Of a stretch of DNA of 64,000 nucleotides, positions 1 to 64,000 are shown one piece after another (positions within the stretch are counted from its first letter, which is position 1; every line of letters begins with the position of its first letter). The stretch is from assembly GCA_038135065.1 (NCBI GenBank), contig JAYPWI010000013.1, positions 14,497 to 78,496 on the forward strand. Reading direction: 5' to 3'. The translations under genes and the position numbers were made by a program. Below the pieces are notes generated by a model. That model was not told the DNA's origin. It made no database searches and worked only from the letters and a program-made list of their open reading frames with translations. The DNA comes from Acidimicrobiales bacterium. GTDB lineage: Bacteria > Actinomycetota > Acidimicrobiia > Acidimicrobiales > Poriferisodalaceae.

Positions 1-188
1 TCGACTTCGACGCCCTCACCCTGCGGGCACCCGAGATGACCTACGACCTCCCGGCCGGGGGCAAGCGGCTCGTGCAGCGAGCCGAGGGCTACCGGGCCAC
101 CCTCAAGCGCGGAGAGATCATCTACCGCGACGGTGAACCGACCGGGGTCATGCCGGGCCAACTCATCCGCGGGCCGCAGCGAGTCTGA
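1..188 (+). CDS. C-terminal fragment of an amidohydrolase (D-aminoacylase / N-acyl-D-amino-acid deacylase-like); 5' end lies outside the window
   Basis: Frame 3 is open from the window edge to TGA at 186-188. My translation, ...DLPAGGKRLVQRAEGYRATLKRGEIIYRDGEPTGVMPGQLIRGPQRV*, resembles the C-terminal tail of D-aminoacylase-family amidohydrolases. Recognition is by eye only. Confidence 0.4.
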   Translation, partial: DFDALTLRAPEMTYDLPAGGKRLVQRAEGYRATLKRGEIIYRDGEPTGVMPGQLIRGPQRV

Positions 189-196
189 TTGCCCCG

Positions 197-1852
197 CTAG
201 CGGGTCAGCCAGCCGTGGGCCTGCGGTTTGCGGCCCGCCTTGGGGTCGAGCCGAGCGTGGACGATGGCCGGGCCGCCGAGGGCGGCCGCTGCGTCGAGGG
301 CTGACCGCAGGTCGGCCGGATCCTCGACGTAGAAGGCGCCGGCCCCGAAGGCTTCAGCGATCTTTTCGTAGCGCGCCGTTGGCAGGTACACGTTGGGCGG
401 AATGGCTCCCTCGACGGGGAGCTCGGAGATGCCACCACCGATGCCGTTGTTGTTCAGGATGACCACGATGACGGGAAGGTTGTACCGGCAGATGGTCTCC
501 ATCTCCATCCCGCTGAACCCGAATGCCGAGTCGCCCTGTACGACGACCACCCGCTGGCCCGGATTGCACACCGCGGCGGCCACTGCGAAGCCCAGACCGA
601 TTCCCATCGTTCCGTAGCTGCCTGCGTCGAGCCGGTGCCGGGGGAGGGCATTGGGCATCTGGGTGCGCCCGATGTCCATGGTGTTGGCCCCTTCACCGAC
701 GATGATGTCGGTCGGTTCGAGCCAGTCGGTGATGTCTCGGAAGGCACGGTAGTAGTTCATGGGCGCCGAATCGTCGGCCCGCATCCCGGCCACTGCGTCC
801 TCGTTCGCCGCGATCTTCTCCGCGATCGAGTCCCGCCATGGGCTCTGGGCGGGATAGGTCCACGGGTCGTCGGCCAACTCGGCGTTGAACTGGCCCATCA
901 CGGCTCGGCCGTCCCCGACCAGGGCCACCTCGGCCGGCACGTTGTGCCCCATCTGCTCGGGGTGGGAGTCCAGTTGGAGCACCTTGACCCCGGGGTTGAA
1001 CCGGGGGGTCTGGCCGAAGTGCATGATCCAGTTCAGGCGGGCGCCGGCCAGCAGGATGACGTCGGCTTCTTCGAGGGCGTGGGAGCGGGCCGCCCCCACC
1101 GACAGAGGGTGCTCGTCGGGAACCACACCCTTGCCCATGGGGGAGGCCAGGAAGGGCACTTGGGTCCGGTCGATGAACTGGCGGACCTCGTCTTCGGCTC
1201 GGGCCCAGGCCATGCCCTTGCCCACGATGACCAGGGGGCGCTCCGCAGTTTTGAGGGTGGCGATAGCCGAGCGCACGGCATCGGGTTCGGCGTGGGTGCG
1301 CGGGGGTTCGCCCACCGTGGAGGCCGTACCGATGGTCTCCTCGTCGACCTTGCCGTCGATGATGTCGGCCGGCATGTCGAGGTACACGGGACCTGGGCGC
1401 CCGAACAGTGAGGTTCGGATGGCTTGTTCGACGTAGTAGGGGATCCGGTCGTGGGACTCAACCCGATGGGCGTACTTGCAGTAGGGGGCTGCTGCTGCGA
1501 CCTGGTCCTCTTCCTGGAACGCGCCCTTGCCGTTCTGGTCGGTGGGCGAGGCGCCCCCGATCAGGATCATGGGCCACAGGTTCTCCTTGGCATTGGCCAA
1601 CCCGGCCAGGGCGTGGATCACCCCGGGGCCCGAGACGACAAGGCAGCCCTGGGGCCGCCCGGTCAGGTAACCGGCCGCCTGTGCGGCATAGCTGGCCGAC
1701 TGCTCGTTGCGCATCCCGATGAAGGTGATGCCCTCCCGCTGGCAGGCGAAGGCGATGGGCACCACGGGAAAGCCCACGATGCCGAAGACGTAGTCCACGC
1801 CCTGCTGTTTGAGGTTGCGGGCCAGGATGCGAGCCCCGGATATGTCAGCCAT
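197..1852 (-). CDS. ThDP-dependent 2-hydroxyacyl-CoA lyase / oxalyl-CoA decarboxylase family enzyme
   Basis: 551-aa ORF. The N-terminal block GVDYVFGIVGFPVVPIA...IGMRNEQSASYAAQAAGYLTGRPQGCLVVSGPGVIHALAGLANA parallels HACL1/Oxc. The C-terminal ThDP-Mg motif GDSAFGFSGMEMET...VVILNNNG is present. Confidence 0.9.
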   Translation of the reverse strand: MADISGARILARNLKQQGVDYVFGIVGFPVVPIAFACQREGITFIGMRNEQSASYAAQAAGYLTGRPQGCLVVSGPGVIHALAGLANAKENLWPMILIGGASPTDQNGKGAFQEEDQVAAAAPYCKYAHRVESHDRIPYYVEQAIRTSLFGRPGPVYLDMPADIIDGKVDEETIGTASTVGEPPRTHAEPDAVRSAIATLKTAERPLVIVGKGMAWARAEDEVRQFIDRTQVPFLASPMGKGVVPDEHPLSVGAARSHALEEADVILLAGARLNWIMHFGQTPRFNPGVKVLQLDSHPEQMGHNVPAEVALVGDGRAVMGQFNAELADDPWTYPAQSPWRDSIAEKIAANEDAVAGMRADDSAPMNYYRAFRDITDWLEPTDIIVGEGANTMDIGRTQMPNALPRHRLDAGSYGTMGIGLGFAVAAAVCNPGQRVVVVQGDSAFGFSGMEMETICRYNLPVIVVILNNNGIGGGISELPVEGAIPPNVYLPTARYEKIAEAFGAGAFYVEDPADLRSALDAAAALGGPAIVHARLDPKAGRKPQAHGWLTR

Positions 1853-1974
1853 GGATCCCCCTCGTCGCGGTGTCGTCCGCTCGTGCGACCCCCGGGAGGA
1901 TATTCGATCCCCGGAGCCTTGATCCGGAGTTCCTCACAACCGATAGTTGCCCAGCCGTCCGGAGGTTCTCATCC

Positions 1975-2718
1975 ATGCCGTCGTCCCGTCGTTTCCTGGT
2001 CACCCTGGTCTTCGCCCTGAGCGCAGTGCTTGCCGCATGTGGCGGGGGAGGTGACGGCGCCTCTGACGGAGGCGCATCGTCCGCTAGCTCGGACCTGCCG
2101 GCCGGGTGCGACAACGCAGCACCGCTCGAGGTCTCGGTGCCCGGGATCCCCGAGTTGTCGGGCCCGATGACGGTGGCCGGTGGGGTGGCGCTTCCCTTCG
2201 CATTGCTTCCCGACGTCGAAGGGAGCCTCATCGATCTGTCGGAGGGCGAGCTCGAGGACGCTGTTGCTGCATCGGATCTCGTTGCCTACGGCATTGCGGT
2301 GACCGACTTCCCCTTCGGTCCCGATGACGCTGGGTCGTTCTACAGCCTGTTCTCCATGCCGTCGCTGCCCGAGGAGGGAGGGACGGCGCTGATCCTCACC
2401 GTTCTTCCCCCCGATGGCGCCCTGGCGGCCGGTTCGGTGGTGGAGGTGGGAACCGAGCTGTCCTATGCGGAGGACCTGCAGACCACGGCGGTGTCGACGA
2501 GCGTCTGGATCGAGAGCAACCGGGCAGACGCTCCGTTGTTGGGTGGCATCGACGAGGACTTCACGGGCTCCGTCGAGGTGCTGGCGTTGACGGAGGACAC
2601 CATCTGTGTCCGGTGGTCGACCAGTAGCCCGATCCTGGCCGAGGACGGGTTCGTCACCGTCGAAGGTGTCGTCGCTGCACCCTTGCTGCCCCTGAACGCC
2701 CGCAACTCGATGGGTTGA
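1975..2718 (+). CDS. secreted lipoprotein, function unknown
   Basis: An internal ATG at 1975 gives MPSSRRFLVTLVFALSAVLAAC GGGGDG: a basic n-region, a hydrophobic core and a LAAC lipobox. The ORF portion upstream of 1975 has no signal-peptide logic. Confidence 0.7.
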   Translation: MPSSRRFLVTLVFALSAVLAACGGGGDGASDGGASSASSDLPAGCDNAAPLEVSVPGIPELSGPMTVAGGVALPFALLPDVEGSLIDLSEGELEDAVAASDLVAYGIAVTDFPFGPDDAGSFYSLFSMPSLPEEGGTALILTVLPPDGALAAGSVVEVGTELSYAEDLQTTAVSTSVWIESNRADAPLLGGIDEDFTGSVEVLALTEDTICVRWSTSSPILAEDGFVTVEGVVAAPLLPLNARNSMG

Positions 2719-2760
2719 GGCCCCGTCGGTCGGGTCCGGCGTCCGCTGCGCGCGTCCCGC

Positions 2761-3582
2761 CTAGGGGATCTCTCCCCGGTCGAATGCCTGCAGGGTGTGA
2801 TGCAGCCCGTGTTCCCGAATGTGGGCGTTGATGGCCCGGACTGCCGGTGATGCGTGGGCGATGGCGTCCACCTCGACCGCCTGCAGCATCGCCTCCCGAA
2901 AACCCTGGATCTCCTGGATGCGGTTGGCCGACTGCTTCTGGAGGGCCAGGATCTCCTTGGGGGTGCGGGCCACCCGTGCTGCGTAGTCGGCCACCACGGC
3001 ATCGAGCTCGTCAGCGGGCACGGCCCGGTTGAACAAGCCCCACTCGGCGGCCTCGGCCCCACTGATCATCTCGCCGGTGGGGAAGAAGAGTTCCTTCGCC
3101 TTCTTCGGCCCGACCAGCCAGGTCCAGATGGACGCCACATAGCCCGCTCCGAGGGGCAGCTGAGGGGTACCGACCCGGGTGTTCTCGGCCACGAACGACA
3201 CATCGCAGATCGCGGCCAGCTGGGTACCGCCGGCCAGGCAATAGCCATGGATCTTGGCGATGACCGGCATGGGGAGATCCCAGATACGCAGCCAGTTCCG
3301 CATGATGCGTTCGAGGCCGGCCCGGTCGCCAGTCACCCCACCCCCACCAGTTCCCCCTGCCGTGATGTCGTAGCCGGTGGAGAAGGCGCGGCCTTCGCCT
3401 TGGACGATGGCGCAGTGGATGGCGGGGTCGCCGGCCAGTGCTTCCAAGCTGGTCACGAGGTCGTGCTGGAGTTGCGCCGAGATGGCGTTCATCTTCTCGG
3501 GCCGGTGCAGGACCACCGTGGCCACCCGACCGTCGGTGGTGACCTTGACGGTGGACGCCGGTTCCTCGGCGGCAGTGTTCAT
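2761..3582 (-). CDS. enoyl-CoA hydratase/isomerase (crotonase) family protein
   Basis: 273 aa. Crotonase pattern VVLHRPEKMNAIS...QGEGRAFSTGYDI...KIHGYCLAGG. The purine-rich stretch GAGGGGGAAG lies just upstream of the ATG. Confidence 0.9.
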   Translation of the reverse strand: MNTAAEEPASTVKVTTDGRVATVVLHRPEKMNAISAQLQHDLVTSLEALAGDPAIHCAIVQGEGRAFSTGYDITAGGTGGGGVTGDRAGLERIMRNWLRIWDLPMPVIAKIHGYCLAGGTQLAAICDVSFVAENTRVGTPQLPLGAGYVASIWTWLVGPKKAKELFFPTGEMISGAEAAEWGLFNRAVPADELDAVVADYAARVARTPKEILALQKQSANRIQEIQGFREAMLQAVEVDAIAHASPAVRAINAHIREHGLHHTLQAFDRGEIP

Positions 3583-3654
3583 GACTTCCCCCTCGCGGTG
3601 GCGACGCTAGTGCCCGGCGCTACCGTCAGCAGGGTGGAACACGAGCCCGACGGC

Positions 3655-5046
3655 ATGCGGCGCATCTTCGCCAACCGCACCCTGAACCTGAGATCGGTGC
3701 AGGCCATCGGCTACGACATGGACTACACCCTGATCCACTATCGGGTCGAAGAGTGGGAGCGCGCGGCCTTCGACCATGCCCGGCGCCGCTTGGCAGACCG
3801 AGGCTGGCCGGTCGATGGGCTGGTGTTCGATGCCGACGCGTTCACCCTCGGGCTGGTGTTCGACCTCGAACTGGGCAACCTGGTCAAGGCGACCCGCTTC
3901 GGTTACGTCGTGCACGCCCATCACGGTTCCACCCCGCTTACCTTCGATGAGATGCGCGCCGACTACGCGGAAACCGTTGTCGAACTCTCCACGGACCGCT
4001 TCGACTTCATGAACACCATGTTCGAGCTGAGCCGGGCCGCCCTGTTCGCCCAGTGCGTCGATCTCCTCGACGCGGCACGGCTCCCCGCTGTGCGCTCGTA
4101 CCAGGACCTCTACCGCCAGATCGACGAGGCCCTGGGCTGGGCCCATGTGGAGGGCGAACTCAAGGCGGAGATCCTCGCTGACCCTGCTCGCTTCGTCGAA
4201 CCCGATCCCGATCTGGTGCCCACCCTGGTCGACCAACGTCTCGCCGGCCGGCAGCTGATGTTGATCACCAATTCGGACTGGTCGTACACCCAGCGGATCA
4301 TGGGCACGGTGGTGCAGCCCATGTGTCCTCCCGGCACCGAGTGGCGCGATCTGTTCGACCTGGTGATCGTGTCCGCCGACAAGCCCCGCTTCTTCTCCGA
4401 GCCCAAGGCCCTGTACCGGGTAGTGGACGAGGAGGAGTCACTTCTGTTGCCCCACCACGGTCCGCTCGAATCGGGCTCCGTCTACTTCGGTGGCAACGCC
4501 CGAGCCGTCGAGCAGAGCCTGGGACTTTCCAGCGCCCAGATCCTCTACGTCGGGGATCACCTCTTCGGCGATGTTCATGTGTCCAAGGACCTGCTGCGGT
4601 GGCGTACTGCCCTGGTGGTGCGGGAGTTGGAGGGGGAGATCGAAGCGGCTGCTGACTTCGCAGCAGACCAGGACGCGCTGACCGAGTTGATGCGGGACAA
4701 GGAGCGTCTCGATCACGACAGCGCCCTGTTGCGCATGGAGCGCACCCGCATCCGGCGAACGGGAGCCGGTGGCTCGGTCGAGTCGGTGAGCAAGCGACTC
4801 GATGGTCTGAGTGCGCAGTCGAGGGCTCTCGACGAACAGATTGCGCCGCTGGCCCGGCGGGCCAGCTCGCTGGGCAACCCGATCTGGGGGCCGCTGATGC
4901 GGGCTGGGAACGACAAGAGCCTCTTCGCCCGGCAGGTCGAGCGGTATGCCGATGTCTACATGTCGCGGGTGTCGAACCTGGGCCGGGTCACTCCCTACGC
5001 CTACCTGCGAGCCGCCCGCGGATCGCTGCCTCACGACCAGGGGTGA
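3655..5046 (+). CDS. HAD-superfamily 5'-nucleotidase, cytosolic purine 5'-nucleotidase (cN-II, PF05761-like) type
   Basis: MRRIFANRTLNLRSVQAIGYDMDYTLIHY carries the DxDxT motif in the cN-II context. Later motifs are LITNSDWSY and YVGDHLFGDV. The start is ATG 3655 (alternative in-frame GTG 3634). The upstream part of the 730-aa ORF is a shadow of the opposite-strand crotonase gene. Confidence 0.85.
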   Translation: MRRIFANRTLNLRSVQAIGYDMDYTLIHYRVEEWERAAFDHARRRLADRGWPVDGLVFDADAFTLGLVFDLELGNLVKATRFGYVVHAHHGSTPLTFDEMRADYAETVVELSTDRFDFMNTMFELSRAALFAQCVDLLDAARLPAVRSYQDLYRQIDEALGWAHVEGELKAEILADPARFVEPDPDLVPTLVDQRLAGRQLMLITNSDWSYTQRIMGTVVQPMCPPGTEWRDLFDLVIVSADKPRFFSEPKALYRVVDEEESLLLPHHGPLESGSVYFGGNARAVEQSLGLSSAQILYVGDHLFGDVHVSKDLLRWRTALVVRELEGEIEAAADFAADQDALTELMRDKERLDHDSALLRMERTRIRRTGAGGSVESVSKRLDGLSAQSRALDEQIAPLARRASSLGNPIWGPLMRAGNDKSLFARQVERYADVYMSRVSNLGRVTPYAYLRAARGSLPHDQG

Positions 5047-5064
5047 TGATCATCGGCTGACGGG

Positions 5065-5523
5065 CTACTGACCAGGAGTGCGGTGGAACTCGATGAGTTC
5101 GATGATGGTGCCGTCGGGGTCCTTGCAGCACACGAACTTGGTGTGCCCGCCCATGAACAGCGGCTCGGAGAGGAACTCCACCCCGTCGCTCCGCAGGCGT
5201 TCGTACTCCTCGTCCAGCCCGATGGTCCACAGGGCGATCCGGTTGATGCCGAGGCGGGCCAGGTGCTCGTACGGGGGCCGGGGATCGAGCGGCTCCACCC
5301 ACTCGATGAGGTCGAGGCGGGCCTGACGGGTCTCGGTCGGGTCGAGCATCATGATGGCCGCCCGGCCCTGACAGCCGGGCATCCCCAGCCCTTCGGCCAG
5401 CTTCGCGTCGCCGCCGGTCGGGAGGTCGAGCACGGTCTGGAAGCCGAGGTTCTCGTAGAAGGGGCGGGACACATCGAGATCGGAGCAGTTGACGTTGACG
5501 TGGAAGATGGCCTTGATCGTCAT
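5065..5523 (-). CDS. VOC (glyoxalase/bleomycin-resistance/dioxygenase) family protein
   Basis: MTIKAIFHVNVNCSDLDVSRPFYENLGF...DPDGTIIELIEF is a typical VOC fold signature. The start at 5523 lies 1 nt from the upstream stop at 5525-5527. Confidence 0.85.
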   Translation of the reverse strand: MTIKAIFHVNVNCSDLDVSRPFYENLGFQTVLDLPTGGDAKLAEGLGMPGCQGRAAIMMLDPTETRQARLDLIEWVEPLDPRPPYEHLARLGINRIALWTIGLDEEYERLRSDGVEFLSEPLFMGGHTKFVCCKDPDGTIIELIEFHRTPGQ

Positions 5524-5524
5524 C

Positions 5525-6547
5525 TCAGCCCTCCAGGGTGGGGATGCGGTACGCAGTAGCCGCTGTGTCGTGGAACAGCCATCGCTTCTCATCAGCGCTG
5601 TAGTCCGCAGCGATGCGCTTGAACGCATTCCACAGGGCGACGTAGCCGGCCCCCCGCTTGTCGACGGGGAAGTTGGACTCGAACATGCACCGCTGCGGCC
5701 CGAAGGCATCGATCACCCATCTGATGGGATCAGCCCACGCCTCCACCAACTGGTCGGAGGTTGCGGGCTGGTCCTGGTGATCCCAACGGAAGCCCATCAT
5801 GGGCATGCCGATGCCGCCGACCTTCAGGTACGTGTTGGGGCAGGCGGCCAGGGCGGCCATGGCGCCACGCCAGAACGCCAGGATCTCGTCGCGGCGGTCC
5901 TTGTAGGGGCCCGTACCCAGCACCCCTCCCAGGTGGTCGATCACGATCGGGGTGTCGGGGCACTCTTGGGCAACGCCGACCAGTTCGGGAAGTTGAGGGT
6001 GGTACACCATCGCGTCGTAGGTGAAACCCATGCGGCCCACCGTCCGTACCCCTTCGAGGTAGGCGGGGTCGTCCATGGCAGCGCTGGTCCCCATCGCCAG
6101 GGGTGGGTGGGGGTCCTGGGCGGTGATGTAGCGAACGCCCCGGAATCGGCCCCGCCCCGCCTCGTCATGGGCGGCCAGGACTTCCTCGACCGCGGCACCG
6201 AGTGACACGTCGGCGTTGCCCATGATGGCTGCGATCTCCGCTCCGCCCGAGGCGGCCGACTGTTCGGCGAGCTCGACGACGAACTCGGTTTCCCCCACCG
6301 GGCGGAGGTGGCGCGGGCCCTCGGTCCGGTATTCGGCATGGCACTCGAGGAACACGGTGCGCACCACCCGGTGGCCCGCCCCGGTGTCGCGGTGCAGATC
6401 GTCGAGGGTGTACGGCCAGCCGGTGTGACCCTCGTCGAGCCACAGATGGTGGTGTGGATCACAGATCGGCAGGTCTGGATCGATCGGATCCTCGGCCACC
6501 TTGTCGATCCATGCCTGATGGGCGGCGCCTGCGTCCTGGTCGCTCAT
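5525..6547 (-). CDS. amidohydrolase-2 (PF04909-like) family metal-dependent hydrolase
   Basis: From the internal ATG: MSDQDAG...ICDPHHHLW...VIDHLGG...FESNFPVD...LFHDTAATAYRI. The HxH and D motifs are typical of the ACMSD/amidohydrolase-2 family. Confidence 0.8.
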   Translation of the reverse strand: MSDQDAGAAHQAWIDKVAEDPIDPDLPICDPHHHLWLDEGHTGWPYTLDDLHRDTGAGHRVVRTVFLECHAEYRTEGPRHLRPVGETEFVVELAEQSAASGGAEIAAIMGNADVSLGAAVEEVLAAHDEAGRGRFRGVRYITAQDPHPPLAMGTSAAMDDPAYLEGVRTVGRMGFTYDAMVYHPQLPELVGVAQECPDTPIVIDHLGGVLGTGPYKDRRDEILAFWRGAMAALAACPNTYLKVGGIGMPMMGFRWDHQDQPATSDQLVEAWADPIRWVIDAFGPQRCMFESNFPVDKRGAGYVALWNAFKRIAADYSADEKRWLFHDTAATAYRIPTLEG

Positions 6548-6623
6548 TGGTCCCCCTGGGTCGTCCCGAGGGGCAGTCTTGCACCGGACCAGCCCCGCCG
6601 TCGGCGAATCAGCTGGAACGGGG

Positions 6624-7508
6624 TCAGCGTGGCGGTCGAGGAACCAGGAGCGGTGTGCGATCCCGGTACGCCTGGTACGCGGCTTCCTCCCCCCAACGCC
6701 GATTGGCCGAACGTTCGAGCAGGGGGATGCCGCTGATCCGGGTGAGCAGCACCGTGACGAATACCGGCGAGACCAGGGCCACCCAGCGCCATCCCGACAG
6801 GGTCGGCACCGCGATGATGGTGACACCGATCCACAGGACGATCTCGCCGAAGTAGTTGGGGTGGCGGCTCCACGCCCACAACCCGGTGGTGATGTACCGG
6901 CCCTTGTTGTCCGGGTGGGACCGGAAGACCGACTTCTGCCGGTCGGCCACCGCCTCGAAGCCGAAGCCGGCGACCCAGACGACGGCCCCGACCACGGCCC
7001 AGGCGTCGATGTCTGCCACGGTGCCGGAGGATCCCAGGGCGACCGTGCCGGCGGCCAGGGTCAGGACCACCCACAGGGCCTGGGTGGTCCACCACCCGAG
7101 AAAGGCGAGGGGGTCGTGGACCACCGAGGTGAAGCGCCGGTCGCCTCCGGCCTTGCGAACCCGGCCGAAGAGGAAGGACCCCAGGCGAAGGGTCCAGACC
7201 CCGACCAGCAGGGCGACCAGCCATGCTCGGGGCCCCGGTGAAGGGTTCACGACGAGGGCGACCACGACGACGGCCAGGTAGGACACGGTTCCGGTGAGGT
7301 CGTAGAAGTGCTCGGTGTGGCGGAGCCACGAGGGAACGAATGCCAACCAGTTCACCGCCAGGGCGATGCCGGCAACCCACCAGGCCAGGGGCAGGCCTCC
7401 GCTGGTCGGGCCGTCGACGGCAATGGCTGCGGTGACGAGGGCGCCGACCAGCACGGGAACGCCGATGCGTACGAGGGCACTGGCCGGTGATACCCGAGAC
7501 TGGCTCAT
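6624..7508 (-). CDS. DUF1295 / steroid 5-alpha-reductase-like integral membrane protein
   Basis: 294 aa and multi-TM. The C-terminal signature is GLWAWSRHPNYFGEIVLWIG...ISGIPLLE. Confidence 0.8.
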   Translation of the reverse strand: MSQSRVSPASALVRIGVPVLVGALVTAAIAVDGPTSGGLPLAWWVAGIALAVNWLAFVPSWLRHTEHFYDLTGTVSYLAVVVVALVVNPSPGPRAWLVALLVGVWTLRLGSFLFGRVRKAGGDRRFTSVVHDPLAFLGWWTTQALWVVLTLAAGTVALGSSGTVADIDAWAVVGAVVWVAGFGFEAVADRQKSVFRSHPDNKGRYITTGLWAWSRHPNYFGEIVLWIGVTIIAVPTLSGWRWVALVSPVFVTVLLTRISGIPLLERSANRRWGEEAAYQAYRDRTPLLVPRPPR

Positions 7509-7583
7509 TGGGGCTCCACTGTGACTTGGGGCGAGTGGTGTCGGACCCTGATGCTACTCATCGAGTACGGCAGCCCGGCCCGG

Positions 7584-7964
7584 TCAACGCAGTCGCTTCG
7601 CAAAGCTCAGATCGTGACCCGAGGGATCGAAGATCGGGAACATGCGCTCGCCCCACGGGGCGTCCCTCGGCGGGGCCGTCGGGGTCAGGCCACCGGCGAC
7701 GGCCCGGGCATGGAGGGCATCGACGTCGTCCACGTGGAAGATGACCCTCCCCCACGAGGCCGAACTCGGAGGAGCCTCGTCGACCGATGTGAGGTTCACG
7801 AAGCAGTCCCCCGACGCGAGCGTCGTGAAGGGGGCCGCAGGGCCGCCGTAGGTCACTTCGAAGCCCAACACTTCGTAGAACCTGACCGATTCGCCCATGT
7901 CGATGGTGGCCAGGGTGATGGCGTTGATGGTCCGCACGCCCGTCATGGTTCGATTCTGGCTCAT
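7584..7964 (-). CDS. VOC/glyoxalase family protein
   Basis: 126 aa. INAITLATIDMGESVRFYEVLGFEV...IFDPSGHDLSF. Confidence 0.8.
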   Translation of the reverse strand: MSQNRTMTGVRTINAITLATIDMGESVRFYEVLGFEVTYGGPAAPFTTLASGDCFVNLTSVDEAPPSSASWGRVIFHVDDVDALHARAVAGGLTPTAPPRDAPWGERMFPIFDPSGHDLSFAKRLR

Positions 7965-7991
7965 GGGAGCAGGGGAGGAGGCCTATCGTCC

Positions 7992-9095
7992 GTGAGCGTG
8001 ATCTCCGACCGCGTGGCTGGCCTCACCACCGACCGATCCAGGGTGTCGGCAGCCGTGCTGCTGTTGGTCGTCACCGTTGCGGTTGCCGTGGTCGCCGGGG
8101 GCGTCCCTCTCACCCTCGGTCTGGGTGTGGTGGCCGGGGCAATTGCCATTGCCCTGCCTCCTGCCGCCCGGCGGTACCTGGCCCGCCGCATCATCGGCAT
8201 CGCCGGTTCTCTCCTCATCGCCATGTGGCTGGTGTGGCTCCTCGCTCACAACCTGCCCGACCGGTCTCGCCAGGACGCAACGGGCGTGGTCGCCTCGACG
8301 AAGCGGTTCGTCGCCTGGTTGGGTGATCTGGTCGGGGGCGACCTGGGCCGAGCTCAGTACAGCGAGAGCGTCTGGGAGGGGATCTCCCGCACCCTTCCCC
8401 TGTCGCTGCAGCTGCTGCTGTACAGCCAGGTCCTGGCCTTCGCCATCGCGGTACCCGGTGCTCTGGTCGCGGCGCGCTACCGGGGTCGGCTGAGTGACAT
8501 CGGCATCCGTACCATCGGATTGCTGGGCCTAGCAGCGCCCATCATCATCGTCGGCCCCATCCTCGTGTTCACCCTCGCAGTCGGCGAGCTCGGTCTGTTC
8601 GGTATCGAGGTCGGATGGAAGATCCTGCCCGCCGGCCGGTACGTGCCCGTCGGGGACGGGGTGTGGGAGCACGCAAGATCGATGTTCCTGCCATCGGTGA
8701 CCCTTGCCGTCACCACTCTCGCCACCTACCTGGTCCTGCTCCGCACGGAGATCATCCACCAACTGCAGCAGGATCATGCCCTCCTTGCCCTGGCCAAGGG
8801 AATCGGGCCCCGCCACCTGGTGCGACGGCACGGCCTGCGCCCCGCCATGCCAGCCGTCGTCGCCCTCAGCGCCGCCCAGACAGGGGCCATCATCGGCAAC
8901 ATGATCCTGGTGGAGCGGATCTTCACCCTCCCCGGATTCGGTGACTACGTGGTGGTGGCCATCGGCCGCCGGGACATCGTTGCGGTGGCCGGTGCCATCT
9001 TCGTGGCGGCGCTGGTTGTCGCCGTCATCAACGTGGTCGCCGAGGCCGTCTTGCTGGTGGTCGACCCCCGCATCGCAGACCGGGAGAACCAGTAG
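7992..9095 (+). CDS. ABC transporter permease (DppB/OppB-type binding-protein-dependent inner-membrane component) with an extra N-terminal TM segment
   Basis: [26 protein letters not shown]...[22 protein letters not shown] (EAA-loop-like)...[13 protein letters not shown]. The start is assigned to GTG 7992 or 7998. Upstream ORF sequence overlaps the opposite-strand VOC gene. Confidence 0.75.
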
Positions 9096-9099
9096 CGTC

Positions 9100-10737
9100 A
9101 TGGCCATGCCCGAGTTCACCTTCAGCGATCTCCTCCCCCTGGGCGACGCCGATGTCACCTACCGCAAGCTCACCAGTGACCACGTGTCGACCTTCGAGGC
9201 CGGAGGCCGAACGTTCCTCCATGTCGAGCCCGAGGGCCTGCGGCTCCTCACCGCCGAGGCCATGCGGGACATCTCGCACCTGTTGCGCACCGATCACCTG
9301 ACCCAGCTGGCCTCCATCCTCGACGACCCCGAGGCCTCGGCCAACGATCGGTTCGTGGCCCTCGAGCTCCTGCGCAACGCCAACATCGCGGCCGGTGGTG
9401 TGCTGCCGAGTTGTCAGGACACCGGTACGGCGATCGTGTGGGGCTACAAGGGTGAGCGGGTCATCACCGACGCAGACGACGTCGAGGCGATCAGTCGCGG
9501 GGTGTTCGACACCTACCAGACGTCCAACCTGCGCTACTCGCAGCTGGCGCCGTTGTCGATGTTCGAGGAGAAGAACACGGGCAACAACCTGCCGGCCCAG
9601 ATCGAGCTGTACGCAGCGCCGGGTGACGCCTACAAGCTGGTGTTCATGGCCAAGGGGGGTGGGTCGGCCAACAAGAGCTTCCTGTATCAGGAGACCAAGG
9701 CGGTGCTCAACGAGGCCAGTCTCCTGCGGTTCCTCGACGAGAAACTCCGCACCCTGGGTACTGCGGCCTGCCCGCCGTACCACCTCGCGGTGGTGATCGG
9801 CGGCACCTCGGGTGAGTTCGCTCTCAAGACGGCCAAGTACGCCTCTGCCCATTATCTCGACACCCTGCCCACCTCGGGTTCGGACACGGGGCACGGGTTC
9901 CGCGATCTGGAATGGGAAGCCCGCATCCTCGACCTCACCCGCCAGTTCGGCATCGGGGCCCAGTTCGGCGGCAAGTACTTCTGCCACGACATCCGGGTCA
10001 TCCGCCTTCCCCGCCACGGCGCGTCCTGTCCGGTGGCTGTTGCCGTGTCGTGCTCGGCGGACCGCCAGGCGCTGGCCAAGATCACGGCCGACGGCATCTT
10101 CCTCGAGCAACTCGAGGAAGACCCGGCCCGCTTCCTGCCCGAGACGACCGAGGACGAACTGTCCGATGACGTTGTCCCCATCGACCTGAACCGTCCAATG
10201 GACGAGATCCGGGCAGAGCTGTCGCGTTACCCGGTCAAGACCAGGCTCTCTCTGTCGGGCACCCTGGTCGTAGCTCGTGACATCGCTCACGCCAAGATCC
10301 AGGAACGGCTCGACGCCGGTGAGGGCATGCCCGAGTACATGCGCCGCTACCCCGTGTACTACGCCGGTCCGGCCAAGACCCCCGAGGGCTACGCATCGGG
10401 CTCGTTCGGGCCGACCACGGCTGGTCGTATGGACAGCTACGTCGAGTCGTTCCAGGCGGCCGGCGGAAGCCTGGTGATGCTGGCCAAGGGCAACCGCTCA
10501 CGCCAGGTCACCGAGGCCTGTGCCGCCCACGGCGGGTTCTATCTGGGCTCCATCGGTGGGCCGGCGGCTCGGTTGGCCAAGGACTCGATCCGCCACGTCG
10601 AGGTGCTCGAGTATCCCGAGCTCGGCATGGAAGCGGTGTGGCGCATCGAGGTGGAGGACTTCCCAGCCTTCATCGTGGTCGACGACAAGGGTCACGATTT
10701 TTTCAGCGAGGTGAGCACCCCGGTCACCATCCGGTGA
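9100..10737 (+). CDS. class I (Fe-S) fumarate hydratase
   Basis: [15 protein letters not shown]...[14 protein letters not shown]...[11 protein letters not shown]...[25 protein letters not shown]. The alpha and beta domains are fused, as in FumA-type enzymes. Confidence 0.92.
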
Positions 10738-10756
10738 GGGCTGGGGTCCCGGCCGC

Positions 10757-11896
10757 TCAGACCCCGGCGAGGGAGATGGGGGCGGGGGACAGCTTGCGGA
10801 CCTCGGGCATCACCTGGTCTGCGAACAGCTCCACGTTGCGCATGGCCTCGTCCTTGCCCATCCCGCCGTAGCGGAAGATGCACATGATCTCCGACGTACC
10901 GAACTGGTTGGCCAGCTCGGACATCTTCTCGGTGACCATCTCGGGTGTCCCCCAGGGGTGTCGTGCGAAGAAGCCGTCGAGGAAGGGCGATGGGTCGGCT
11001 CGGAGGGCGGCCGCCCGCTCGGCGTACCCCTCGTATCCCTTGAGGCCATCGAAATGGGTGCCCATCATCTCGTAGTGACGCAACGCACTGTCCGCGTATT
11101 CGACGGTGCAGCGTCGGGCTCCTTCGCGGGCCTCGGCTTCGGTCTCGGCGCAGTACACCCACAGCGCCAGCTTGGTGTCGGTCGGTTGCAGGCCGGCGTC
11201 CTGGCGGAGCTTCATGTAGTGACGGGCCCCGGCCAGGGTGAGGTCGAGCGAGGTGGTGGGGATCATCAGGGGCTTGATGTCCTCCTCGGCGATCACGGCC
11301 ATGGTCTCCGGGGAGCCCGCCGCGCAGTACAGCGAGCCTGACAGGTCGCTCAGTGGCTGGGGTCGGAGGCGGACGTTGTCGAGCTGGAAGTGCTCACCGT
11401 GGAAGGTGCACTCCCCGGTCTGCAGCAGCTGACGGACCACCTTGACGCTCTCGTCGAACCGACCACGGGCCTCGTTCTGGTCGATGCTGAGGCCCCCGTA
11501 CTCCCGACGGCCGAGACCTCGCCCCACACCGGCCAGGACCTGACGATCACCCAGCAGGGCATCCAGCATCACGATGTCCTCTGCCACCCTGACGGGGTTG
11601 TGCCAGGGCAGCACGATCACCATGGTGCCCAGATCGACGTTCTCGGTGATCCCGGCGAAGTAGGTGAGCAGCTGCAGGGGGTTGGTCACCATGGTGTACG
11701 GGGTGAAGTGGTGCTCGATGGTCCACAGGCTGTCGAAGCCGAGTTGATCGACCCGACGGGCCAACTCGATCTCCTCCATGAAGATCGTTCGGTCATCGGT
11801 GTGAGGGCGCGGGGGGACGTGCTCGCCGCGCTCCTCGGCCTCGTAGCGGTCCCAGTCCGCATAGTTCTGACAGAAGATCGTTGCCCCGATGCGCAT
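10757..11896 (-). CDS. LLM-class (luciferase-like) flavin-dependent oxidoreductase
   Basis: From the internal ATG at 11896: MRIGATIFCQNY...GFDSLWTIEHHFTPY...VLPWHNPVRVAEDI. Confidence 0.85.
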   Translation of the reverse strand: MRIGATIFCQNYADWDRYEAEERGEHVPPRPHTDDRTIFMEEIELARRVDQLGFDSLWTIEHHFTPYTMVTNPLQLLTYFAGITENVDLGTMVIVLPWHNPVRVAEDIVMLDALLGDRQVLAGVGRGLGRREYGGLSIDQNEARGRFDESVKVVRQLLQTGECTFHGEHFQLDNVRLRPQPLSDLSGSLYCAAGSPETMAVIAEEDIKPLMIPTTSLDLTLAGARHYMKLRQDAGLQPTDTKLALWVYCAETEAEAREGARRCTVEYADSALRHYEMMGTHFDGLKGYEGYAERAAALRADPSPFLDGFFARHPWGTPEMVTEKMSELANQFGTSEIMCIFRYGGMGKDEAMRNVELFADQVMPEVRKLSPAPISLAGV

Positions 11897-12005
11897 CCGT
11901 GCCCCCTCGCCGTTGCGTGACTCCACGCTAGCCGTCGACCCGCGCCCGAGCGGAGCCATGCCAGGATGGGCGACCGACCAGCGAAGGGCACAGGGGAGGG
12001 TCGAC

Positions 12006-12767
12006 ATGGATCTGGCAGGGCGACGAGCAGTGGTCACCGGGGGGTCGGGCGACATCGGGGGGGCGATCGCTCGAGCGCTGGCCGAGGCGGGGTGTGACGT
12101 GGCGGTCACCTACGTCGGCAACAAGGAGGGCGCCGACGCCGTGGTGGGTGAGCTCGAGGGCGCCGGTCGGCGAGCGGTGGCCCTTCCCCTCGACCAGCGG
12201 GACCCCGATGGGGTCGACGCCTTGGCCGCCACCGCCGTCGACGCCCTCGGTGGCTGCGACGTGCTGGTCAACAACGCAGCCTGGAACATCGGGATCCCGT
12301 TTCCCGACCTCGACGCCCTCGATCCGGCGACCTGGGACCGGGTACTCGAGACCAACCTCCGGGGCCCCTATCTCCTCAGCCGAGTACTGGCCCCCCATTT
12401 GGCCGAGGGCGACGGTGGACGGATCGTGAACATCGCGTCGGTCGGCGGCCTGGTACCGGGGTCGTCGTCGATCGCCTACAGCTGCTCCAAGGCCGGGCTC
12501 ATCCACCTCACTCACTGCCTGGCCGTGGCGATGGCCCCGGCGGTTGCCGTCAACTGTGTTGCCCCTGGCTTGGTGGAGGGCACCAGGATGGCCAATCGCT
12601 TGCCTGATGCCGTCGCCGATGGGGCCCGGCGGGGCGCCGTGCTGGGCCGGGTGGGAAGTGCTGAGGACGTTGCCGCGGCCACGGTCATGTTGTGCCGGGC
12701 TGACACGGTGACGGGGCAGACAGTCGTGGTCGACGGCGGGATGCCCCAGGCCATGAACTTCGGTTGA
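12006..12767 (+). CDS. SDR-family oxidoreductase
   Basis: MDLAGRRAVVTGGSGDIGGAIA (Rossmann TGxxxGxG), NNAAWN and YSCSKAG (YxxxK). Confidence 0.9.
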   Translation: MDLAGRRAVVTGGSGDIGGAIARALAEAGCDVAVTYVGNKEGADAVVGELEGAGRRAVALPLDQRDPDGVDALAATAVDALGGCDVLVNNAAWNIGIPFPDLDALDPATWDRVLETNLRGPYLLSRVLAPHLAEGDGGRIVNIASVGGLVPGSSSIAYSCSKAGLIHLTHCLAVAMAPAVAVNCVAPGLVEGTRMANRLPDAVADGARRGAVLGRVGSAEDVAAATVMLCRADTVTGQTVVVDGGMPQAMNFG

Positions 12768-12824
12768 ACCGCCCCGATGGCCGGGCGCGACGTAGCCTGG
12801 GGGCCCGCAGCGAGGGGGAGCGAG

Positions 12825-13673
12825 ATGACGACGTGGCAGATCGGTGACGTGTCGGTGACCAAGGTGACCGAGATGGAGAAGTTCTGGCCGTTCTCGGCCC
12901 TGCTTCCGGGTGGCGAGGACCTGGCCGATGCCCACCCCTGGCTGAAGCCGGATTTCCTGAGCGATGACGGGCGGATGATCCTGTCCATCCACGCCCTCGT
13001 CGTTCGCTCCGAGGGCATGACCATCGTCGTCGACACCTGCTGTGGTAACAGCAAGGAGCGGCCGGGAGCACCCGCCTTCGACAATCTGGACACCGAGTTC
13101 CTGGCCCGCATGAGTGATGCCGGGGTCCACCCCGACGAGGTGGACGTGGTCGTGTGCACCCACCTCCACGTCGACCATGTCGGTTGGAACACCACGCTCG
13201 TGGACGGGGCATGGGTACCCACCTTCCCCAACGCCCGCTACCTGTTCGTGGAGGCCGAATACGAGTTCTGGCGCGCCGAACCCCAGAAGTACGGACCCGT
13301 CTTCGAAGACTCGGTGGCCCCGATCATGGATGCGGGCCTGGCCGACATCGTCGGTTCCGACCACCGCATTACGGGGGAGGTGAGGCTGGAGTCGACACCG
13401 GGCCACACCCCGGGTCACGCCAGCGTCGTGATCGAATCGGGTGGGTCCACGGCGGTGATCACCGGCGACATGACCCACCATCCCGTCCAGTTCGCCCATC
13501 CCGAGTTGGCGTCCTCGGCGGACTGGGACCAGTCCATGTCGACGGCGACCCGCCACGAGGCATACGGCCGGTGGGCTGATGGGCGGTTGGTCATCGGCAC
13601 CCATTTCGGCGGCCGGACCGCTGGCGTGCTGACGTCACAGGGCGACGCCTATCGATTCGATCCCCCATCCTGA
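12825..13673 (+). CDS. MBL-fold metallo-hydrolase (lactonase-like)
   Basis: HLHVDHVGWN (HxHxDH) and TPGHTPGH. GAGGGGGAG lies upstream of ATG 12825. Confidence 0.85.
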   Translation: MTTWQIGDVSVTKVTEMEKFWPFSALLPGGEDLADAHPWLKPDFLSDDGRMILSIHALVVRSEGMTIVVDTCCGNSKERPGAPAFDNLDTEFLARMSDAGVHPDEVDVVVCTHLHVDHVGWNTTLVDGAWVPTFPNARYLFVEAEYEFWRAEPQKYGPVFEDSVAPIMDAGLADIVGSDHRITGEVRLESTPGHTPGHASVVIESGGSTAVITGDMTHHPVQFAHPELASSADWDQSMSTATRHEAYGRWADGRLVIGTHFGGRTAGVLTSQGDAYRFDPPS

Positions 13674-14953
13674 TCCGGCTGTGGGCGGCTCGCCGGAGTC
13701 AGGAGTGCCACGACCCCTGAAGCCAGGACGGCAATGGCCACGGCGATGTGTACCTTCGGCTCGAGGGCCAGGGTGAGGATTGCGGTCGCGAGGGCCACCG
13801 CTCCCTGTGTGGGGGAGGACCGCAGAAGCTGCCAGACCCCGGGGATGTCGATGAGTCGATACACCGCCACGACCACGGTCGCCGCGAGCGCGGCCCGGGG
13901 AATCATCGACAACAGGGGCGCCGCAGGCAGGAGCGCCAGCACGATCAACCCGGCACCGATACCGCTCCAACGGGTACGGCCACCGGCGAGGCGGTTGAGT
14001 GATGTCCGGGAGAACGAGCCACCGACCGGGAAACCGCCAACGAGACCTGATGCCAGGTTGGCGATGCCCTGACCGCCGAGTTCTCTCGACGCATCCCACT
14101 GCACCCCGTCCGTGGTTGCGTTCCGTCGGGCAATGGCTGCCGGCTCGGCGAAGTCGATGATGCTGACGACCAAGGCAATGAACAAGAGGCTCGGTGCCTG
14201 ATCCCAGGGGAGTGCGCCAATGTCGGGTACCGGCAGCACCCTAGGAACCTCACCGACCATGTCGATGGTGGCGCTCCCCAGCTTCGCAAGCAGGGCGGAC
14301 GCGCCGAGGGCAATCAACACGCCTGGGAAGCGCCGACCGGCGACGCGCCTCCCGCCGACGATGACGACTGCGACGAGTGCGGCCAGTCCGATGCTGGGAG
14401 CCGACCACAGGTGGGGTTTCACGAGGGCGTCGATGCCCCCGAGGAGCACGTCGTCTCCTCCGGGTCGCCCGAGCATGGCGGGGAGCTGTGAAGAAGTGAT
14501 GACCAGCGCTGCCCCGGTGGTGAATCCCAGAACGACTGCCGGTGTCATGAGGTAGGCCGCTCGACCCAGGCGCAGGGCGGCCAGCACGATGCGGATCGCC
14601 CCGACCATCACGGCGAGGAGTGCGGCGAGTGCGATGTAGTCGTCGGTGCCAGGTTCAGCGCGGGTTGAGACGATGCCGAAGGTGACCAGCGCCGTGAGGG
14701 CCACGGGTCCCGTTTGGAGGTGGGCAGACGATCCGAAGGCGCCGGAGACGATGGGCGGAATCGATGCTGCGACCAGTCCCACATGGGCAGGCACACCGGC
14801 GAGTTCTGCGTAGGCCAGGCACTGGGGGATGAGCAGCAGGGCCACGGACAGAGCGGCAGCAGTGTCGCTCTTGGTCAGACGCGGTAGGTGAGGAATCAGC
14901 GGCCCTGGGGTCGGGCCCGTTCGGGGAGCCATCGGTTCGGATCCAGTCGGCAA
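13649..14953 (-). CDS. SulP-family anion transporter, membrane domain only (no STAS domain)
   Basis: ALSVALLLIPQCLAYAELAGVPAHVGL is the SulP signature. The protein is 434 aa and ends right after the last hydrophobic segment. Confidence 0.8.
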   Translation of the reverse strand: MPTGSEPMAPRTGPTPGPLIPHLPRLTKSDTAAALSVALLLIPQCLAYAELAGVPAHVGLVAASIPPIVSGAFGSSAHLQTGPVALTALVTFGIVSTRAEPGTDDYIALAALLAVMVGAIRIVLAALRLGRAAYLMTPAVVLGFTTGAALVITSSQLPAMLGRPGGDDVLLGGIDALVKPHLWSAPSIGLAALVAVVIVGGRRVAGRRFPGVLIALGASALLAKLGSATIDMVGEVPRVLPVPDIGALPWDQAPSLLFIALVVSIIDFAEPAAIARRNATTDGVQWDASRELGGQGIANLASGLVGGFPVGGSFSRTSLNRLAGGRTRWSGIGAGLIVLALLPAAPLLSMIPRAALAATVVVAVYRLIDIPGVWQLLRSSPTQGAVALATAILTLALEPKVHIAVAIAVLASGVVALLTPASRPQPDQDGGSNR

Positions 14954-14980
14954 TTCCTAGGGCAGGGACAGGGATTCGGA

Positions 14981-15763
14981 TCACACGACGAGGTGTGCCT
15001 GCAGGGCCTCCAGGCCGTCGGGGCCGAGGCCGAGGGTGTCGGCGATGTACCCCCGCGCCCCGCCGTGCTCTGCGTCGAGGTACGACAACGCCTGGGCCAT
15101 GGCCGGTCGTGGGGCGGACAGGGCTGGTCGGACTGCCTCGACGTCGACTCCTGCTGCCTCGAGGTTGGGTCGCAGGTCCTCGATGCGCCGATTCGAGCGC
15201 AGGGTGTTGGTCAACTCGTAGTCGTCGAGCACCACCTGCCGCTCGACTCCGCAGGCTTCGAGCACCAGAGCTGCTGCCAGGCCGGTCCGGTCCTTGCCAG
15301 CCGTGCAGTGGAAGAGCAAGGGCAGGTGCTCGTGGTCTGCCAACAGGGTCATGAAGGCAGCGAACCGATGACCGTGGGCGTCGAGCATGTCCACATACGA
15401 CGCCCCCACGTCGTCGACCGAGACGGCAGTGATGTCGCCACGCCGCAGACGTTCGACGAACTCGTGCTGCTGGGCGATTTCGTCGCCGATGGGGAGAGGG
15501 GCCAGGGTCGTGACCGACGGCCAGAGCCGGCTGACGTCGCGGTCCATCTCAGCCTGGGTCCGGAAGTCGACCACGGTACGAATGCCGTAGCTGGCCAGCT
15601 CCTCGAGGTCGTCGTCGCTGAGGGTGGAGAGACGATCGGATCGGAAGAGTGCGCCGGTCCGCACGGTTCGGCCGGCCATGGTTCGGTAGCCACCGACGTC
15701 TCGGCAGTTCATGGCTCCTGTGAGGGCGACGACGGCTCCGCTGCGGGTCAACGGATCGGTCAT
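14981..15763 (-). CDS. protein-tyrosine phosphatase-like (Y_phosphatase3 / PF13350-like)
   Basis: NCRDVGGY...LFRSD...FHCTAGKDRTG (the CX5R P-loop). The start overlaps the upstream stop in an ATGA at 15760-15763. Confidence 0.8.
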   Translation of the reverse strand: MTDPLTRSGAVVALTGAMNCRDVGGYRTMAGRTVRTGALFRSDRLSTLSDDDLEELASYGIRTVVDFRTQAEMDRDVSRLWPSVTTLAPLPIGDEIAQQHEFVERLRRGDITAVSVDDVGASYVDMLDAHGHRFAAFMTLLADHEHLPLLFHCTAGKDRTGLAAALVLEACGVERQVVLDDYELTNTLRSNRRIEDLRPNLEAAGVDVEAVRPALSAPRPAMAQALSYLDAEHGGARGYIADTLGLGPDGLEALQAHLVV

Positions 15764-16878
15764 TCGGACGGGCGTGGTTCTCGGGGGAGGCCCAGAATCC
15801 GCTCCCCGATGATGTTGCGGAGGATCTGCGTGGTGCCCCCCATGATCGTGTAAGCGGGGGCGTAGACGACGTTGCGCGAGACCCGGTTCCACAGCATGGT
15901 GTCCGCTCCTGCGACGTCACCCACGAAGCTGGCCACCTCCTGTTCGAACTCGGTGCACCAGGTCTTCGTGATCGCCGAGTACTGGGCAAACGGGGTCTGC
16001 CGCAGCACATTGCGAAGCACCATGTCGCGCCCGATCCGGTAGCCCGTCTCGATACGGGCCATGCGTTGGCGCACCAGAGGGTTGCTCGTGTCAGCGAGCG
16101 GTTTGGTGTCGAGGTACAGGCGTTGGTTGGAGGCCAGTCGATCGATGCCGCCCCGCTCGTGCTCGAGCTGACGCATGGTTTGTCCGAAGCTGTTGTTCAG
16201 TTCACCGACCAGGCGGTCTGCGGGTACCTCGACGTTGTCGAAGAAGACTTCGTTGAAGTGCGCGTCTCCCGAGTTGTCCTTGATCGGGTTGACGGTGATG
16301 CCCGGCGTCGTCATGTCGACGATCAGCTCGCTCATTCCCTTGTGCGGGGGAGCGTCTGGGTCGGTGCGGCAGATCAGGTAGCAGTAGTTGGCTTCCTTGG
16401 CGCCGCTGGTCCAGATCTTCTGCCCGTTGACGATGAAACGGTCCCCGTCACGAACTGCCGTTGTGCGGATGCCCGCGACGTTGGACCCCGCATCCGGCTC
16501 GGACATGCCGATGCACCATTGAGCCTCCCCGGCTCGCATCTCGGGCAGGAACCGACGTTGCTGTTCCTCGGTCCCGTAGGTCAGCAGGACAGGCCCGATC
16601 TGCCGATCGGGGAAGAACGACCCCGCCATCGGGGCGCCCCCGAGCAGCAGCTGTTCGGTGACCACGAATCGCTCGACTTCCGGCCGTCCTGCACCCCCGG
16701 CTTCGACAGGCCAGGTCATGCCGATCCAGCCCCGTTCGGCCAGCCGCTTGGTGAACTCCCGCGAGTAGCCCACCAGCCAACCGTCGTCGGTGGTGAACAG
16801 GTCCGACGTCGCTTCCGCGACCCACTGGGCGGCCTCGGCCGCTAACTCGTCAAGATCGCTCGGCCAGGAGTACTCCAT
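15760..16878 (-). CDS. acyl-CoA dehydrogenase
   Basis: 372 aa. WIGMTWPVEAGG...CIGMSEPDAGSNVAG...GQKIWTSGA...GGTTQILRNIIGERILGLPRE. Confidence 0.9.
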   Translation of the reverse strand: MEYSWPSDLDELAAEAAQWVAEATSDLFTTDDGWLVGYSREFTKRLAERGWIGMTWPVEAGGAGRPEVERFVVTEQLLLGGAPMAGSFFPDRQIGPVLLTYGTEEQQRRFLPEMRAGEAQWCIGMSEPDAGSNVAGIRTTAVRDGDRFIVNGQKIWTSGAKEANYCYLICRTDPDAPPHKGMSELIVDMTTPGITVNPIKDNSGDAHFNEVFFDNVEVPADRLVGELNNSFGQTMRQLEHERGGIDRLASNQRLYLDTKPLADTSNPLVRQRMARIETGYRIGRDMVLRNVLRQTPFAQYSAITKTWCTEFEQEVASFVGDVAGADTMLWNRVSRNVVYAPAYTIMGGTTQILRNIIGERILGLPREPRPSE

Positions 16879-17115
16879 GGCCTTGGACTGTAGCGAGCAG
16901 CCGCTGAAGGTGCCCCTCCGGGAAATTCTTCAAAATCTTTCTCAAGGTCGCGAAGTGCGATGCCGAAAGCCCCAAGGACACACAGGTCGCGCCACGCATC
17001 TGGGGGCGGACGCGGACCGACCTGATGGTCGGGGCGGCGGTTGCCCCGCCCCCCCGACCGCGTGTGTCCAGCGGGGACCGGTGGAGGCCCCGCGAGGGGT
17101 TTGCCCACGCGCGGG

Positions 17116-18087
17116 GTGGGGGTTCCCGAGTACGGCGATGTGGACGTGCTCGAAGTCCGAGAAATCCCTGACCCCGAGCCTGGCCCAGACGAGGTCGTCG
17201 TCGCCGTCCGGTCGACGGCGATGAATCGGGCTGACCTGCTACAACGAGCGGGCTTGTACCCGGCCCCTGGCCCTGCCCCCGAGTACGAGGTGCCCGGCCT
17301 CGAATTCGCTGGGGTGGTCGCTGCTGTTGGGCGGCAGGTGACAGCGTGGTCCGAGGGGGATGCCGTCATGGGCATCGTCAGCGGAGGTGGGCATGCCGAG
17401 CTGGTCGTGACCCATGAGCGGATGTTGCAGCGTCTTCCGGCCTCGGTAGCGGTGGAGGACGGGGCGGCGATTCCCGAGGTGTTCATGACCGCTCATGACG
17501 CCCTGGTCACCCAGGGAGGCCTGACGAGTGGTGGGCGGGCCCTCGTTCACGCTGGGGCTTCGGGTGTGGGGACCGCAGCCATCCAGATTGTTGGGGCCCT
17601 TGGGGCCCGTATCGCTGTCACCTGTAGTGCGGGCAAGGTTGACGCTTGCCGTGACCTGGGCGCCGATCTGGTCATCGACTACACCACGACCGACTTTGCA
17701 GAGGCCATCGCCTCATGGACGGGCGGCGCAGGTGTTGACGTCGTACTCGACGTGATCGGCGGGGAGTACCTGACCCGCAACATCCAGAGCCTGCGGGTGC
17801 AGGGGCGCATTATCCAGGTGGGTGTCATGGGGGAGGGGGTGGCCAACCTCCCCATCGGCCTGCTCCTGCCCAAGCGGGCCTCACTCATCGGTACGGTCTT
17901 GCGTTCACGACCGCTGGAGCAGAAGATCGAGGCGAACCAGCGATTTGTGCGAGAGCTGCTGCCCCGATTCGACGACGGATCCCTTCGGCCGGTCATCGAT
18001 GCTCGGTTCCCCCTCGAGGAGATCGCAGCCGCCCACAGCTATATGGCCACCAACGCCAACGTGGGGAAGATCCTGATCGACGTCTGA
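17116..18087 (+). CDS. NAD(P)H:quinone oxidoreductase / zeta-crystallin-type medium-chain dehydrogenase
   Basis: VPEYGDVDVLEVREIPDPEPGPDEVVV...HAGASGVGTAAIQI...SYMATNANVGKILIDV. The start is uncertain: GTG 17116, or TTG 17041 as in the ORF track. Confidence 0.8.
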   Translation: MGVPEYGDVDVLEVREIPDPEPGPDEVVVAVRSTAMNRADLLQRAGLYPAPGPAPEYEVPGLEFAGVVAAVGRQVTAWSEGDAVMGIVSGGGHAELVVTHERMLQRLPASVAVEDGAAIPEVFMTAHDALVTQGGLTSGGRALVHAGASGVGTAAIQIVGALGARIAVTCSAGKVDACRDLGADLVIDYTTTDFAEAIASWTGGAGVDVVLDVIGGEYLTRNIQSLRVQGRIIQVGVMGEGVANLPIGLLLPKRASLIGTVLRSRPLEQKIEANQRFVRELLPRFDDGSLRPVIDARFPLEEIAAAHSYMATNANVGKILIDV

Positions 18088-18099
18088 CGGTTCGGCCGC

Positions 18100-18894
18100 T
18101 CAGATGTGCAGGGTGCCGTCTACCACCGTCACTGCGCGACCGGTGAGGACGGTCCTGTCCCCCCTGACATCGACGGTCATCCGTCCGCCGCGGGCTGACA
18201 CCTGGTGAGCTCTCAGGCTCGTTGTGCCCAGCCGTTGAGCCCACCAGGGTCCGAGCACGGTGTGGGCCGAGCCGGTCACGGGGTCCTCGGCGACGCCGAC
18301 CCTTGGCGCAAAGACCCGGGATACGAAATGAGCATCGCCGCCATCGAGGTCGCCGGCCGCGGTGACGATCACGGCCCGGGTATCGATGCCGGCAAGGGTG
18401 GGCAGGTCTGGCCGTAGGTTGCTGACCGTCTGGGGGTCATCGACCTGGGCAAGCAGGTCGAAGGAGCGGGCCTGGGCCACCACGGGTGTGCCAAGAGCCT
18501 GCGCGAGGGTGGCGTCGGGTTCGCATTCCTCGACGTCGGCGGTGGGGAAGTCCATGGCGATACCTCCCTCGACCCTGCTGCAGGTCAGGGGGCCGCTTCG
18601 GGTGTGAAAGGTGATGTCGCCGGCATCGACGATGGAGGTCTCGAACAACACGTGAGCCGTCGCCAGTGTTGCGTGGCCGCACAGATCCACCTCTGTGGTC
18701 GGGGTGAACCAGCGCAGGTCCCATCCACCGTCGCTCCGAGGCATCGGGAACGCCGTCTCGCTGAGGTTCATCTCGCAGGCGATGGCCTGCATCGCAGCGG
18801 CGTCGAGGATGCCGTCGAGGAGGACCACGGCCGCCGGGTTGCCGGCCAGGGCCTGATCCGTGAACGCGTCTACCTGGTAGAGCGGCGCTTTCAT
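18100..18894 (-). CDS. PhzF-family isomerase
   Basis: MKAPLYQVDAFTDQALAGNPAAVVL...NLSETAF...CGHATLA. Confidence 0.88.
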   Translation of the reverse strand: MKAPLYQVDAFTDQALAGNPAAVVLLDGILDAAAMQAIACEMNLSETAFPMPRSDGGWDLRWFTPTTEVDLCGHATLATAHVLFETSIVDAGDITFHTRSGPLTCSRVEGGIAMDFPTADVEECEPDATLAQALGTPVVAQARSFDLLAQVDDPQTVSNLRPDLPTLAGIDTRAVIVTAAGDLDGGDAHFVSRVFAPRVGVAEDPVTGSAHTVLGPWWAQRLGTTSLRAHQVSARGGRMTVDVRGDRTVLTGRAVTVVDGTLHI

Positions 18895-18948
18895 GGGGTT
18901 ACTTCGACCACCTTGGGCCGCCCGAGCACGGCGGACGGTGGTGTGGTC

Positions 18949-20220
18949 CTAGCGATCGCCGAGGCCGACGTACGGCCGCTCACCTGGTCCCGTGTACTTC
19001 TGGCGGGGGCGATAGATCTTCTGCTCCGGGTCGTCGAGCATCTCCTGCCAGTGGGCCAGCCACCCCGGGGTACGGCCGATGGCGAACAGCACGGTGAACA
19101 TGTCCATCGGGAAGCCCATGGCCTCGTAGATGAGCCCGGAGTAGAAGTCCACGTTGGGGTACAACCGACGGTCGATGAAGTACGGATCGCTGAGCGCGAC
19201 TTCTTCGAGCTTCATCGCGATGTCGAGCAGGGGATTCATGCCGGTGACCGAGAAGACGTTGTCGGCCTGCTCCTTGATGATCTTCGCTCGGGGGTCGTAG
19301 TTCTTGTAGACCCGGTGTCCGAAGCCCTGCAGCAGGGTTTCCCCGGCCTTGACCTTCTCCACGTAGCCAGCGACGTTGTCGAAGCTGCCGATCTCGTGGA
19401 GCATGTGGATCACGGCCTCGTTCGCTCCGCCGTGCAGTGGTCCGTACAGGCCGCAGGTGGCGGCAGCAACACAGGAATACGGGTCGGGCCGCGACGATCC
19501 GACGGTCCGCATGGTCGTTGTCGAGCAGTTCTGCTCGTGGTCGGCGTGGAGGATCAGGAGTACGTCGAGCGCCTTGGTCAGCACCGGGTCAGGCACGTAG
19601 TTGGGGTCGGCCACGTTCCACATCATGCGGAGGAAGTTGCCTGTGTAGCCAAGGTGATTCACCGGGTACTCGTAGGGCAGACCCAGCCGGTTCTTGTAGG
19701 CGAATGCAGCCATGGTGGGCATCTTGGCGATCAGTCGCTGAATCTGGATCGACCGGTTGACTGGGTCGTCGATGTCCTTGGCCTCGGGGTAGAAGGTCGA
19801 CAGGGCGGCCACTGTGGACACCAGGGTGCCCATGGGGTGGGCGTCGTAGCGGAACCCCTTCATGAACTGGGTGATGTTCTCGTGCACATAGGTGTGCATC
19901 GTGATGTCATCGGTCCACTGCTCGGACTGCGCTGCATTGGGTAGTTCGCCGTTGAGGAGCAGATAGCAGACTTCGAGGAAGGTCGACTCCTCGGCCAACT
20001 GTTCGATCGGGTACCCCCGGTAGCGAAGGATCCCGACATCACCGTCGATGAACGTGATCTTGCTGTTGCAGTTGGCGGTCGACAGGTAGGCAGGGTCGTA
20101 GAACCACATGCCCTTGTCCAGCTCGCGCAGGGCGGCCGATGAGATGGTGCCGTCGACGATGGGCACGGTCACTGATTGTCCGGATCGGTTGTCGGTGATC
20201 GTGAAGCTCTCTTCGGGCAC
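18949..20220 (-). CDS. gltA: citrate synthase (type II)
   Basis: ITFIDGDVGILRYRGYPIEQLAE...ILHADHEQNCSTTT...GFGHRVYKNYDPR. I place the start at GTG 20220, because GAAGGAG sits 5 nt upstream on the minus strand and the ORF beyond it drops in GC. Confidence 0.93.
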   Translation of the reverse strand: MPEESFTITDNRSGQSVTVPIVDGTISSAALRELDKGMWFYDPAYLSTANCNSKITFIDGDVGILRYRGYPIEQLAEESTFLEVCYLLLNGELPNAAQSEQWTDDITMHTYVHENITQFMKGFRYDAHPMGTLVSTVAALSTFYPEAKDIDDPVNRSIQIQRLIAKMPTMAAFAYKNRLGLPYEYPVNHLGYTGNFLRMMWNVADPNYVPDPVLTKALDVLLILHADHEQNCSTTTMRTVGSSRPDPYSCVAAATCGLYGPLHGGANEAVIHMLHEIGSFDNVAGYVEKVKAGETLLQGFGHRVYKNYDPRAKIIKEQADNVFSVTGMNPLLDIAMKLEEVALSDPYFIDRRLYPNVDFYSGLIYEAMGFPMDMFTVLFAIGRTPGWLAHWQEMLDDPEQKIYRPRQKYTGPGERPYVGLGDR

Positions 20221-20406
20221 GCGGACTCCTTCGGTGGTTGTGACGTCTAGGACGGTCCAGTCCCTATCGGCCCATAGAGGCCGCTTCGTAAAGGTCTGGC
20301 AGTGGTGTCCCCCAGAGAAAACTACCCGCTTTCCGGGCATGGTGTGGCATTCCCCCACGAGCGAGGGTGCCGTGGTGCAAGGGGCGGGCGCCCAACCGGC
20401 GTCGGG

Positions 20407-21762
20407 TTACAGGGGCGAGTTGTCGTGGCGGCGATCTGGCAGCAGTTCGCGTTTGCTGGCCAGCAACCCGACGAGGTCGACGAGTTGGCGTCTGGTGTCA
20501 GAAGGCTCGACCACGGCGTCGACGAATCCACGTTCCGCGCCCACGTAGGGATTGAGGTAGGTGGCCTCGTAGTCCGTCACGTAGGCGGCGATCTCGGTGT
20601 CGGTGGCGCCTCGCCGGAGGATCTGGGCGGCTTGTTGGGCACCCATCACTGCAATCTCTGCCGAGGGCCAGGCGAGGTAGGCGTCGTTGCCCATGGTCTT
20701 GGAATCCATCACGATGAACGCCCCGCCGTAGCTCTTTCTCAGAACGACTGCTACCCGGGGGACCGTTGCCCGGGCGTAGGCAAAGGCCAGTTGGGCGCCG
20801 TGTCGGATCATTCCTCGCCACTCGAGGTCCTTGCCCGGATAGAAACCTGGGGTGTCGACCAGGGTCACGATGGGGACGTTGAAGGCATCGCACAGGGCGA
20901 CGAAACGACCCCCCTTCTGGCTCGCCGGGATGTCCAAGGTGCCGGCGATGGCCAGAGGCTGGTTGGCAACGACGCCGACCGGGTAGCCCCCTAGCGCTCC
21001 GAAGCCGGTCACCATGTTGGGTGCCCAGCCAGCCCTGAGTTCCAGGAACTCCTCGTCGTCCACGAGGCAGCGGATCACATCACGCACGTCGTAGCTGCCC
21101 GTCGGGACATCGGGGAGGAGGTCCCCCGCCTCTGGGGTGTTGCGGTCACCCGGATCGGCCGTGGGCCGGTGTGGGGGGAGCTCGCCGTTGTGGTCTGGCA
21201 GGTAGCCGAGTATCTCGGCGATCGTCGGCAGCACCTCGTCGGCTTCGACGACGAGGTGGGCGGCTCCGGTCGAACGCTCATGGATTCGGGCTCCGCCGAG
21301 TTCTTCCAGCCCGACGGTCACCCCGGTCATCTCGCGGACGGGGATAGGTCCCGACACGAAGGCATAGGCATCGGAAGCCATGACGACAACGTCGGCCATG
21401 CCGATCAGCAGGGCAGTTCCCGAAACCGCTGGGCCGGTCACTCCAGCGATCACCGGCACCACCCCAGAGCAACGGGCCAGTACTCGGGCTGCGCGACCCC
21501 ACCCATCGAGCGCGGCGACACCGTGATTGGCGTCGGCCCCACTCGAGGCGAGCATCAGGATCACCGGCAGTCGCTTGTCGAGGGCCATTTCGAGCGCCCG
21601 GGTGATGGTGTCGCCGTCCTCGGGCGTCAACGCTCCCTTGCGGGCGGGACTGTCGGCTCGGATCAGGATGACGCGACGGCCCTCCACACGAGCCATGCCG
21701 GCCTCGACCTCACCAGGTGTGCCCGCCCGCAGGCGGGGACTCAGCGACAGCGCTTCGGTCAC
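20407..21762 (-). CDS. acyl-CoA carboxylase carboxyltransferase (beta) subunit family protein, short form
   Basis: TLVDTPGFYPGKDLEWRGMIRHGAQLAFAY...VVLRKSYGGAFIVM is the carboxyltransferase-domain signature. At 451 aa it is shorter than typical AccD/PccB proteins. Confidence 0.8.
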   Translation of the reverse strand: MTEALSLSPRLRAGTPGEVEAGMARVEGRRVILIRADSPARKGALTPEDGDTITRALEMALDKRLPVILMLASSGADANHGVAALDGWGRAARVLARCSGVVPVIAGVTGPAVSGTALLIGMADVVVMASDAYAFVSGPIPVREMTGVTVGLEELGGARIHERSTGAAHLVVEADEVLPTIAEILGYLPDHNGELPPHRPTADPGDRNTPEAGDLLPDVPTGSYDVRDVIRCLVDDEEFLELRAGWAPNMVTGFGALGGYPVGVVANQPLAIAGTLDIPASQKGGRFVALCDAFNVPIVTLVDTPGFYPGKDLEWRGMIRHGAQLAFAYARATVPRVAVVLRKSYGGAFIVMDSKTMGNDAYLAWPSAEIAVMGAQQAAQILRRGATDTEIAAYVTDYEATYLNPYVGAERGFVDAVVEPSDTRRQLVDLVGLLASKRELLPDRRHDNSPL

Positions 21763-21806
21763 ATCCGCACCCTAGGCGGCCGAGGGGCCTGGGGTGGTGC
21801 GGATCC

Positions 21807-22724
21807 TCAGATGATGGCCAAGCCGTGGATGGTCGGCACGGTTTCCCGTACGGCGGCCCGAATGAGTTCCCGTCCTGCGGTTGCGGCGGCCGACAGCATC
21901 CCTCGGCGGCGCATGACGAGCCCCACGGTGCGGCGCGGCATCTCGGGGAGGGTCAGGACGTTCCAGTCGCCTCGGGCTGCCCATGCCGGGATGGCCGTGA
22001 CGGGAACGATGGCCGGACCGTAGCCCTGGAATGCGAGCGTTGCGGTGAGACGGATGCCGTCGAGTTCGGCCAGGCTGCGCAATCGCACGCGGTGCTGCCC
22101 GGCAGCGTCGTCGATGTGATCGCGGAGGTTCGACCCGACCGGTCCGAGGAGGAGCCGATGTGGCTCGAGGTCGGCGAAGCTCACCGAGCGGTCGCCACCG
22201 GCGGCCAATGGATGATGGCCAGGGGTCACCACGACGAGATCTTCAGCGAAGAGGGGGCTGGTCACCATCTCCTCGTGCTGTTGCGGGATATTGATGACGG
22301 CGAGGTCCAACTCGCCGCTTTCGAGCAAGGGGATCAGGGCGCTGGTGGTGGAGTCGACGACCCTGGCCTCGACATCAGGATGGGATTTCCCGAGCTCGTC
22401 GAGCCACGGTGGTAGCAGCCATCGTCCGGTGGTTCCGATCACACCCAGCCGCACGGTGCCCGTGACATGGGAGGTCATGGAGGCAACGTCCGCTTTCAAC
22501 GCCGCCAGTTCGGCGTTCACCCGTCGTGACCTGGCCAGGACCACTTCGCCTTCCGGGGTGAGGCGGCCTGCGCTGCGATCCACCAGGATCGCCCCCAACT
22601 CCTCCTCGAGGCGGGCGACGTGGGTGGAGATGTTGGACTGGACCGTATGGAGGGCACGTGCCGCAGCCGAGAAGCGACCATGTTCTGCTACCGCGGTGAG
22701 GGCCTCGAGTTGACGGAGATCCAT
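21807..22724 (-). CDS. LysR-family transcriptional regulator
   Basis: MDLRQLEALTAVAEHGRFSAAARALHTVQSNISTHVARLEEELG is the wHTH region. It is 305 aa and contains no cysteine. Confidence 0.9.
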   Translation of the reverse strand: MDLRQLEALTAVAEHGRFSAAARALHTVQSNISTHVARLEEELGAILVDRSAGRLTPEGEVVLARSRRVNAELAALKADVASMTSHVTGTVRLGVIGTTGRWLLPPWLDELGKSHPDVEARVVDSTTSALIPLLESGELDLAVINIPQQHEEMVTSPLFAEDLVVVTPGHHPLAAGGDRSVSFADLEPHRLLLGPVGSNLRDHIDDAAGQHRVRLRSLAELDGIRLTATLAFQGYGPAIVPVTAIPAWAARGDWNVLTLPEMPRRTVGLVMRRRGMLSAAATAGRELIRAAVRETVPTIHGLAII

Positions 22725-22753
22725 GCACTCATCCTAGGACGCCAGCCCCTGAT

Positions 22754-22768
22754 ATCTAAAAAAGTGAT
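22754..22768. promoter_or_regulatory. LTTR-box-like dyad ATC-N9-GAT (T-N11-A) in the LysR divergent promoter region
   Basis: The sequence is gATATCtaaaaaagtGATgg, 30-45 nt upstream of the LysR start codon, in a locally AT-rich stretch. Confidence 0.4.
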
Positions 22769-22825
22769 GGTAAGTATCTCTGGTGACTACTTGAACGATG
22801 ACCTCAGGGTAAGTAAGGTTGCACA

Positions 22826-23012
22826 TGTCGAGATCAACGACTTCCCCCGAGTCGCTCGGCACAACAACACCGCACCAAGGTGTCCCCCCACCGAGCGGTG
22901 ACAACCGCCGAGACGGAATCCCCCTTCCGATCGGCAGAGGTCGCAAGCGTCCCCCCGCTTAGCGAGACCTCCGAAACCGGCCCTTCCCCCAGGGCCGGTT
23001 TCCTCTTTTTCT
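22826..23012 (+). ncRNA. 6C-like small RNA with four UCCCCC-loop hairpins plus an intrinsic terminator (5' end uncertain, 22784-22838)
   Basis: Hairpins by eye: 22838-22854 CGACU[UCCCCCG]AGUCG; 22873-22900 CACC/GGUG[UCCCCC]CACC/GGUG; 22908-22934 CCGA..CGGAA[UCCCCC]UUCCG..UCGG; 22938-22970 AGGUC..AAGCG[UCCCCC]CGCUU..GACCU. The terminator at 22973-23002 is GAAACCGGCCC[UUCCCCCA]GGGCCGGUUUC, followed by CUCUUUUUCUC. A promoter-like TTGAAC-17nt-TAAGGT lies at 22791-22819. There is no credible ORF. Confidence 0.6.
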
Positions 23013-23028
23013 CCCGGTCACCAGCCGA

Positions 23029-23058
23029 CCCTGCCCCGACCGGGTGGCCGGGGCAGGG
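23029..23058 (-). terminator. GC-rich hairpin downstream of the aconitase stop (no U-tail)
   Basis: CCCTGCCCCG-N10-CGGGGCAGGG lies 12 nt after the stop at 23070-23072 on the minus strand. The adjacent sRNA terminator hairpin could act bidirectionally. Confidence 0.4.
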
Positions 23059-23069
23059 AAAGCACTCGG

Positions 23070-25313
23070 TCAGAGCGACGCCTTGATGATGTTCAGCGCA
23101 CTTCCGGCCTTGAACCACTCGATCGTCCATGAGGTGCCGCCCGGGGGCGAGACCTCGACGGTCACCGTCTGGTCGGGTGCCAGGTCGCTCAGGCCGCGCA
23201 CCGCGATGCGGTCGTCCTCGCTGATGCGGTCGTAGTCCGCTGGGTCAGCGAAGGTCAGGGGCAACATGCCCTGCTTTTTGAGGTTCGTCTCGTGAATCCG
23301 GGCAAAGGACCGAGCGATGGCAACCAGACCGCCCCGGAAGCGGGGCTCCATCGCAGCGTGTTCCCGGCTCGAGCCCTCGCCCATGTTCTCGTCACCAATG
23401 ACCACCCAGCCCTGGCCGACCTCGTGATAGTGCTTTGCGATGTCCGGGAAGCTCTGGACCTCGCCACTCAACTGGTTCTTGCCGTGGCCAGCCTCGTACG
23501 CCGATCCATCGGCCGTCTGATAGGCGTTGATGGCGCCGAGATAGAGGTTCCCCGAGATGTTCTCGAGGTGGCCTCGGTAGCGCAGCCAGGGGCCAGCCAT
23601 CGAGATGTGGTCGGTGGTGAACTTTCCGGCCGCCTTGACCAGGATGGGCAGACCCTCGTAATCGTTGCCGTCCCAGGCGGGGAAGGCGTCGAGAAGTTGG
23701 AGGCGATCCGAGGTGGGGGACACGGCTACGGTCACCGCGGACGGGTCTGCAGGTGGGGCGATGAACCCGCTCTCACCGGGCGTGAAGCCGGCCGGCGGCA
23801 GCTCGACACCCACGGGTACCGACAGCCGTACCTCGTCGCCCGCTTCGTTGGTGAGGGTGTCGGTAGCGGGGTCGAAGTCGACGGATCCTGCCAGGGCCAG
23901 GGCCATCACGGTCTCGGGAGAGGTGACGAAGGCCAGGGTTGCCGCATCGCCGTCGTTCCGCTTGGGGAAGTTCCGGTTGTAGGAGGTCACGATGACGTTG
24001 GGTTCGCCGGCCGAGTGCTCGGTCTCGGCCGAACGGTCCCACTGCCCAATGCACGGCCCGCAGGCGTTGGCCAGCACAGTGGCGCCAAGCGCCTCGAAGT
24101 CGGCCAGCAGGCCGTCGCGTTCGATCGTGGCACGGACCTGCTCGGAACCTGGGGTGATCATCAGCTTGGACCGCACCGTGAGGCCCTTGGCCGCAGCTTC
24201 CCGGGCGATGGATGCAGCCCGGGTGATGTCCTCGTAAGAGCTGTTCGTGCAACTACCGATGAGGGCGGCGCTGATCTCGAGCGGCCAGCCGTTGGCCCGC
24301 GCTTCGGCTCCCAACGCGCCGACTTCCCTTGCCAGATCTGGGGTGTGGGGCCCGTTGATGTGCGGGCCGAGCGTCGAGAGATCGATCTCGATCACCTGGT
24401 CGTAGAGGGCATCGGGGTCGGGTCGCAGGTGCTCTGCCACAGCAGCAGCCGCTGCTGCAACGTCGGCTCGACCGGTCGACACCAGGTAGCGGCCCACGGC
24501 GTCGTCGTAACCGAAGAGCGACGTCGTGGGGCCGATCTCGGCGCCCATGTTGCAGATGGTGGCCTTGCCGGTGCAGCTGAGTGACTCGGCACCGGGGCCG
24601 AAGTACTCAACGATGGCTCCCGTACCCCCCTTGACGGTGAGGATCTCGGCAACCTTGAGGATGACGTCCTTCGGCGCGCTCCAGCCGGACAGTTCGCCGG
24701 TGAGATGCACCCCGATGGCCTTGGGCCAGCGCACGTTCCACGGGAAGCCCGTCATGACGTCGACTGCATCCGCGCCGCCGACCCCAACGGCCAGCATCCC
24801 GATACCGCCGGCGTTGGGGGTGTGGCTGTCGGTGCCGATCATCATGCCGCCCGGGAAGGCGTACTGCTCGAGCACGACCTGGTGGATGATGCCGCTGCCC
24901 GGCTTCCAGAAGCCAGCCCCGTACTTGGCGCATACCGACTCGAGGAAGGCGTAGACCTCCTCGTTGGTTTCGTTGGCGGCCAACAGGTCTCGGCGACCGT
25001 CGTCCCGTGCCTGGATCAGGTGGTCGCAATGGGTGGTGGTGGGGACTGCCACCTCATCGAGCCCGGCGGTCATGAACTGCAGCCAGGCCATCTGCGCCGT
25101 GGCGTCCTGCATGGCAACCCGGTCGGGCCGCAGATCGACGTAGCTCTCGCCGCGCTCGAGTTCTTGGTCGCGCGACGCAAGGTGGTTGATCAGGATCTTT
25201 TCGGCAAGGGTCAACGGGCGCCCCAACGTCTGCCGCCCCCAGGCAACCGCATCGGCCAGGTTGCCGTAAACGGCGTCGATGAGTTCGATCGGGGTGTTGG
25301 CATACACGGCCAT
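23070..25313 (-). CDS. acn: aconitate hydratase, mitochondrial (ACO2)-like ~750-aa type
   Basis: From ATG 25313: [13 protein letters not shown]... Also [80 protein letters not shown] and [11 protein letters not shown]. This is near-colinear with eukaryotic mitochondrial aconitase as I remember it. Confidence 0.93.
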
Positions 25314-25407
25314 GTGGTGTCCTCGGATGGTTGGTGCTGACGTTGGCGGGTGCCGTAGGCCCGGGCCGACACGCCTGTGTCCCCACACCGACCGGTAGCC
25401 GGAACCG

Positions 25408-26187
25408 TTGGCAGACAACTACGGTACAAGTATTCGACCCGTCCGTACCATCCGCTATCGACAGATCGCCGACGATCTGGTGGCGCGCCTCGACCAAGGT
25501 GAGTTCGCGGCGGGCGGCCTGCTTCCCAGCGAAGCGATCCTCTCGGCTCATTACCAAGCCAGCCGGGTCACCGTTCGGAAGGCCTTGGAGGTCCTGCGGG
25601 TGGCCGGCCGGGTGGATTCCCGGCAGGGCTATGGCTGGTTCGTGGCAGCCGATCCACTCCAGCAGTCCTTGACCCGCCTGGGCACCTTGGACGAGCAGTT
25701 GGCGGCCGAGGGGGCGGTGTCGAGCAGAGAGGTCCTCGGCTTCGCCTTCGTGGAACCACCAGCGTGGGTCCGCGCGCGGTTCGGCGATGCGCTGGCCCCG
25801 GGTGAACAGGTGCTGGAGGTGTCACGGCGCAACCTGGCCGACGGACAACCGTTCGCCCGGGTGACTGTCTGGTGTCCGGGATCGCTCGCCGCCGACCTGT
25901 CGCGATCAGACGTCGAGCGCGCCCCGTTCGCTCGACTTCTCGGCCTGTCGCTGGGAGGGGCTCGCCAGACCATCGGGGCCGACGCGGTCAGCCGGCCCGA
26001 TGCCGCCGTGCTGGGAATTCCCGAGGGATCCCCGGTGCTGCGGGCCGAGCGGGTCACCCGCACGACCTCCGGCGTCGTGGTGTTGGTCTCGGAACACGTC
26101 TACCCGGCCCATCGAACCGAGTTCGTGGTCGACCTGCCAGCCGAGGCGGCTGACGGTGCGCCCGCAGGTCTGCGCCTCGTCAACTGA
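25408..26187 (+). CDS. GntR-family (HutC/UTRA-type) transcriptional regulator
   Basis: [49 protein letters not shown] is the wHTH region, with a UTRA-like C-terminal half. The TTG start comes from the ORF track. It is divergent from the aconitase gene. Confidence 0.85.
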
Positions 26188-26204
26188 AGGGCAGACCGGA
26201 CCGT

Positions 26205-26849
26205 TCAACTCATGGTGTCGAAGCTGACCAACGAGGCGGTGTCGAGCCGGGGCGCGCGCTTGAAGTCCGTCCCGATCGTGTAGGCCACGGGGAACAGCCC
26301 GACCTGGGTCCACGAGGCGTGGTCGATGCCGAGCAGTTCGGCAGCTTCCTTCTCGAACGGTAGGTGGAGGGTCGTCCACGCAGTACCCAGGCCACGCTCG
26401 CGAGCTGCCAGCATGAAGCTCCACACGGCAGGAATCACAGAACCCCACATCGATGCCTGACCGAACGCATCGACTCCCTCGGGGCGGCCCGCCATGAGGG
26501 GAACCAGCAGGACGGGGACCTCGTGGAAGACCTCCCTGAGGTGCACGGCCGAGCCCCGCACGAACGCCTGCCGTTCACCCCTGGTGTCACCCGGGGGGTA
26601 CTCGACCGCTGGCTGATTGACATAGGGATCGAATCCTCGTCCGTACAGGTCGGCTAGGGCCCGCTTCTTGGCTGCGTCTTCGACGAACAGGAAGTGCCAG
26701 CCCTGACGGTTCGACCCGGTCGGTGCCTGGAAGGCCAGGTCGGCGCATTCGAGGAGCACCTCGCGTTCGACAGGACGGTTGAGGTCGAGTCGCTTGCGCA
26801 CGGCTCTGGTGGTGGCAAGAACGTCATCGGCGGACAGCCCGAGCTGCAT
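26205..26849 (-). CDS. nitroreductase-family protein
   Basis: From ATG 26849 (GGAGG upstream): TRAVRKRLDLNRPVEREVLLECADLAFQAPTGSNRQGWHFLFV. Confidence 0.85.
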   Translation of the reverse strand: MQLGLSADDVLATTRAVRKRLDLNRPVEREVLLECADLAFQAPTGSNRQGWHFLFVEDAAKKRALADLYGRGFDPYVNQPAVEYPPGDTRGERQAFVRGSAVHLREVFHEVPVLLVPLMAGRPEGVDAFGQASMWGSVIPAVWSFMLAARERGLGTAWTTLHLPFEKEAAELLGIDHASWTQVGLFPVAYTIGTDFKRAPRLDTASLVSFDTMS

Positions 26850-26885
26850 GGTGAGACCTCCGGTCGGGGTGCGTGATGCTCCAGA

Positions 26886-27770
26886 ATGGCACCTGTGTCG
26901 CCGCAGCATCGTACGCAGGAGGATGCCGACGACCTCGGAGGGCTGGCTGGTTGGTTGGTGGCCATCCTGCTCTTCGTCGGTTTTTCAGCTCTCGGGTTCG
27001 CCCTGATCGGGCCCCATGTCCCCGCTCGGCCCGATGTGCCGCTTCCCGCGACGGCAGCCGTGCCCGGGGCCGTGCCAGCTGATCGGTCAGGTGGCACAGC
27101 GACAGCGGCTCGGCCGGACGACACCCCGCGTGCTGTCGAGCCCGACGCCGTGCCCGTCCTGCAACTGGACATGTCCGACGGGCGCATCACCGTCACGTCA
27201 TCAGCTGCCGTCGCGTCCGTAGGGCAGGAGGTCGGCGATCTGCTGACCATGACAACGGGTCAGCGGGTGGAGCACCTGCGGGCGGCAGGTGGGCCTGCGA
27301 CTGGTCCCATACTGCTGACTGGGTCGTGGCCGCAGGGGTATCGGCGTGGCCTGCAGGCCGCACGGGAGTTGCTCGAGCAACGCACCGCAGGCCCCATCGA
27401 CGACCGGTCCCACAGCATCGGCCCGACACCGTTGGCCCGAGCCCTGCAGGCAGAACTCGATGCGCTGGCTACCGAGATCACGCTCGTGTTCGACCCGGAC
27501 ACCGGGCAGCTCGTGCCCGAGGGAACTCCGGGACTGATCTCCGCCGTAGTGGCCCTTTCCGACGCAACCGACGTGGTGGTGCTCCTGTCGGTGTCGACTG
27601 ATAACGACGAGGGCGATGGTGACGATGACCGGGCGCTCCAGCAGGCCCGCCACGTCGTGGACTATCTCGAGCATCGTGGGGTCCGACAGGGACTCGTGCG
27701 CGCGGTTATCGGTTTCCGGTCCGGCACGGCCGGCTCGCACAGGGCAGACTTCACGGTGGTGAACCAATGA
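26886..27770 (+). CDS. membrane-anchored hypothetical protein with a degenerate OmpA/MotB-like C-terminal domain
   Basis: The N-terminal TM segment is LAGWLVAILLFVGFSALGFALIG. The C-terminal LVFDPDTGQLVPEG...VVLLSVSTDNDEGDGDDDRALQQARHVVDYLEHRGV...AVIGF follows the OmpA-like pattern (by eye). An ATGA overlap joins it to the next gene. Confidence 0.5.
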   Translation: MAPVSPQHRTQEDADDLGGLAGWLVAILLFVGFSALGFALIGPHVPARPDVPLPATAAVPGAVPADRSGGTATAARPDDTPRAVEPDAVPVLQLDMSDGRITVTSSAAVASVGQEVGDLLTMTTGQRVEHLRAAGGPATGPILLTGSWPQGYRRGLQAARELLEQRTAGPIDDRSHSIGPTPLARALQAELDALATEITLVFDPDTGQLVPEGTPGLISAVVALSDATDVVVLLSVSTDNDEGDGDDDRALQQARHVVDYLEHRGVRQGLVRAVIGFRSGTAGSHRADFTVVNQ

Positions 27771-28540
27771 GCTACACAGAAATCGACTACGCAACCGACG
27801 GTGAGGTGGGAGTGATCACCCTCAACCGACCCGAGGCCCACAACGCTCTGACCTGGACGACCTACGGCGAACTGGAGGACGCAGTGCGGTCGACCTCGGC
27901 CCGTTGCCTCGTGATCACAGGGGCGGGCCGGTCGTTCTGCAGCGGTGACGATGTCAAGCAATTGATGTCGACCTTCGCAGATCGCGAACCCGACACCACA
28001 CGGGTGCCCCGCCTGACTCCGGCCGCCGAGGCCCTCCTCTACAGCAATGTGCCCCTCGTCGCGGCAGTCAACGGGGCCGCCGTGGGTTGGGGGATGGAGC
28101 TGGCCCTGATGTGTGACCTCCGGGTGGCATCGACGGCGGCCCGGTTCGGGGAACTCTTCGTGAAACGCGGCCTGGTGACCGACGTGCCGGGAATCGGCCG
28201 CCTCGCTCAACTTGTCGGTCGGGAGAAGGCCGCTGAGTTGGTGTTCACCGGGGAGATCATCGACGCGGCCGAGGCGCAGCGCATCGGCCTGGTCGGCCGG
28301 GTGGTCGAACCGGACGACCTGATGTCGGTGGCCATGGAGCGGGCCCAGACCATTGCGGCCAACCCGCCCCTGGCCATCGCTCGGATGAAGGCGGCAATGC
28401 GTGACACTCTCGACCCTGACTGGACTGCGTTGGGGGAATGGGTGAGCCGGAACCTTGGAGAGCTCTTCCGGACCGAGGATCACAAGGAAGGGGTCGCATC
28501 CTTCCTCGAGAAGCGGCCTCCCCGCTTCGTGGGGCGATGA
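27767..28540 (+). CDS. enoyl-CoA hydratase/isomerase family protein
   Basis: GVITLNRPEAHNAL...ITGAGRSFCSGDD...AAVNGAAVGWGMELALMCD. Confidence 0.9.
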   Translation: MSYTEIDYATDGEVGVITLNRPEAHNALTWTTYGELEDAVRSTSARCLVITGAGRSFCSGDDVKQLMSTFADREPDTTRVPRLTPAAEALLYSNVPLVAAVNGAAVGWGMELALMCDLRVASTAARFGELFVKRGLVTDVPGIGRLAQLVGREKAAELVFTGEIIDAAEAQRIGLVGRVVEPDDLMSVAMERAQTIAANPPLAIARMKAAMRDTLDPDWTALGEWVSRNLGELFRTEDHKEGVASFLEKRPPRFVGR

Positions 28541-28574
28541 GGTGACCGGCGCACCGCAGTGGGCCTGTCACCCC

Positions 28575-29726
28575 ATGGTGGAGGCCGTTCGCAGTCTTGG
28601 ACCGACGATCCTCGCCGCGGCCGACGACATCGAGGCGAACCGGCGCCTGCCTGCTTCCCTGGTGGCCGCCCTCGATGACGCCGGGGCCTATGCAATGTAC
28701 GTGCCGGCGTCAGTCGGGGGAGCCGAGGTCCACCCGCTGACTGCGATGCTGGTCACCGAGGAGCTGGCCCGCCATGATCCGTCGACGGGTTGGTGCGTGC
28801 AGGTGTCGGCTGCGGTGACGTCGTTCCTGGCCTGGATCGACCCGACCGGTCTGGCCCAGCTCGTCGATGCGGTTCCCGCTGTCCGCCTGGCCGGATCGGC
28901 CCGCCCCCTGGGGACTGCGCGTGAAGTGGAGGGGGGTTTCGAAGTCAGCGGTCACTGGAATTACGTGAGCGGGGTACGCGATGCGACGCTCGTGCTGGCG
29001 TCGGCCGTTCTCGAGCCCCGTCAGGGCGACCCTCCGTTGGCTCGATCGATGTTCCTGCCGGTCACCGATGGCACGGTGGTCGCCAACTGGGATGTGATGG
29101 GCATGTGCGGGACGGGGTCGGACGACTTCGTGCTGGACGGGGTGTTCGTGCCCGACGAGCGGGTCGGTTACAAGCGGTGGATCGATCAGCGTGACGAGCC
29201 TCTCTACGACCCACGACTGGCCATGGTCGCGGCCTGGGCACCCACGGTCGGCGTTGCGTGCGGCACGGCCCGAGGGGCCATCGAAGAACTCGTTGCGCTC
29301 GGCGGGAACAGCACCACCATGTCGACCGATGCCCTGCGGGATCGGCCAGCCGTGCAGGACGCAATTGGGGAGGCGCAGGCCCTGGCCGCATCGGCCCGGG
29401 CGTTCGTGGTGGACGCCATCGGCGCAGCGTGGGATGCCCTGGAGCTCGGGGCTGGGGACCTTGGACGGCGCACAGCCGAGGCCCAACTGGCCATCACCCA
29501 TGCGCTTCGCACCGCCGTGACGGTGGCCGATTTGTGCTTCCACGCCGCAGGGACGAGCGCCATCAGCACCGGGTATCGACTGCAGCGCTTCCTGCGGGAC
29601 GCCCATACTGCGGTGCAGCACGCGGCGGGTCACCGGGACCACTTCCGTACGGGTGGGCGGTCCGTGCTGGGCCTCGACGCCGGCGCGATGAACCTCCGGG
29701 TGGGGGATCGTCCGGGTGCGCGCTGA
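28575..29726 (+). CDS. acyl-CoA dehydrogenase-fold protein (possibly a flavin-dependent monooxygenase type)
   Basis: ANRRLPASLVAALDDAGAYAMYVP...GGFEVSGHWNYVSG...RFLRDAHTAVQHA is an ACAD-like three-domain pattern. The start is ATG 28575 or GTG 28542. Confidence 0.75.
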   Translation: MVEAVRSLGPTILAAADDIEANRRLPASLVAALDDAGAYAMYVPASVGGAEVHPLTAMLVTEELARHDPSTGWCVQVSAAVTSFLAWIDPTGLAQLVDAVPAVRLAGSARPLGTAREVEGGFEVSGHWNYVSGVRDATLVLASAVLEPRQGDPPLARSMFLPVTDGTVVANWDVMGMCGTGSDDFVLDGVFVPDERVGYKRWIDQRDEPLYDPRLAMVAAWAPTVGVACGTARGAIEELVALGGNSTTMSTDALRDRPAVQDAIGEAQALAASARAFVVDAIGAAWDALELGAGDLGRRTAEAQLAITHALRTAVTVADLCFHAAGTSAISTGYRLQRFLRDAHTAVQHAAGHRDHFRTGGRSVLGLDAGAMNLRVGDRPGAR

Positions 29727-29738
29727 GTCCATGAGGAC

Positions 29739-30815
29739 TCAGGGGCGGACCTCGTAGTAGAGGTTGGCTGCGTCGTCGAAGTCGTGTTGTTCGAAGCGGC
29801 TGAAGCCGGCGTCAGTCGTCAGCTCCTTGGCTTTCGCCGGGTGCAGACCGAGGGTGCCGAGTCCGAGTCCGCCTGGTTCGCTGACTGCCGACTGCAGGCA
29901 CGAGGTGACGGAGAAGCTGTAGAAGAGGGCGAGCAGGGGGTTGCGGCGGTCCTTGGCGAACTCGCCGGAACTACGAATGTCCTTGATCAACAGGGTGCCG
30001 TCGTCGGCCATGGCCCCCCGGATCGCAGCGAGGGCCAGGTCCGGCCGGGCCATGTCGTGGAGGCAGTCGAAGGTGAGGGCGAGGTCGATGTCGCCGCTCG
30101 GGGGGATATCGGCCGCCCCGGCACAGACGAAGCTCACGTTGGTCAGGCCCTCGGCTGCCGCGTGGTCGACCGCGTTGGCCACCGCGATGGCCGACGGGTC
30201 GTAACCGATGATCGTGCTGGCGGGATAGGCGGCTGCGATCAAGCAGGCAGACACCCCGCTGCCACATCCCACGTCGAGCACTCGCGCACCTGCCTGCAGC
30301 TTGGCATCGACCCCGTCGAGTCCGGGGAGGATGCGCGACGTCAGGGCCTTGCGAGAGAACGGACCCGTCATGCGCGCCAGGCCAGCTGCTGCCTTTGGTC
30401 CCTGCTGTTCGTAGGTGATGCCGATCCCGGTCCGGAACGAGTCGATGACCAGGTCCAGGACGGCTGGTTCGATGCCTCCCCGGAAGGCCCCCAGAGCGAA
30501 TGCCGTCGAATGCTGTTCGTCGGCCAGCACGGCGGCCCCCTCGTCGGAGAGTTCGAAGGCCATCGAATCGTGCACCTCGACAAGGCGGGCCGCCCCCATG
30601 GCCAGGAGCCACTCGTGCAGAAGTCGTTCGTCGAGACCAGTCGTCGCTGCTAGCTCGGCGCTGGTTACCGGGCCTGCGCCTGCCAGCGAGGTGAACAATC
30701 CCAAGCGGTCGCCGATGTGGATGAGGACGGAGATCATCTCGCCCTGCTTGTAGGACCACACAGTGAAGCTGTAGGCGGCCAGGGCGTCGGGATCGAGGGG
30801 TGTCGTGTCGGCCAT
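29739..30815 (-). CDS. class I SAM-dependent methyltransferase with an N-terminal winged-helix-like domain (Rv2258c-like architecture)
   Basis: ARVLDVGCGSGVSA is SAM motif I, and LTFDCLHDMARP follows. It lies 41 nt downstream of the acyltransferase gene on the same strand. Confidence 0.8.
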   Translation of the reverse strand: MADTTPLDPDALAAYSFTVWSYKQGEMISVLIHIGDRLGLFTSLAGAGPVTSAELAATTGLDERLLHEWLLAMGAARLVEVHDSMAFELSDEGAAVLADEQHSTAFALGAFRGGIEPAVLDLVIDSFRTGIGITYEQQGPKAAAGLARMTGPFSRKALTSRILPGLDGVDAKLQAGARVLDVGCGSGVSACLIAAAYPASTIIGYDPSAIAVANAVDHAAAEGLTNVSFVCAGAADIPPSGDIDLALTFDCLHDMARPDLALAAIRGAMADDGTLLIKDIRSSGEFAKDRRNPLLALFYSFSVTSCLQSAVSEPGGLGLGTLGLHPAKAKELTTDAGFSRFEQHDFDDAANLYYEVRP

Positions 30816-30856
30816 GAGCGGACCCTAGTGCCCGCATGAACCCCGCCGGATCGGAA

Positions 30857-31816
30857 TCAGACGTAGGGCCAGCGTCGCTTGGACGTGCCCGAACTCTCCC
30901 TGGGGGCGGTGAGGGCCCAGCGGCGACGCCAGGCCGCGCCGTCCGGTCCGGCGATGCCCGGACTCACCTGGGCATGAGCTCGCTGGCGCGCGGCGAACCA
31001 ATTCCCCGTGGCCGTCTCGTCGGCCAGTGACTCGACGGCCTGCTGCAACCTGCGGGTGAACGTTCGGTTGTTGTCGTCTTCCGTGAAGTGGATGGGGCGG
31101 CCGAAATTGACGACTGACGCAGATCGGGTCGGCCAGTTCCGGCCCTTGCGGAGGATGTTGAACGTGCCCCGGATGTGTACGGGGACCACGGGTACCCCCG
31201 CCTGTTTGGCAAGGAAGGCAGCACCAGGACGGAACTCCTGCCCCCACCCGTCGGGCGAACGGCCACCTTCGGGGTAGATCACCATGCTCCAGCCCCCGCG
31301 CAACAGGTTCACCGCCTTCTCGATGGTGTTGCGGTTGATCGAGGTCCGCTCGATTGGGATAGCGCCGATGAACAGGGCTGACAGGGCAGCCGAGTACTGA
31401 TTGCCGAAGAAGTAGTCGGCAGCCGCTCCGACGACCAGCTTGCTCCGCCAGGGTTCGGGAACCGAGGTGATGATCACCGGTGTGTCGGCGTGGCTCTGGT
31501 GGTTGGCTGCGAAGATCGCCGCCCCCTCGAGGTCGTGGAGACGGTCCAAGCCCCTGATGTCGGGTCGTGCGTAATAGCGCACGATGCCCTTGCCGATGGT
31601 GGCCAGGGCGACCTTGCGGGCCATCCGGGCCGGATAGCGCCTGGCCCAATCGGTGTCGTAATTGGCGCCGACACGACTGGGCAACGGAGACAGCCCCTTG
31701 GGTGTCGGAGCCGCTCGCAGTGGGAACTCGGCCCGCCGGACCACCTTGGTCACCGACGCCTTGGCCCGCTTCGGGCCGAGGTGCCGAATGGCCGGACGAC
31801 GGTTGGGGTCGTTCAC
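30857..31816 (-). CDS. lysophospholipid / 1-acyl-sn-glycerol-3-phosphate acyltransferase (PlsC-like)
   Basis: FAANHQSHADTPV (HX4D motif) and VIYPEGGRSPDG (PEGxR/T motif). The GTG start at 31816 overlaps the upstream stop (GTGA at 31813-31816). Confidence 0.85.
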   Translation of the reverse strand: MNDPNRRPAIRHLGPKRAKASVTKVVRRAEFPLRAAPTPKGLSPLPSRVGANYDTDWARRYPARMARKVALATIGKGIVRYYARPDIRGLDRLHDLEGAAIFAANHQSHADTPVIITSVPEPWRSKLVVGAAADYFFGNQYSAALSALFIGAIPIERTSINRNTIEKAVNLLRGGWSMVIYPEGGRSPDGWGQEFRPGAAFLAKQAGVPVVPVHIRGTFNILRKGRNWPTRSASVVNFGRPIHFTEDDNNRTFTRRLQQAVESLADETATGNWFAARQRAHAQVSPGIAGPDGAAWRRRWALTAPRESSGTSKRRWPYV

Positions 31817-33402
31817 GTGACGTCCGCCATCAGGACCGGCGGGTTGTGGATGTGGGTGATCGTCGGCTGGGTGCCGACAACGTCGACTGCGATTTCCAGG
31901 GCGTCGTTCAGGGTCGATGCGGAGCGGAAGCCGAGGCGCTTCACGGAGCGTGGATCTCCACCCACCACGATCACCTGGCCGAGATGCTCGAGGGCATGGG
32001 CGCACCAGTACCACATGTAGAACGGATGCACGCCGTGGTACGCGTACGACGTGCGATAGAGGTGCCGGTACCACTCGTCTTCGGCGTAGCGGCGCTCATA
32101 GGTCCGTTCGATGACCTCAGGATCGGTGGTATCGGCCAGCACCTCCTCGAAGAAGTCGATGTAGCTGGGGTGATGGACCGGGTGGAACTCCCACGGGGTG
32201 GGGTGGGTCATGATCAACACGCCGCCCTCGCGTACGAGAGGCTTACCGCGGTAGAGGTTGAAGAAGTAGCCCAGGCCGAGGCAGGCCACCAGGATCGGGT
32301 TCATGATCGAGTTGACGTTGTAGGGGCCCAGGTAGGGCAAGCCCATGGTCAGTACGTCGGTCTGTCCCTGGACGGGGACGAGATGCTGGCGGTAGACGTT
32401 CTCGGTGGTGACCTTGTGAACGGCTTCGACCTCGCCTGCCTGGATCGAGGTGAGGCCGTAGGGCGCCCGGATGTTCTGCATCAGGGTGCGTGCCGTGCGG
32501 CGGGGCACGCGATCGAGGAACTTGGTGGTGCCGAGGAGCAACGCCCGGTCGCGGGGCGTCATCTCCCACTCCCGCTTCTGCAGGAAATGCCAGGGTCGGG
32601 GGAAGGTGTCGTTGTTGAGGGTGGTCTCGATCTGGAACACCTTCAGGCCTGCGTCGCGGATCAGCCGACCCTGGCGCCAGTTCTTGGTGTGGAGTTCGCT
32701 CTTCTCCTGGTCCATGAACGAGCGGGAGTGGCGCATCGTGTGCACGTTGTGGTGATGGCGCAGCGCCGTGTAGCCCGACAGGCCGGTGGCCACACTCTTG
32801 TGGCCGCCGTCCATCGACACGAGGTTGATGTTCACGTAGACGACCAAGTCCGACTCCACCGCCCGGGTAGAGATCACCACCTCCTCACCATGATCGGTGG
32901 TGCCCAGATGGGTCAGCCCCTCAGGGTCCTCTGCGTCGAAGTTGTAGAGCTGTCCGTGGGGGGCGAACGCGTCGTACACCCGGTCACCCACCGCATGCCG
33001 GAGCTCGTCTTCGGTCATCCGCCGGTGTAGGGCCAGGGCTGCGATGAGATGGACGTCGTCGACCCCGGCGGCCGCCGCGATGTCGAGGACCTGCTCGATG
33101 ATCCGTCCCCGGATGTCGGGTGCCTGCATCTGCGGAAGGGGCAGAGAGATGTCGTCGAATGCGATGGTGAGCTTCATGCCCGGCTTCATCAGGGCGGGCA
33201 GGGGTTCAGAGTCGCCCAGTGGGTTGTGGAGCGCCTCGTGGATCGCTCGGTCGACGTCGGCGATGGCGTCGAGGGGTTCGTTCGGGTACACGACCCGGCT
33301 TCCCACCGGCAGCTTCTCGAAACGGAAACCCTCCCCGTGGTGGAACAGGATCGGTGGGGTGGAGCGCTCGACGTCGAGGACGAGACCTCTGCGGGTACTC
33401 AT
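31813..33402 (-). CDS. LarA-like (lactate racemase N-terminal / DUF2088) domain protein, ~530 aa
   Basis: MSTRRGLVLDVERS...LTIAFDDISLPLP...VVYVNINLVSMDGGHKSVATGLSGY... GGHKS resembles the LarA SGGxK Lys-tether context (by eye). An ATGA overlap with the upstream gene lies at 33399-33402. Confidence 0.7.
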   Translation of the reverse strand: MSTRRGLVLDVERSTPPILFHHGEGFRFEKLPVGSRVVYPNEPLDAIADVDRAIHEALHNPLGDSEPLPALMKPGMKLTIAFDDISLPLPQMQAPDIRGRIIEQVLDIAAAAGVDDVHLIAALALHRRMTEDELRHAVGDRVYDAFAPHGQLYNFDAEDPEGLTHLGTTDHGEEVVISTRAVESDLVVYVNINLVSMDGGHKSVATGLSGYTALRHHHNVHTMRHSRSFMDQEKSELHTKNWRQGRLIRDAGLKVFQIETTLNNDTFPRPWHFLQKREWEMTPRDRALLLGTTKFLDRVPRRTARTLMQNIRAPYGLTSIQAGEVEAVHKVTTENVYRQHLVPVQGQTDVLTMGLPYLGPYNVNSIMNPILVACLGLGYFFNLYRGKPLVREGGVLIMTHPTPWEFHPVHHPSYIDFFEEVLADTTDPEVIERTYERRYAEDEWYRHLYRTSYAYHGVHPFYMWYWCAHALEHLGQVIVVGGDPRSVKRLGFRSASTLNDALEIAVDVVGTQPTITHIHNPPVLMADVT

Positions 33403-35720
33403 GAATGCATGGCCTTCCGGAGGGGAGGAGCGAGGGGGAGCCGTGGACGTGGCCCGCCGGGCGAGGTGGGCCAGTCTTCTGTGAGCCACCCCCGCTTGTC
33501 GGCGATGGTCACCAGTCTGGTCTCTGGGTTCACGGCGACGGGGTAACCCACGGCCTCGAACATGGGGAGGTCGGAGGCAGAATCGGCGTAGGCCACGCCC
33601 TGGGCTGGGTCGAGCCCGTTGGCGGCTGCCCAGTCGAGCATCAGCTGGGCCCGCACTTCGCCGGTTGGTGGGACGTCGACCATCTCACCGGTCAGTCGCC
33701 CGTTGCGACGGTCGATGCGTGCTGCCACGATGTCGTCGAAGAGGGGACGGAGGGGATGCACGGCGACATCGAGGGCGCCGGTGATCAGCACCGTCTTGTG
33801 ACCTGCGGCCCGGTGGGCACGCACCCGGCGTAGCCCGGCGGGGAACGACTTGGTGAGGATCATATGGCTCAGCATCTCGGCGGCGTCTGCCTCGAGTTGG
33901 TCGATCGGTGCACCCTTATAGCGCTGATAGAAGTAGCGCAGGAAGTCGGTCCTGTCCCGTCGGTCGCGGCGCCACAGTCCGGGGGCTTCGGTCAGGGTTC
34001 GGGCGGCGAAGCGCAGGCGTTGCCCGGTGTCGAGGTGGCGGGTGGCCAGCCAGGCGTAGCTCTCCACGACGTTGGAGGCGATCAGGGTGTTCTCCAGATC
34101 GAAGGCTGCGAAGTGACGCTCGGGATCGAGGACTTGGGCTCGCAGCCGCTCCTGGCGGGTTGGGCCGGTGCGCCGCTCGGGGGTTGTTTTGACTCGGGCC
34201 TGTACGACAACGGTTGGCAGATGGACCTCGGTGATGTAGTGGTGCCAGTCGATCACCCGGGGGTCGAAGCCGAATGCGTCCTGGTCGTCGGCAGGTAGGG
34301 CGTCCCATAGTTCGAGCGTTCGATGTACGCCATAGACGGCCTCGCACTTGCCGTAGGCCCCGTAGATCTGCACATATCCCTGGATCTGTTCGAGGCTGCG
34401 GCGCCGCTCGGCGAGGCGGAGCGTGAAGCTGTTGCGTCCACGGAGGGGAAGCCGATTCACCACCTTGTCGGCCACGTCGAACACCTTGGCGACTCGATCG
34501 AGCTGCTCTTCGAGTCCGACCGAGCCGGCGTACTTCCATTCGGTCGATGCGGTCGGGTGACCGTTGGCGTCGTACACGGGGTGTTCTTCGAACCAGGCCA
34601 TTGCAGTGTCGAGCAGCTGTTTGAACTGCAGGGGGTTCACCGAGCCCGACGCGATCTGGAATACCTCGGGCCGGGGCTGCGGACCTCGAGCCGCGGCCGC
34701 AATGATCGAGGCGGCCACCATGTCCACGGGGATCACATCGATGATGCCCTCGGGGTAGCCGGGGAAGGTGTTGAGCTCCCCTTTCGCAAACGAGACGATC
34801 AGGGGTTCTGCCATGCGGAAGCCCCGGATCCAGCCGGGCGATGGCTCGGCCCAGGCTGACTCGATGATCGAGGGACGAACGACGGTCAGTGGGACGTCAC
34901 CGTGGAGCTCCACGAGGGCGGTTTCGCCGAGGGCCTTGGAGTAGGTGTACACGTCTGGCCAACCCAGCGAACCGGCCCGCGACCGCCCTGCTTCGACCAT
35001 CTGCTGATCGACCCAGGACTGTCGGAGTTGTTCGGTCTTGGCTGCGAGCATGGGGAGGCCGGCAGCACCGAGCTCTTCCCTGGCTCCTTTCCGGAAGACG
35101 TCGAGCTGCTCGGGTGTTCGGCTACGAGCATCGAGATCACCTCGCGTTCGACGAGCCGCCGCCACCTCGGCCCGCCAGTCGACCTGCACTTGGAATGGGG
35201 TACCGGCGAGGAACTCCTCATCGGCCGAGCCGCGTCGGTTTCCGGCCACGTAACAGGTGGATACCGCGACCAGATGGGGGGTGGTGCCCGCCGCATGCAG
35301 TAACTCGAGGATGCGGTTCGGGCCGAGCAGGTTGATTTCGATCGAGGTGTCGAGTGGGCTGTCGAAGCTCACCGTCGCAGCGCTGTGGATGATGGTGTCG
35401 CAGGTAGCGAACGTTGTGGCGTCCTCGGCACTCAGGCCGAGACCATCACGCGACACGTCGCCATCCACGACGGTGATGCGTCGCTCGCAGATCTCGTCGA
35501 ACCGGTCACCCCACTCGGAGCGAAGGCGATCGAAGGCATCGTTGCGCAGGATCTCCCGCTGCACTCTTCGGCGGCCATCGGAACGCCGCCCGGGACGCAC
35601 GAGCAGCACGAGTTCGCAGTCGGGAACAGATCGAAGCAGTCGCTCTACCAGGGCGGTGCCCAGAAAGCCGGTACTGCCGGTGACACCTATGCGGTGCCCG
35701 GCAAGAGCGTCTGCGATCAC
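33399..35720 (-). CDS. fusion protein: fatty acyl-CoA reductase-type SDR (NAD_binding_4-like) plus C-terminal HAD-IB hydrolase domain
   Basis: The N-terminal part has IGVTGSTGFLGTALVERLL (NAD site), YTYSKALGE (YxxxK) and VVRPSII. The C-terminal ~250 aa have AAFDLENTLIASN (a DxDxT variant, D-x-E-x-T), LITGALD and AYADSASDLPMF (HAD motif IV). Confidence 0.8.
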   Translation of the reverse strand: MIADALAGHRIGVTGSTGFLGTALVERLLRSVPDCELVLLVRPGRRSDGRRRVQREILRNDAFDRLRSEWGDRFDEICERRITVVDGDVSRDGLGLSAEDATTFATCDTIIHSAATVSFDSPLDTSIEINLLGPNRILELLHAAGTTPHLVAVSTCYVAGNRRGSADEEFLAGTPFQVQVDWRAEVAAARRTRGDLDARSRTPEQLDVFRKGAREELGAAGLPMLAAKTEQLRQSWVDQQMVEAGRSRAGSLGWPDVYTYSKALGETALVELHGDVPLTVVRPSIIESAWAEPSPGWIRGFRMAEPLIVSFAKGELNTFPGYPEGIIDVIPVDMVAASIIAAAARGPQPRPEVFQIASGSVNPLQFKQLLDTAMAWFEEHPVYDANGHPTASTEWKYAGSVGLEEQLDRVAKVFDVADKVVNRLPLRGRNSFTLRLAERRRSLEQIQGYVQIYGAYGKCEAVYGVHRTLELWDALPADDQDAFGFDPRVIDWHHYITEVHLPTVVVQARVKTTPERRTGPTRQERLRAQVLDPERHFAAFDLENTLIASNVVESYAWLATRHLDTGQRLRFAARTLTEAPGLWRRDRRDRTDFLRYFYQRYKGAPIDQLEADAAEMLSHMILTKSFPAGLRRVRAHRAAGHKTVLITGALDVAVHPLRPLFDDIVAARIDRRNGRLTGEMVDVPPTGEVRAQLMLDWAAANGLDPAQGVAYADSASDLPMFEAVGYPVAVNPETRLVTIADKRGWLTEDWPTSPGGPRPRLPLAPPLRKAMHS

Positions 35721-35743
35721 CTCTTCTGTCTACCACGATCTCC

Positions 35744-35757
35744 TTACCATCTGGTAA
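35744..35757. promoter_or_regulatory. palindromic operator candidate TTACCA-TC-TGGTAA between the reductase operon and the TetR gene
   Basis: A perfect 6+6 inverted repeat in the 69-nt divergent intergenic region (35721-35789). Confidence 0.55.
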
Positions 35758-35789
35758 GTATTCCCGTTGCAGCGAGTACCCTGCGCGTC

Positions 35790-36380
35790 ATGGCCGCTCC
35801 CAAGACCCGAGACCGTGTTGTCGACGCTGCCTTGTGGGCGTTCGGCACCCGGGGGTACGACGGCACCTCTCTCGATGACGTGGCAGGCGAGGTCGGCATC
35901 ACCAAGCAGGCTGTCCTCTACCACTTCCCGACCAAGGAAGAATTGCTGCGCTCGAGCATCGAGGTGGCGGCCGAGGAGGTTGGTGCTGCCCTGGCGCAGG
36001 CACTCCGGTCCGTGCCGCCCGGGTTCGGGCGAGTGGAAGCCATCGTCAAGGCGACCTTCTCCCTCGCTGCCCGGCGCCCAGAGGTGCTCGGTTTGGTGCG
36101 GTCGGTCACCCGCCAGGGCGGGGCGCCCGCTGGTGAGCTGGCGGGCCGGTTGTCGGCCCTGCTCGACGATGCCGTTGCCTTCATGGCGGCAGAGATGGAG
36201 GCTGGTCGCTTCCGGAGTCTGGAACCTCGCATGGTGGTGTTGGCCATCTACTCGTCAGTGATCGGCGTGGCCACCGAGCCCGAGGTCATGAGGGTGCTCG
36301 GCGTCGAACCCGACCTGCGATCCCTGGTCCAGGCCCGGCGCCAGATGATCGAGTTTCTGCGGGCGGCATTGTGTCCGTGA
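35790..36380 (+). CDS. TetR-family transcriptional regulator
   Basis: MAAPKTRDRVVDAALWAFGTRGYDGTSLDDVAGEVGITKQAVLYHFPTKEELL. Confidence 0.9.
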   Translation: MAAPKTRDRVVDAALWAFGTRGYDGTSLDDVAGEVGITKQAVLYHFPTKEELLRSSIEVAAEEVGAALAQALRSVPPGFGRVEAIVKATFSLAARRPEVLGLVRSVTRQGGAPAGELAGRLSALLDDAVAFMAAEMEAGRFRSLEPRMVVLAIYSSVIGVATEPEVMRVLGVEPDLRSLVQARRQMIEFLRAALCP

Positions 36381-36399
36381 ACCCAGCCGACTGCGGTCG

Positions 36400-37398
36400 C
36401 TAGCCCGCTGTGCCGCCCTCGGCACGGTCGGCTCGTTCGTTCAGAAAGTAGATCTCGCAATTGGCGACTGCTCGGCCTCCACAGGAGGCCCCGTAGCGTT
36501 CGTAGATGCTCCCCCGTGGAGCGAAGGCGTAGAGGTCATCGCAGGCCTGAGGGTTGCGCAGCCCGCAGGCCGCCCACAGCTGGTCCAGCAAGTCGTCATC
36601 TCCCGGTGGCGGGTCCTCTGCCCGGATCTCCTCGAGGATGGGCGGTGTGCCGTCATCGCCGAGAAGCTGGCGGCAGTAGGTCGTGGCGCGTCCGCCGCAT
36701 GTCAGCCCGAACTGGTAGTAGTCGGAGTTGCCCGGGGCCGTGAGGAGGAGTTGGTCACACGCTTGTGCACTTCCCGCCGCGCAGCGCTCCCACCACGGAT
36801 CGAGAACGGAATCCTCGCCCGGCGCCGGAGAATCCGGGGTCAGGGCCTCGGGCACGACCGTCTCACCGAGCAGGCTGGAACAGCGCAGGTTGAGGCGTCC
36901 TCCGCAGCTGAAGGCGAACGCTTCGTAGTCCGAGCCGGGGGTCGACACGATCAGCAGCTCGTCGCAGGCCTGTGCCTCCCCGGCGCCGCAGGCCAGCCAC
37001 AGCGCATCGAGATCATCGTCGAGTCCCGGAGGTCGGTCGTCGGGGTCGAAGCGGTCCGGCGCGTCGGCCAGCGTTGCCGGCACCCCCGATGTGTCGATCT
37101 CCTCGGATTCTCCATCCCCGTCATCGGCAGGCTCGAGCAGGCAGATGTCGCGGGCGATGGCAATGTTCTGCGTCTGTTCGGCCGACAGCTCTTCGTCGAG
37201 TTCGTCGACGACTACCTGATAGTCGCGTGCCAGGCGTTCCTCGATGCATGCGGCTTGGGCAGTCGTGAGCTCGTCGTCGCCCGTGGCCCGGCGAACTGCG
37301 CCGTCCGTGTCGATTCCGCTGCACGCGGCTCCGAGGCCGAACAAGGCGATCGCCATTGCCGTCCGCCGCAGCTCGGCGGCTGCGGTTCGCGTCCTCAC
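36400..37398 (-). CDS. lipoprotein with three tandem four-cysteine repeats, function unknown
   Basis: GTG 37398 (a GTGA overlap with the ddl stop) gives VRTRTAAAELRRTAMAIALFGLGAAC SG, a signal peptide with a lipobox-like GAAC. The alternative start is ATG 37359. Confidence 0.7.
   Translation of the reverse strand: MRTRTAAAELRRTAMAIALFGLGAACSGIDTDGAVRRATGDDELTTAQAACIEERLARDYQVVVDELDEELSAEQTQNIAIARDICLLEPADDGDGESEEIDTSGVPATLADAPDRFDPDDRPPGLDDDLDALWLACGAGEAQACDELLIVSTPGSDYEAFAFSCGGRLNLRCSSLLGETVVPEALTPDSPAPGEDSVLDPWWERCAAGSAQACDQLLLTAPGNSDYYQFGLTCGGRATTYCRQLLGDDGTPPILEEIRAEDPPPGDDDLLDQLWAACGLRNPQACDDLYAFAPRGSIYERYGASCGGRAVANCEIYFLNERADRAEGGTAG
36451..37020 (-). repeat. three tandem ~55-65-aa coding repeats (W-x2-C-x3-G-x3-AC-D-x-L ... 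S-x-Y ... CGGR-x4-5-C)
   Basis: The repeats are DDDLDALWLACGAGEAQACDELLIVSTPGSDYEAFAFSCGGRLNLRC, DSVLDPWWERCAAGSAQACDQLLLTAPGNSDYYQFGLTCGGRATTYC and DDLLDQLWAACGLRNPQACDDLYAFAPRGSIYERYGASCGGRAVANC. Confidence 0.8.
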
Positions 37399-38498
37399 GC
37401 CAGCTTGCTCGCAATGGCGCCGACGGAACGTAGAGCGGTGCCGTCGGCGCCGTCGGTCCTGAAGCGCCGGGTGGGACCCTGAGCTGCCTCGGCGAGCATG
37501 TCCGTCAACAGGCGTTCGAAGGGGATTCCCTGTTCGGACCAGAAGTACCAGCTCAGCGAGCCGGGAATGGTGTTGATCTCGTTGACCCACAGGTCGTTGC
37601 CCGACCACAGGAAGTCGATGCGGGCCACCGACCTGACCATGGCCAGGTCGGCCACCGATGCAGCCATCGACGTCAGCCTGTTCGCCAGTTCACCGGGAAG
37701 ATCGGCCGGTAGCTCGCGGGGGGCGCTGGCCATGCCCTGCTCACCGCCGAGGTACTTCTCGGCATAGGTGTAGATGTGGTCACCGCCACCACGCAGCGGC
37801 CGCTCGATGGCGCTGAACGACAGCTCGGGCCAGGTGCGGACCGAGATGTTCAGATCGACCGCATCCTCGAGGAAGCGCTGGACCACGGCTCCCTCCCGCA
37901 GGAGGGGTTGCGTCCTGGCCAGGGCCTTGGCCGTTTCGAGGTCGTCCACCACCTCGATGCCGATGGACGAGCCGCCGAACCTGGGCTTGACGATGAGTGG
38001 TCCACCAGCGTCGAGTTCGAGGTCGTCGGTCAGAAGCCACAGGTCGAGGCAGGGCACCCCGGCCCCGTGCATCGTGCCGCTGAACGCCAACTTGTCCATA
38101 CCGATGGCGGCGCCCCACTGGCTCGGTCCCGTGTAGCGCAGCCCGGCCAGGTCGAACATGGCCTGCAAGGTGCCGTCCTCCCCGGGTACGCCGTGGCAGC
38201 AGTTCACGATCCCGCCGATGTCGAGCGGCGCGCGACGCCCGCGGCGGCCCTCGGTGGCGAACCCGCCATCGCCTCCGGTGAGCAGTAGCACGGGGGTCGC
38301 CGATCCGGGGACCCCGTTGGCGAAGTCTCCGGCCTCGACATCGGCAGGCACCTGGTACCAGTCACCGGCCTTCGACCAGTAGAGGGCGATGACCTGCTGT
38401 CCGGACGCACGCAGCGCGTGGACGGCCTGCAGGCCCGTCAGGACCGAAATGTCGTGTTCGGGGGAGGGGCTGCCGAAGCAGACGGCGGGCGAACTCAT
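37395..38498 (-). CDS. ddl: D-alanine--D-alanine ligase family ATP-grasp enzyme
   Basis: FGSPSPEHDISVLTG...CCHGVPGEDGTLQAMFDLAGLRYTGP...IVKPRFGGSSIGIEVV...VNEINTIPGSLS. Confidence 0.85.
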   Translation of the reverse strand: MSSPAVCFGSPSPEHDISVLTGLQAVHALRASGQQVIALYWSKAGDWYQVPADVEAGDFANGVPGSATPVLLLTGGDGGFATEGRRGRRAPLDIGGIVNCCHGVPGEDGTLQAMFDLAGLRYTGPSQWGAAIGMDKLAFSGTMHGAGVPCLDLWLLTDDLELDAGGPLIVKPRFGGSSIGIEVVDDLETAKALARTQPLLREGAVVQRFLEDAVDLNISVRTWPELSFSAIERPLRGGGDHIYTYAEKYLGGEQGMASAPRELPADLPGELANRLTSMAASVADLAMVRSVARIDFLWSGNDLWVNEINTIPGSLSWYFWSEQGIPFERLLTDMLAEAAQGPTRRFRTDGADGTALRSVGAIASKLA

Positions 38499-38548
38499 GC
38501 CTCGCTATGAAAGCGCAGAATGCCCCATCGTGGGTGGCAGAGGAGGTT

Positions 38549-40072
38549 TCATGGGTAATGGTCGGGCAGATCGTTCTCGTAGAGCACGGCGTCCCCCGCC
38601 CTGAGGTTCGCCCGCACCCAGGCCACCGCCGCATCTCGATCGGGCAGCAGGGTGACCCGGGCGCGCTGGTCCCGAGCCCCGAAGAGGAGCGCCTGGCGGT
38701 TGGTGAGCCCCACGATCAGCAGGTCGTCGGCCACCTGGGCGGCAGCTTCGGCGAACCGCTCGTTCTCCGGTCGCTGACGCCGGCCGAGCTCGACCATGCC
38801 GGGTGTCACGACAACCCGGCGATTGGCGTCGAGTCGTTCCAGGGTGGCGACCGCGGCTGCCGCTCCGGCTGGGTTGCTGTTGTAGGTGTCGTCGACGACG
38901 GTGACACCGTTGGGGCTGACGGCAACTTGACGCCGATGCTCGGCCGCAGGCACCGACGGAAGCCGCGCTGCGATGTCCTCATCGCGAATCCCGAGGGCGG
39001 CCGCCGCAGCGACGGCGCATGCCAGGTTGGTGGGAGCCGCATCGATGTCGAGCCCGCTGATGACCACCCGGCCCTCGCGGATGATCTCGATGCCGTCGTC
39101 CCGTCGGATGGCCGCCACGTCAGCGGTGGGGTCGCTGGCCGAGCAACGGATGACCCGGATGCCGGACGCGTCGAGCCGATCTGCCTCTGCGGCGAGCCCA
39201 TGAGCGTCCACATTGAGAATGGCAGTGCGGCTGGTTGCGAAGATCTCGCTCTTGGCGGCCACGATGCGGTCGAGAGAGCCGAACCGTTCGAGGTGCACGG
39301 GCCCAATGGCGCACAGCATCGAGATCGACGGTCGGATCCACGAGACCATGGAGGCGATCTCGCCCGGTCCGTAGGTGCCCATTTCGGCTACGAAGACCTC
39401 GGTGTCGAGCGTCAGGTGTTCGTTGATGGCCCGTGACAGGCCAGCGGTGTTGTTGAACGACGCAGGGCTTGCCACAACCGATCGTGACCCGGCAACCAGG
39501 TGTCGGATGTAGCCCTTGATAGTGGTCTTCCCGTACGACCCTGTGAGGGCGACGCGCACGGGGTCGATCCGGTCAAGGGTGGCTGCTGCTGCACGCACGT
39601 AGCGTTGGGCCACTCGGCGCTCGATGGGGGCCAGGAGGGCGAGTGCCCCGTCGACGGCCAGCGGCACGCAGCACGCCAGGGCGGCGCTGATCACGACGGT
39701 CGAGTCGGTCAGCACCCCGACCCCGATGGCGATTGCGCCGATCACCAGGGTGGCCAGGGCCACCGTGCGAAGGCGGCGTGTCCAGGCAAGCGGACTCGTC
39801 CGACCTCGCAGGCCGAGTCCCCGCGGGGCGACCACCACGATGAGCGCGACCACGACGGCGAGGGGTGGTAGCCAGATCGAGCCAACAGTTGCGGCAACGG
39901 CTGCAAGGGCCGAGGTCCGGTTGAGCCATCCTCGGGTCCACCATCGGAGGGCGAAGGTCGTGGTCGAGGGACTGAGGTAGTGCTCGCGCTGCGCCACCCT
40001 GAGCCACCGAAGGGTCGAGATCCCGCTGCCGATGAGGGTGACGGCAACGTACAGCGCTGACAGGGTGTTCAC
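38549..40072 (-). CDS. Mur-ligase family protein (MurF-like central and C-terminal domains) with a ~150-aa multi-TM N-terminus in place of the UDP-MurNAc-binding domain
   Basis: The P-loop LTGSYGKTT is at residues ~177-184, EMGTYGPGEI follows, and DDTYNSNP is the MurF-type motif. Residues ~1-150 are mostly hydrophobic (ALYVAVTLIGSGI, AAVAATVGSIWLPPLAVVVALIVVV, VALATLVIGAIAIGVGVL, VVISAALACCVPLAVDGALALL). The GTG start overlaps the upstream stop (GTGA at 40069-40072). Confidence 0.75.
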   Translation of the reverse strand: MNTLSALYVAVTLIGSGISTLRWLRVAQREHYLSPSTTTFALRWWTRGWLNRTSALAAVAATVGSIWLPPLAVVVALIVVVAPRGLGLRGRTSPLAWTRRLRTVALATLVIGAIAIGVGVLTDSTVVISAALACCVPLAVDGALALLAPIERRVAQRYVRAAAATLDRIDPVRVALTGSYGKTTIKGYIRHLVAGSRSVVASPASFNNTAGLSRAINEHLTLDTEVFVAEMGTYGPGEIASMVSWIRPSISMLCAIGPVHLERFGSLDRIVAAKSEIFATSRTAILNVDAHGLAAEADRLDASGIRVIRCSASDPTADVAAIRRDDGIEIIREGRVVISGLDIDAAPTNLACAVAAAAALGIRDEDIAARLPSVPAAEHRRQVAVSPNGVTVVDDTYNSNPAGAAAAVATLERLDANRRVVVTPGMVELGRRQRPENERFAEAAAQVADDLLIVGLTNRQALLFGARDQRARVTLLPDRDAAVAWVRANLRAGDAVLYENDLPDHYP

Positions 40073-40812
40073 ATTGCTCCTTCGAGCAGGCGATCGATTG
40101 CGCGGCGGACCTCGTCCGGTGCCTCGGTCGGTGTGAAGTGACCGACGCCCTCGAGCACGGTGAGCCGGGCGTTCACCAAGGCGGCTTCTGCACGAGTCGC
40201 GATCTCGGGAGGCGCGGCGTCGTCGAGTTCGCCCCAGAGCAGTTCGACGGGTGCCGAGATGGCGTTGAGCTGCCGCTCGTAGGACTCGTTGACGGTGGTG
40301 ACCAGTACATCGCGCATCACGCCCTCTGCCGCTCGGTAGTCAGCGCTGCCGTATCGATCTCGCAGCCCCTCGAGGCGGTGATCGGGGAGGATGCCCATCC
40401 GATGCAGACGCCGTCCGATCCGGTAGCGGAGCGCTGGTCGGCCGCGGCGCTCGGCGCGGTGCAGCAGGGGCGCGCCGGTGAGGACGAGACCGGCGACCGC
40501 GCCAGGTCGACGGCAGGCGAGATGTACGGCGACGCGCCCTCCGAAGCTGTGTCCGACGATGACGACGGGAAGTTGGCACGCTTCGAGCACGGGCTCGATC
40601 AACTCGGCGTACATCTCGGCCCCACCCCCGTCAGGTGGTGGGGGGCTGGCCCCGAATCCAGGGAGGTCGAGGGCCAGTGCGTCGAGTCCGTCGAGGGCCT
40701 CAGCAAAGTCGCGATGACTCCGACCCCAGCCGTGAAGGGCCAGCACACGGGCTTGTCCGGACCCCGATCGGGAACCGAAAAGAGAACCGTCGCCGAACGC
40801 GCTGAGGGGCAT
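40069..40812 (-). CDS. alpha/beta-fold hydrolase
   Basis: From ATG 40812: VLALHGWGRSHRDF...VVIVGHSFGGRVA (the GxSxG nucleophile elbow)...LEGVGHFTP. The longer ORF-track version overlaps the upstream large gene in another frame. Confidence 0.8.
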   Translation of the reverse strand: MPLSAFGDGSLFGSRSGSGQARVLALHGWGRSHRDFAEALDGLDALALDLPGFGASPPPPDGGGAEMYAELIEPVLEACQLPVVIVGHSFGGRVAVHLACRRPGAVAGLVLTGAPLLHRAERRGRPALRYRIGRRLHRMGILPDHRLEGLRDRYGSADYRAAEGVMRDVLVTTVNESYERQLNAISAPVELLWGELDDAAPPEIATRAEAALVNARLTVLEGVGHFTPTEAPDEVRRAIDRLLEGAM

Positions 40813-40822
40813 CACGACAACG

Positions 40823-43330
40823 CTACGCCCCGTCGTGGCGTCTCCGGTCCATTTCCCCGTGACTCCTCTCGCCTCGCAATCGCCGCTGGGCCGACAGTGG
40901 GAGGGATCGCTGGGGATGTCCTGCATCCTGAGTTCCACGTCCACCGAGGGCGGCCCGGGCGCTCCACAGCACCTGATCGGTGTGGGAGATCCGGAAGAGG
41001 TTCGCAATGAACCACATCCGGTCGTCGGGGTCTGACCAGTCGTGGACCTCGGTTCCGGCGAGATCGCTTCCGTCCGTGGACCCCGTATGTCCGATCTCGA
41101 CGGGGCCCTGACGGGTGATGACCCTGGTCGGCTCCGCCCCGTTGGTGAACCAGCGTGCGGGGTCGGTGGGAAGCCCGCCGTCGGCTGCCGTTGTGGGCGG
41201 TCCGCCCCAGCCGGCCAGAGGGGGTAGGCCGACGTGAGCCTGGCCGCCGTGCCGCGTGACGAGGACATCTCCGACCGCGATCGGGTCGGTCGGTCGTGGG
41301 TCGAGTTCGTCGAGCAGGTCGTCCCCGGCGATGAGGTTCGGGCCCACAGGGGTGTCGGTGGGGAGGCCCTGAGACGGGCGAATGACCGGGGCGTCGGGTC
41401 CGGTGCCGAGTCGGATCTCGATGGCCGACGTTGCCGCAACCGCCGCATCGATGCCCACCACTCGGCCTGCCAGGCTCGCTGCCCAGCGCAGCCCGTCGGT
41501 CGACGGCTGTTGGTGGATGACCTCCTCCAAGGCGTGCTGTGCCCCCGCCTGCTCGTGCACGGCCAATAGGAGATTTGCCTGCATGGTCAATCGCTGGCGG
41601 GTCAGGTCGTCGGCTTGGTGGGCCGCTGCGAGATAGAGCAGCAGGGCGTCGCGAAGCTCCGCGTGTCCAGGGCGGAACATCGGGCGGTCCGGATCGGTCG
41701 GATCCCGGTTCGACGCAAAGAAGTCTGTGATCTCAGTGGCCCGGGGCGCTCGGGAGGGTCCGAAGGACTCGGTCAGGGCGGCCAGACGGGGGGCGATGTC
41801 ACCGAAGATGTATTGGTTTCCGTCGGCTAGTGCTTGCCGGTCGTGCCACGACGGGTGCAAGCCGAGCACGGTTTGCCTGCCCGTCAGGCCCGCGTGGACG
41901 GCGTGGGAGGCAACGGTCCCGAACATGGGCCATGTCGCGCCGCTGTGCCCGGGAGGGACAGGGAGTGCGTGGTCGTGGGTAGCGCCGTTGAGCAGTCGCT
42001 CGAGTCGTTCTGCCAGGGCTGCGTAGTGCACGGTGAACAGGCGGTTGCGAACTCCGCTACCCGACTCGGGTAGGCGTGCGACGAGGCTGAACTGCGCTGT
42101 GAAGGACATGGGGCCCTCGAGGGCGGCCGACGCGAGATCGAGGACACCCTCGTCGGAGTGGGCTCGAATCGGCAGTCCCGGCGTCCGGCCCGACAGATCG
42201 TCGAAGGTCGCTGGCAGGCCGGCGACGAAGGTCAGGGCACCCGTTGGATCATCGGCGAACGCGTGAAGGTTCACAGCCGTCGCCACCACATCGGCGTACG
42301 ACACCAGGCCGTCCCCCCTACCGCTGCGGGGGTTTGGCCCCTCGGTCGCAGTGTCGAGCAGGTCGAAGGTCGATGGTCCGTCAGTTTGCTCGGTGGGCAC
42401 GAGCCGGGACAGCACACCCCGAACCTCGGGTGCGAGATCGGATCGATCGAGGATCCGGGCGATGTCCTCTCGGCTGATCAGCCCGTCGACCCCGTTGGTG
42501 ATCGCTCCGTCGATGCGTTCGAACAGGTCGCGGTCCGCAAGGACGATGGACGCATCGATCGCTGCCAGCACTCGGTCGATGCTCTCCCGGGTGAGCCCCG
42601 ACTGCTGCAGGGCTGGGCGACTCCGATGCTGTCGGGGGGTCGTGGTCAACGCTGCGAGCAGGGCGGGGCGATCGAGCAGGTTGGTCGCCAGCCTGCGCAT
42701 CCAGGGTGCTGCTCGGTCGTTGCGGGCCACCGCGCTGAGGTCGGCGGTCTCCAGGCGCCCATCAGGTGTCGTTCCGGCGGCCGCCTCCAGCAGTTCCAGA
42801 TGGTCGCCCGCAATGGCGATGCCCCTCCTTCCCGTGGTGGAACCTCCGGGGTGCGGCACCACGCTGACCAGGCGGGTCGCCAGTGCGCTCCCCGGCGGCG
42901 CCACGCGGACGGCCATCGTGGCCACGCGGCCTCCCATCAGGGGTCCGAGATGGGCCAGCAGGGCCGCTACCTCGCGGTCCCCCAGAGCAGAGAGCAGTCG
43001 GGCGGTAGCCAACCGGGCGATGTGTCCGACGAGGGTGTTCGTGGGGCGACCGTCGGATCGGCCAGCCACTGCCACCAGGCTCGTCACGAGTTCGGCCCGG
43101 ACCTCGATCCTCGGGTCGACGCAGAGGAGATCGACCCCGATGGGTTCGGACAGGATGTCGGCCCGATGCTCGAGCTCGGCAGCCAGTCGGCTGCATCGGG
43201 CAGCATCCTGGTGGAGTTCGGTGAGGGGGACGAGATCGCTCGCGCCCTGGGCGCGTAGCAGGCTGATGCGCCGTGCGACGTCGTCTGCGCGCTGCCCCAA
43301 TGTGCGTAGGTCGCTTGCGAGGGACCGCAC
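40823..43330 (-). CDS. large (~835 aa) soluble hypothetical protein; candidate type VII-associated substrate or accessory protein
   Basis: It is a continuous ORF, and I recognise no family. The start must lie downstream of the preceding gene's stop (43360); GTG 43330 is the first candidate (uncertain). The N-terminus is helical (VRSLASDLRTLGQRADDVARRISLLRAQG). Three DG-h-h-x-x-x-D-h motifs are present. Confidence 0.6.
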   Translation of the reverse strand: MRSLASDLRTLGQRADDVARRISLLRAQGASDLVPLTELHQDAARCSRLAAELEHRADILSEPIGVDLLCVDPRIEVRAELVTSLVAVAGRSDGRPTNTLVGHIARLATARLLSALGDREVAALLAHLGPLMGGRVATMAVRVAPPGSALATRLVSVVPHPGGSTTGRRGIAIAGDHLELLEAAAGTTPDGRLETADLSAVARNDRAAPWMRRLATNLLDRPALLAALTTTPRQHRSRPALQQSGLTRESIDRVLAAIDASIVLADRDLFERIDGAITNGVDGLISREDIARILDRSDLAPEVRGVLSRLVPTEQTDGPSTFDLLDTATEGPNPRSGRGDGLVSYADVVATAVNLHAFADDPTGALTFVAGLPATFDDLSGRTPGLPIRAHSDEGVLDLASAALEGPMSFTAQFSLVARLPESGSGVRNRLFTVHYAALAERLERLLNGATHDHALPVPPGHSGATWPMFGTVASHAVHAGLTGRQTVLGLHPSWHDRQALADGNQYIFGDIAPRLAALTESFGPSRAPRATEITDFFASNRDPTDPDRPMFRPGHAELRDALLLYLAAAHQADDLTRQRLTMQANLLLAVHEQAGAQHALEEVIHQQPSTDGLRWAASLAGRVVGIDAAVAATSAIEIRLGTGPDAPVIRPSQGLPTDTPVGPNLIAGDDLLDELDPRPTDPIAVGDVLVTRHGGQAHVGLPPLAGWGGPPTTAADGGLPTDPARWFTNGAEPTRVITRQGPVEIGHTGSTDGSDLAGTEVHDWSDPDDRMWFIANLFRISHTDQVLWSARAALGGRGTQDAGHPQRSLPLSAQRRLRGERSHGEMDRRRHDGA

Positions 43331-43359
43331 TGCGAACGGGGAGAGACCGACCCAGCTGC

Positions 43360-43644
43360 TCAGTGTGCAAGGCCCATGTCCAACAGGGGATCGGCTGCCA
43401 TGCTGAGTCGCTCGGCGGTCGCCCGGGCTCGGAGGCCCGATACCTCGGCGCGGAGGCGGTGCTCGAGGTGGAGCCAGCGCCGCCGCTGGTCCTCCAGCAG
43501 GCGGCCGACGTCGGCGGTCAGGCGCCCGCCGGCCATCACCCTCTCGAGGGGGTAGCGACATGCAGCGGCCAGCTCGCCGAGTTCCAGCGCAGCTCGTTCG
43601 AGGTGCGTCGCGATCGCGTCGAGCTCATGGGGTGGAGGGCTCAT
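43360..43644 (-). CDS. small helical-hairpin protein (94 aa), possible WXG100-partner-like protein
   Basis: MSPPPHELDAIATHLERAALELGELAAA...MAGGRL...LLEDQRRRWLHLEHRLRAEV shows two predicted helices around a Gly turn. The start overlaps the upstream stop (ATGA at 43641-43644). Confidence 0.55.
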   Translation of the reverse strand: MSPPPHELDAIATHLERAALELGELAAACRYPLERVMAGGRLTADVGRLLEDQRRRWLHLEHRLRAEVSGLRARATAERLSMAADPLLDMGLAH

Positions 43645-44135
43645 CGAACCGCGAGGCCGTGGTTCATGGCTTCGTCGAGGCGTTGGTGTTGCTGCTCGAC
43701 GGCGCCCGCCATCGACAGGGCAGCACTGTGGGCGGCGTCGAGGGACACCCGGAGCCCTTGCACGTACGTCTCGATGCCATCAGCCATGCGGGCGATGCTG
43801 GCCGTGAAGTCGGAGAAGGCCTGTTTGGTGGCCGTCTCGCCTGCACCGAGCGCGCGGTCGAGGTCGTGCTGAGCGTCGAGGAACCGGGCGGCGTTGGCGC
43901 CGTTCCAGACCGTTGCGTCGGCTCGGGCCGTCGATGCGCTGACGGAGGACCTGAGGCTGTCCATCGTGGTCCCGATGTCGGACATGGCCCGCTGGGCAGC
44001 CGCACGCATCTCGTCGGCCATACCCGTGGTAGCCGCTGTCGCTCGTTGCTGAACCTCCGCGATGTCCGATGAGGTTGCCCGAAGTCTGGCGGCGAGAGCG
44101 AGTAGGTCGTCGAGTTGGGCGCCGAGCATTGACAT
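43641..44135 (-). CDS. WXG-motif (ESAT-6/WXG100-like) protein, extended 164-aa form
   Basis: From ATG 44135 (GGAG 7 nt upstream): MSMLGAQLDDLLALAARLRATSSDIAEV...ADATVWNGANAARFLDA (the W-x-G turn)...VEQQHQRLDEAMNHG. It is all-helical and Ala/Gln-rich like WXG100 proteins, and divergent from the EccC-like gene. Confidence 0.6.
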   Translation of the reverse strand: MSMLGAQLDDLLALAARLRATSSDIAEVQQRATAATTGMADEMRAAAQRAMSDIGTTMDSLRSSVSASTARADATVWNGANAARFLDAQHDLDRALGAGETATKQAFSDFTASIARMADGIETYVQGLRVSLDAAHSAALSMAGAVEQQHQRLDEAMNHGLAVR

Positions 44136-44160
44136 TGGTGATCTCCGTTCTGGTTGCCGT

Positions 44161-44197
44161 GTTGCACAGTGTGTTATGAAATAACATGAAATGCAAC
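44161..44197. promoter_or_regulatory. nested inverted repeat GTTGCA-N5-TGTTAT-GAA-ATAACA-N5-TGCAAC in the divergent type VII promoter region
   Basis: Read directly. The outer arms are 44161-44166 and 44192-44197, and the inner arms 44172-44177 and 44181-44186. It sits in a strongly AT-rich 100-nt intergenic stretch. Confidence 0.5.
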
Positions 44198-44241
44198 GAA
44201 AGATATTATTCGCGCCCGTGCCGGGTCGTCCTGAACCGTTG

Positions 44242-47200
44242 ATGGTGACCTGGGTGGGCCAGCAGGTGACCGTCCGTGACCTGCGCACGGCGCTCGACGT
44301 CGACGCGCCGCTCGTCGTGGAAGGAGTCCCTCGGGGCGAGGCGGATGCCCTCGACGAGGTCCTGGAACACGACGGTGTCCTGGTCGGCATCGCTCCTCCA
44401 GCCAACGGCCAGGCGCTTTCGCCACTTGGTCCGGTCCGGCGGCGCGCAGTGCGTACCGTCGTGTCGCCATCGTTGGAACTCGACACCACGGCCCCGTCGG
44501 CCCGTCCCGGGTCACCGCCCCCTGTTCCCTGGTTGAGCCTTGCGGCCCCGTTGCTAGGCGGCGCAGTGATGGTGGTGTTCATCGGGAGCACGGCGTTGGT
44601 GTTCGCCGGGTTGGGGTCTCTCATGTCCGCCGCTCGTTGGACGGAGCAGTACGTGGCCCACCGACGTGCGAAGCGGACCCATCGGGCGGAGCTCGCCTCG
44701 CTGGCCGATCAGCTTCGAACGAGCCTGGTGGCACAGCGGGATCGCTATCGCCGAACCGCATGGGGTCAGCGTCGGGGTCTCGCGGTCAGGCGCAGCTGGA
44801 TCGACGGGTCCCGTCCGGGGCTGTGGTCCCGACATCCGTCTGATGCGGGCGCCCTCGAGGTGGTGCTCGGTATCGGGGCAGAGCATGTGAGGTGGTCCAA
44901 CCGGCCATTGACCGACCTTGGTATCGACCCCGACGAGGATCGCTGGTCGCGGATCGACGGAGTGCCTCGGAGCGTCGACCTGGCCGATGGCGGCTTGGCG
45001 GTGGTCGGTCGCCGACTGGAGGACCGCCGAGCGGCGATAGCAACCGTCGTCCTGCAATTGGCCAGTCAGTTGGGTCCCGCCGACCTCGAGGTCGGGACTG
45101 TGGGGAGCGGCCACCTCTCGCCGATGTGGATGTGGTGGTTGCCCCACCGGAGCCGAGTCGAGGACTGGCCGAGGCGAGCGACGGCGATGGCTCGGATCGC
45201 CGTGGGTGACGAGTCGGACGGGTGGGATGACAGTCCCCTCGTGCGCTGGCTCGAGCGCTCGGAGACGCCGCTCGTGGTCGGTGTCGCCAGCCCCGACCGG
45301 GTGCCTGTCGGGTGTCGATGGGTCCTCGACCTCGACGCTGGCCTGGGTGTCGGTGAGGTGCGTGATCTCTCGACTTCGTCGGTCGTGATACTGCAGCGAG
45401 TGCAGGGATGTGACCCCGCCGAGGCTGCCGACCTGGCGTGGCGTATCGGCCGACGGTCCGACGACCAGATCGAGGGGCAGACGGGAATCCCTGATACGGC
45501 GAGCCTGGAGGAACTCAGCGGCTTGGGGGCCCCGGACGGCGGAACCTCGGGACGTTCGGCGCTCTGGGCGCCCGTCGGGCTCGGGGCAGGTGGGCCGTGT
45601 TGGGTTGACCTGGTCGGCCACGGGCCGCACGTCTTGGTGGCGGGCACCACGGGATCCGGCAAGAGCGAGTTGCTCTGTGGGTGGCTGGCCGGATTGGGGG
45701 AACGCTACGACCCCGCAGGGCTGAGGCTCGTCTTGTTCGACTTCAAGGGGGGCGGTGGCCTCGACGCCGTCGCCCGGCTGCCGCAGTGCTGCTCCCTGGT
45801 CACCGACCTCGAGTCTGGGCTTGCGTGGCGTGCCCTTCGATCGCTCAGCGCCGAATTGCGGCGACGTGAAGAGGTGGTCCGGACGGCCGGTGTGACCGAC
45901 ATCGCCGACGCGCCCCTCGATGTTGACATCGACCGATTGGTCGTTGTGATCGACGAATTCGCCGTGCTCGTCGACGAGGTGCCCGCTGCCCTCCCTCTGT
46001 TGGTTGATGTGGCCCAGCGCGGCCGATCCCTGGGAGTTCATCTGGTGCTTGCCACCCAGCGACCCGCTGGCGTGGTCGATCCCCGAATCCGGGCCAACAC
46101 CAATCTCCGAATCTGTCTGCGGGTCCAGAACGATCGGGACGCTGAGGACGTCGTCGGTGTCAGCGAACCGGCCCGCTTTCCGGTCGAGCTACCGGGCCGA
46201 GCGCTGCTCGTGGTCGGAGGCGGGGACGGCATGGTGGTGCAGGGGGCATTCGGCGGCGGCCAACCGAGACCCCGCCTCGAGTTGCGGACACCGGCCGGGG
46301 AACTCCGGGGCATGGTCCCGGCCGCGGCTGGTGTCCATCGCACCAGCATGGGGACCGCTGTAGCTGCGGCACGCACACGCTGGGATCGAACCCGCTGGGG
46401 AGACACCCCATGGCTGGCACCCCTGCCCGCCCGTTCGCCCGCAGAGGTCCCTGTTGGGCGCGGCTCGAGCAATGGTGACCGCAGTCCGTCGGCCCGCCGG
46501 ATCGGGATCATCGACGAGCCTGACCTGCAACGCCAGCGGGAGCTGTGGTGGGACCCCACCTCAGAGCACCTCCTGGTGGTGGGCGGGGCTGGTCGGTCGG
46601 GCTTTCTCCATGCCGCCGTTGCGGCCGCGTGCTCGGGGATCGGCCCGGGTGCCCTCCACTGCTATGTGGTGGCCCCCAACGGTGATCGCCTGGCAGCATT
46701 GGCCACCTATCCGCATTGTGGGGGCGTGGTCGATCCCGCTGATGTCGATCGCTGCGGGCGCCTGTTCGACCTGCTGGATGTTCCCGCCGAGGTGCCGCGT
46801 GTCGTGGTGATCGGCGACGCCGGGTGGTGCCTGCAACGGTGGGGGGAGGCGCGTATCGGTGGCCTGCAGGAGCGCCTCGAGGCCCTGGTCGACTCGGCCA
46901 CCACTGCTCGGGTTGCGTTGGGAATCGCTGATGGACGCGGTCTTTCGCCGACGGTGATTGCCGGGAGCACGGTTCGGGTCAGCCTGCCCCCGGTCGCTCC
47001 GGAACGGTTGGGTGCCCTGTGGCCTGCTCACCTTGCCCCCTCGAGCCTCGGGGACTTGGGGCTGGATTTGGTGAGCGGCCAACCCGTGTCCCTGCTCGCA
47101 GATGTCGACCCTGCCGACCCTGGACTTCAGCCGTGGGGCATCGAGCCCCCGGAGTTGCCTTCCCCGCCCCGGATTCCCGAGATCCCTGACCCCCTGACCA

Positions 47201-47814
47201 CCGACCACCTGGGTCAGCGCACAGCGGTTCGGCGAGGCCGGTGGCTCGACCTCCCCGTGGGGCTGTCCGTGGACCGGGTGCTGCCGGTACACATGACGAT
47301 CGACGAGATCGGTGTGGTCGTGGGACGGCCCGGCTCCGGTCGCTCCACCACCCTGGCCGTGCTGGGCCAGCAGGCACAGCGGGCCGGGGTGCGAGTCGGC
47401 TGGGTGGCTGGTGGGTCCGAGCGTCCTCCCATCGCCGTGGACGCACTGGTTCGGTTCCCCGGCGAGACACGGGCCAGTGCCGAGTGGCTGCAGGATGCGG
47501 AGATGTGGCTGGTCGACGAAGCTGACGAACTCGACGAACGCGACGGAGCGGCCCTTGTGGCATGGGCCCGGCAGGGGTCGTCTCGCTGGGTTGTCGTCGG
47601 CCTCCGGCCCGATGGGTTGCGTGATGGGCTGTCGTGGCGATCCGGCTGCCGAACAGCTGGTGCCACCCTCCTGTTGGCGCCGCGGGCCGCGGACGCAGAT
47701 CGGCTCGGACTCAAGGTGCCGCTGCGATCATCGGTCCACACGCAGGGTGAGGGGGTGCTCACCGAGGGTGACACGGCACAGCGGATTCGGGTCGCCCGAC
47801 TCTCTCCGTCATGA
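44242..47814 (+). CDS. eccC: FtsK/SpoIIIE-family type VII secretion ATPase (EccC/EssC-like), three P-loop domains
   Basis: Hydrophobic segments span LAAPLLGGAVMVVFIGSTALVFAGLGSLMSAA. Domain 1 has VAGTTGSGKSELL (Walker A), VVVIDEFAVL (Walker B) and VLATQRP. Domain 2 has a degenerate VVGGAGRSGF. Domain 3 has VVGRPGSGRSTTL and WLVDEADEL. The start is uncertain (ATG 44242, GTG 44218 or ATG 44191). Codons after 44191 (ATA, TTA) are atypical, so I prefer 44242. Confidence 0.88.
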   Translation: MVTWVGQQVTVRDLRTALDVDAPLVVEGVPRGEADALDEVLEHDGVLVGIAPPANGQALSPLGPVRRRAVRTVVSPSLELDTTAPSARPGSPPPVPWLSLAAPLLGGAVMVVFIGSTALVFAGLGSLMSAARWTEQYVAHRRAKRTHRAELASLADQLRTSLVAQRDRYRRTAWGQRRGLAVRRSWIDGSRPGLWSRHPSDAGALEVVLGIGAEHVRWSNRPLTDLGIDPDEDRWSRIDGVPRSVDLADGGLAVVGRRLEDRRAAIATVVLQLASQLGPADLEVGTVGSGHLSPMWMWWLPHRSRVEDWPRRATAMARIAVGDESDGWDDSPLVRWLERSETPLVVGVASPDRVPVGCRWVLDLDAGLGVGEVRDLSTSSVVILQRVQGCDPAEAADLAWRIGRRSDDQIEGQTGIPDTASLEELSGLGAPDGGTSGRSALWAPVGLGAGGPCWVDLVGHGPHVLVAGTTGSGKSELLCGWLAGLGERYDPAGLRLVLFDFKGGGGLDAVARLPQCCSLVTDLESGLAWRALRSLSAELRRREEVVRTAGVTDIADAPLDVDIDRLVVVIDEFAVLVDEVPAALPLLVDVAQRGRSLGVHLVLATQRPAGVVDPRIRANTNLRICLRVQNDRDAEDVVGVSEPARFPVELPGRALLVVGGGDGMVVQGAFGGGQPRPRLELRTPAGELRGMVPAAAGVHRTSMGTAVAAARTRWDRTRWGDTPWLAPLPARSPAEVPVGRGSSNGDRSPSARRIGIIDEPDLQRQRELWWDPTSEHLLVVGGAGRSGFLHAAVAAACSGIGPGALHCYVVAPNGDRLAALATYPHCGGVVDPADVDRCGRLFDLLDVPAEVPRVVVIGDAGWCLQRWGEARIGGLQERLEALVDSATTARVALGIADGRGLSPTVIAGSTVRVSLPPVAPERLGALWPAHLAPSSLGDLGLDLVSGQPVSLLADVDPADPGLQPWGIEPPELPSPPRIPEIPDPLTTDHLGQRTAVRRGRWLDLPVGLSVDRVLPVHMTIDEIGVVVGRPGSGRSTTLAVLGQQAQRAGVRVGWVAGGSERPPIAVDALVRFPGETRASAEWLQDAEMWLVDEADELDERDGAALVAWARQGSSRWVVVGLRPDGLRDGLSWRSGCRTAGATLLLAPRAADADRLGLKVPLRSSVHTQGEGVLTEGDTAQRIRVARLSPS

Positions 47815-47875
47815 CCTGGCCTCGAGGATTATTCTCACCGGCTGTCCGTAGGCGAGATGTTGGAGAGAACGAGCG

Positions 47876-48655
47876 ATGAGCGAACCGCTGCGCTACGGGA
47901 TGATCGTCCCGAGCTCGAATGTGACGATGGAGCGGGAGATACCCGTCATGCTGCGACGACGGGAGCAGACGTGCCCCGAGACGTTCTCGTTTCACTCGAG
48001 CCGGGTACGTATGACCAGCGTCACCCCTGAGCAGCTGGCCGCCATGAACGCGCAGGCCGCTCGGGCAGCCGGTGAGCTTGCCGACGCCGCTGTCGACATC
48101 GTCACCTACGCCTGTCTGGTTGCCGTCATGGCGGAGGGGAGAGGAGCCCATCGGGAGGCTGAGGCCTCAATCGCCGCACTCCTGGCCGATGAGGGTTGTT
48201 TCGCCCCCGTCGTGAGCAGCGCAGGGGCCCTCATCGACACCCTCGCGGTGATGCAGGCCAAGCGGATCGCCGTCATCGCCCCCTACGCACCAGCCCTCAC
48301 CGAGCGGGTCTGCGACTACATCAACTTCGAGGGTGTGGAGATCGCTGAGGTTCGCTCATTGTCGGTCACCGACAACACAGCGGTTGGTCGGCTTGATCCT
48401 GCCGACCTCGTCCCCATCGCCCTGGACATGCCGAGGGACATCGACGCATTGGTCCTCTCTGCGTGTGTGCAGATGCCGTCCCTCGATGCGGTCGAGGCGG
48501 CCGAGCGGGCCGTCGGGTTGCCCGTGATCTCGGCGGCCACTGCGACGGTGTTCCAGTCGATGATGCGACTCGGTCTTCCGACCCGAGTGCCTGGTGGCGG
48601 CCAGCTGTTGTCGGGCGCCTACGACGAGCAGGGTCGACTGGTGGGGGCAGCATGA
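47876..48655 (+). CDS. maiA: maleate cis-trans isomerase (Asp/Glu/hydantoin racemase superfamily)
   Basis: YGMIVPSSNVTMEREIP. The two catalytic-Cys contexts are VTYACLVAV and LSACVQMPS. It is 259 aa. Confidence 0.75.
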   Translation: MSEPLRYGMIVPSSNVTMEREIPVMLRRREQTCPETFSFHSSRVRMTSVTPEQLAAMNAQAARAAGELADAAVDIVTYACLVAVMAEGRGAHREAEASIAALLADEGCFAPVVSSAGALIDTLAVMQAKRIAVIAPYAPALTERVCDYINFEGVEIAEVRSLSVTDNTAVGRLDPADLVPIALDMPRDIDALVLSACVQMPSLDAVEAAERAVGLPVISAATATVFQSMMRLGLPTRVPGGGQLLSGAYDEQGRLVGAA

Positions 48656-49362
48656 GCGCATCTGTCATGCGGGAGGTCCACGTCAGCGACCCCCGAGCCG
48701 TCGAGCTCGTTGTCGACACCCTGGCCCACGATGTGGTGATGGTCCAGATGCCGACGGTGTTCGTCCTTCTTGCCCCGCCGACCACGGCGGGTGCCTCGTG
48801 GCTCGACCGGACCAAAACCCGGCAGCCCAACAAGAACTACGGGACGGCACTGGGATCGCTCGAGAGTTTCTACGCGATGGCCGTGCCCGGCAGCCTGCCA
48901 GCCGAACTCGATGGGCTCGCCGAACTCGAGGTCCTGACCGGTGCGTTCATCCGCATCAGCGTTGCCGACCACGGAACCAACACTCAGATGATCCGGGGCG
49001 GTACCCACCAGGGTCTGCTACTGGAAGGGGAGCACCGCGAACTGTTCAGGGGTGTTGAGGCAGGTCTGGCTGCAGTAGCCGAGCCATCGATGATCGGGGG
49101 TCACACGTTCACTGCTCCGCTGTGCACCAGTGCCAACGTCAGCGGCCACCCTGACGGCTCGATCGTTGCCTGGGATGCCGCGCATGCGTTCGGGGTTGAC
49201 CGCAAGGTGCCCCTGGTGGTCCGCGCCGATCCGGACCCCGACGCAGAGGGCTCCTATCCGATCTTCTGGCTCCAGCACGACAGGATCAGCGTGGAGCGTG
49301 AGGGGCCGGGTCTCGTCGAGATCCGATCGGTGCTTCCCGCCCGTCTCTTCGCCGCTGACTGA
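48652..49362 (+). CDS. divergent YrdC/Sua5 (TsaC-fold) domain protein
   Basis: From ATG 48652 (an ATGA overlap with the maiA stop): PTVFVLLAPP...RTKTRQPNKNYGT...LCTSANVSGHP follows the YrdC-fold pattern, but the canonical PT(D/E)TVYGL is replaced. Confidence 0.6.
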   Translation: MSASVMREVHVSDPRAVELVVDTLAHDVVMVQMPTVFVLLAPPTTAGASWLDRTKTRQPNKNYGTALGSLESFYAMAVPGSLPAELDGLAELEVLTGAFIRISVADHGTNTQMIRGGTHQGLLLEGEHRELFRGVEAGLAAVAEPSMIGGHTFTAPLCTSANVSGHPDGSIVAWDAAHAFGVDRKVPLVVRADPDPDAEGSYPIFWLQHDRISVEREGPGLVEIRSVLPARLFAAD

Positions 49363-49394
49363 GGGGGCGAAGAGACGCGTCGCGTCAGCTGGTT

Positions 49395-51128
<1,734 letters not shown>

Positions 51129-51159
51129 TCACTCTGATCAGTCGCTGCGGGGACCCCGG

Positions 51160-51203
51160 CCCAAAACCGAAAGAACCCCCCGGCCCGGAGGCGCAGGAGG
51201 TTC
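51160..51203 (-). terminator. attenuator terminator in the leuA leader
   Basis: On the minus strand: GAACCUCC-N15-GGGGGUUC (8 bp including one G.U), followed by UUUCGGUUUUGG. It lies 61 nt upstream of the leuA ATG and directly after the hairpin GGCGAGGGCC-N8-GGCCCUCGCC (51204-51231). Confidence 0.6.
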
Positions 51204-51230
51204 GGCGAGGGCCGGTATGTGGGCCCTCGC

Positions 51231-51278
51231 CTACACGAGAAGAAGGAGGTCGGCGAACAAAGTCACGTTGATCACCAT
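51231..51278 (-). CDS. leucine-rich leader peptide MVINVTLFADLLLLV (15 aa) of the leuA attenuator
   Basis: My reverse complement reads ATG GTG ATC AAC GTG ACT TTG TTC GCC GAC CTC CTT CTT CTC GTG TAG. That gives five Leu codons, four of them consecutive. The stop codon overlaps the 5' arm of the first leader hairpin. There is no obvious SD. Confidence 0.6.
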   Translation of the reverse strand: MVINVTLFADLLLLV

Positions 51279-51304
51279 AGCAGGTCGGCACCCCCGGCGG
51301 CCGC

Positions 51305-52339
51305 TCAAGGTTGCGTCTGCGGTGGTGCGTATCCGTGGGGATTGGCCGAACACCATCGCCACGCGTCGCGACACATATCGGCCAGGGTCCGGTCGGCCTG
51401 CCAGCCGAGTAGTTCCCTGGCCCGGGATGGGTCGGCCCGGCAGGAGGCGATGTCACCGGGGCGCCGAGGCTCGAGTCTGAGCGGGACAGGCCGGCCTGAG
51501 GCAGCACGAACTGCGCCGATGACGTCGAGCACCGAGTAGCCCGTGCCCGTGCCCAGGTTGATCGTCTCGTACGGCCCGACTGCCGGCAGCACGTCGAGGG
51601 CTGCTCGGTGGCCGGCGGCCAGATCCATGACGTGCAGATAATCACGGACCCCGGTGCCGTCGGGGGTATCCCAGTCGTCGCCCCACACGGTGATGGCCTG
51701 CCCCTTTCCCGACGCCACGTCGAGAACCCTGGGCATGAGGTTGTTGGCTCCCGCCCTGGGGTCCTCACCCAGCTGTCCTGAGGGATGTGCCCCTACTGGA
51801 TTGAAATATCGCAAGGCGATGATGCGCCAGCGGCCGTCGGCTGCGGCGAGGTCGGCCAGCATGCACTCGATGTGGGCCTTCGTGCGTCCGTAGGGGTTGG
51901 TGGGGGCGATCGGGTGGTCTTCGTCGATGGGGAGGCGGATTGGGTCCCCGTAGACGGTTGCCGAAGAACTGAAGACCAGATGGCGCACCCCGACCTGCTT
52001 CATTGCGGCGAGAAGGCTGAGGGTGCCGCCGATGTTCGTGGTGTAGTAGCGGAGCGGATCGGAAACCGACTCGCCCACCGCCTTGAGACCGGCGCAGTGG
52101 ACGACGGCCGCCGGACGGTGGTGATCGATCACGCTGGTCAGCGCCCGTCGATCTGTGACGTCGACCTGCTCGAACACCGGCCGCTGCCCCGTCACGGCAG
52201 CAATCCGGTCGACGACCACGGAGGAGCTGTTGGCCAGATTGTCGATCAGCACGACCCTTCGGCCATGTTCGATGAGGTCGACGGCGACATGGCTGCCGAT
52301 GAACCCCGTTCCCCCGGTGACGAGGACGGCGCCGGTCAC
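51305..52339 (-). CDS. galE: UDP-glucose 4-epimerase
   Basis: VLVTGGTGFIGSH...SSSATVYG...PYGRTKAHIE (YxxxK)...RYFNPVGAHPSG...DGTGVRDYLHVMDLA. The GTG start overlaps the ppk stop (GTGA at 52336-52339). Confidence 0.93.
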   Translation of the reverse strand: MTGAVLVTGGTGFIGSHVAVDLIEHGRRVVLIDNLANSSSVVVDRIAAVTGQRPVFEQVDVTDRRALTSVIDHHRPAAVVHCAGLKAVGESVSDPLRYYTTNIGGTLSLLAAMKQVGVRHLVFSSSATVYGDPIRLPIDEDHPIAPTNPYGRTKAHIECMLADLAAADGRWRIIALRYFNPVGAHPSGQLGEDPRAGANNLMPRVLDVASGKGQAITVWGDDWDTPDGTGVRDYLHVMDLAAGHRAALDVLPAVGPYETINLGTGTGYSVLDVIGAVRAASGRPVPLRLEPRRPGDIASCRADPSRARELLGWQADRTLADMCRDAWRWCSANPHGYAPPQTQP

Positions 52340-54357
52340 CGGCCCACCTCGTCAGCGTGATCGATCAGAATGCGGTGGATGCTCTCGCCAGGTTGATGGC
52401 TCCAAACTCCGGTGGAGTCGAGGGTCCAGCAGTCGATGTCAGGGTCGAGGTAGAGGTCGATGGTGTCCTCGATGCGGCGTACAAGAGCGGGGTGGTCCAC
52501 CGGGACCAGTGCTTCGACCCGCCCATCGAGGTTGCGGGGCATTACATCGGCTGATCCAACGAAGTGGGTGCGCCCTCGGGTCGCACTGCCGAAGCTGTAA
52601 AGGCGGCTGTGTTCGAGGAAGCGTCCGATGACGCTGCGGACGAAGATGTTGTCGCTCACGCCGGGCAGACCGGGTATCAAGCAGCAGATGCCGCGCACGA
52701 TCAGGTCGACCCGGCATCCCTGCTGACTTGCTGCATACAGGGCATCGATCACTTGGGAGTCGACGAGCGAGTTCATCTTCATGACCACGTGCCCGTCAGG
52801 GTGGGCGGCTTCGGACTCGACGAAGGAGAGCAGGGAAGCTCGGACCCCCTGGGGGGCCACCACCAGGCGCCGGTAGCGCCGCTGGTGACTGAAGCCCGTC
52901 AGGGCGTTGAAGAGCTCTGAGACGTCGGCGGCCACCTGCTCGTCGGCGGTGAACAATCCGATGTCCTCGTAGGTCCTTGCGGTGTCGGCGTTGTAATTGC
53001 CTGTCCCGATGTGGCTGTAGCGCCGGATCCGGTCGCCCTCTTGGCGGACCACCAAGATCGTCTTGCAGTGGGTCTTGAGGCCCACCAACCCGTAGGCGAC
53101 GTGAACGCCCGCCTCCTCGAGGATGCGCGCCCACTCGATGTTCGCCTCCTCGTCGAACCTGGCCGTGATCTCGACGACCACCACTACCTGCTTCCCGGCT
53201 TCAGCTGCCGTGATCAGCGAGCGGACGATCTTCGTGCGTTCCGAGGTGCGGTACATCGTCATCTTGATGGCCAGCACGTCGGGGTCCTGGGAGGCCTGGC
53301 GGATGAACTCGCCGACAGAGTCGTCGAATGAGTCGTAGGGGTGATGTACGAGGACATCAGCGTCACGAAGTGACCTGAAGATGTCGCCGGCCCGATTTCT
53401 GGACTCGAACGCCAGGGGCACCCGCGGATTGTGGAGGTCGAACTTGAGATCCGGTCGGTTGAGCGCGTAGATGTCTCGCAGGCCGGTGAGGTCGAGGGGC
53501 GCAGCGCTAGCGACCACGTCGTTGTCGTCGAGACCGAGCTCTCTAGTCAGCAGCTCCACCGCAGCGGGGGACAGGTCGTCTGCGATCTCCAGTCGAACAG
53601 GGGCGCCGAACCTACGCCGAGCAATTTCGTGAGAGACGTATTCGAGTAGGTCGTCGGATTCGTCGTCCCGCAGCTGGATGTCAGCGTTGCGGGTTACTCG
53701 GAAGGTGCTGTGACTCAGGACCTCGACGCCGGGGAAGAGCTGAGCGAGGTGATCGGCGATGACGGCGTCCAGAGCTACGAAGCGACGTCCGTCGGGCAGC
53801 ATCAGGAAGCGGGGGAGGATGGGGGGAACCTTGACCCGGGCGAAGGACTGGCTCCCCCTGTCGTTCCTGACGAAGACAGCCAGGTTCAGCGACAGGTCCG
53901 AGATGTAGGGGAACGGGTGCGACGGGTCGACGGCCAAGGGGGTGAGGACCGGAAATATCCGGTCGTTGAATTCGCCATCGAGCCAGACCCGTGCTTCCCG
54001 CTCGAGGTCGGCGGGCCTGACCAACTCGATACCGTGGGCGCTGAGCAGGGGCACAAGGTCGTTGTTGAACAGGTCAGAGACCACCGCAGCCTGTTCACGG
54101 CAGTGCTTCATGATGGCGAGAAGCTGCTCGGACGGGGTCAGACCGTCGGGCGACGGTTCGTTCACCCCGGCTTCGATCTGAGCTCGTAGCCCGGCGACCC
54201 GTACCTGGAAGAACTCGTCGAGATTCGAGCAATAGATCTCGAGGAACTTCACCCGTTCGAGCAAGGGGTGCTGCTCGTCACGGGCTTGCGCCAGGACGCG
54301 ACGATTGAACTCCAGCCACGAGAGTTCTCGGTTGATGTAGCGCTGTTGGTCGGTCAC
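52336..54357 (-). CDS. ppk: polyphosphate kinase 1
   Basis: 673 aa. RYINRELSWLEFNRRVLAQA...ERVKFLEIYCSNLDEFFQVRVAG...VGLKTHCKTILVVR...HIGTGNYN...GSADVMPRNL. Confidence 0.95.
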   Translation of the reverse strand: MTDQQRYINRELSWLEFNRRVLAQARDEQHPLLERVKFLEIYCSNLDEFFQVRVAGLRAQIEAGVNEPSPDGLTPSEQLLAIMKHCREQAAVVSDLFNNDLVPLLSAHGIELVRPADLEREARVWLDGEFNDRIFPVLTPLAVDPSHPFPYISDLSLNLAVFVRNDRGSQSFARVKVPPILPRFLMLPDGRRFVALDAVIADHLAQLFPGVEVLSHSTFRVTRNADIQLRDDESDDLLEYVSHEIARRRFGAPVRLEIADDLSPAAVELLTRELGLDDNDVVASAAPLDLTGLRDIYALNRPDLKFDLHNPRVPLAFESRNRAGDIFRSLRDADVLVHHPYDSFDDSVGEFIRQASQDPDVLAIKMTMYRTSERTKIVRSLITAAEAGKQVVVVVEITARFDEEANIEWARILEEAGVHVAYGLVGLKTHCKTILVVRQEGDRIRRYSHIGTGNYNADTARTYEDIGLFTADEQVAADVSELFNALTGFSHQRRYRRLVVAPQGVRASLLSFVESEAAHPDGHVVMKMNSLVDSQVIDALYAASQQGCRVDLIVRGICCLIPGLPGVSDNIFVRSVIGRFLEHSRLYSFGSATRGRTHFVGSADVMPRNLDGRVEALVPVDHPALVRRIEDTIDLYLDPDIDCWTLDSTGVWSHQPGESIHRILIDHADEVGR

Positions 54358-54458
54358 GTCGGGAGGGTGGAGCGCGTCGCGGTCGGTGTGACGACACTAC
54401 CCATCAGGTGGTGTCGACCTCCCGGCGGGCGGGATGAGGGTCTACGGCAGGTGGGCCG

Positions 54459-55394
54459 TCAGGCTGCTCGACGCTCAGTCGTCTGCAGCCGACCCAGGCC
54501 GCCCTCCCGGAGCCCGACGGTGCTCACGGTGGCGTGCTCGGCGCCCAGGTGGCGTAGTACCTGCCGGAGGATGGTGGCGGCCAGCGGCAGGGTGTCCGCC
54601 CGATGTGGTTTTACGCCCGGTAGTGCGAGGCGTCCGCTGCGGGGGAGGTCGGAGGTCCGGCCGATGAGGTGCCCGAGGTCGGCGCAGTCGATGACCAAGC
54701 CTCGCTCGCTGTCCGGTACTGCGGCCCGCCGGGCGGTGTGGATGATGCGGGCGATCGACCGGGCAGCTCCGCCCACCACGATGACGGGCAGCTGATCCAG
54801 GGTGTCGGGATGGATCGGCAGGTCGCCCAACTGCTCGGTGATGAAGTGCTCGAGGCGGATGCGGCCAGCCGTGGGGAGGAGCTCGCCGGACAGCACGCGG
54901 GGGGCCAGCAGGTGCACGCCCATGCGGTACGAGGCAGTGACGTCGGGTCGCAGTTGGCCTGGTCGACCGGCTGCGAGGCCCAGGCTGCCTCCCCCGAGGT
55001 CGATCATGACGAATCCCTGCGGCGACAGTCCGTCGAGGAACACCGCCTCGTAGGCGAGGGTCACCTCTTCCTCGGGGGTGAGGATGCGGACCCCACCACC
55101 GATGGCGTCCCCGATCCGCTCTGCTGCGGCTTCGCCGTTGGAGGCCAAGCGAAAGGCCTCGGTCGCGACAACTGCGATCTGGTCACAGCCGAGGTCCACG
55201 GCACAGTGATGGAGTTCCCGGGCGATCCGCGCTGCGGTGAGAATGTCGTCGCCGGTCAGTGACCCATGGGCGCTGACCGAACGGGCCAGACCGAGATAGT
55301 GGCTCCGGGTTTCGATCGGCCCTGCTGCATCGGCCACGACGAGGCGAAAGCTGTTGCTTCCCAACTCGATCAGGCCCCGGCGCATGTGTGCCAA
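54459..55394 (-). CDS. ppx: Ppx/GppA-family phosphatase (exopolyphosphatase)
   Basis: GLIELGSNSFRLVV...MIDLGGGSLGL (ASKHA-fold phosphate motifs). It is 311 aa and lies upstream of ppk on the same strand. Confidence 0.85.
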   Translation of the reverse strand: MAHMRRGLIELGSNSFRLVVADAAGPIETRSHYLGLARSVSAHGSLTGDDILTAARIARELHHCAVDLGCDQIAVVATEAFRLASNGEAAAERIGDAIGGGVRILTPEEEVTLAYEAVFLDGLSPQGFVMIDLGGGSLGLAAGRPGQLRPDVTASYRMGVHLLAPRVLSGELLPTAGRIRLEHFITEQLGDLPIHPDTLDQLPVIVVGGAARSIARIIHTARRAAVPDSERGLVIDCADLGHLIGRTSDLPRSGRLALPGVKPHRADTLPLAATILRQVLRHLGAEHATVSTVGLREGGLGRLQTTERRAA

Positions 55395-55442
55395 GAGTAC
55401 GAAAGGGCACGCCGTTGGCGGTGGATGGGCGGCGTTGCCCGG

Positions 55443-56912
55443 CTACCCCATATCCAAGCGGTACTCGGGTGTCACCTCGACGGTTCGCCCGACATGTTCC
55501 TCGGTCACCATGGCGGCCATGAGGGCAGGGTCGGTGCTGTTGGCCCACTGTCGTCCGTTGGGGGTGCGAACCGCGGCGAGGGCCACCTCGGCCCCGTCCC
55601 GTCCGTGCATGACGGTGTACCCCTCGATGGTGCCCGGCCCGACATAGGTGTCGTCGAGGGCCACCGTGGGATGGGTATCGATCTCGGCCTGGCAGTCGGC
55701 GTGGCGGAACCCCTCGGTCGGTGGTTCGGTCGAGTAGATGCCGAACGCGTGCTTGGTGAGGTAGCCGCCATTCGCGCTGCACAATCCCACCGTGCCGGGC
55801 TCGTCACGCAGCAGTCCGGCCATGGTGGCGATGGAGTGGGTGACGTAGTTGTTGAGCGGGCCACCGGCGAAGGTCAGTCCGCCGGTCACGGTGAGCTGAC
55901 GGTCCAGCCCCAGTCCGAGCTCGGTTGCCGAGATCTGGACTGCCGAAGGGAAGCAACTGTAGAGGTCGACGTGGTCGAACGAGTCCGGCCCCACGCCGGC
56001 TAGCTCCATGACCTTCGCTCCGGCCACCCGGATGGCCGGCGAGGAATGGAGGTTCTCCCGATGGGACACGGCCATGGTGTCGTGGCCGTCGGTACCGGCG
56101 TGGGGGAACAGCCAGCGGTCCCTGGGCACCCCGGCTGCCTCTGCTGCTTCGACCGAGCACAGGATCAGTCCGGCCCCCAGGTCGAGGTCCCAGTTGGAGT
56201 TCATGGCTCGGGTGTAGGGAAAGCCGACCATGCGGTTGCCGTTGTCGGGCGACGCAATCTCCTCCGCCGTCATCGGGGTGCGCAGCCAGCCGTAGGGGTT
56301 GGCCACCGCCACCTCGTTGAAGGTGGCCCACAGGCGGGCCACCCGCTGACGGTGCTCCTCGATCGACTCGCCCCGCTGGGCCCGGAAGGCCGATTCGAAG
56401 GTCGGGTAGAAGTTGATCGGTGCCTCGAAGCCCCGCTGAAGTTCGACCTTGAGCGACATGGACAGGTCGGGTCCGAGTTCTTCTGGGCTGCCGGATTCCT
56501 GGTCCGTGTAGGGGATTCGGTCACCGGAGCGGCGGGCTCGCCGCCGACTCCAGATGCCTTCGGCCCCAACGATGGCCACCACGTCGGCCTGGCCGGCCAT
56601 GATGCGCAGACACGCCTTGTTGACCAGCGACTGTGGGGTGTTGCCCCCGTCGGCCGAGAGCCCGGTGCGGCTGTCATTGCCGAACTCGTCGCGCAGCAGC
56701 GCCCCAGGGTCGGGGTACGGCCACGCGCCCTTGACGGCCCAGGTGTCGGTGATCCGGTCGAGCAGGCCTGGAGCCCCGGCGTCGGCGGCTGCAGCGACGA
56801 GGGACTCGCGCATCATGGCGACCGGTTCGAGGGCGTCGGAAGGGTTGTCGGGTCGTTGGATGAACTGGCCTGCGCCTACGAGCAGAGGGGTGCGCGGGTC
56901 GAGGCCGGTCAT
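55443..56912 (-). CDS. thiolase-like (SCP-x / lipid-transfer-type) protein with a C-terminal OB-fold-like extension
   Basis: VDLYSCFPSAVQ...GGLTFAGGPLNNY...SANGGYLTKH is the thiolase C-terminal-domain pattern. The last ~90 aa (GTIEGYTVMHGRDG...) look DUF35/OB-like. Confidence 0.7.
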   Translation of the reverse strand: MTGLDPRTPLLVGAGQFIQRPDNPSDALEPVAMMRESLVAAAADAGAPGLLDRITDTWAVKGAWPYPDPGALLRDEFGNDSRTGLSADGGNTPQSLVNKACLRIMAGQADVVAIVGAEGIWSRRRARRSGDRIPYTDQESGSPEELGPDLSMSLKVELQRGFEAPINFYPTFESAFRAQRGESIEEHRQRVARLWATFNEVAVANPYGWLRTPMTAEEIASPDNGNRMVGFPYTRAMNSNWDLDLGAGLILCSVEAAEAAGVPRDRWLFPHAGTDGHDTMAVSHRENLHSSPAIRVAGAKVMELAGVGPDSFDHVDLYSCFPSAVQISATELGLGLDRQLTVTGGLTFAGGPLNNYVTHSIATMAGLLRDEPGTVGLCSANGGYLTKHAFGIYSTEPPTEGFRHADCQAEIDTHPTVALDDTYVGPGTIEGYTVMHGRDGAEVALAAVRTPNGRQWANSTDPALMAAMVTEEHVGRTVEVTPEYRLDMG

Positions 56913-57958
56913 CGGACGATCTCCGCAACCATCTCGAGCAGACGGGGCGGACCGGCGATCTGCATGGTGGTCACCACCGTGTCATTCCATCGGGTCAGGT
57001 CCTCGGCGATTTTGTCGGGCGGGCCGACGAGGCTGACCTCCTCCACCAGGGCCAGGGGAATGGCGGCTGCCGCTTCGTCCTTGCGCCCCGTGAGGTACAG
57101 CTCCTGTACCCGGTCGGCCACGTCCTGGTAGCCCATGCGGCAGAACACGTCGTAGTGGAAGTTGGCTCCCTTGGCCCCCATCCCGCCCATGTACAGGGCG
57201 AGCATGGGTCGGACCCGGTCGGCGGCCCGCTCGGGGTCGGCGTCGGGCACGATGCTGACCGGGCACACCACCTCGAAGTCGGACCCGTCGGGAATGCGTC
57301 CGTCGGGTCCGATCGTGGGCTTGCCCGCGGCCCGGAACCCTTCGTTGAGGGCATCCACGTAGAACTGATTGTCCTTCGGGGCGAAGAACAGGGGCAGCCA
57401 GCCATCGCAGATCTCGGCCGAGAGGGCCACGTTTTTCGGGCCCTCGGCGCCGAGATAGATGGGGATGTGGTTACGCAGCGGGTGCACCGTCGACTTGAGG
57501 GGTTTGCCCAACTCGAGGCCCCCGGGGAAGGGCATCTGGTAGAACGCGCCGCTGAAGCTGACCGGCTTGTCCCGGTCACAGATCTCCCGGATGATCTGCA
57601 CGTACTCCCGGGTGCGGGCCAGGGGGCGCGGGTAGGGCTGGCCGTACCAGCCTTCGACCACCTGGGGTCCACTGACCCCGAGCCCCAGGATGAATCGACC
57701 ACCGCTGAGATGGTCCATGGTGATGGCGGCCATCGCGGTGGCCGCTGGGGTGCGGGCCGAGATCTGGACGATCCCCGTCCCGAGGCCGATGGTCGAACTC
57801 TGCGAGCCCCACCAAGCCAGGGGGGTAAGGGCATCCGAACCGTAGGCCTCGGCAGTCCAGAACGAATGGAAGCCCAACCGCTCGGCCGTCTGCAGGGCCT
57901 CGAGGGCGTCGGCGGGCGGACCCGACGACCAGTACCCGGCTCCCGTTGCCAGCTTCAT
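56909..57958 (-). CDS. LLM-class F420-dependent oxidoreductase
   Basis: From ATG 57958: MKLATGAGYW...GFHSFWTAEAYGSDALT...GGRFILGLGVSGPQVVEGWYG. An ATGA overlap joins it to the thiolase-like gene. Confidence 0.85.
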   Translation of the reverse strand: MKLATGAGYWSSGPPADALEALQTAERLGFHSFWTAEAYGSDALTPLAWWGSQSSTIGLGTGIVQISARTPAATAMAAITMDHLSGGRFILGLGVSGPQVVEGWYGQPYPRPLARTREYVQIIREICDRDKPVSFSGAFYQMPFPGGLELGKPLKSTVHPLRNHIPIYLGAEGPKNVALSAEICDGWLPLFFAPKDNQFYVDALNEGFRAAGKPTIGPDGRIPDGSDFEVVCPVSIVPDADPERAADRVRPMLALYMGGMGAKGANFHYDVFCRMGYQDVADRVQELYLTGRKDEAAAAIPLALVEEVSLVGPPDKIAEDLTRWNDTVVTTMQIAGPPRLLEMVAEIVR

Positions 57959-58052
57959 GTGTGCCCTCCCGGTGATGCTGATGGTGAGGGGGAACCTAGC
58001 GCAGGGCACCGGGAGGCCACCGCGGGCGGCTCGGGGCAATACCCTCCACCGG

Positions 58053-59660
58053 GTGACCTCCCCCGACATCGTTGCGGCCGAAGCCGACCGCCGGCGCACC
58101 TTCGCCATCATCAGTCATCCCGATGCGGGCAAGACCACCCTGACCGAGAAGTTTCTCCTCTACAGCGGCTCGATCAGCGAGGCCGGTTCGGTGAAGGCCC
58201 GGTCTGGTCGGCGCAGCGCCACCTCGGATTGGATGGAGCTGGAGCAGCAGCGGGGAATTTCCATCACGTCGACGGCACTGCAGTTCGATTACCGGGACCG
58301 GGTGCTGAACCTGCTCGACACCCCGGGCCACCGGGACTTCTCCGAGGACACCTACCGGGTGCTGGCGGCCACCGACGCGGCGGTGATGGTGCTCGACGGT
58401 TCCAAGGGCATCGAGCCCCAGACCCTCAAGCTGTTCGAGGTGTGCCGCCAGCGGGAGGTGCCCATCCTCACCTTCGTCAACAAGTGCGACCGGCCAGGGC
58501 GGGCGCCGCTCGAACTGCTGGACGAGATCGAAGACCTCCTGCAACTCCTCCCGACCCCCATGTCGTGGCCCGTTGGGGTTCCCGGCGATCTGCGAGGCAT
58601 CGTGGACCGGGCAGGGGGCACGTTCGTGCGCTACGACCGGACCGCGCATGGCGCGACCGAGGCTCCCGAAGAGGTGGTGCCGATCACCGACGTCGACCCT
58701 GCCACCCCGGGGTGGGGTGATGCCGGGGAGGAGCTCGAACTGCTCGACGCGGTGGGGGGCGCCGAGGTGGATCGCAAGGGGTTCCTGGCCGGGGAGGTGA
58801 CCCCGGTGTTCTTCGGGTCAGCGCTCACCAACTTCGGGGTCCGCCTGCTCCTCGACGCCGTGGTGGACCTCGCCCCCGGGCCCCAACCGCGGATCGATGC
58901 CGGAGGGGCACCCCGGGCGCTCGGGGACGGCTTCTCGGCCTTCGCCTTCAAGGTGCAGGCCAACACCGACAAGGCCCACCGGGATCGGATCGCCTACGTG
59001 CGAGTGTGCTCGGGCCATTTCGAACGGGGGATGTCAGTGACCCTGAGCCGCACCGGTCGGGGGTTCGCCACCAAATACGCCCACACCATGTTCGGATCCG
59101 ATCGCTCCACGGTCGAGGAGGCCTGGCCGGGCGACGTGGTGGCGTTGGTCAATGCGGGCGACGTGCGGGTGGGTGACACCCTGTACGCCGGTTCCGAGGT
59201 GACCTTCCCCCCGATTCCCTCGTTCGCTCCGGAGATCTTCCGTCGGATCCGGGTGACCGACACCTCGCGCTTCAAGCAGTTCCGTCGCGGCCTGGTGCAG
59301 CTCGACGAGGAGGGGGTGATCCAAGTGTTGCGGGATGATGACGTCGGCGATGTGGAGCCCGTGCTCGCGGCGGTCGGCATGATGCAGTTCGAGGTGGCCG
59401 TGCACCGCCTCGAGAACGAGTTCGGGGCCCCCGTGGCCCTGACCGCGTCACCGTTCTCGGTGGCCCGACGGACCGACGAGGCATCGGCCCCCGAGATTCG
59501 CCGCCTCCCCGGGGCCAGTGTGCTGCGACGCAGCGACGGGGCCCTGCTGGCTTTGTTCGAGAACGAGTTCTACTTGCAGCGCATCCAGAACGAGAAGGAC
59601 CACCTGGTACTCGAGCGGGTGCTGGCCGAACAGGAATGGTTGGGTGACGGCCGCTCGTGA
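58053..59660 (+). CDS. prfC: peptide chain release factor 3
   Basis: From GTG 58053: RRTFAIISHPDAGKTTLTEKFLLYSG...MELEQQRGISITS...LLDTPGHRDFSEDTYR...TFVNKCDR are the GTPase G1-G4 motifs in the RF3 context. Confidence 0.93.
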   Translation: MTSPDIVAAEADRRRTFAIISHPDAGKTTLTEKFLLYSGSISEAGSVKARSGRRSATSDWMELEQQRGISITSTALQFDYRDRVLNLLDTPGHRDFSEDTYRVLAATDAAVMVLDGSKGIEPQTLKLFEVCRQREVPILTFVNKCDRPGRAPLELLDEIEDLLQLLPTPMSWPVGVPGDLRGIVDRAGGTFVRYDRTAHGATEAPEEVVPITDVDPATPGWGDAGEELELLDAVGGAEVDRKGFLAGEVTPVFFGSALTNFGVRLLLDAVVDLAPGPQPRIDAGGAPRALGDGFSAFAFKVQANTDKAHRDRIAYVRVCSGHFERGMSVTLSRTGRGFATKYAHTMFGSDRSTVEEAWPGDVVALVNAGDVRVGDTLYAGSEVTFPPIPSFAPEIFRRIRVTDTSRFKQFRRGLVQLDEEGVIQVLRDDDVGDVEPVLAAVGMMQFEVAVHRLENEFGAPVALTASPFSVARRTDEASAPEIRRLPGASVLRRSDGALLALFENEFYLQRIQNEKDHLVLERVLAEQEWLGDGRS

Positions 59661-59690
59661 CCTGCCGGCCGCTGCGACGTGGCGTGAGCG

Positions 59691-60020
59691 TCAGGTGGGG
59701 AGTTGGTCGGGCATGAGAGGGCTCCGCCCGATCCGGTAGCGGGCCAATACGGCCTCGTCGCAGGAGCGACACAGCCACACGACCTGGGTTGCCACGATCG
59801 ACAACTGGCTGCCCCGAGACTTCTCGACGATGGCCTTGATCGCCCCTTCCATGTCACTGCCGCCGCAGCGATCGCAGTCGGGCAGGGCGTTGGGGTCACG
59901 CTCCCACTGTTGGCCGCATACCTGGCAGGTGACGGTGATGAGTTCACCGTTCGGCTGCCCGCGGAGATCGTCCCGTTCGCCACAGCCGGGGCACATCAGC
60001 TCGTCCACCGTTGCCACCAT
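59691..60020 (-). CDS. small zinc-ribbon protein with four CxxC pairs, function unknown
   Basis: 109 aa. The pairs are CPGC, CQVC, CDRC and CRSC. Confidence 0.6.
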   Translation of the reverse strand: MVATVDELMCPGCGERDDLRGQPNGELITVTCQVCGQQWERDPNALPDCDRCGGSDMEGAIKAIVEKSRGSQLSIVATQVVWLCRSCDEAVLARYRIGRSPLMPDQLPT

Positions 60021-60083
60021 AGTTGGGGCCCTCTGCGGTCAGGCCTGGCCTGCCCGAGGGCGGTAGCGTCGAATCCTGGTGAT

Positions 60084-60845
60084 GTGGTGAACAACGACGT
60101 CGATCACTACGAGGTGTTGGGGGTGGCCTCGACGGCCGATGTCACCGAGATCCGGCGGGCGTGGATCCGAGCCGCCCGCGAGCTCCACCCCGACCAGCGC
60201 CGGAGTGCGGCGAACACCCGGGCCGGGGTCGACCCCGACGAGGGGATCCGCTTGGTCAACGAGGCCTGGCGGATCCTTGGGGACAGCGACCGACGGGCTG
60301 TCTATGACCGGGATCGCGCCCGGGCACGCCGCAACGCGGCGGCGGCAGCCGAGCGGGAAGACCGTCGCAACGCCGACGAGACCTCGGCGGGCGCCCCACC
60401 AACCAGCGGGGACAACTGGCAGGGTATTCAGGTACGGAGCCCGATCGTGGCGGTGGTGCTGCGGACCCTTCCCTGGCTGTTGGCGGCGGGGCTCGGGGTC
60501 GGGATCTTCGTGGGTACTGCGGTGGCCGGGCGCCCGGCCCAGGAGACCGAGCCGACCTTCGACGCCACCCCGGACTGCGTGAGGGTGGCCGAGGAAGCTA
60601 TCCGGAACGTTCCGTGCCAGTGGGACGGAGCGACCGTCGTCGACCAGCAACTGCGCGCTGCGGATCCATTGGTGTGTGAGGACGACACGGCCACCCTCGC
60701 CGTTGTCCTGCCCGACGGTGTGGTGCTCGTCGCATCGTCACCGGAGACACCGGCCGCCCATGTCTTCGAGGCGGGGGCGAGCGAGGTCGTGTGCTTGATC
60801 AGCTACGAGCGCTACATGGCCGGGTCCGACGCCGCAGGGGGCTGA
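60084..60845 (+). CDS. membrane-anchored J-domain (DnaJ-like) protein
   Basis: From GTG 60084: DHYEVLGVASTADVTEIRRAWIRAARELHPDQ (HPD motif)...EAWRILGDSDRRAVYD. A TM helix follows (IVAVVLRTLPWLLAAGLGVGIFVG), then a ~100-aa Cys-containing C-terminal domain. Confidence 0.75.
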   Translation: MVNNDVDHYEVLGVASTADVTEIRRAWIRAARELHPDQRRSAANTRAGVDPDEGIRLVNEAWRILGDSDRRAVYDRDRARARRNAAAAAEREDRRNADETSAGAPPTSGDNWQGIQVRSPIVAVVLRTLPWLLAAGLGVGIFVGTAVAGRPAQETEPTFDATPDCVRVAEEAIRNVPCQWDGATVVDQQLRAADPLVCEDDTATLAVVLPDGVVLVASSPETPAAHVFEAGASEVVCLISYERYMAGSDAAGG

Positions 60846-60855
60846 GCGACGTCGC

Positions 60856-62067
60856 TCAGAGATCGGTCGGGGAGGGGCCAGCGACCCTCCGGGTGACGAG
60901 GTCGTCGATCTGCTCGGGGGTCAGGCCGACCTCGGCCAGCACGTCGGCCGTGTGCTCGCCGTGGCGGGGCGCCCGGCCCCGGACGGCGTGTTCGGAATCC
61001 GACAGGTGCATGGGTGCGTTGACGGTGCGGTACGGGCGGTCCAGGTCGGGGACGTCGCCGAAGGCGTGGAGGGCGGCCGCTTGGGGGTCTGCGATCACCT
61101 CCTCGAGGTTCTGCAGCGGCTCGAAGGTGAGTCCGTGGGCGTCACAGATCTCGATCCAGTGGGCGCGGTCCCTGTTGGCGAAGACCTCGTCGCACAGGGG
61201 GATCAGTTCCGCTGCATGCTCGGCTCGGCCCTCGGGGTCGGCGAAGCGTGGGTCGGTCGCCCACTCCTGGTGGCCGAGGGCTGCGCAGAAGTCGGGCCAC
61301 TTACCGGGACCGGGCATGCAGAAGTTGATCCACCGGTCGTCGGCGCATCGGAAGCGGGTGACCATGGGGCTGGGCATCTCGAAGCGGAACCTCGAGCGTG
61401 GCGGTTCGCCTGTGTCGAGGCCGATGGACAGATCCGAGCCGAGGGTCCACATGCCCACCTGGTACAGGGCGACCTCGATGGCTTGACCGTTGCCGGTGAG
61501 GTCGCGTTCGCGCAGGGCCAGCAACACGGCCGACAGCACGGCGAGGGCGGTGGTGTGGTCTCCCTGCCCCGCTCGTCCGCCCGGCGGGCTGCCCGGCTCA
61601 CCCATGACGTCGAGGACGCCGGCTCGGCTGAAGAAGGCCGTCATGTCGAAGGCCAGCCGATCGTGGTCGGGGCCGTCGCTCCCGAAGCCGGTGACGGCTA
61701 CATGGATGAGTTCGGGGTGGTCGGCCCGGAGGTCGTCGGCGCTGAGGCGGTAGCGGGCCTGGCGGTCGGGGGTCAGGTTGGTGATCACCACGTCGCAGGT
61801 CGCGGCGATGGCGTGGGCTGCGTCGATGGCGGCCGGATCACGCAGGTCGAGCATGACGCCGCGCTTGCCCCGGTTGTCGAGCTGCCACCACGGGTCCGGT
61901 CCGTCGAGCACCCCGGCCATGCGGCGCAGGAGGTCGCCTTGGGGTGGCTCGAGCTTGATCACGTCGGCGCCGAAGTCGGCCATGAGGGCGGCCGCCGAGG
62001 GAGCGGCGATCATGCCGGCCGCGTCGAAGACCCGGATGCCGGTCAGTGGGCCGCCGGGATGGCTCAC
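60856..62067 (-). CDS. CaiB/BaiF-family (class III) CoA-transferase
   Basis: LTGIRVFDAAGMIAAPSAAALMADFGADVIKLEPP. The GTG start overlaps the upstream stop (GTGA at 62064-62067). Confidence 0.9.
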   Translation of the reverse strand: MSHPGGPLTGIRVFDAAGMIAAPSAAALMADFGADVIKLEPPQGDLLRRMAGVLDGPDPWWQLDNRGKRGVMLDLRDPAAIDAAHAIAATCDVVITNLTPDRQARYRLSADDLRADHPELIHVAVTGFGSDGPDHDRLAFDMTAFFSRAGVLDVMGEPGSPPGGRAGQGDHTTALAVLSAVLLALRERDLTGNGQAIEVALYQVGMWTLGSDLSIGLDTGEPPRSRFRFEMPSPMVTRFRCADDRWINFCMPGPGKWPDFCAALGHQEWATDPRFADPEGRAEHAAELIPLCDEVFANRDRAHWIEICDAHGLTFEPLQNLEEVIADPQAAALHAFGDVPDLDRPYRTVNAPMHLSDSEHAVRGRAPRHGEHTADVLAEVGLTPEQIDDLVTRRVAGPSPTDL

Positions 62068-62882
62068 GACGACTCCAGGATCAGTCGGACACCGAGGTTG
62101 TGTTCGGGTGGTACCTCGTACCGGCCGTCGCCGAGTGGCCGGGCGTCGGGCACGGAGCCCGCGTCGTCGACGGTGAATGCGGCGTGGTGCAGTCGGCCGG
62201 CTCGGTCACCGAGCCAGTGAGCCAGCTCGGGGTCGGCGGGGTGGACGAGTCGGAGCTGCCACGGCCCGGAATCGAGGTCGACGAAGGCCCCGGCCTGGTC
62301 GGTTCCTTCGTTGGTCCGCTCCATGTCGAGGGCGCCCTCGAAGAGGCGGGTGGCTTCGTCGAGGTCGGCGACGAGGTGGACGCACCGATCGAGGGTGGGA
62401 ATGGATCGACCCGCGCGGGGGAGTGGGGTGGCGTCTGACCTGCCCTCTCCGTCACCACCGTGGAAGGCGAGCTGAATGACGATGCCGTGGCTCTGTTTCG
62501 GATGGAGGAAGGCTTCGTTCCATTCGGGCTTCTCGGTGTTCACCCCGACCAGTTCGTAACCAGCGGCCTGGACGCGGGCGAGGGCGTCGGAGAAGTCGGG
62601 GACTTTGAAGGTGTAGTGATGGGGGCCTGGACCGTTGCGGTGCAGGAAGCGACGGATGAAGTCGCTGCCCGGGGTGTCGATGGCCTCGAGGATCTCGATC
62701 TTGGTGCCCTCGGCGAAGGCGACCTGACAGAAGTAGAAGGCGTCGCCTGCGTCGCTCGATTCGTCGTTGTCGGGTCCTCCGAGCCATTCGCCTCCTAGGT
62801 GGTAGGCGTAGCGGATGAGGTTGTCCCATGCCCGGTGGGAGGCCACGGCGAGATGGTCCATGGTGATCTGTTGGACAGCCAT
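62064..62882 (-). CDS. two-domain VOC/glyoxalase-family protein
   Basis: 272 aa. MDHLAVAS...GPGPHHYTFKV...LDRCVHLVADLDEATRLFEGAL...LHHAAFTV. Confidence 0.75.
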   Translation of the reverse strand: MAVQQITMDHLAVASHRAWDNLIRYAYHLGGEWLGGPDNDESSDAGDAFYFCQVAFAEGTKIEILEAIDTPGSDFIRRFLHRNGPGPHHYTFKVPDFSDALARVQAAGYELVGVNTEKPEWNEAFLHPKQSHGIVIQLAFHGGDGEGRSDATPLPRAGRSIPTLDRCVHLVADLDEATRLFEGALDMERTNEGTDQAGAFVDLDSGPWQLRLVHPADPELAHWLGDRAGRLHHAAFTVDDAGSVPDARPLGDGRYEVPPEHNLGVRLILESS

Positions 62883-63116
62883 TGAGGCGACGATAGATGG
62901 CCGGAGCCCTGCCGTTCAGGTGGATGTTCGCCTGTGGGCACCCATCGACCAATCGAAGAGCGGCAGGAGGACGTCGTGTGGTCGCTCGATCGTCGGTCGG
63001 GGCAGCACGGTTACGTGCGGCTTGATATGAAAATGCACGAAAGTGATAGATAACACCTGAGAAATCTTTGGTTTGAGCTTGAAACGAAGCTCAGACTGTG
63101 AGAAGCTTTCACCCGT

Positions 63117-63146
63117 CGCCGCTTCGAGCGGCGTTTCTTCGTTTTC
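63117..63146 (+). terminator. rho-independent terminator-like hairpin with a T-run in an AT-rich intergenic island
   Basis: CGCCGCU-UCG-AGCGGCG (63117-63133), followed by TTTCTTCGTTTTC. No + strand CDS ends upstream of it. Confidence 0.45.
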
Positions 63147-63218
63147 GACCACGAACGCGACTGTCGTGCTCGTCTGCGTAGAGGTCGGTCGAATGGGGGA
63201 GTTGACCTACATTCTCCT

Positions 63219-63234
63219 CACCGATCGATCGGTG
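63219..63234. promoter_or_regulatory. perfect 16-bp palindrome CACCGATCGATCGGTG immediately upstream of the VOC gene RBS
   Basis: Read directly. It lies between a TTGACC -35-like hexamer (63202-63207) and the GAAAGGGA RBS and GTG start at 63248. Confidence 0.5.
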
Positions 63235-63247
63235 AAAGGGACGAACT

Positions 63248-63631
63248 GTGGCATCAACGGAGCGGTTTCAGGTCCGAGGGATGGACCACATCGTCCTGAA
63301 CGTGGCCGATGGTGAGCGGTCGCTGGCCTGGTACCGGGATCGCCTCGGCCTCGAGGTGCTGCGCTACGACGCATGGAAGGACGGGAAGGTGCCGTTCGTA
63401 TCGCTCCGGGTGAGTGAGACGTGCATCATCGACCTGTTCGAAATGGAGCGGTCGGGGGAGAACGTCAACCATGTCGCTCTGTGGGTGGAGGGGGATCTCG
63501 AGGAGCTGCTGGCCCACGACGACGTGGAGATCGCCCGCCAACCCAAGACCCTGTTCGGAGCCCAGGGTCACGGCCCATCGGTGTCGGTATACGACCCTGA
63601 CGGCAACATGATCGAGCTCAAGCAGTACTGA
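63248..63631 (+). CDS. VOC/glyoxalase-family protein
   Basis: 127 aa. VRGMDHIVLNVADGERSLAWYRDRLGLEV...VYDPDGNMIELKQY. Confidence 0.85.
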   Translation: MASTERFQVRGMDHIVLNVADGERSLAWYRDRLGLEVLRYDAWKDGKVPFVSLRVSETCIIDLFEMERSGENVNHVALWVEGDLEELLAHDDVEIARQPKTLFGAQGHGPSVSVYDPDGNMIELKQY

Positions 63632-63690
63632 CCCCGCCGGCTTGGCAGATCTGCGTTGGCCCCGGTGGCTGCGCTATCGTGACGCCCTCC

Positions 63691-63764
63691 GGGCGATTGG
63701 CTCAGTTGGTTAGAGCGCTGCCTTCACACGGCAGAGGTCACTGGTTCGAATCCAGTATCGCCCA
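63691..63764 (+). tRNA. tRNA-Val (anticodon CAC)
   Basis: The 74 nt fold by hand into a cloverleaf. The acceptor stem is GGGCGAT/ATCGCCC with discriminator A, the D-arm is GCTC-AGTTGGTTA-GAGC, and the anticodon stem CTGCC/GGCAG carries loop TTCACAC. The T-arm is ACTGG-TTCGAAT-CCAGT. CCA is not encoded. Confidence 0.93.
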
Positions 63765-64000
63765 CTCGTTGTGAAAATCACAGCGTTTCCCCTGGTCAGG
63801 GGCGGTTCGAAGTCGTGTCCAGTTGCCACGACCGTTAGCAGGACTTTCGAACCATGCGCTTGGGTAGCAGCTCGATGAGTTCGATCTGCGGTAGCGACCG
63901 TCGAGAGCGCCTCCGGCCCCGCCGTTGTTATCCCAGCCGTGGATCGCAGCGGCATCGCGACTCTGCGATTGGCCTGGGAGCGCGCGATGGAGGGGCGCTA

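Follow-up and report, generated by a model that had tools for sequence, protein, structure and literature searches.

6C-type RNAs are among the most widespread small RNAs (sRNAs) of actinobacteria, and the signals that switch them on are poorly understood. A 6C RNA (RF01066; B11 in Mycobacterium tuberculosis, cgb_03605 in Corynebacterium glutamicum) is ~80 nt long and consists of two hairpins, each with at least six conserved C residues in its loop (PMC5014011). In M. tuberculosis, the panD and dnaB mRNAs are paired at their G-rich ribosome-binding sites by these C-rich loops, and no chaperone is needed (PMC6486639). The 6C promoter of C. glutamicum is bound by LexA, RamA, and GlxR. In the literature consulted, no link between a LysR-type regulator and 6C was found. 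LysR-type regulators with a divergent sRNA gene are represented by oxyR/oxyS and gcvA/gcvB (Escherichia coli) and vtlR/abcR (Rhizobiales). RNAs with at least three C-rich-loop hairpins and G-rich mRNA targets are sX13 of Xanthomonas (RF02232), RsaE/RoxS of Firmicutes, and the ar14 'cuckoo' RNA of alphaproteobacteria; to our knowledge, none of them is paired with a LysR gene.

The locus described here lies in a 64,000-nt stretch of DNA (the window) from a member of Actinomycetota (Acidimicrobiales, Poriferisodalaceae), the phylum that also hosts 6C. We consider that positions 22826-23012 of the plus strand probably encode a stand-alone non-coding sRNA of ~187 nt, which is activated by a LysR-type regulator and acts in trans via C-loop pairing. 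Like 6C, it is an actinobacterial stand-alone sRNA with consecutive hairpins, C runs in the loops, and U residues after the last hairpin. Unlike 6C, it has five hairpins in place of two and ~187 nt in place of ~80 nt, the C runs in its loops are 5, 6, 5, 6, and 5 nt long from hairpin 1 to the terminator, and a dedicated divergent LysR gene and box belong to it. As in oxyR/oxyS, gcvA/gcvB, and vtlR/abcR, the genes are arranged back to back with a T-N11-A box in the shared control region, and the sRNA would be the immediate output of the regulator. The phylum is different, however, and the RNA is unrelated to those sRNAs and Hfq-independent in design. New here are the five-hairpin form, hairpins that are gained and lost as modules, second sRNA genes that each carry a box, a fixed box geometry, a HAD-IB link to canonical 6C, and a second LysR-type operator in the source genus.

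At the Rfam gathering scores, no family matched the sRNA, and the only match in the window was a tRNA elsewhere. The first-pass annotation had called the RNA 6C-type. The likeness of design stands, while the Rfam 6C model reached only 26.8 bits (E = 0.16 in a 501-nt search) against a gathering score of 47, aligning end to end over hairpin 4 and the terminator. Other sub-threshold matches were those of sX13 (22 bits over 22894-23007) and Rhizobiales-2 (27 bits); the scores of sX13 and ar14 are far below their gathering scores, and their lineages are unrelated. On eleven related loci, Rfam returned nothing at E ≤ 0.01. The 6C model exceeded its cut-off in 0 of 41 family genomes, in a pipeline where the C. 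glutamicum control also stayed below it; in the source genome, its best match was an isolated terminator whose loop is C7. In other Acidimicrobiia MAGs, an RNA with exactly two hairpins and C7-C8 loops, which is the 6C architecture, lies divergent from LysR orthologues of 45-49% identity. This two-hairpin relative was not matched by the 6C model either, and ar14 scored 15.9 bits on a relative. In the reciprocal test, covariance model R1, built from 12 BLAST homologues of the intergenic gap that holds the sRNA, scored true 6C loci at only 9-11 bits. Since the 6C model stays far below its threshold here and R1 is weak on 6C loci, homology is neither proven nor excluded, and common descent is unproven.

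The RNA thus described belongs to an Acidimicrobiales-wide C-loop RNA family outside the current Rfam families. The regulatory RNA family of a whole order goes undetected by current models, and a new covariance model would help the annotation of environmental genomes; the practical impact is moderate because the organisms are uncultured.

Structure of the intergenic RNA

The gap between the start of the LysR gene and the stop codon of the aconitase gene, both on the minus strand, spans 22725-23069 and is 345 nt long, the length given in the first-pass annotation. As that annotation had described, the plus strand contains four hairpins followed by an intrinsic terminator (22827-23012 by folding and terminator scan). 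UCCCCC is found in every loop, that of the terminator included. Hairpin 1 (H1, 22827-22860) consists of the outer helix GUCGAG/CUCGGC and the inner helix CGACUU/GAGUCG (inner stem 22838-22854) with the loop CCCCC. Hairpin 2 (H2, 22868-22900), also found in a hairpin census, consists of the outer helix CACCGC/GCGGUG and the inner helix GGUG/CACC with the loop UCCCCC. The outer helices of H1 and H2 were missing from the earlier list of stems, in which all four hairpins were otherwise correctly located. Hairpin 3 (H3, 22907-22935) is formed by GCCGA/UCGGC and CGGAA/UUCCG, and hairpin 4 (H4, 22937-22971) by GAGGUCGC.../...GCGAGACCUC with the inner helix AGCG/CGCU, both around a UCCCCC loop.

The terminator (22973-23012) was also rightly recognized together with its U run; its stem (22973-23002), however, has 12 pairs, eight of them G-C, and a 6-nt UCCCCC loop, not 11 pairs and an 8-nt loop. 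The stem is followed by CTCTTTTTCT up to 23012, with the tail CUCUUUUUCU, so that a GC-rich stem precedes a U run as in a Rho-independent terminator.

Folding of the region, which had been named as a check, yielded -83.8 kcal/mol for the plus strand (z = -8.11), and 0 of 200 shuffles were as good. The minus strand folded with z = -3.80 relative to its shuffles. The hairpin census of the 3.6-Mb genome, covering both strands, detected 2654 hairpins with a C5 loop. The sRNA locus is the sole cluster of five such hairpins in the genome, and the runner-up is composed of four weak ones. An N run between long poly-G and poly-C tracts at G000:C10:76562-76715 probably reflects an artefact of assembly; it gave rise to spurious clusters in the hairpin census.

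Conservation and hairpin number in the Acidimicrobiales

When the gap was used as a BLAST query, 12 of 24 genomes from the same GTDB family yielded homologues. With R1, one copy was found in 64 of the 79 family genomes, representing 11 of 17 genera, and the sRNA is single-copy in the source genome, which rules out a dispersed repeat. In the genera missed by R1, C-loop hairpins are still observed at the same place, directly upstream of LysR.

Covariation among homologues, proposed along with folding as a check of the hairpins, was detected. In the 29-sequence R1 model alignment, 92.9% of cells pair. Changes on both sides were observed for 16 of 34 pairs, compared with 6.4 in shuffles (0 of 500 reach 16) and at most 6 with slid 3' partners, in an alignment that is fitted to the R1 model and therefore favours the structure, and among related genomes that are not independent samples. 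Compensatory changes occur in 7 of the 13 pairs of H1 (95% of cells paired), and two pairs covary in the outer helix of H2 (96%). The terminator is the most conserved part of the RNA, with 99% of cells paired and five covarying pairs. Since MAFFT placed the long and short forms out of register at H3 and H4, a separate alignment of 10 long-form sequences was used for these hairpins. In it, H3 shows four compensatory pairs with 93% of cells paired, the outer helix of H4 is conserved with no informative variation and no covariation, and the inner helices of H2 and H4 are partly out of register. Among the family homologues, the loops are nearly constant and UCCCCC-like, and the stems drift. With high confidence, the locus contains a real, conserved, structured RNA gene.

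The number of hairpins varies among genera. The five-hairpin form is present in the source genus, g10, and g16 (where the H4 loop is not C-rich), a four-hairpin form without H4 in g3, g6, g7, and g8, and a four-hairpin form without H2 in g15. The relatives carry two to five C-loops per RNA, and those in the rest of the order two or three, in agreement with the earlier view of this locus as an expanded variant. C-loop hairpins upstream of LysR are concentrated on the sRNA strand, with 179 against 17 on the opposite strand at 49 loci, and with 80 against 12 at 29 loci from other families of the order. Judged by these sequence comparisons, the copy in the source genome is an enlarged member of an Acidimicrobiales-wide LysR-sRNA module, the simplest forms of which have two C-loop hairpins. 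The two-, three-, four-, and five-loop relatives, together with the tandem genes described below, provide a natural series for asking whether the number of C-loops sets regulatory strength.

The divergent LysR gene and the predicted promoter and operator

The gene at 21807-22724 on the minus strand encodes a LysR-type transcriptional regulator of 305 aa with the Pfam domains HTH_1 and LysR_substrate. All named NCBIfam models of LysR-type transcriptional regulators (LTTRs) scored below cut-off, the best being CynR with 131 bits against 277. Its best solved relative is C. glutamicum OxyR (E = 1e-27). However, the protein contains no cysteine in its 305 residues and lacks the redox-sensing cysteine pair of OxyR. 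Since it is cysteine-free, its signal is not thiol oxidation, and unlike OxyR it is not a thiol peroxide sensor. The analogy to oxyR/oxyS drawn in the first-pass annotation is thus valid for the gene arrangement but not for the signal.

The LysR orthologue is present as a single copy in 75 of the 79 family genomes. Outside the family, it was found in 46 of 48 genomes sampled from the rest of the order, compared with just 2 of ~150 genomes from other orders of the class. The RNA and LysR genes are divergent and adjacent, as at LTTR-activated divergent promoters, and this back-to-back arrangement, noted before in the window, was observed in 59 of the 64 genomes with an R1 match, at distances of 81-98 nt (95 nt here). 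The remaining five consist of three contig breaks and two genomes in which R1 matched a second sRNA copy. A 6C-like RNA with a dedicated, order-wide LysR-type regulator and operator offers a testable input, the LysR effector. More distant LysR homologues (38-41% identity; L068 1927-2274 on the minus strand, and L072) are divergent from a WhiB-family gene (PF02467), whose 5' leader at these loci contains one hairpin with a GUCCCCCCAC loop.

LysR-type regulators use two sites, one near -65 for recognition and one near -35 for activation. At this locus, the predicted promoter at 22791-22819 (+) consists of the -35 hexamer TTGAAC (22791-22796), a 17-nt spacer, and the -10 hexamer TAAGGT (22814-22819), and the distance to the -10 hexamer predicts a transcription start at 22826 (±2 nt). 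The putative LTTR recognition box ATCTAAAAAAGTGAT, an ATC-N9-GAT motif containing T-N11-A, is located at 22754-22768 (+) and centred at about -65 from the predicted start. Both promoter and box are present as the first-pass annotation had placed them. Between the box and the -35 hexamer lies the element AAGTATCT (22772-22779, +), which reads A(A/G)(G/C)TATC across genera and families, and a GAT follows directly after the hexamer (22797-22799, +). This element and the GAT are a candidate activation-site half. A putative recognition site near -65 is thus accompanied by a second candidate site at -35.

A strict E. coli-type sigma-70 scan called no promoter at the sRNA locus, and the promoter assignment rests on the conservation of TTGNNN-17-TANNNT, which occupies the corresponding position in 32 of the 40 family loci scanned. 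The ATC-N9-GAT box is present in 77 of 78 LysR-upstream regions across the order Acidimicrobiales, and the lone exception contains Ns. Wherever a -35/-10 pair was matched, the distance from the start of the box to the -35 hexamer is 36-37 nt (37 nt here). The box and the lysR start codon overlap at about two dozen loci, and this position fits autorepression.

Six genomes from four genera possess a second sRNA gene, in tandem in g9 (L180, L182), g11 (L174, L175), and g17 (L171), and inverted in g14 (L181). Every second sRNA gene has its own box, followed by 22 nt, a -35 hexamer, 17 nt, and TANNNT, and ends in its own terminator; with the two genes, the loci of g9 and g17 reach seven or eight C-loop hairpins. 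The box is duplicated with each extra sRNA gene although no LysR gene adjoins these copies, and this is the strongest argument that it acts on the promoter of the sRNA rather than on lysR alone.

The composite operator recurs outside the window at G000:C14:49954-50000 (L193 2455-2500), before a phaE-like gene. This second copy reads ATCTCTACAATAGAT-GGT-AAATATCT-N10-TTCAACGAT, and its spacing is identical to that at the sRNA. Genes for a PhaC-like alpha/beta hydrolase and a patatin come next in this operon, which is divergent from a MarR gene. The box is kept before the orthologous phaE-like gene in a congener (L224), though the surrounding sequence has diverged. LysR probably has at least one further target in the source genus, and its regulon may include PHA synthesis. 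The sRNA had been proposed as the only plausible divergent target of LysR; its divergent position is as described, but the operator before the phaE-like operon makes a further target probable.

Proposed function and competing readings

We infer from these features that the sRNA is transcribed, depends on LysR, and binds G-rich RNA. LysR would bind to the ATC-N9-GAT box near -65 and to the element abutting the -35 hexamer, repressing its own gene, and would activate the sRNA upon sensing an effector, presumably a small molecule. The sRNA would act in trans on several mRNAs, in which G-rich stretches, typically Shine-Dalgarno regions of the GGGGG type, would pair with its C-rich loops. Such pairing would block translation without a chaperone, as for mycobacterial 6C, and five loops per molecule would provide more binding sites. 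By this analogy, pairing of the C-loops with G-rich ribosome-binding sites is likely.

G5-type ribosome-binding sites seem common in the source organism. A census of the source genome detected ~218 plausible genes whose start codon is preceded by GGGGG at a distance of 3-12 nt, frequently in the form AGGGGGA. This number makes a broad regulator possible, and since it is too large to name a specific target, the census was not discriminating as a target prediction. The aconitase gene has an ordinary GAGGA ribosome-binding site. Pairing of H2 with the aconitase 5' region was considered and rejected, as the 8-nt match is within chance by our own estimate.

A more far-reaching version of the model is rather doubtful. 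In it, the LysR-sRNA pair would be an ancestral, regulator-linked form of 6C with modular hairpins tuned by selection (2-5 per RNA, 7-8 per locus), acting as a stoichiometric sink, gated by LysR, that takes up G-rich ribosome-binding sites or a C-loop-binding protein. If true, global translation would be coupled to central carbon and storage metabolism; the connection to carbon is drawn because the same operator lies before the phaE-like PHA-synthase operon and because aconitase and HAD-PlsC genes are neighbours.

With the gene and its LysR control unchanged, the repeated C-loops could also serve as a decoy that sequesters a poly(C)-binding protein or soaks up G-rich RNAs in bulk, as CsrB/RsmZ present many GGA loops to CsrA. 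The loop number is a variable trait (two to five per RNA, and more at the loci with a second sRNA gene), and the loops are nearly identical on drifting stems, a pattern that fits selection on the number of binding sites. On the other hand, no C-loop-binding regulator was found near the locus, and we know of none in Actinomycetota. In addition, the closest studied C-rich-loop RNAs pair directly with mRNAs, as reported for 6C (PMC6486639) and sX13 (PMC3771888). The decoy is the main competing mode of action, but we consider it unlikely.

It is very improbable that the RNA works in cis, as leader or attenuator of a gene downstream, instead of as a trans-acting sRNA. A co-directional HAD-IB(-PlsC) gene, which such a leader could control, starts ~35-70 nt past the sRNA terminator at 21 of the 35 loci that stem from the order's other families, and a HAD-IB gene is likewise downstream of the sRNA in the family genera g4, g13, and g16. 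In the window, however, the next gene is the convergent aconitase gene, which leaves nothing downstream to control, and the same is true of most family genera. Furthermore, the strong 12-bp terminator with its U run is the part of the RNA that is conserved most, and the second sRNA copies also terminate on their own.

For the trans-acting sRNA that we prefer, the HAD-IB gene is also a point of comparison with 6C. A HAD-IB (PF12710) gene is divergent from 6C at a distance of ~100-250 nt in 7 of 7 canonical loci (L183-L189, from two other actinobacterial families); this adjacency is a criterion set here on those seven loci and is not a published one. The Acidimicrobiales HAD-IB domain, which adjoins the RNA in many relatives, is fused to a PlsC-type acyltransferase and is 37% identical to the Streptomyces-type protein (E = 5e-38). 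In contrast to its orientation at 6C, it is co-directional with the Acidimicrobiales RNA, and it is not adjacent to the sRNA in the window, the best HAD match of the source genome being 10 kb away inside a fusion gene. The shared neighbour is suggestive, and only suggestive, of 6C and the Acidimicrobiales RNA being positional homologues. The conserved pairing of HAD-IB with 6C may itself be useful for defining 6C orthologues.

The convergent gene at 23070-25313 (-) encodes a mitochondrial-type aconitase (TIGR01340, 1034.6 bits against a cut-off of 825) of ~750 aa, not the long AcnA type. Its start is likely the ATG at 25313 behind GAGGA, not the TTG at 25418 of the open reading frame list. Since the gap directly follows the aconitase stop codon, the minus strand also beats its shuffles, and the terminator could work in both directions, the hairpins might be regarded as only the 3' UTR or terminator zone of aconitase, or as chance GC hairpins. 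This is exceedingly unlikely. Aconitase is the convergent neighbour in most family genera but not in g4, g13, g16, or most other families, and the element stays with LysR where aconitase is absent. The promoter, U tail, and C-loops are all specific to the plus strand, and the element occurs once in the source genome. A 10-bp GC hairpin just past the aconitase stop codon (23029-23058, -) is not conserved with the sRNA in relatives and probably forms the 3' end of the aconitase transcript itself rather than a part of the sRNA. The first-pass annotation had accepted that evidence for an aconitase 3' UTR would overturn its reading; the persistence of the RNA without an aconitase neighbour and the strand specificity of its conserved features rule out an aconitase 3' UTR.

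The chance that the region encodes a small protein is negligible: a 47-aa TTG ORF (22819-22962) and a 68-aa GTG ORF (22880-23086) exist on the plus strand, but no frame is conserved, five homologues have no ORF of at least 15 codons, indels remove whole hairpins, and stem substitutions are compensatory, all in keeping with the earlier statement that the gap has no credible ORF.

C-loop RNAs were also observed at other places. Outside the window, a candidate sRNA at G000:C70:4386-4478 (-) (L194) is built of three hairpins whose loops are of the UCCCCC type, and the third hairpin is an 11-bp terminator with a U run. It scores only 13.5 bits with R1 and is divergent from an SRPBCC/polyketide-cyclase-like gene, not from LysR. 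In a different family of the order, a U-tailed RNA of two hairpins, both with UUCCCCC loops (L055, ~1500-1640, +), directly follows groEL, whose product is recognizable by a Cpn60 C-terminus with a GGM tail.

What the first reader, a model, noticed from the sequence alone, without database searches (positions are those of the whole stretch)
29739..36380. Translationally coupled operon of a FAR-HAD fusion, a LarA-like protein and a PlsC-like acyltransferase (plus methyltransferase), with a divergent TetR gene and operator
Three minus-strand genes are fused by 4-nt overlaps (ATGA at 33399-33402, GTGA at 31813-31816).
- The first is a fatty-acyl-CoA-reductase-type SDR (GSTGFLG, YxxxK) fused to a HAD-IB phosphatase-like domain. 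Its motif I is FDLENT, so the second Asp is replaced by Glu.
- The second is a ~530-aa LarA/DUF2088-like protein that keeps a GGHKS segment reminiscent of the Lys that tethers the nickel-pincer cofactor in lactate racemase.
- The third is an HX4D / PEGxR acyltransferase.

A SAM methyltransferase follows after 41 nt. A TetR gene diverges across a 69-nt region holding the perfect palindrome TTACCA-TC-TGGTAA.

The combination is reductase, phosphatase-like domain, 2-hydroxy-acid racemase/epimerase homologue and glycerolipid acyltransferase. That suggests synthesis of an unusual lipid (fatty alcohol, ether or hydroxy-acyl-derived glycerolipid), not any textbook pathway. No larB/larC/larE cofactor-synthesis genes are in the window.
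Basis: partly seen in the sequence, partly recalled or inferred. Interest (0 to 1): 0.6.

Follow-up and report, generated by a model that had tools for sequence, protein, structure and literature searches.

The report
Rearranged elb-type ether-lipid operon
This repressor-controlled operon of an uncultured Acidimicrobiales bacterium matches the myxobacterial "elb" ether-lipid genes part by part. Its lactate-racemase-like nickel-cofactor protein is the counterpart of ElbC, the elb gene with no assigned function, so it is a testable candidate for an unsolved step of bacterial ether-lipid synthesis.

Summary

**What the operon is**
- The middle gene belongs to a curated LarA family: NCBIfam NF052592, LarAH14/15/16, 884 bits against a cut-off of 740.
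- It lacks the second catalytic His and the carboxylate-binding Arg, so it is probably not a 2-hydroxyacid racemase.
- It is the only LarA-family gene in the genome. larC and larE are present elsewhere, and the 3' end of larB lies at a contig edge.
- The order FAR-HAD → LarAH → acyltransferase is kept in 20 of 20 relatives fetched.
- The TetR operator co-varies symmetrically across relatives.

**Link to the elb genes**
- M. xanthus ElbC (MXAN_1529) is a LarAH group-15 protein.
- In 80 metagenome loci of that type, the window's domains find ElbB-like HAD, ElbC-like LarAH (42-52% identical) and ElbD-like FAR…AT.
- The window therefore holds an elbB/C/D set without the acyl-CoA synthetase (ACS) and acyl-carrier (ACP) domains.

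**Limits**
- An ether-lipid product is inferred, not shown. No lipid chemistry exists for these bacteria.
- Five close relatives keep the operon but have no larBCE.

**Prior knowledge:** the gene association is already tabulated in Desguin 2020, Table S1. This scan reached the same elb reading before in at least eight other genomes.

The parts
35790..36380 (+). TetR-family regulator (196 aa), divergent from the operon; presumed repressor
   Evidence: PF00440 matches with E 6.9e-13. A divergent orthologue (43-74% identical) is present in 15 of 20 relatives.
35743..35758 (.). Operator palindrome CTTACC-ATCT-GGTAAG. It lies 22 nt upstream of the FAR-HAD start codon and 31 nt upstream of the tetR start codon.
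   Evidence: Read directly from the sequence. It is conserved in 15 of 16 relatives' intergenic regions with symmetric arm changes: TCTACCA..TGGTAGA and TGACCGATCGGTCA.
35728..35735 (.). Extra half-site GTCTACCA between the operator and the FAR-HAD start codon
   Evidence: Conserved as TCTACCA or TCTAGCA in relatives. Two loci (L028, L038) carry two full palindromes instead. Its function is inferred.
33399..35720 (-). FAR-HAD fusion (773 aa): a fatty acyl-CoA/ACP reductase (residues ~1-520, NAD_binding_4 + Sterile) joined to a HAD-IB phosphatase-like domain (~535-750, motif I FDLENT)
   Evidence: Pfam and NCBIfam assignments. The best PDB sequence match is 7eoz, a fatty acyl-CoA reductase, E 1.3e-61. 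FAR is 27-42% identical to ElbD-type FAR and HAD 27-39% identical over near-full domains to ElbB-type HAD (short fragments up to 59%). FDLENT is invariant in 21 of 21 Acidimicrobiales.
31813..33402 (-). LarA homologue of the LarAH14 type (529 aa), the ElbC counterpart and presumed nickel-pincer-nucleotide enzyme. Asp84, His126, Lys202 and His217/218 are kept. The Arg75 equivalent is Leu87 and the His174 loop is deleted.
   Evidence: NF052592 scores 883.7 bits against a cut-off of 740. The AlphaFold model has pLDDT 94.9 and its best fold match is 9q3k, E 6e-35, TM 0.79/0.86. The residues are invariant in 100 of 100 homologues. It is the only PF09861 gene in the genome.
30857..31816 (-). PlsC/AGPAT-type acyltransferase (319 aa; HX4D as NHQSHAD, plus PEGGRS), the counterpart of the C-terminal acyltransferase domain of ElbD
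   Evidence: PF01553 matches with E 1.4e-19. The PDB sequence match is 5kym, T. maritima PlsC, E 3e-13. It is 28-40% identical to ElbD-type acyltransferase domains.
29739..30815 (-). Rv2258c-like winged-helix + SAM methyltransferase (358 aa); variable last gene of the operon, role unknown
   Evidence: PF21320 plus Methyltransf_31/25. It lies downstream of the acyltransferase in only 6 of 20 relatives. A convergent acyl-CoA dehydrogenase gene (28455-29726, + strand) ends the unit.

Best explanation
The four minus-strand genes form one TetR-repressed operon. It is a rearranged version of the myxobacterial elbB-elbC-elbD ether-lipid genes that lacks the acyl-CoA synthetase (ACS) and acyl-carrier (ACP) domains.

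**Proposed steps (all inferred)**
1. The FAR domain reduces an acyl-CoA or acyl-ACP to a fatty aldehyde or alcohol.
2. The LarA homologue, loaded with the nickel-pincer nucleotide made by larB, larC and larE elsewhere in the genome, performs a hydride-transfer step that is not a racemisation. It acts on the glycerol-phosphate or dihydroxyacetone-phosphate (DHAP) backbone. This step is either ether-bond formation or a C2 redox step.
3. An unlinked Zn-dependent dehydrogenase supplies a further reduction.
4. The PlsC-type enzyme acylates the lyso-intermediate.
5. The HAD domain removes a phosphate.
6. The product would be a 1-O-alkyl(acyl)glycerol-type lipid.
7. The TetR protein binds the palindrome CTTACC-N4-GGTAAG, which lies between the two start codons, and is presumably released by a lipid or acyl-CoA ligand.

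**Shown here:** gene structure, homologies, residue conservation, synteny, operator conservation, and the presence of cofactor genes.

**Inferred:** every chemical step and the product.
For: **The LarA homologue**
- It is a member of a curated family.
- It has the LarA fold.
- Asp, His, Lys and His-His are invariant in 100 of 100 homologues.
- It is the only LarA-family gene in the genome, yet larC and larE are present and the 3' end of larB is at a contig edge.
- In the part of the phylum sample that belongs to the window's class, LarAH and LarC co-occur without exception: 19 genomes have both and 14 have neither.

**The link to elb**
- ElbC is MXAN_1529. elbA-E run from MXAN_1531 to MXAN_1527 (PMC13012113), and MXAN_1529 is listed in LarAH group 15 (supplement of PMC7583248).
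- A Myxococcales-type query found 80 metagenome loci with the order HAD → LarAH → FAR…AT. The window's HAD, LarAH, FAR and acyltransferase all find their counterparts there by tblastn. HAD is adjacent in 52 of 61 loci, and an ElbD-like FAR…AT in 25 of 38 loci with enough flank.
- One such gene is a 1471-aa protein with NAD_binding_4/Sterile, AMP-binding, PP-binding and Acyltransferase domains.
- elbD is genetically required for alkyl ether lipids in M. xanthus (PMC9131029).

**Operon structure and conservation**
- Two 4-nt overlaps join the first three genes.
- Synteny holds in 20 of 20 relatives.
- The operator arms co-vary.
- The Zn-ADH follows the operon's presence and absence across genomes, in the operon or unlinked.
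Against: - No ether lipid has been reported from Acidimicrobiia in the library searched.
- ElbC itself was never tested genetically. Some elb-like clusters in sponge symbionts carry only elbD and elbB (preprint 10.64898/2026.06.23.733905).
- Pontiella has elbD homologues but no detected ether lipids (PMC11868695).
- Five relatives of the same family, 93-98% complete, keep the operon and the cofactor-binding residues but have no LarB, LarC or LarE above cut-off. About 13 of roughly 100 LarAH14-type genomes in the phylum sample lack LarC.
- The HAD motif I reads D-x-E instead of D-x-D.
- The operon has no ACS or ACP and no ElbE-type short-chain dehydrogenase (SDR).
Confidence: 0.5

Rival explanations
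1. The operon makes some other reductase-derived lipid, such as a fatty-alcohol, wax-type or hydroxyacyl glycerolipid. The LarA homologue would be a true 2-hydroxyacid racemase or epimerase acting on a hydroxy acid or hydroxyacyl head or tail, as the first reader also suggested.
For: - The NCBIfam name is 'NPN-dependent hydroxyacid isomerase'.
- All characterised LarA enzymes act on 2-hydroxyacids (PMC7583248).
Against: - The His174 loop is deleted and the Arg75 equivalent is Leu87. The Lys298 equivalent is Asn according to Table S3 of PMC7583248.
- Frankia LarAH14 showed no activity on seven hydroxyacids.
- The authors themselves doubt that these groups can invert a stereocentre.
Confidence: 0.12
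2. The pathway is elb-like, but the LarA homologue does not form the ether bond. It would be a one-way C2 epimerase or redox isomerase of the glycerol backbone, for example interconverting 1-alkyl/acyl-glycerol-3-phosphate and its DHAP form or its enantiomer. Ether formation would be done by other enzymes.
For: - LarA chemistry is transient oxidation of a C2 hydroxyl.
- A single catalytic His suggests one-directional chemistry (bioRxiv 10.1101/2025.08.19.671153).
- A separate NAD(P) dehydrogenase accompanies the cluster in both lineages: a Zn-ADH here, and the SDR proteins ElbA and ElbE in M. xanthus.
Against: No enzyme in the operon other than the LarA homologue is an obvious ether-forming candidate. 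There is no direct evidence either way.
Confidence: 0.18
3. In this clade the LarA homologue does not depend on the nickel-pincer cofactor. It would use another ligand or act as a non-redox or scaffolding subunit of the lipid enzymes.
For: - Five same-family genomes, and about 13% of carriers in the phylum sample, lack LarC or the whole LarBCE set while keeping the operon.
- Many more distant paralogues have lost the His, Lys and His residues altogether.
Against: - In the window's genome larC and larE (with a larB 3' end at a contig edge) have no other LarA-family client.
- The Lys tether and the Ni-binding His are invariant even in the larBCE-less genomes.
- LarAH and LarC co-occur perfectly in the class-level sample.
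- G027 lacks LarAH and carries only fragmented LarC copies.
Confidence: 0.15

Closest known systems
Myxococcus xanthus elbA-E ether-lipid operon (MXAN_1531-1527; Lorenzen et al. 2014, as reviewed in PMC9131029 and PMC13012113)
   Same: - The same four catalytic modules lie in one operon: HAD (ElbB), LarA homologue (ElbC), and the FAR and AGPAT-type acyltransferase domains of ElbD.
- The window's LarAH is 42-52% identical to the LarAH of ElbD-containing loci. FAR, HAD and the acyltransferase are about 27-42% identical.
- A TetR gene is also linked in at least one elb-type locus.
   Different: - There are no acyl-CoA synthetase or carrier-protein domains.
- FAR is fused to HAD instead of to ACS-ACP-AT, and the acyltransferase is a separate protein.
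- There are no ElbA or ElbE SDR genes. A Zn-dependent medium-chain (MDR) dehydrogenase takes that place. It is unlinked in this family and sits inside the operon in sister families.
- The host is an actinobacterium with no known ether lipids.
LarAH group 14 gene context (Desguin et al. 2020, Sci Rep, PMC7583248, Tables S1 and S3; NCBIfam NF052592)
   Same: - The window's protein is a member, at 884 bits.
- It has the same residue signature (D, L/I, H, gap, K, H).
- It has the same neighbours: COG0204, COG0560, COG3320 and COG1063.
   Different: - That work lists the association only in a supplementary table and calls the function unknown.
- It does not connect groups 14 and 15 with the elb genes.
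- In this window the COG1063 gene is unlinked and a methyltransferase is appended.
Single-histidine LarA homologues LarA_Sp and LarA_Bw (PDB 9q2u/9q3k, 9q3j; bioRxiv 10.1101/2025.08.19.671153)
   Same: - They are the best sequence and fold matches among solved structures.
- They are about 500 aa long, have one catalytic His, and keep the Lys tether and the Ni-binding His.
   Different: - They carry Asn in place of His174, whereas here the loop is deleted.
- They carry Lys in place of Arg75, whereas here it is Leu.
- Their gene context points to carbohydrate metabolism, not lipid.
- Identity is only about 20-23%.
Eukaryotic/myxobacterial AGPS route (GNPAT, AGPS, FAR1, alkyl-DHAP reductase, AGPAT)
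   Same: It has the same logic of parts: fatty acyl reductase, acyltransferase, a C2 ketone/alcohol redox step and a phosphatase.
   Different: The operon has no AGPS flavoenzyme. The ether-forming catalyst is unknown, and the LarA homologue is the candidate.

Membership tests
LarA superfamily, LarAH14/15/16 family (NF052592) | Profile score above the curated cut-off over the full length | tested here: met
   883.7 bits against 740, covering residues 8-528 of 529
LarA superfamily, LarAH14/15/16 family (NF052592) | Two-domain LarA fold | tested here: met
   The model has pLDDT 94.9. Foldseek matches 9q3k with E 6e-35 and TM 0.79/0.86, followed by 9eia and 5huq.
LarA superfamily, LarAH14/15/16 family (NF052592) | NPN-binding residues: the Asp72, Lys184 (tether) and His200 (Ni ligand) equivalents | tested here: met
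   Asp84, Lys202 and His218 align with them. They are invariant in 100 of 100 homologues.
LarA superfamily, LarAH14/15/16 family (NF052592) | NPN biosynthesis genes larB, larC and larE in the same genome | tested here: met
   larC is at C62:152-1266, in two frames. larE is at C10:24085-24849 and scores 289 bits against a cut-off of 150. Only the 3' end of larB is seen, at the contig edge C62:3-110. These genes are not found in five same-family relatives.
LarA superfamily, LarAH14/15/16 family (NF052592) | Protein actually carries Ni-NPN | not testable with these tools
   Needs purified protein
2-hydroxyacid racemase/epimerase (canonical LarA mechanism) | Two catalytic histidines (His108 and His174) and carboxylate-binding Arg75/Lys298 | tested here: not met
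   The His108 equivalent is present (His126). The His174 loop is absent, and the Arg75 equivalent is Leu87. The Lys298 equivalent is Asn according to the table in PMC7583248; I did not align that position here.
elb ether-lipid gene cluster | ElbC-type LarA homologue next to an ElbB-type HAD | tested here: met
   MXAN_1529 is in LarAH group 15. The window's LarAH is 42-52% identical and its HAD 27-39% identical over near-full domains (short fragments up to 59%) to proteins in loci that carry an ElbD-type gene.
elb ether-lipid gene cluster | ElbD multidomain protein FAR-ACS-ACP-AGPAT | tested here: not met
   FAR and the acyltransferase are present but on separate proteins. There is no AMP-binding or PP-binding domain in the operon. 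Compare L213:11565-15980.
elb ether-lipid gene cluster | ElbE/ElbA NAD-dependent epimerase/dehydratase genes | tested here: not met
   None is in the operon. A Zn-ADH is the accompanying oxidoreductase instead.
elb ether-lipid gene cluster | Alkyl ether lipid product | not testable with these tools
   No lipid data exist for this uncultured organism. No report for Acidimicrobiia was found in the library.
Fatty acyl-CoA reductase (PF07993 + PF03015) | Rossmann TGxxGxxG motif, YxxxK motif and a C-terminal Sterile domain | tested here: met
   GSTGFLG at residue 15 and YTYSK at 258. PF07993 E 3.6e-59; PF03015 E 5e-06, which is 27 bits and below its 35.4-bit cut-off. 7eoz matches with E 1.3e-61.
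HAD-IB phosphatase | Motif I DxDx(T/V), with the Asp+2 as general acid/base | tested here: inconclusive
   Motif I is FDLENT, so Asp+2 is Glu. This is invariant in 21 of 21 Acidimicrobiales. ElbB-type HADs mostly read YD[VLF]DGT, and 3 of 57 read YDLEGT. TIGR01490 scores 91 bits, below its 98-bit cut-off; TIGR01488 scores 49.7 bits, above its 45-bit cut-off.
PlsC/AGPAT acyltransferase (PF01553) | HX4D and (P)EGxR motifs | tested here: met
   NHQSHAD at residue 105 and PEGGRS at 182. PF01553 scores 70.6 bits. 5kym matches with E 3e-13.
TetR repressor with palindromic operator | N-terminal HTH and a conserved inverted repeat in the divergent promoter region | tested here: met
   PF00440 is present. 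The palindrome is conserved with co-varying arms in 15 of 16 relatives. Binding itself was not tested.

The most novel reading that the evidence does not exclude
The nickel-pincer LarA homologue (LarAH14 here, ElbC in myxobacteria) is the missing ether-bond-forming enzyme of the aerobic bacterial pathway that does not use the flavoenzyme AGPS. It would borrow a hydride from C2 of the glycerol-phosphate backbone and return it after a fatty aldehyde or alcohol has been coupled at C1. That would be a redox-neutral reaction of a kind not known for this cofactor or for lipid biosynthesis.
Probability: 0.2. Interest if true: 0.85.

Novelty: new variant of a known kind. Interest (0 to 1): 0.6.

Why it matters
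**Two open questions that this operon joins**
1. How do aerobic bacteria make alkyl ether lipids through the Elb route? elbD was shown to be needed in 2014, but the chemistry and the role of elbC remain unknown.
2. What do LarA homologues that cannot racemise do with the nickel-pincer cofactor?

**Why this operon helps**
- It is a minimal, ACS/ACP-free form of the module. That makes it a convenient object for reconstitution.
- The module is widespread. It scored above the family cut-off in 98 of 401 sampled genomes of the phylum, and in most families of this order.

**If the ether reading is right**
- A large group of marine and soil Actinomycetota would be unrecognised sources of non-isoprenoid alkylglycerol biomarkers.
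- Nickel would become a requirement for membrane-lipid synthesis in these bacteria.

Tried and rejected
- **Locus search with broad alignments.** The search for related loci with alignments A1 and A2 failed because they had no sufficiently conserved stretch.
- **Wrong clade for the genome-contig scan.** I spent the single scan on a GGWK-motif clade that I had taken for group 15. Its 80 loci (Desulfobacterales, Poribacteria, Asgard archaea) have no FAR, HAD or acyltransferase neighbours. That clade is a separate, more distant branch and says nothing about elb.
- **Reaching M. xanthus.** A route through a 'Myxococcales' MAG handle (G031 and its phylum) gave no family member above cut-off. No direct alignment with the M. 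xanthus proteins was therefore made. The ElbC identity rests on locus tags in two papers plus Myxococcales-type metagenome loci.
- **Signal scan.** The promoter and terminator scan gave nothing above the shuffled expectation.
- **Literature.** Searches found no paper that joins 'nickel-pincer' or 'lactate racemase' with 'ether lipid' or 'elbD', and none on ether lipids in Acidimicrobiia. This covers the held library only.
- **Readings rejected.** A true lactate or hydroxyacid racemase is rejected because catalytic residues are missing. The methyltransferase as a core part is rejected because it is present in only 6 of 20 relatives.


Full report
**1. Observation**

- The minus strand carries ORFs at 33399-35720, 31813-33402, 30857-31816 and 29739-30815.
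- The first three are joined by 4-nt overlaps. ATGA lies at 33402-33399 and GTGA at 31816-31813.
- The fourth gene follows after 41 nt.
- A TetR gene starts at 35790, across a 69-nt gap that holds TTACCA-TC-TGGTAA at 35744-35757.
- Pfam and NCBIfam give these assignments:
  - NAD_binding_4 + Sterile + HAD (HAD-IB) for the first gene.
  - Lar_N for the second gene.
  - PlsC-type Acyltransferase for the third gene.
  - An Rv2258c-like winged helix plus a SAM methyltransferase for the fourth gene.
  - TetR_N for the regulator.
- The quoted motifs are at residues 15 (GSTGFLG), 258 (YTYSK) and 540 (FDLENT) of the first protein, 199-203 (GGHKS) of the second, and 105 (NHQSHAD) and 182 (PEGGRS) of the third.
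- A convergent acyl-CoA dehydrogenase gene at 28455-29726 closes the unit.
- Names on near-identical proteins place the organism in the Acidimicrobiales. Earlier notes on this window agree.

**2. The LarA homologue**

- It scores 883.7 bits on NCBIfam NF052592, 'NPN-dependent hydroxyacid isomerase, LarAH14/15/16 family', whose cut-off is 740.
- Alignments with solved LarA proteins give these equivalences:

| L. plantarum LarA residue | Role | Residue in this protein |
|---|---|---|
| Asp72 | contacts the cofactor ribose | Asp84 |
| His108 | catalytic | His126 |
| Lys184 | tethers the cofactor | Lys202 |
| His200 | nickel ligand | His218 |
| Arg75 | binds carboxylate and phosphate | Leu87 |
| His174 | second catalytic His | absent; its loop is deleted |

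- This is the signature listed for group 14 in Desguin et al. 2020.
- That paper also reports that a Frankia group-14 enzyme was inactive on seven hydroxyacids. [quoted passage not shown]
- An AlphaFold model (pLDDT 94.9) matches the single-histidine LarA homologues 9q3k and 9q3j best (E 6e-35, TM 0.79/0.86), then classical LarA structures.
- Across 20 Acidimicrobiales orthologues and 80 elb-type homologues, Asp84, His126, Lys202, His217 and His218 are invariant.
- More distant paralogues have lost these residues.

**3. Cofactor genes**

- The window's genome (3.6 Mb, 85 contigs) has these lar genes:
  - larC, matched in two reading frames.
  - The 3' end of larB, at the edge of the same contig.
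  - A full larE on another contig.
- The window's gene is the only PF09861 gene in the genome. The cofactor pathway therefore has no other LarA-family client.
- In the phylum-level sample, the genomes of the window's class show perfect co-occurrence of LarAH and LarC: 19 have both and 14 have neither. This is read from the genus tallies.
- Five genomes of the window's own family (G005, G010, G012, G013, G014; 93-98% complete) contradict a strict dependence. They keep the operon and the residues but have no LarB, LarC or LarE above cut-off.
- About 13 of roughly 100 carriers in the phylum sample lack LarC. This remains unexplained.
- The phylum tallies include genomes flagged as unpublished: G394, G413, G466, G531 and G696, and also G331, G347, G375, G442, G541, G671 and G690. 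Only these tallies rest on them, and leaving them out does not change the picture.

**4. Conservation**

- The family is found in 26 of 31 relatives.
- It is found in 46 of 201 high-quality genomes of the class. Nearly all of these belong to the window's order.
- It scores above the cut-off in 98 of 401 genomes of the phylum sample.
- In 20 fetched loci the order FAR-HAD → LarAH → acyltransferase is kept in all. In one of them (G021) the genes appear broken.
- The divergent TetR is present in 15 of 20 loci and the methyltransferase in 6 of 20.
- Five loci from other families carry a Zn-dependent dehydrogenase (COG1063 type) between the HAD and LarAH genes.
- In the window's family its 50-56% identical orthologue is unlinked. 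In this genome it lies at C45:15926-17095, next to an M23 peptidase gene.
- That dehydrogenase was not found in the LarAH-less genomes G024, G026 and G027.
- The operator CTTACC-N4-GGTAAG is at the same position in 15 of 16 intergenic regions. Both arms change together (TCTACCA…TGGTAGA, TGACCGATCGGTCA). An extra half-site, or a second full palindrome, lies nearer the FAR start.

**5. The link to the elb genes**

- Table S1 of Desguin et al. gives the gene context of each group:
  - Group 14: COG0204, COG0560, COG1063 and COG3320.
  - Group 15: COG0451 (twice), COG0560 and COG1022.
- Their sequence table lists MXAN_1529 in group 15.
- The M. xanthus elbABCDE operon runs from MXAN_1531 to MXAN_1527, and elbD is MXAN_1528. 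MXAN_1529 is therefore elbC.
- Reviews call ElbC a protein of unknown function. It sits beside ElbB (HAD) and ElbD (FAR-ACS-ACP-AGPAT).
- I tested the link with sequences. A Myxococcales-type homologue (P0130) found 80 metagenome loci.
- In those loci the window's domains detect, by tblastn, the following:
  - A HAD gene directly upstream of LarAH in 52 of 61 loci with enough flank.
  - A FAR directly downstream in 36 of 58 loci.
  - An acyltransferase domain 3-4.5 kb further on the same strand in 25 of 38 loci.
- Median identities to the window's domains are 48% for LarAH, 33% for HAD, 30% for FAR and 34% for the acyltransferase.
- One such gene, L213:11565-15980, encodes 1471 aa with NAD_binding_4/Sterile, AMP-binding, PP-binding and Acyltransferase domains. 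It is preceded by LarAH, HAD and a TetR gene.
- The window thus holds the ElbB, ElbC and ElbD catalytic modules in a different arrangement, without the activating ACS-ACP pair.
- The HAD motif I is D-x-E in all 21 Acidimicrobiales. It is mostly D-x-D in ElbB-type proteins.

**6. Mechanism**

Everything beyond homology is inference.
- elbD is needed for alkyl ether lipids in M. xanthus, and an aldehyde was seen only in strains carrying elbD.
- The most economical reading has five steps:
  1. FAR reduces an acyl thioester.
  2. The NPN enzyme performs a hidden-redox step on a glycerol-phosphate or DHAP derivative.
  3. A dehydrogenase adds a reduction.
  4. The PlsC-type enzyme acylates.
  5. 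The HAD domain dephosphorylates.
- Loss of the carboxylate-binding residues and of one His fits a substrate that is not a hydroxyacid and a reaction that is not a racemisation.
- Whether the LarA homologue forms the ether bond (about 20%), only shuttles the C2 redox state, or works without NPN in some lineages cannot be decided here.

**7. What is known already**

- The family and its neighbours are catalogued (PMC7583248; NCBIfam).
- The elb cluster is known.
- ElbD homologues have been noted in Actinobacteriota MAGs.
- In the held library no paper joins the nickel-pincer or LarA field with ether lipids or elb. No paper reports ether lipids from Acidimicrobiia.
- This scan reached the same reading before in at least eight other genomes. 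I arrived at it independently, before that look-up.

**8. Verdict**

- The operon is a new architectural variant of a known but mechanistically unsolved system.
- Interest is moderate to high because it gives a concrete, testable candidate for an open biochemical step.

Noticed in passing
G000:C62:152-1266 (locus L002:152-1266), outside the window: The genome's larC matches its Pfam model in two reading frames that switch near L002:757-763. The same split is seen in relatives G007 and G027. It could be a programmed frameshift, a broken gene or an assembly error.
   Followed up: partly
Relatives G005, G010, G012, G013, G014 (loci L039, L027, L037, L033): These genomes keep an intact operon and unchanged cofactor-binding residues, but they have no LarB, LarC or LarE above cut-off. 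This is unexplained.
   Followed up: partly
G000:C45:15926-17095 (locus L214:1501-2670): The Zn-dependent dehydrogenase lies inside the operon in sister families. In this family it is unlinked and sits next to an M23 peptidase gene. It is not found in the genomes that lack the LarA homologue.
   Followed up: partly
Loci L040-L119 (genome-contig scan): A sister clade of LarA homologues has GGWK instead of GGHK. It occurs in Desulfobacterales, Poribacteria, Spirochaetota and many Asgard archaea (Loki-, Heimdall-, Jord-, Frey- and Baldrarchaeia). It keeps Asp/His/Lys/His but has unrelated neighbours.
   Followed up: partly
Protein P0178 and its cluster (947 aa): A LarA homologue is fused to a chlorophyll a/b-binding domain (PF00504). 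It is presumably from a eukaryotic alga.
   Followed up: no
L102:6128-8941: A contig labelled Methanosarcinales (38% GC) carries a LarA homologue 47% identical to the window's. It is followed directly by a GPAT-type acyltransferase (PF01553 + PF19277).
   Followed up: no
L038 (G021:C13:601500-612416): In this relative the FAR, HAD, LarAH and acyltransferase matches are all broken into several frames. This is either a decaying operon or an error-rich assembly.
   Followed up: no
window 27767-29726: An enoyl-CoA hydratase gene (27767-28540) and an acyl-CoA dehydrogenase gene (28455-29726) lie on the + strand and converge on the operon's end. A functional link to the operon was not examined.
   Followed up: no

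Follow-up and report, generated by a model that had tools for sequence, protein, structure and literature searches.

The 64,000-nucleotide stretch of Acidimicrobiales DNA analysed here (the window) carries a conserved unit of three genes, coding in order for an alpha/beta hydrolase, a Mur ligase with a membrane domain (TM-MurF) and a D-alanine--D-alanine ligase (Ddl). In sequence and in fold the ligase is a MurF; it is probably the housekeeping D-Ala-D-Ala-adding enzyme of the Acidimicrobiia, tethered to the membrane, where it would catalyse the final cytoplasmic step in making the peptidoglycan precursor.

Organization of the gene block

Four minus-strand genes had been recognized at this locus (Table 1), and their coordinates and overlaps were all borne out: the hydrolase stop codon overlaps the start of the Mur ligase gene (ATGTGA, with the GTGA at 40069-40072), 50 nt separate the Mur ligase gene from ddl, and the ddl stop codon overlaps the GTG start of a putative lipoprotein gene (GCGTGA). 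This arrangement is more than chance, as it is seen again in scores of related genomes.

Table 1. Features of the gene block (positions are those of the window)
Feature	Position	Strand	Remarks
Alpha/beta hydrolase, 247 aa	40069-40812	minus	Pfam match; translationally coupled to the ligase
TM-MurF (Mur ligase)	38549-40072	minus	
Ligase N-terminal membrane domain, residues 1-170	39563-40072	minus	5 predicted TM helices, N-terminus outside, conserved cytoplasmic loops
Ligase MurF-type catalytic part	38549-39562	minus	Central ATP-binding and C-terminal domains
Ddl, D-alanine--D-alanine ligase, 367 aa	37395-38498	minus	Pfam match
Cys-repeat putative lipoprotein, 332 aa	36400-37398	minus	Clade-specific passenger, outside the conserved core

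A tblastn search of the whole window, with the E. coli proteins as queries, detected none of murE, mraY, murD, ftsW, murG and ftsZ, in agreement with the original prediction that no dcw gene lies nearby. The position outside any dcw context had also been held against a housekeeping role, an argument that does not stand, because the complete dcw cluster of Nocardioides dongkuii (CP059903.1; mraZ-rsmH-ftsL-ftsI-murE-mraY-murD-ftsW-murG-murC-ftsQ) is without murF as well; location is uninformative on this point. The dcw cluster of one locus of our set (L136) likewise has no murF, the murL-murD pair of the Acidimicrobiales is also found away from the dcw genes and another locus (L058) has murL, murD and pgeF at a distance of 4 kb from the trio. 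In Bacillus and Staphylococcus, ddl and murF form a separate operon.

Neighbouring genes outside the trio

In the window, the ATG of the hydrolase gene lies 10 nt past the stop codon of a gene for a 912-aa protein on the same strand, next to EccC-like and WXG-like genes, and a scan of the strand of the block, of a kind poorly suited to high-GC actinobacteria, turned up neither promoter-like nor terminator-like sites. This proximity could be taken to mean, as was first suggested, that the block is linked in function to the type VII-like genes; it might, for example, modify the wall or a secretion substrate. Such a link seems extremely improbable, being contradicted by synteny: the EccC-like, WXG-like and 912-aa genes sit beside the trio in only 3 of the 88 loci (the window, L006 and L007), and leuA is directly upstream of the hydrolase gene in close relatives, with an uninterrupted backbone in L001-L005 that is broken in the window by approximately 8.5 kb. 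We therefore reject the link to secretion genes; the type VII-like genes, whose EccC-like protein scores under the family cut-offs, are an unrelated insertion between leuA and the hydrolase gene in this genome and its closest relatives, and their adjacency is accidental.

The fourth protein of the block, for which neither Pfam nor NCBIfam has a family, contains 15 Cys in total and has three repeats of about 50 residues, each with four of them. Its N-terminus, RRTAMAIALFGLGAAC, is signal-like, ends in LGAAC and fits a relaxed lipobox pattern, which makes a plausible lipoprotein signal (…AMAIALFGLGAAC); clearer lipoboxes (LVSAC, VVAC, LAAC) are found in its homologs. Homologs with 15-17 Cys and a lipobox are encoded after ddl only in the window, L002-L004, L006-L012 and L023. 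The four-gene block that had been proposed as a unit is thus not one, the lipoprotein being confined to about 13 loci of a single clade.

Many other loci have a different membrane protein after ddl, with the N-terminus FPRKLL..GE..V....PHW, and lipid-related genes (FAR/HAD, acyltransferase) are found downstream in a marine clade. Conservation of the lipid-related neighbours extends to just 14-18 of the 88 loci.

Conservation and distribution of the trio

When the neighbourhood was compared between relatives, the hydrolase, TM-MurF and Ddl genes proved to be conserved, and the EccC/WXG and lipoprotein genes, with which they had been grouped, did not. The hydrolase gene is upstream of the ligase gene in 85 of the 88 loci; the other three extend no further than approximately 120-230 bases beyond the ligase match on that side. 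An NTGA overlap joins the hydrolase stop codon to the ligase start in 65 loci and, in most of the others, a possible start of the ligase lies no more than about 20 nt away from it. On the other side of the ligase gene, ddl follows on the same strand in 81 of the 88 loci (within 150 nt in 62) and is absent in 6 despite room there.

The family is present in at least 577 species-representative genomes, and nearly all of the best 80 of those matches are labelled Acidimicrobiia or members of this class. Even the most divergent members examined (L133, L138, L134 and L135) have kept the trio. L134 and L135 are TARA marine scaffolds with 30.5% GC, in which it sits among rpmB, recG, rsmD, coaD, rpmF, plsX, rnc and smc; their composition is consistent with Ca. 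Actinomarinales, organisms with genomes of about 1.1 Mb, 32.5% GC and very few paralogs (PMC7771536). This distribution of the trio is consistent with an essential core function. The original prediction knew of no described system so composed, and searches of Pfam, NCBIfam and the literature returned no description of this gene composition either.

A MurF-type catalytic part behind a membrane domain

Pfam places Mur_ligase_M at residues 177-320 of the ligase (E-value 2.7e-23) and Mur_ligase_C at residues 379-497. The top NCBIfam match is murF (TIGR01143; E-value 5e-53, against 2e-17 for murD), with a score of 180.4 bits that is under the cut-off of 288.6 and an alignment that begins at profile position 63 (query residue 160). 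The seven best PDB sequence matches are all MurF and, in a Foldseek search with a model of pLDDT 94, ranks 1-10 are occupied by MurF (E-values of 4e-21 to 3e-17), with MurE, MurD and MurC coming after. Many members of the family are already named MurF in IMG and NCBI annotation. The ATP P-loop (TGSYGKTT) and the MurF-type DDTYNSNP motif (residues 394-401) are kept, as had been recognized, within catalytic domains that are of the MurF type; D394, T396, N400 and P401 are invariant in the homologs.

Identity to E. coli MurF is 29% over residues 99-391 of the latter. K182 of the P-loop, the Mg-binding E230 and H260, and K274 correspond to E. coli K111, E158, H188 and K202, and all four are invariant in 95 homologs; DDTYNSN aligns with DDSYNAN of E. 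coli. This alignment stops at query residue 455. The ligase carries an invariant tail at its C-terminus, LYENDLPDHYP, to which nothing is aligned in E. coli MurF or in the other canonical MurFs compared. The catalytic part is about equidistant (27-31% identity) from the MurFs of Streptomyces, Nonomuraea, Brevibacillus, Neochlamydia and E. coli.

Alignments with MurF structures start at chain residues 91 (4CVK), 74 (3ZL8) and 89 (1GG4); for 4ZIY and 4QDI, both from A. baumannii, the first aligned chain residues are 79 and 77, and these alignments reach back only to query residue 127. Residues 1-170 of the ligase consist of hydrophobic helices, a five-helix membrane domain in the place of the MurF N-domain. 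The original prediction that such helices replace the UDP-MurNAc-tripeptide-binding domain holds across the family, as the ligase homologs span 96-100% of the query and the motifs of the N-region are invariant. These same observations rule out a mis-called ligase start as the source of the hydrophobic N-region, since the membrane domain is present in the whole family.

Profile searches and structure prediction over the entire ligase agree with this picture, giving a predicted transmembrane topology and no canonical N-domain. The AlphaFold2 model of the membrane domain (pLDDT 94-95) has predicted helices at residues 3-29, 36-45, 48-64, 71-81, 99-122, 125-134 and 136-169, and K+R content is 5.9 for loop 1, 4.5 for loop 3, 4.9 for the linker and about 0 for the other loops. 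R22, R25, Q28, R29, E30, H31, Y32, F40, W44, P83, L86, G90, T98, R99, R100, D141, P149 and E151 are among the residues invariant in 95 homologs, the invariant Arg/His/Tyr/Trp/Thr motifs being on the predicted cytoplasmic side of the domain, at the membrane interface. No Pfam family matches residues 1-170 and a PDB fold search with the membrane domain returned no match (best E-value 1.9); the domain is a confidently predicted fold without a known relative. A profile of it retrieves 392 clusters at 50% identity. In the best 150 of these, the domain is N-terminal in proteins of about 500 aa or in shorter sequences (some of them evident fragments), except for a few odd entries where it comes after other, mostly hydrolase-like, sequence.

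Ddl and the hydrolase

Ddl matches Dala_Dala_lig_N (PF01820) and Dala_Dala_lig_C (PF07478) of Pfam and scores 164.6 bits against TIGR01205, under the cut-off of 245.65. Compared to E. coli DdlB, it has an insertion of about 50 residues and a C-terminal extension. Its residues E14, S177/S178, K248-Y249, R293, D295, E307 and N309 are identical to their DdlB equivalents (E15, S150/S151, K215-Y216, R255, D257, E270 and N272) in 5 of 5 aligned sequences. Ddl carries the D-Ala-D-Ala signature, including the omega-loop K-Y pair, with an active site of the ordinary type.

The hydrolase matches Abhydrolase_6, Abhydrolase_1 and Hydrolase_4 of Pfam, with no specific family or subfamily above cut-off in NCBIfam. 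It has a GHSFGG nucleophile elbow and an intact catalytic triad, Ser89, Asp197 and His225, each residue of which is shared by at least 97% of 84 aligned homologs. The protein is a cytoplasmic serine hydrolase of the alpha/beta fold that is coupled translationally to the ligase.

A proposed role in peptidoglycan precursor synthesis

In the reading that we favour, the adjacent Ddl would produce D-Ala-D-Ala and the MurF-type ligase, its soluble UDP-binding N-domain swapped for the conserved membrane domain, would act at the inner membrane face, beside the point where MraY takes over, by joining this dipeptide to the tripeptide stem of the muramyl precursor. The invariant motifs of the cytoplasmic loops may bind the acceptor at its diphosphate-sugar end, or they may serve to dock the enzyme onto machinery in the membrane. 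The hydrolase, made in fixed coupling, would be an obligate partner, with precursor editing or deprotection as guesses for its task. The ligase would then be the single MurF of these organisms.

Several points count against this reading. The domain with which canonical MurF holds the UDP end is absent, and we know of no MurF that functions without its N-domain. Both the ligase and Ddl are under curated NCBIfam cut-offs, and the catalytic part is no closer to actinobacterial MurFs, unlike what simple vertical descent would predict. The canonical pathway has no role for an obligatorily coupled hydrolase that is catalytically intact, and the invariant LYENDLPDHYP tail and the 6 loci with room for ddl and none there must be added to this list.

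Some of these features would suit a paralogous accessory pathway, with ordinary murF and ddl genes elsewhere. The trio would then ligate a Ddl-made dipeptide onto another carboxylate associated with the membrane, be it that of a lipid, of a polymer or of a lipid-linked glycan, and the hydrolase would process either substrate or product. A pathway of this kind would account for an N-domain swapped for a membrane domain with invariant motifs of its own, for a coupled, triad-intact hydrolase that is always there, for scores under the MurF and Ddl cut-offs, for an identity of only about 30% to each canonical MurF tested and for the divergent tail, and the lipid-related genes downstream in the marine clade are in keeping with it. 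We nevertheless consider such a pathway unlikely: class-wide retention of a redundant MurF/Ddl pair, including on scaffolds of about 30% GC among core genes, would be unusual, the lipid-related neighbours are kept in only a minority of loci, the Ddl active site is an ordinary D-Ala-D-Ala one, and no known family of such function was matched in Pfam or NCBIfam.

Loss of the UDP-binding domain also brings to mind a re-ordered pathway, in which the ligase is the sole MurF and acts after MraY on undecaprenyl-diphospho-MurNAc-tripeptide (lipid I or lipid II tripeptide), the membrane domain binding the lipid diphosphate. The invariant Arg-rich motifs are at the predicted cytoplasmic interface, where the lipid diphosphate head group would sit, and the predicted fold without known relative fits this as well. 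The same motifs could however bind UDP or a protein partner such as MraY, and MraY would have to accept the tripeptide nucleotide efficiently, so that we find this order of events decidedly unlikely. Its boldest form, which we hold to be quite unlikely, has the membrane domain binding the undecaprenyl-diphosphate end of a lipid-linked muramyl-tripeptide, D-Ala-D-Ala being added after MraY on lipid I/II and not on the UDP-linked precursor, and the hydrolase providing a dedicated processing or editing step. If true, the Acidimicrobiia would make peptidoglycan by a re-ordered pathway, operated by a new acceptor-binding domain embedded in the membrane.

Comparison with known systems

Canonical MurF (TIGR01143; 1GG4, 4CVM, 4QF5, 3ZL8) is the closest known system, providing the best sequence and fold matches and sharing the central ATP-binding and C-terminal domains, the P-loop, the Mg ligands, the Lys aligned to E. 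coli K202, the DD(S/T)YNxN motif and the pairing with a D-Ala-D-Ala ligase. It has a soluble N-domain where the ligase has approximately 170 residues of five-helix membrane domain, and 'VGDMAELG' in E. coli where the ligase has 'TPGMVELG'; the LYENDLPDHYP tail, the sub-cut-off score and the hydrolase coupled upstream further set the ligase apart. The ddl-murF operons of Firmicutes (Bacillus subtilis, Staphylococcus aureus) are adjacent gene pairs outside dcw with a housekeeping role, a soluble full-length MurF and no hydrolase partner, and their order is ddl then murF rather than hydrolase, TM-MurF, Ddl.

The poly-gamma-glutamate synthetase PgsB/CapB is an amide ligase of the Mur-ligase fold with an N-terminal membrane anchor and a non-nucleotide substrate. 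No PgsB/CapB family was among the NCBIfam and Pfam matches of the ligase, which differs in being MurF-like in both domains, in its conserved multi-helix membrane domain and in having Ddl for a partner instead of PgsC/PgsA. Mur-ligase domains that act on non-UDP substrates have precedents in MurT/GatD (lipid II) and the cyanophycin synthetase CphA (polymer), which have no membrane domain of this kind; the ligase scores 17 bits against the MurT model (cut-off 800) and 23 bits against CphA (cut-off 850).

Glycopeptide-resistance clusters carry an extra murF along with a Ddl-type ligase, whereas the present block has no vanH/vanX and its Ddl bears the D-Ala-D-Ala signature. The murF genes of Streptomyces plasmids in PLSDB are similar in encoding a second MurF away from dcw, and align only to the catalytic part (from query residue 166 on) with about 30% identity.

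A MurF-type ligase with a membrane domain

As originally predicted, four genes are arranged head to tail on the minus strand of the window, their coordinates and junctions being as described (ORFs and Pfam matches in the table): an alpha/beta hydrolase, a Mur ligase and a Ddl (hereafter the trio), followed by a Cys-repeat protein that is a putative lipoprotein. The hydrolase ATG lies 10 nt behind the stop of a gene for a 912-aa protein, the ligase start and the hydrolase stop overlap in ATGTGA, ligase and ddl are 50 nt apart, and the ddl stop overlaps the start of the lipoprotein gene in GCGTGA. A scan for promoter- and terminator-like sites, which suits high-GC actinobacteria poorly, found none on this strand.

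The catalytic part of the ligase is a MurF by every test applied. The top-ranking NCBIfam model is murF (E 5e-53), with an alignment limited to positions 63-402 and a score of 180 bits, below the cut-off of 288.6. MurF accounts for the seven best sequence matches in the PDB, the top ones beginning at chain residues 74-91, past the N-domain, and the ten best Foldseek matches of an AlphaFold2 model of the ligase (pLDDT 94.2, pTM 0.88, 95 homologs as input) are MurF structures. Identity to E. coli MurF is 29% across ligase residues 171-455, and the P-loop lysine, E158, H188, K202 and DDSYNAN motif of the E. coli enzyme all have counterparts. The E. coli alignment stops at residue 455 and has no counterpart of the C-terminal tail LYENDLPDHYP, which is invariant in this family (here TM-MurF). 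Identities to the MurFs of E. coli, Streptomyces, Nonomuraea, Brevibacillus and Neochlamydia are roughly equal, at about 30%.

Homologs span 96-100% of the ligase length, and this coverage, together with invariant motifs in the N-terminal region, argues against a start-codon miscall as the source of the first ~170 residues. The motifs, invariant in 95 sequences, are RWLRVxQREHY (22-32), FAxRW (40-44), PxGLxxxGRTSxLxWTRR (83-100), D141 and P149-x-E151, and AlphaFold2 predicts helices at 3-29, 36-45, 48-64, 71-81, 99-122, 125-134 and 136-169. Mean Lys+Arg counts are 5.9 and 4.5 in two conserved loops, 4.9 in the linker and about zero in the remaining loops, a distribution that points to a chain crossing the membrane five times, its N-terminus outside and its conserved motifs on the cytoplasmic face beside the catalytic domains. 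We predict with high confidence that the ligase is an integral membrane protein; the catalytic domains are predicted to be cytoplasmic, and an invariant cluster of basic and aromatic residues to lie on the cytoplasmic face of its membrane domain. The hydrophobic helices that had been noticed in place of the MurF N-domain are borne out by the model, by the Lys+Arg topology and by MurF matches that begin after that domain.

Modelled by itself (pLDDT 95.4), the membrane domain has no fold match in the PDB by Foldseek (best E 1.9, TM < 0.3), and no Pfam family matches it even at E up to 10. A profile search of 1.84 billion representatives found it in 392 clusters, in the best 150 of which it lies at the N-terminus either of ~500-residue proteins or of shorter sequences, several being clearly fragmentary. 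In a few cases it is joined to hydrolase-like sequence, and these joins look like frameshifts or read-throughs of overlapping genes. Four database proteins carry hydrolase and ligase membrane domain in one polypeptide: P0341 is an in-frame read-through, while P0362, P0382 and P0271 look frameshifted.

Features of the window and of compared loci (L-handles; other genomes or contigs)
Feature	Locus	Position	Strand	Match or remark
Conserved neighbour set	window	30857-35720		equivalents in L002-L007
TetR gene	window	35799-36380		divergent
Cys-repeat protein, putative lipoprotein	window	36400-37398	minus	no Pfam match
Ddl	window	37395-38498	minus	Pfam: both Ddl domains
Mur ligase	window	38549-40072	minus	Pfam Mur_ligase_M (177-320), Mur_ligase_C (379-497)
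Alpha/beta hydrolase	window	40069-40812	minus	Pfam Abhydrolase_1/6
Insert, about 8.5 kb	window	40823-49394		
912-aa protein	window	within insert		no family
94-aa ORF	window	43360-43644		within insert
WXG-like ORF, ~169 aa	window	within insert		no WXG100 Pfam match
WXG-like maximal ORF, 327 aa	window	43641-44624		
EccC/EssC-like triple ATPase	window	within insert		divergent; 256 bits vs cut-off 778
Arylmalonate-decarboxylase-like (Amdase-like) gene	window	47876-48655		
299-aa ORF	window	within insert		
LeuA	window	49395-51098		
Lipoprotein family member	L002	12696-13637		
Lipoprotein family member	L006	13898-14899		
Lipoprotein family members	L008-L012, L023			
(F)PRKLL..GE..V....PHW protein	L015, L017, L022, L029, L036, L037, L041, L046, L060, L068, L074, L075, L078			after ddl
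MurL-like epimerase overlapping MurD-type ligase	L058	14907-18323		Acidimicrobiales
MurL-like epimerase overlapping MurD-type ligase	L130	8668-11287		Acidimicrobiales
MurL-like epimerase overlapping MurD-type ligase	L131	8674-11332		Acidimicrobiales

Conservation of the trio

In a scan of one genome per species, at least 577 genomes carry a relative, and nearly all of the best 80 of these are labelled Acidimicrobiia or members of that class. We examined 88 loci (87 relatives and the window). The hydrolase gene lies upstream of the ligase gene in 85 of them, and the remaining three loci reach about 120-230 bases past the ligase match on that side. Hydrolase stop and ligase start share an NTGA overlap in 65 loci, most of the others having a candidate start within about 20 nt. 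Coupling as strict as this suggests one-to-one expression of the two proteins, perhaps as a complex. Across 84 aligned hydrolases, identity is at least 97% at each of Ser89, Asp197 and His225, and further family-specific motifs are conserved; matches to known families are limited to generic alpha/beta hydrolases (MenH, BioH, esterases, dehalogenases), all far below cut-offs. Our guess is that the hydrolase may edit wrong products or remove an ester from a precursor.

Downstream on the same strand, ddl is found in 81 loci (150 nt or less from the ligase gene in 62), with other genes sometimes intervening; six loci have no ddl within reach downstream. The Ddl of the window is recognisable in NCBIfam at a score below the cut-off and its D-Ala-D-Ala residues are of the ordinary kind, with the Lys-Tyr pair among them.

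The trio is kept in the most divergent members looked up, namely L133 (part of a 2.06 Mb contig; 55% GC), L138 and a pair of TARA Oceans scaffolds with a GC content of 30.5%, on which it is set among rpmB, recG, rsmD, coaD, rpmF, plsX, rnc and smc. Other sequences with the trio are OZ242183.1 (1.80 Mb), OZ243045.1, NZ_OZ242344.1 and CBDBZP010000005.1. The composition of the TARA scaffolds fits Ca. Actinomarinales, an Acidimicrobiia order whose genomes are ~1.1 Mb in size, have 32.5% GC and contain very few paralogs, the wall structure of these aquatic Acidimicrobiia being explicitly stated as unknown (PMC7771536); the supplements of that paper contain no mur annotations.

This conservation does not extend to the fourth gene. 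The lipoprotein follows ddl only in about 13 of the 88 loci, in a marine and sponge-associated clade, and with the gene restricted to one clade the four-gene block of the original prediction is ruled out as a unit. Elsewhere a different membrane protein often takes its place; in many soil and freshwater Acidimicrobiia this has the N-terminus (F)PRKLL..GE..V....PHW, and it presumably resembles the PH-like YdbS/YdbT-type proteins. The lipoprotein has a signal-like N-terminus ending in LGAAC and three ~50-residue repeats of four cysteines each, and has no Pfam or NCBIfam family. Members of its family (313-391 aa, 15-17 Cys) share this threefold repeat, with the consensus D.LLD.LW..C..G...ACD.L......S.Y..F...CGGR....C, and are found behind ddl only in some of the closest loci, which include several Ca. 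Poriferisodalis/Poriferisodalaceae MAGs.

Behind the TetR gene lies a further set of conserved neighbours. One encodes a 773-aa protein in which a fatty-acyl-reductase-like NAD_binding_4 domain is fused to a HAD phosphatase domain; the others encode a LarN-type (Lar_N) protein and a PlsC-like acyltransferase. The set is present in 14-18 of the 88 loci.

The type VII-like genes

A functional tie between these genes and the neighbouring type VII-like secretion genes had also been proposed, and it is rejected by synteny. The order in the relatives is luciferase-like, thiolase-like, Ppx, LeuA, hydrolase, ligase, Ddl. This backbone is kept in the window, where it is interrupted by the insert between LeuA and the hydrolase. 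Apart from the window, only L006 and L007 have genes for the EccC-like ATPase, WXG-like proteins and 912-aa protein beside the trio (3/88 loci). In close relatives LeuA directly precedes the hydrolase, and L001-L005 have the backbone without these genes. Since the genes recur in the same place in L006 and L007 alone, the insert has the look of a type VII-like cassette that is mobile or was acquired recently. Within it, the upstream WXG-like ORF ends in an ATGA overlap (43641-43644) with the start of the 94-aa ORF. In its maximal form the WXG-like ORF runs into the start of the divergent EccC-like gene, so its true start is probably an internal Met near 44150.

Position relative to dcw clusters

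No dcw genes were found within 10 kb of the trio in the 88 loci, and position outside any dcw context had been part of the original argument. The complete genome of Nocardioides dongkuii (CP059903.1; L137, 1491545-1504636) has the order mraZ-rsmH-ftsL-ftsI-murE-mraY-murD-ftsW-murG-murC-ftsQ, with murF absent from the cluster, including the interval between murE and mraY, and a related 89 kb contig (L136) has the same murF-free order. As actinobacterial dcw clusters without murF exist, the position of the trio outside dcw says little. In Firmicutes, ddl and murF are kept as a separate pair.

In L058, an Acidimicrobiales MAG, a MurD lies 4 kb from the trio alongside a MurL-like epimerase and PgeF, and a search for homologs of this MurD returned stand-alone murL-murD pairs. 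The pair is always away from dcw genes (L058, L130, L131), with pgeF joined to it and TM-MurF/Ddl 4 kb off in L058. Its MurD-type ligase is named UDP-MurNAc-L-Ala--L-Glu ligase in some sources, which makes the pair the Xanthomonas-type MurD2/MurL route to D-Glu. L100, the sole match with both dcw genes and an L058-type MurD, is Nocardioides-like by its MraY and was rejected as an Acidimicrobiia dcw cluster, as was L129 as a source of one (a non-actinobacterial contig of 47% GC). L100 shares with N. dongkuii the order ftsI-murE-mraY-murD, murF-free between murE and mraY, and has a murL-murD2 pair inside its dcw cluster, after mraY and a 314-aa ORF with no Pfam family above cut-off.

Proposed function

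The trio is probably a housekeeping D-Ala-D-Ala-adding system. This is favoured by its class-wide and apparently single-locus conservation, by its persistence in genomes that appear to be extremely streamlined, and by the combination of a Ddl having ordinary D-Ala-D-Ala residues with MurF-type catalytic domains. Counting against it, or left unexplained by it, are the loss of the UDP-binding domain, a seemingly obligatory hydrolase with its predicted catalytic triad kept, and the sub-threshold family scores along with the near-equal identity to diverse MurFs. A paralogous pathway is a rather unlikely alternative.

To judge from domain homology, Ddl would provide D-Ala-D-Ala, and the ligase would use ATP to activate the terminal carboxylate of the muramyl-tripeptide and then attach the dipeptide. 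The residue cluster on the cytoplasmic face may replace the lost N-domain, holding the diphosphate-sugar end of an acceptor that would be UDP-linked or, less likely, undecaprenyl-linked; alternatively, it could dock the ligase to MraY. A lipid-linked acceptor, within or alongside either the housekeeping or the paralogous reading, is quite improbable, and would mean that the steps of the pathway run in another order than the accepted one.

It has long been proposed that the Mur pathway is coupled to the membrane steps (MraY). If the housekeeping reading is true, the trio would provide a naturally occurring example of such coupling, wired into the genes themselves, and the membrane domain would be a new acceptor-binding or docking domain.

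Comparison with known systems

Mur ligases are regarded as soluble cytoplasmic enzymes, and the MurF N-domain as part of the substrate site. The original statement that no such system is described agrees with our searches: we found neither a Pfam nor an NCBIfam model for a membrane-domain MurF or for the trio, a literature search found no paper on a membrane-anchored MurF, the trio, or MurF paired with Acidimicrobiia, and a membrane-domain MurF is missing from a PNAS survey of Mur chimeras. Both the MurF and the Ddl of the trio score lower than their curated family cut-offs, and annotations are inconsistent ('Mur ligase family protein', 'hypothetical protein' or MurF). NCBIfam matches rule out PgsB/CapB, MurT and cyanophycin synthetase. 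A tblastn search of PLSDB returned only canonical MurFs, among them plasmid-borne Streptomyces genes and one on an entire Nonomuraea chromosome that is listed there as a plasmid; they match the catalytic part of the ligase alone, at ~30% identity.

The ligase is a member of the Mur ligase superfamily and would work like MurF, but TM-MurF departs from MurF in two defining features, the N-domain and the curated score. What appears to be new here is a MurF whose N-terminus is a membrane domain of no matched fold, coupled to a predicted active hydrolase. The MurF with this conserved integral-membrane N-domain appears to be in use throughout a bacterial class that abounds in oceans, in soils and in sponges.
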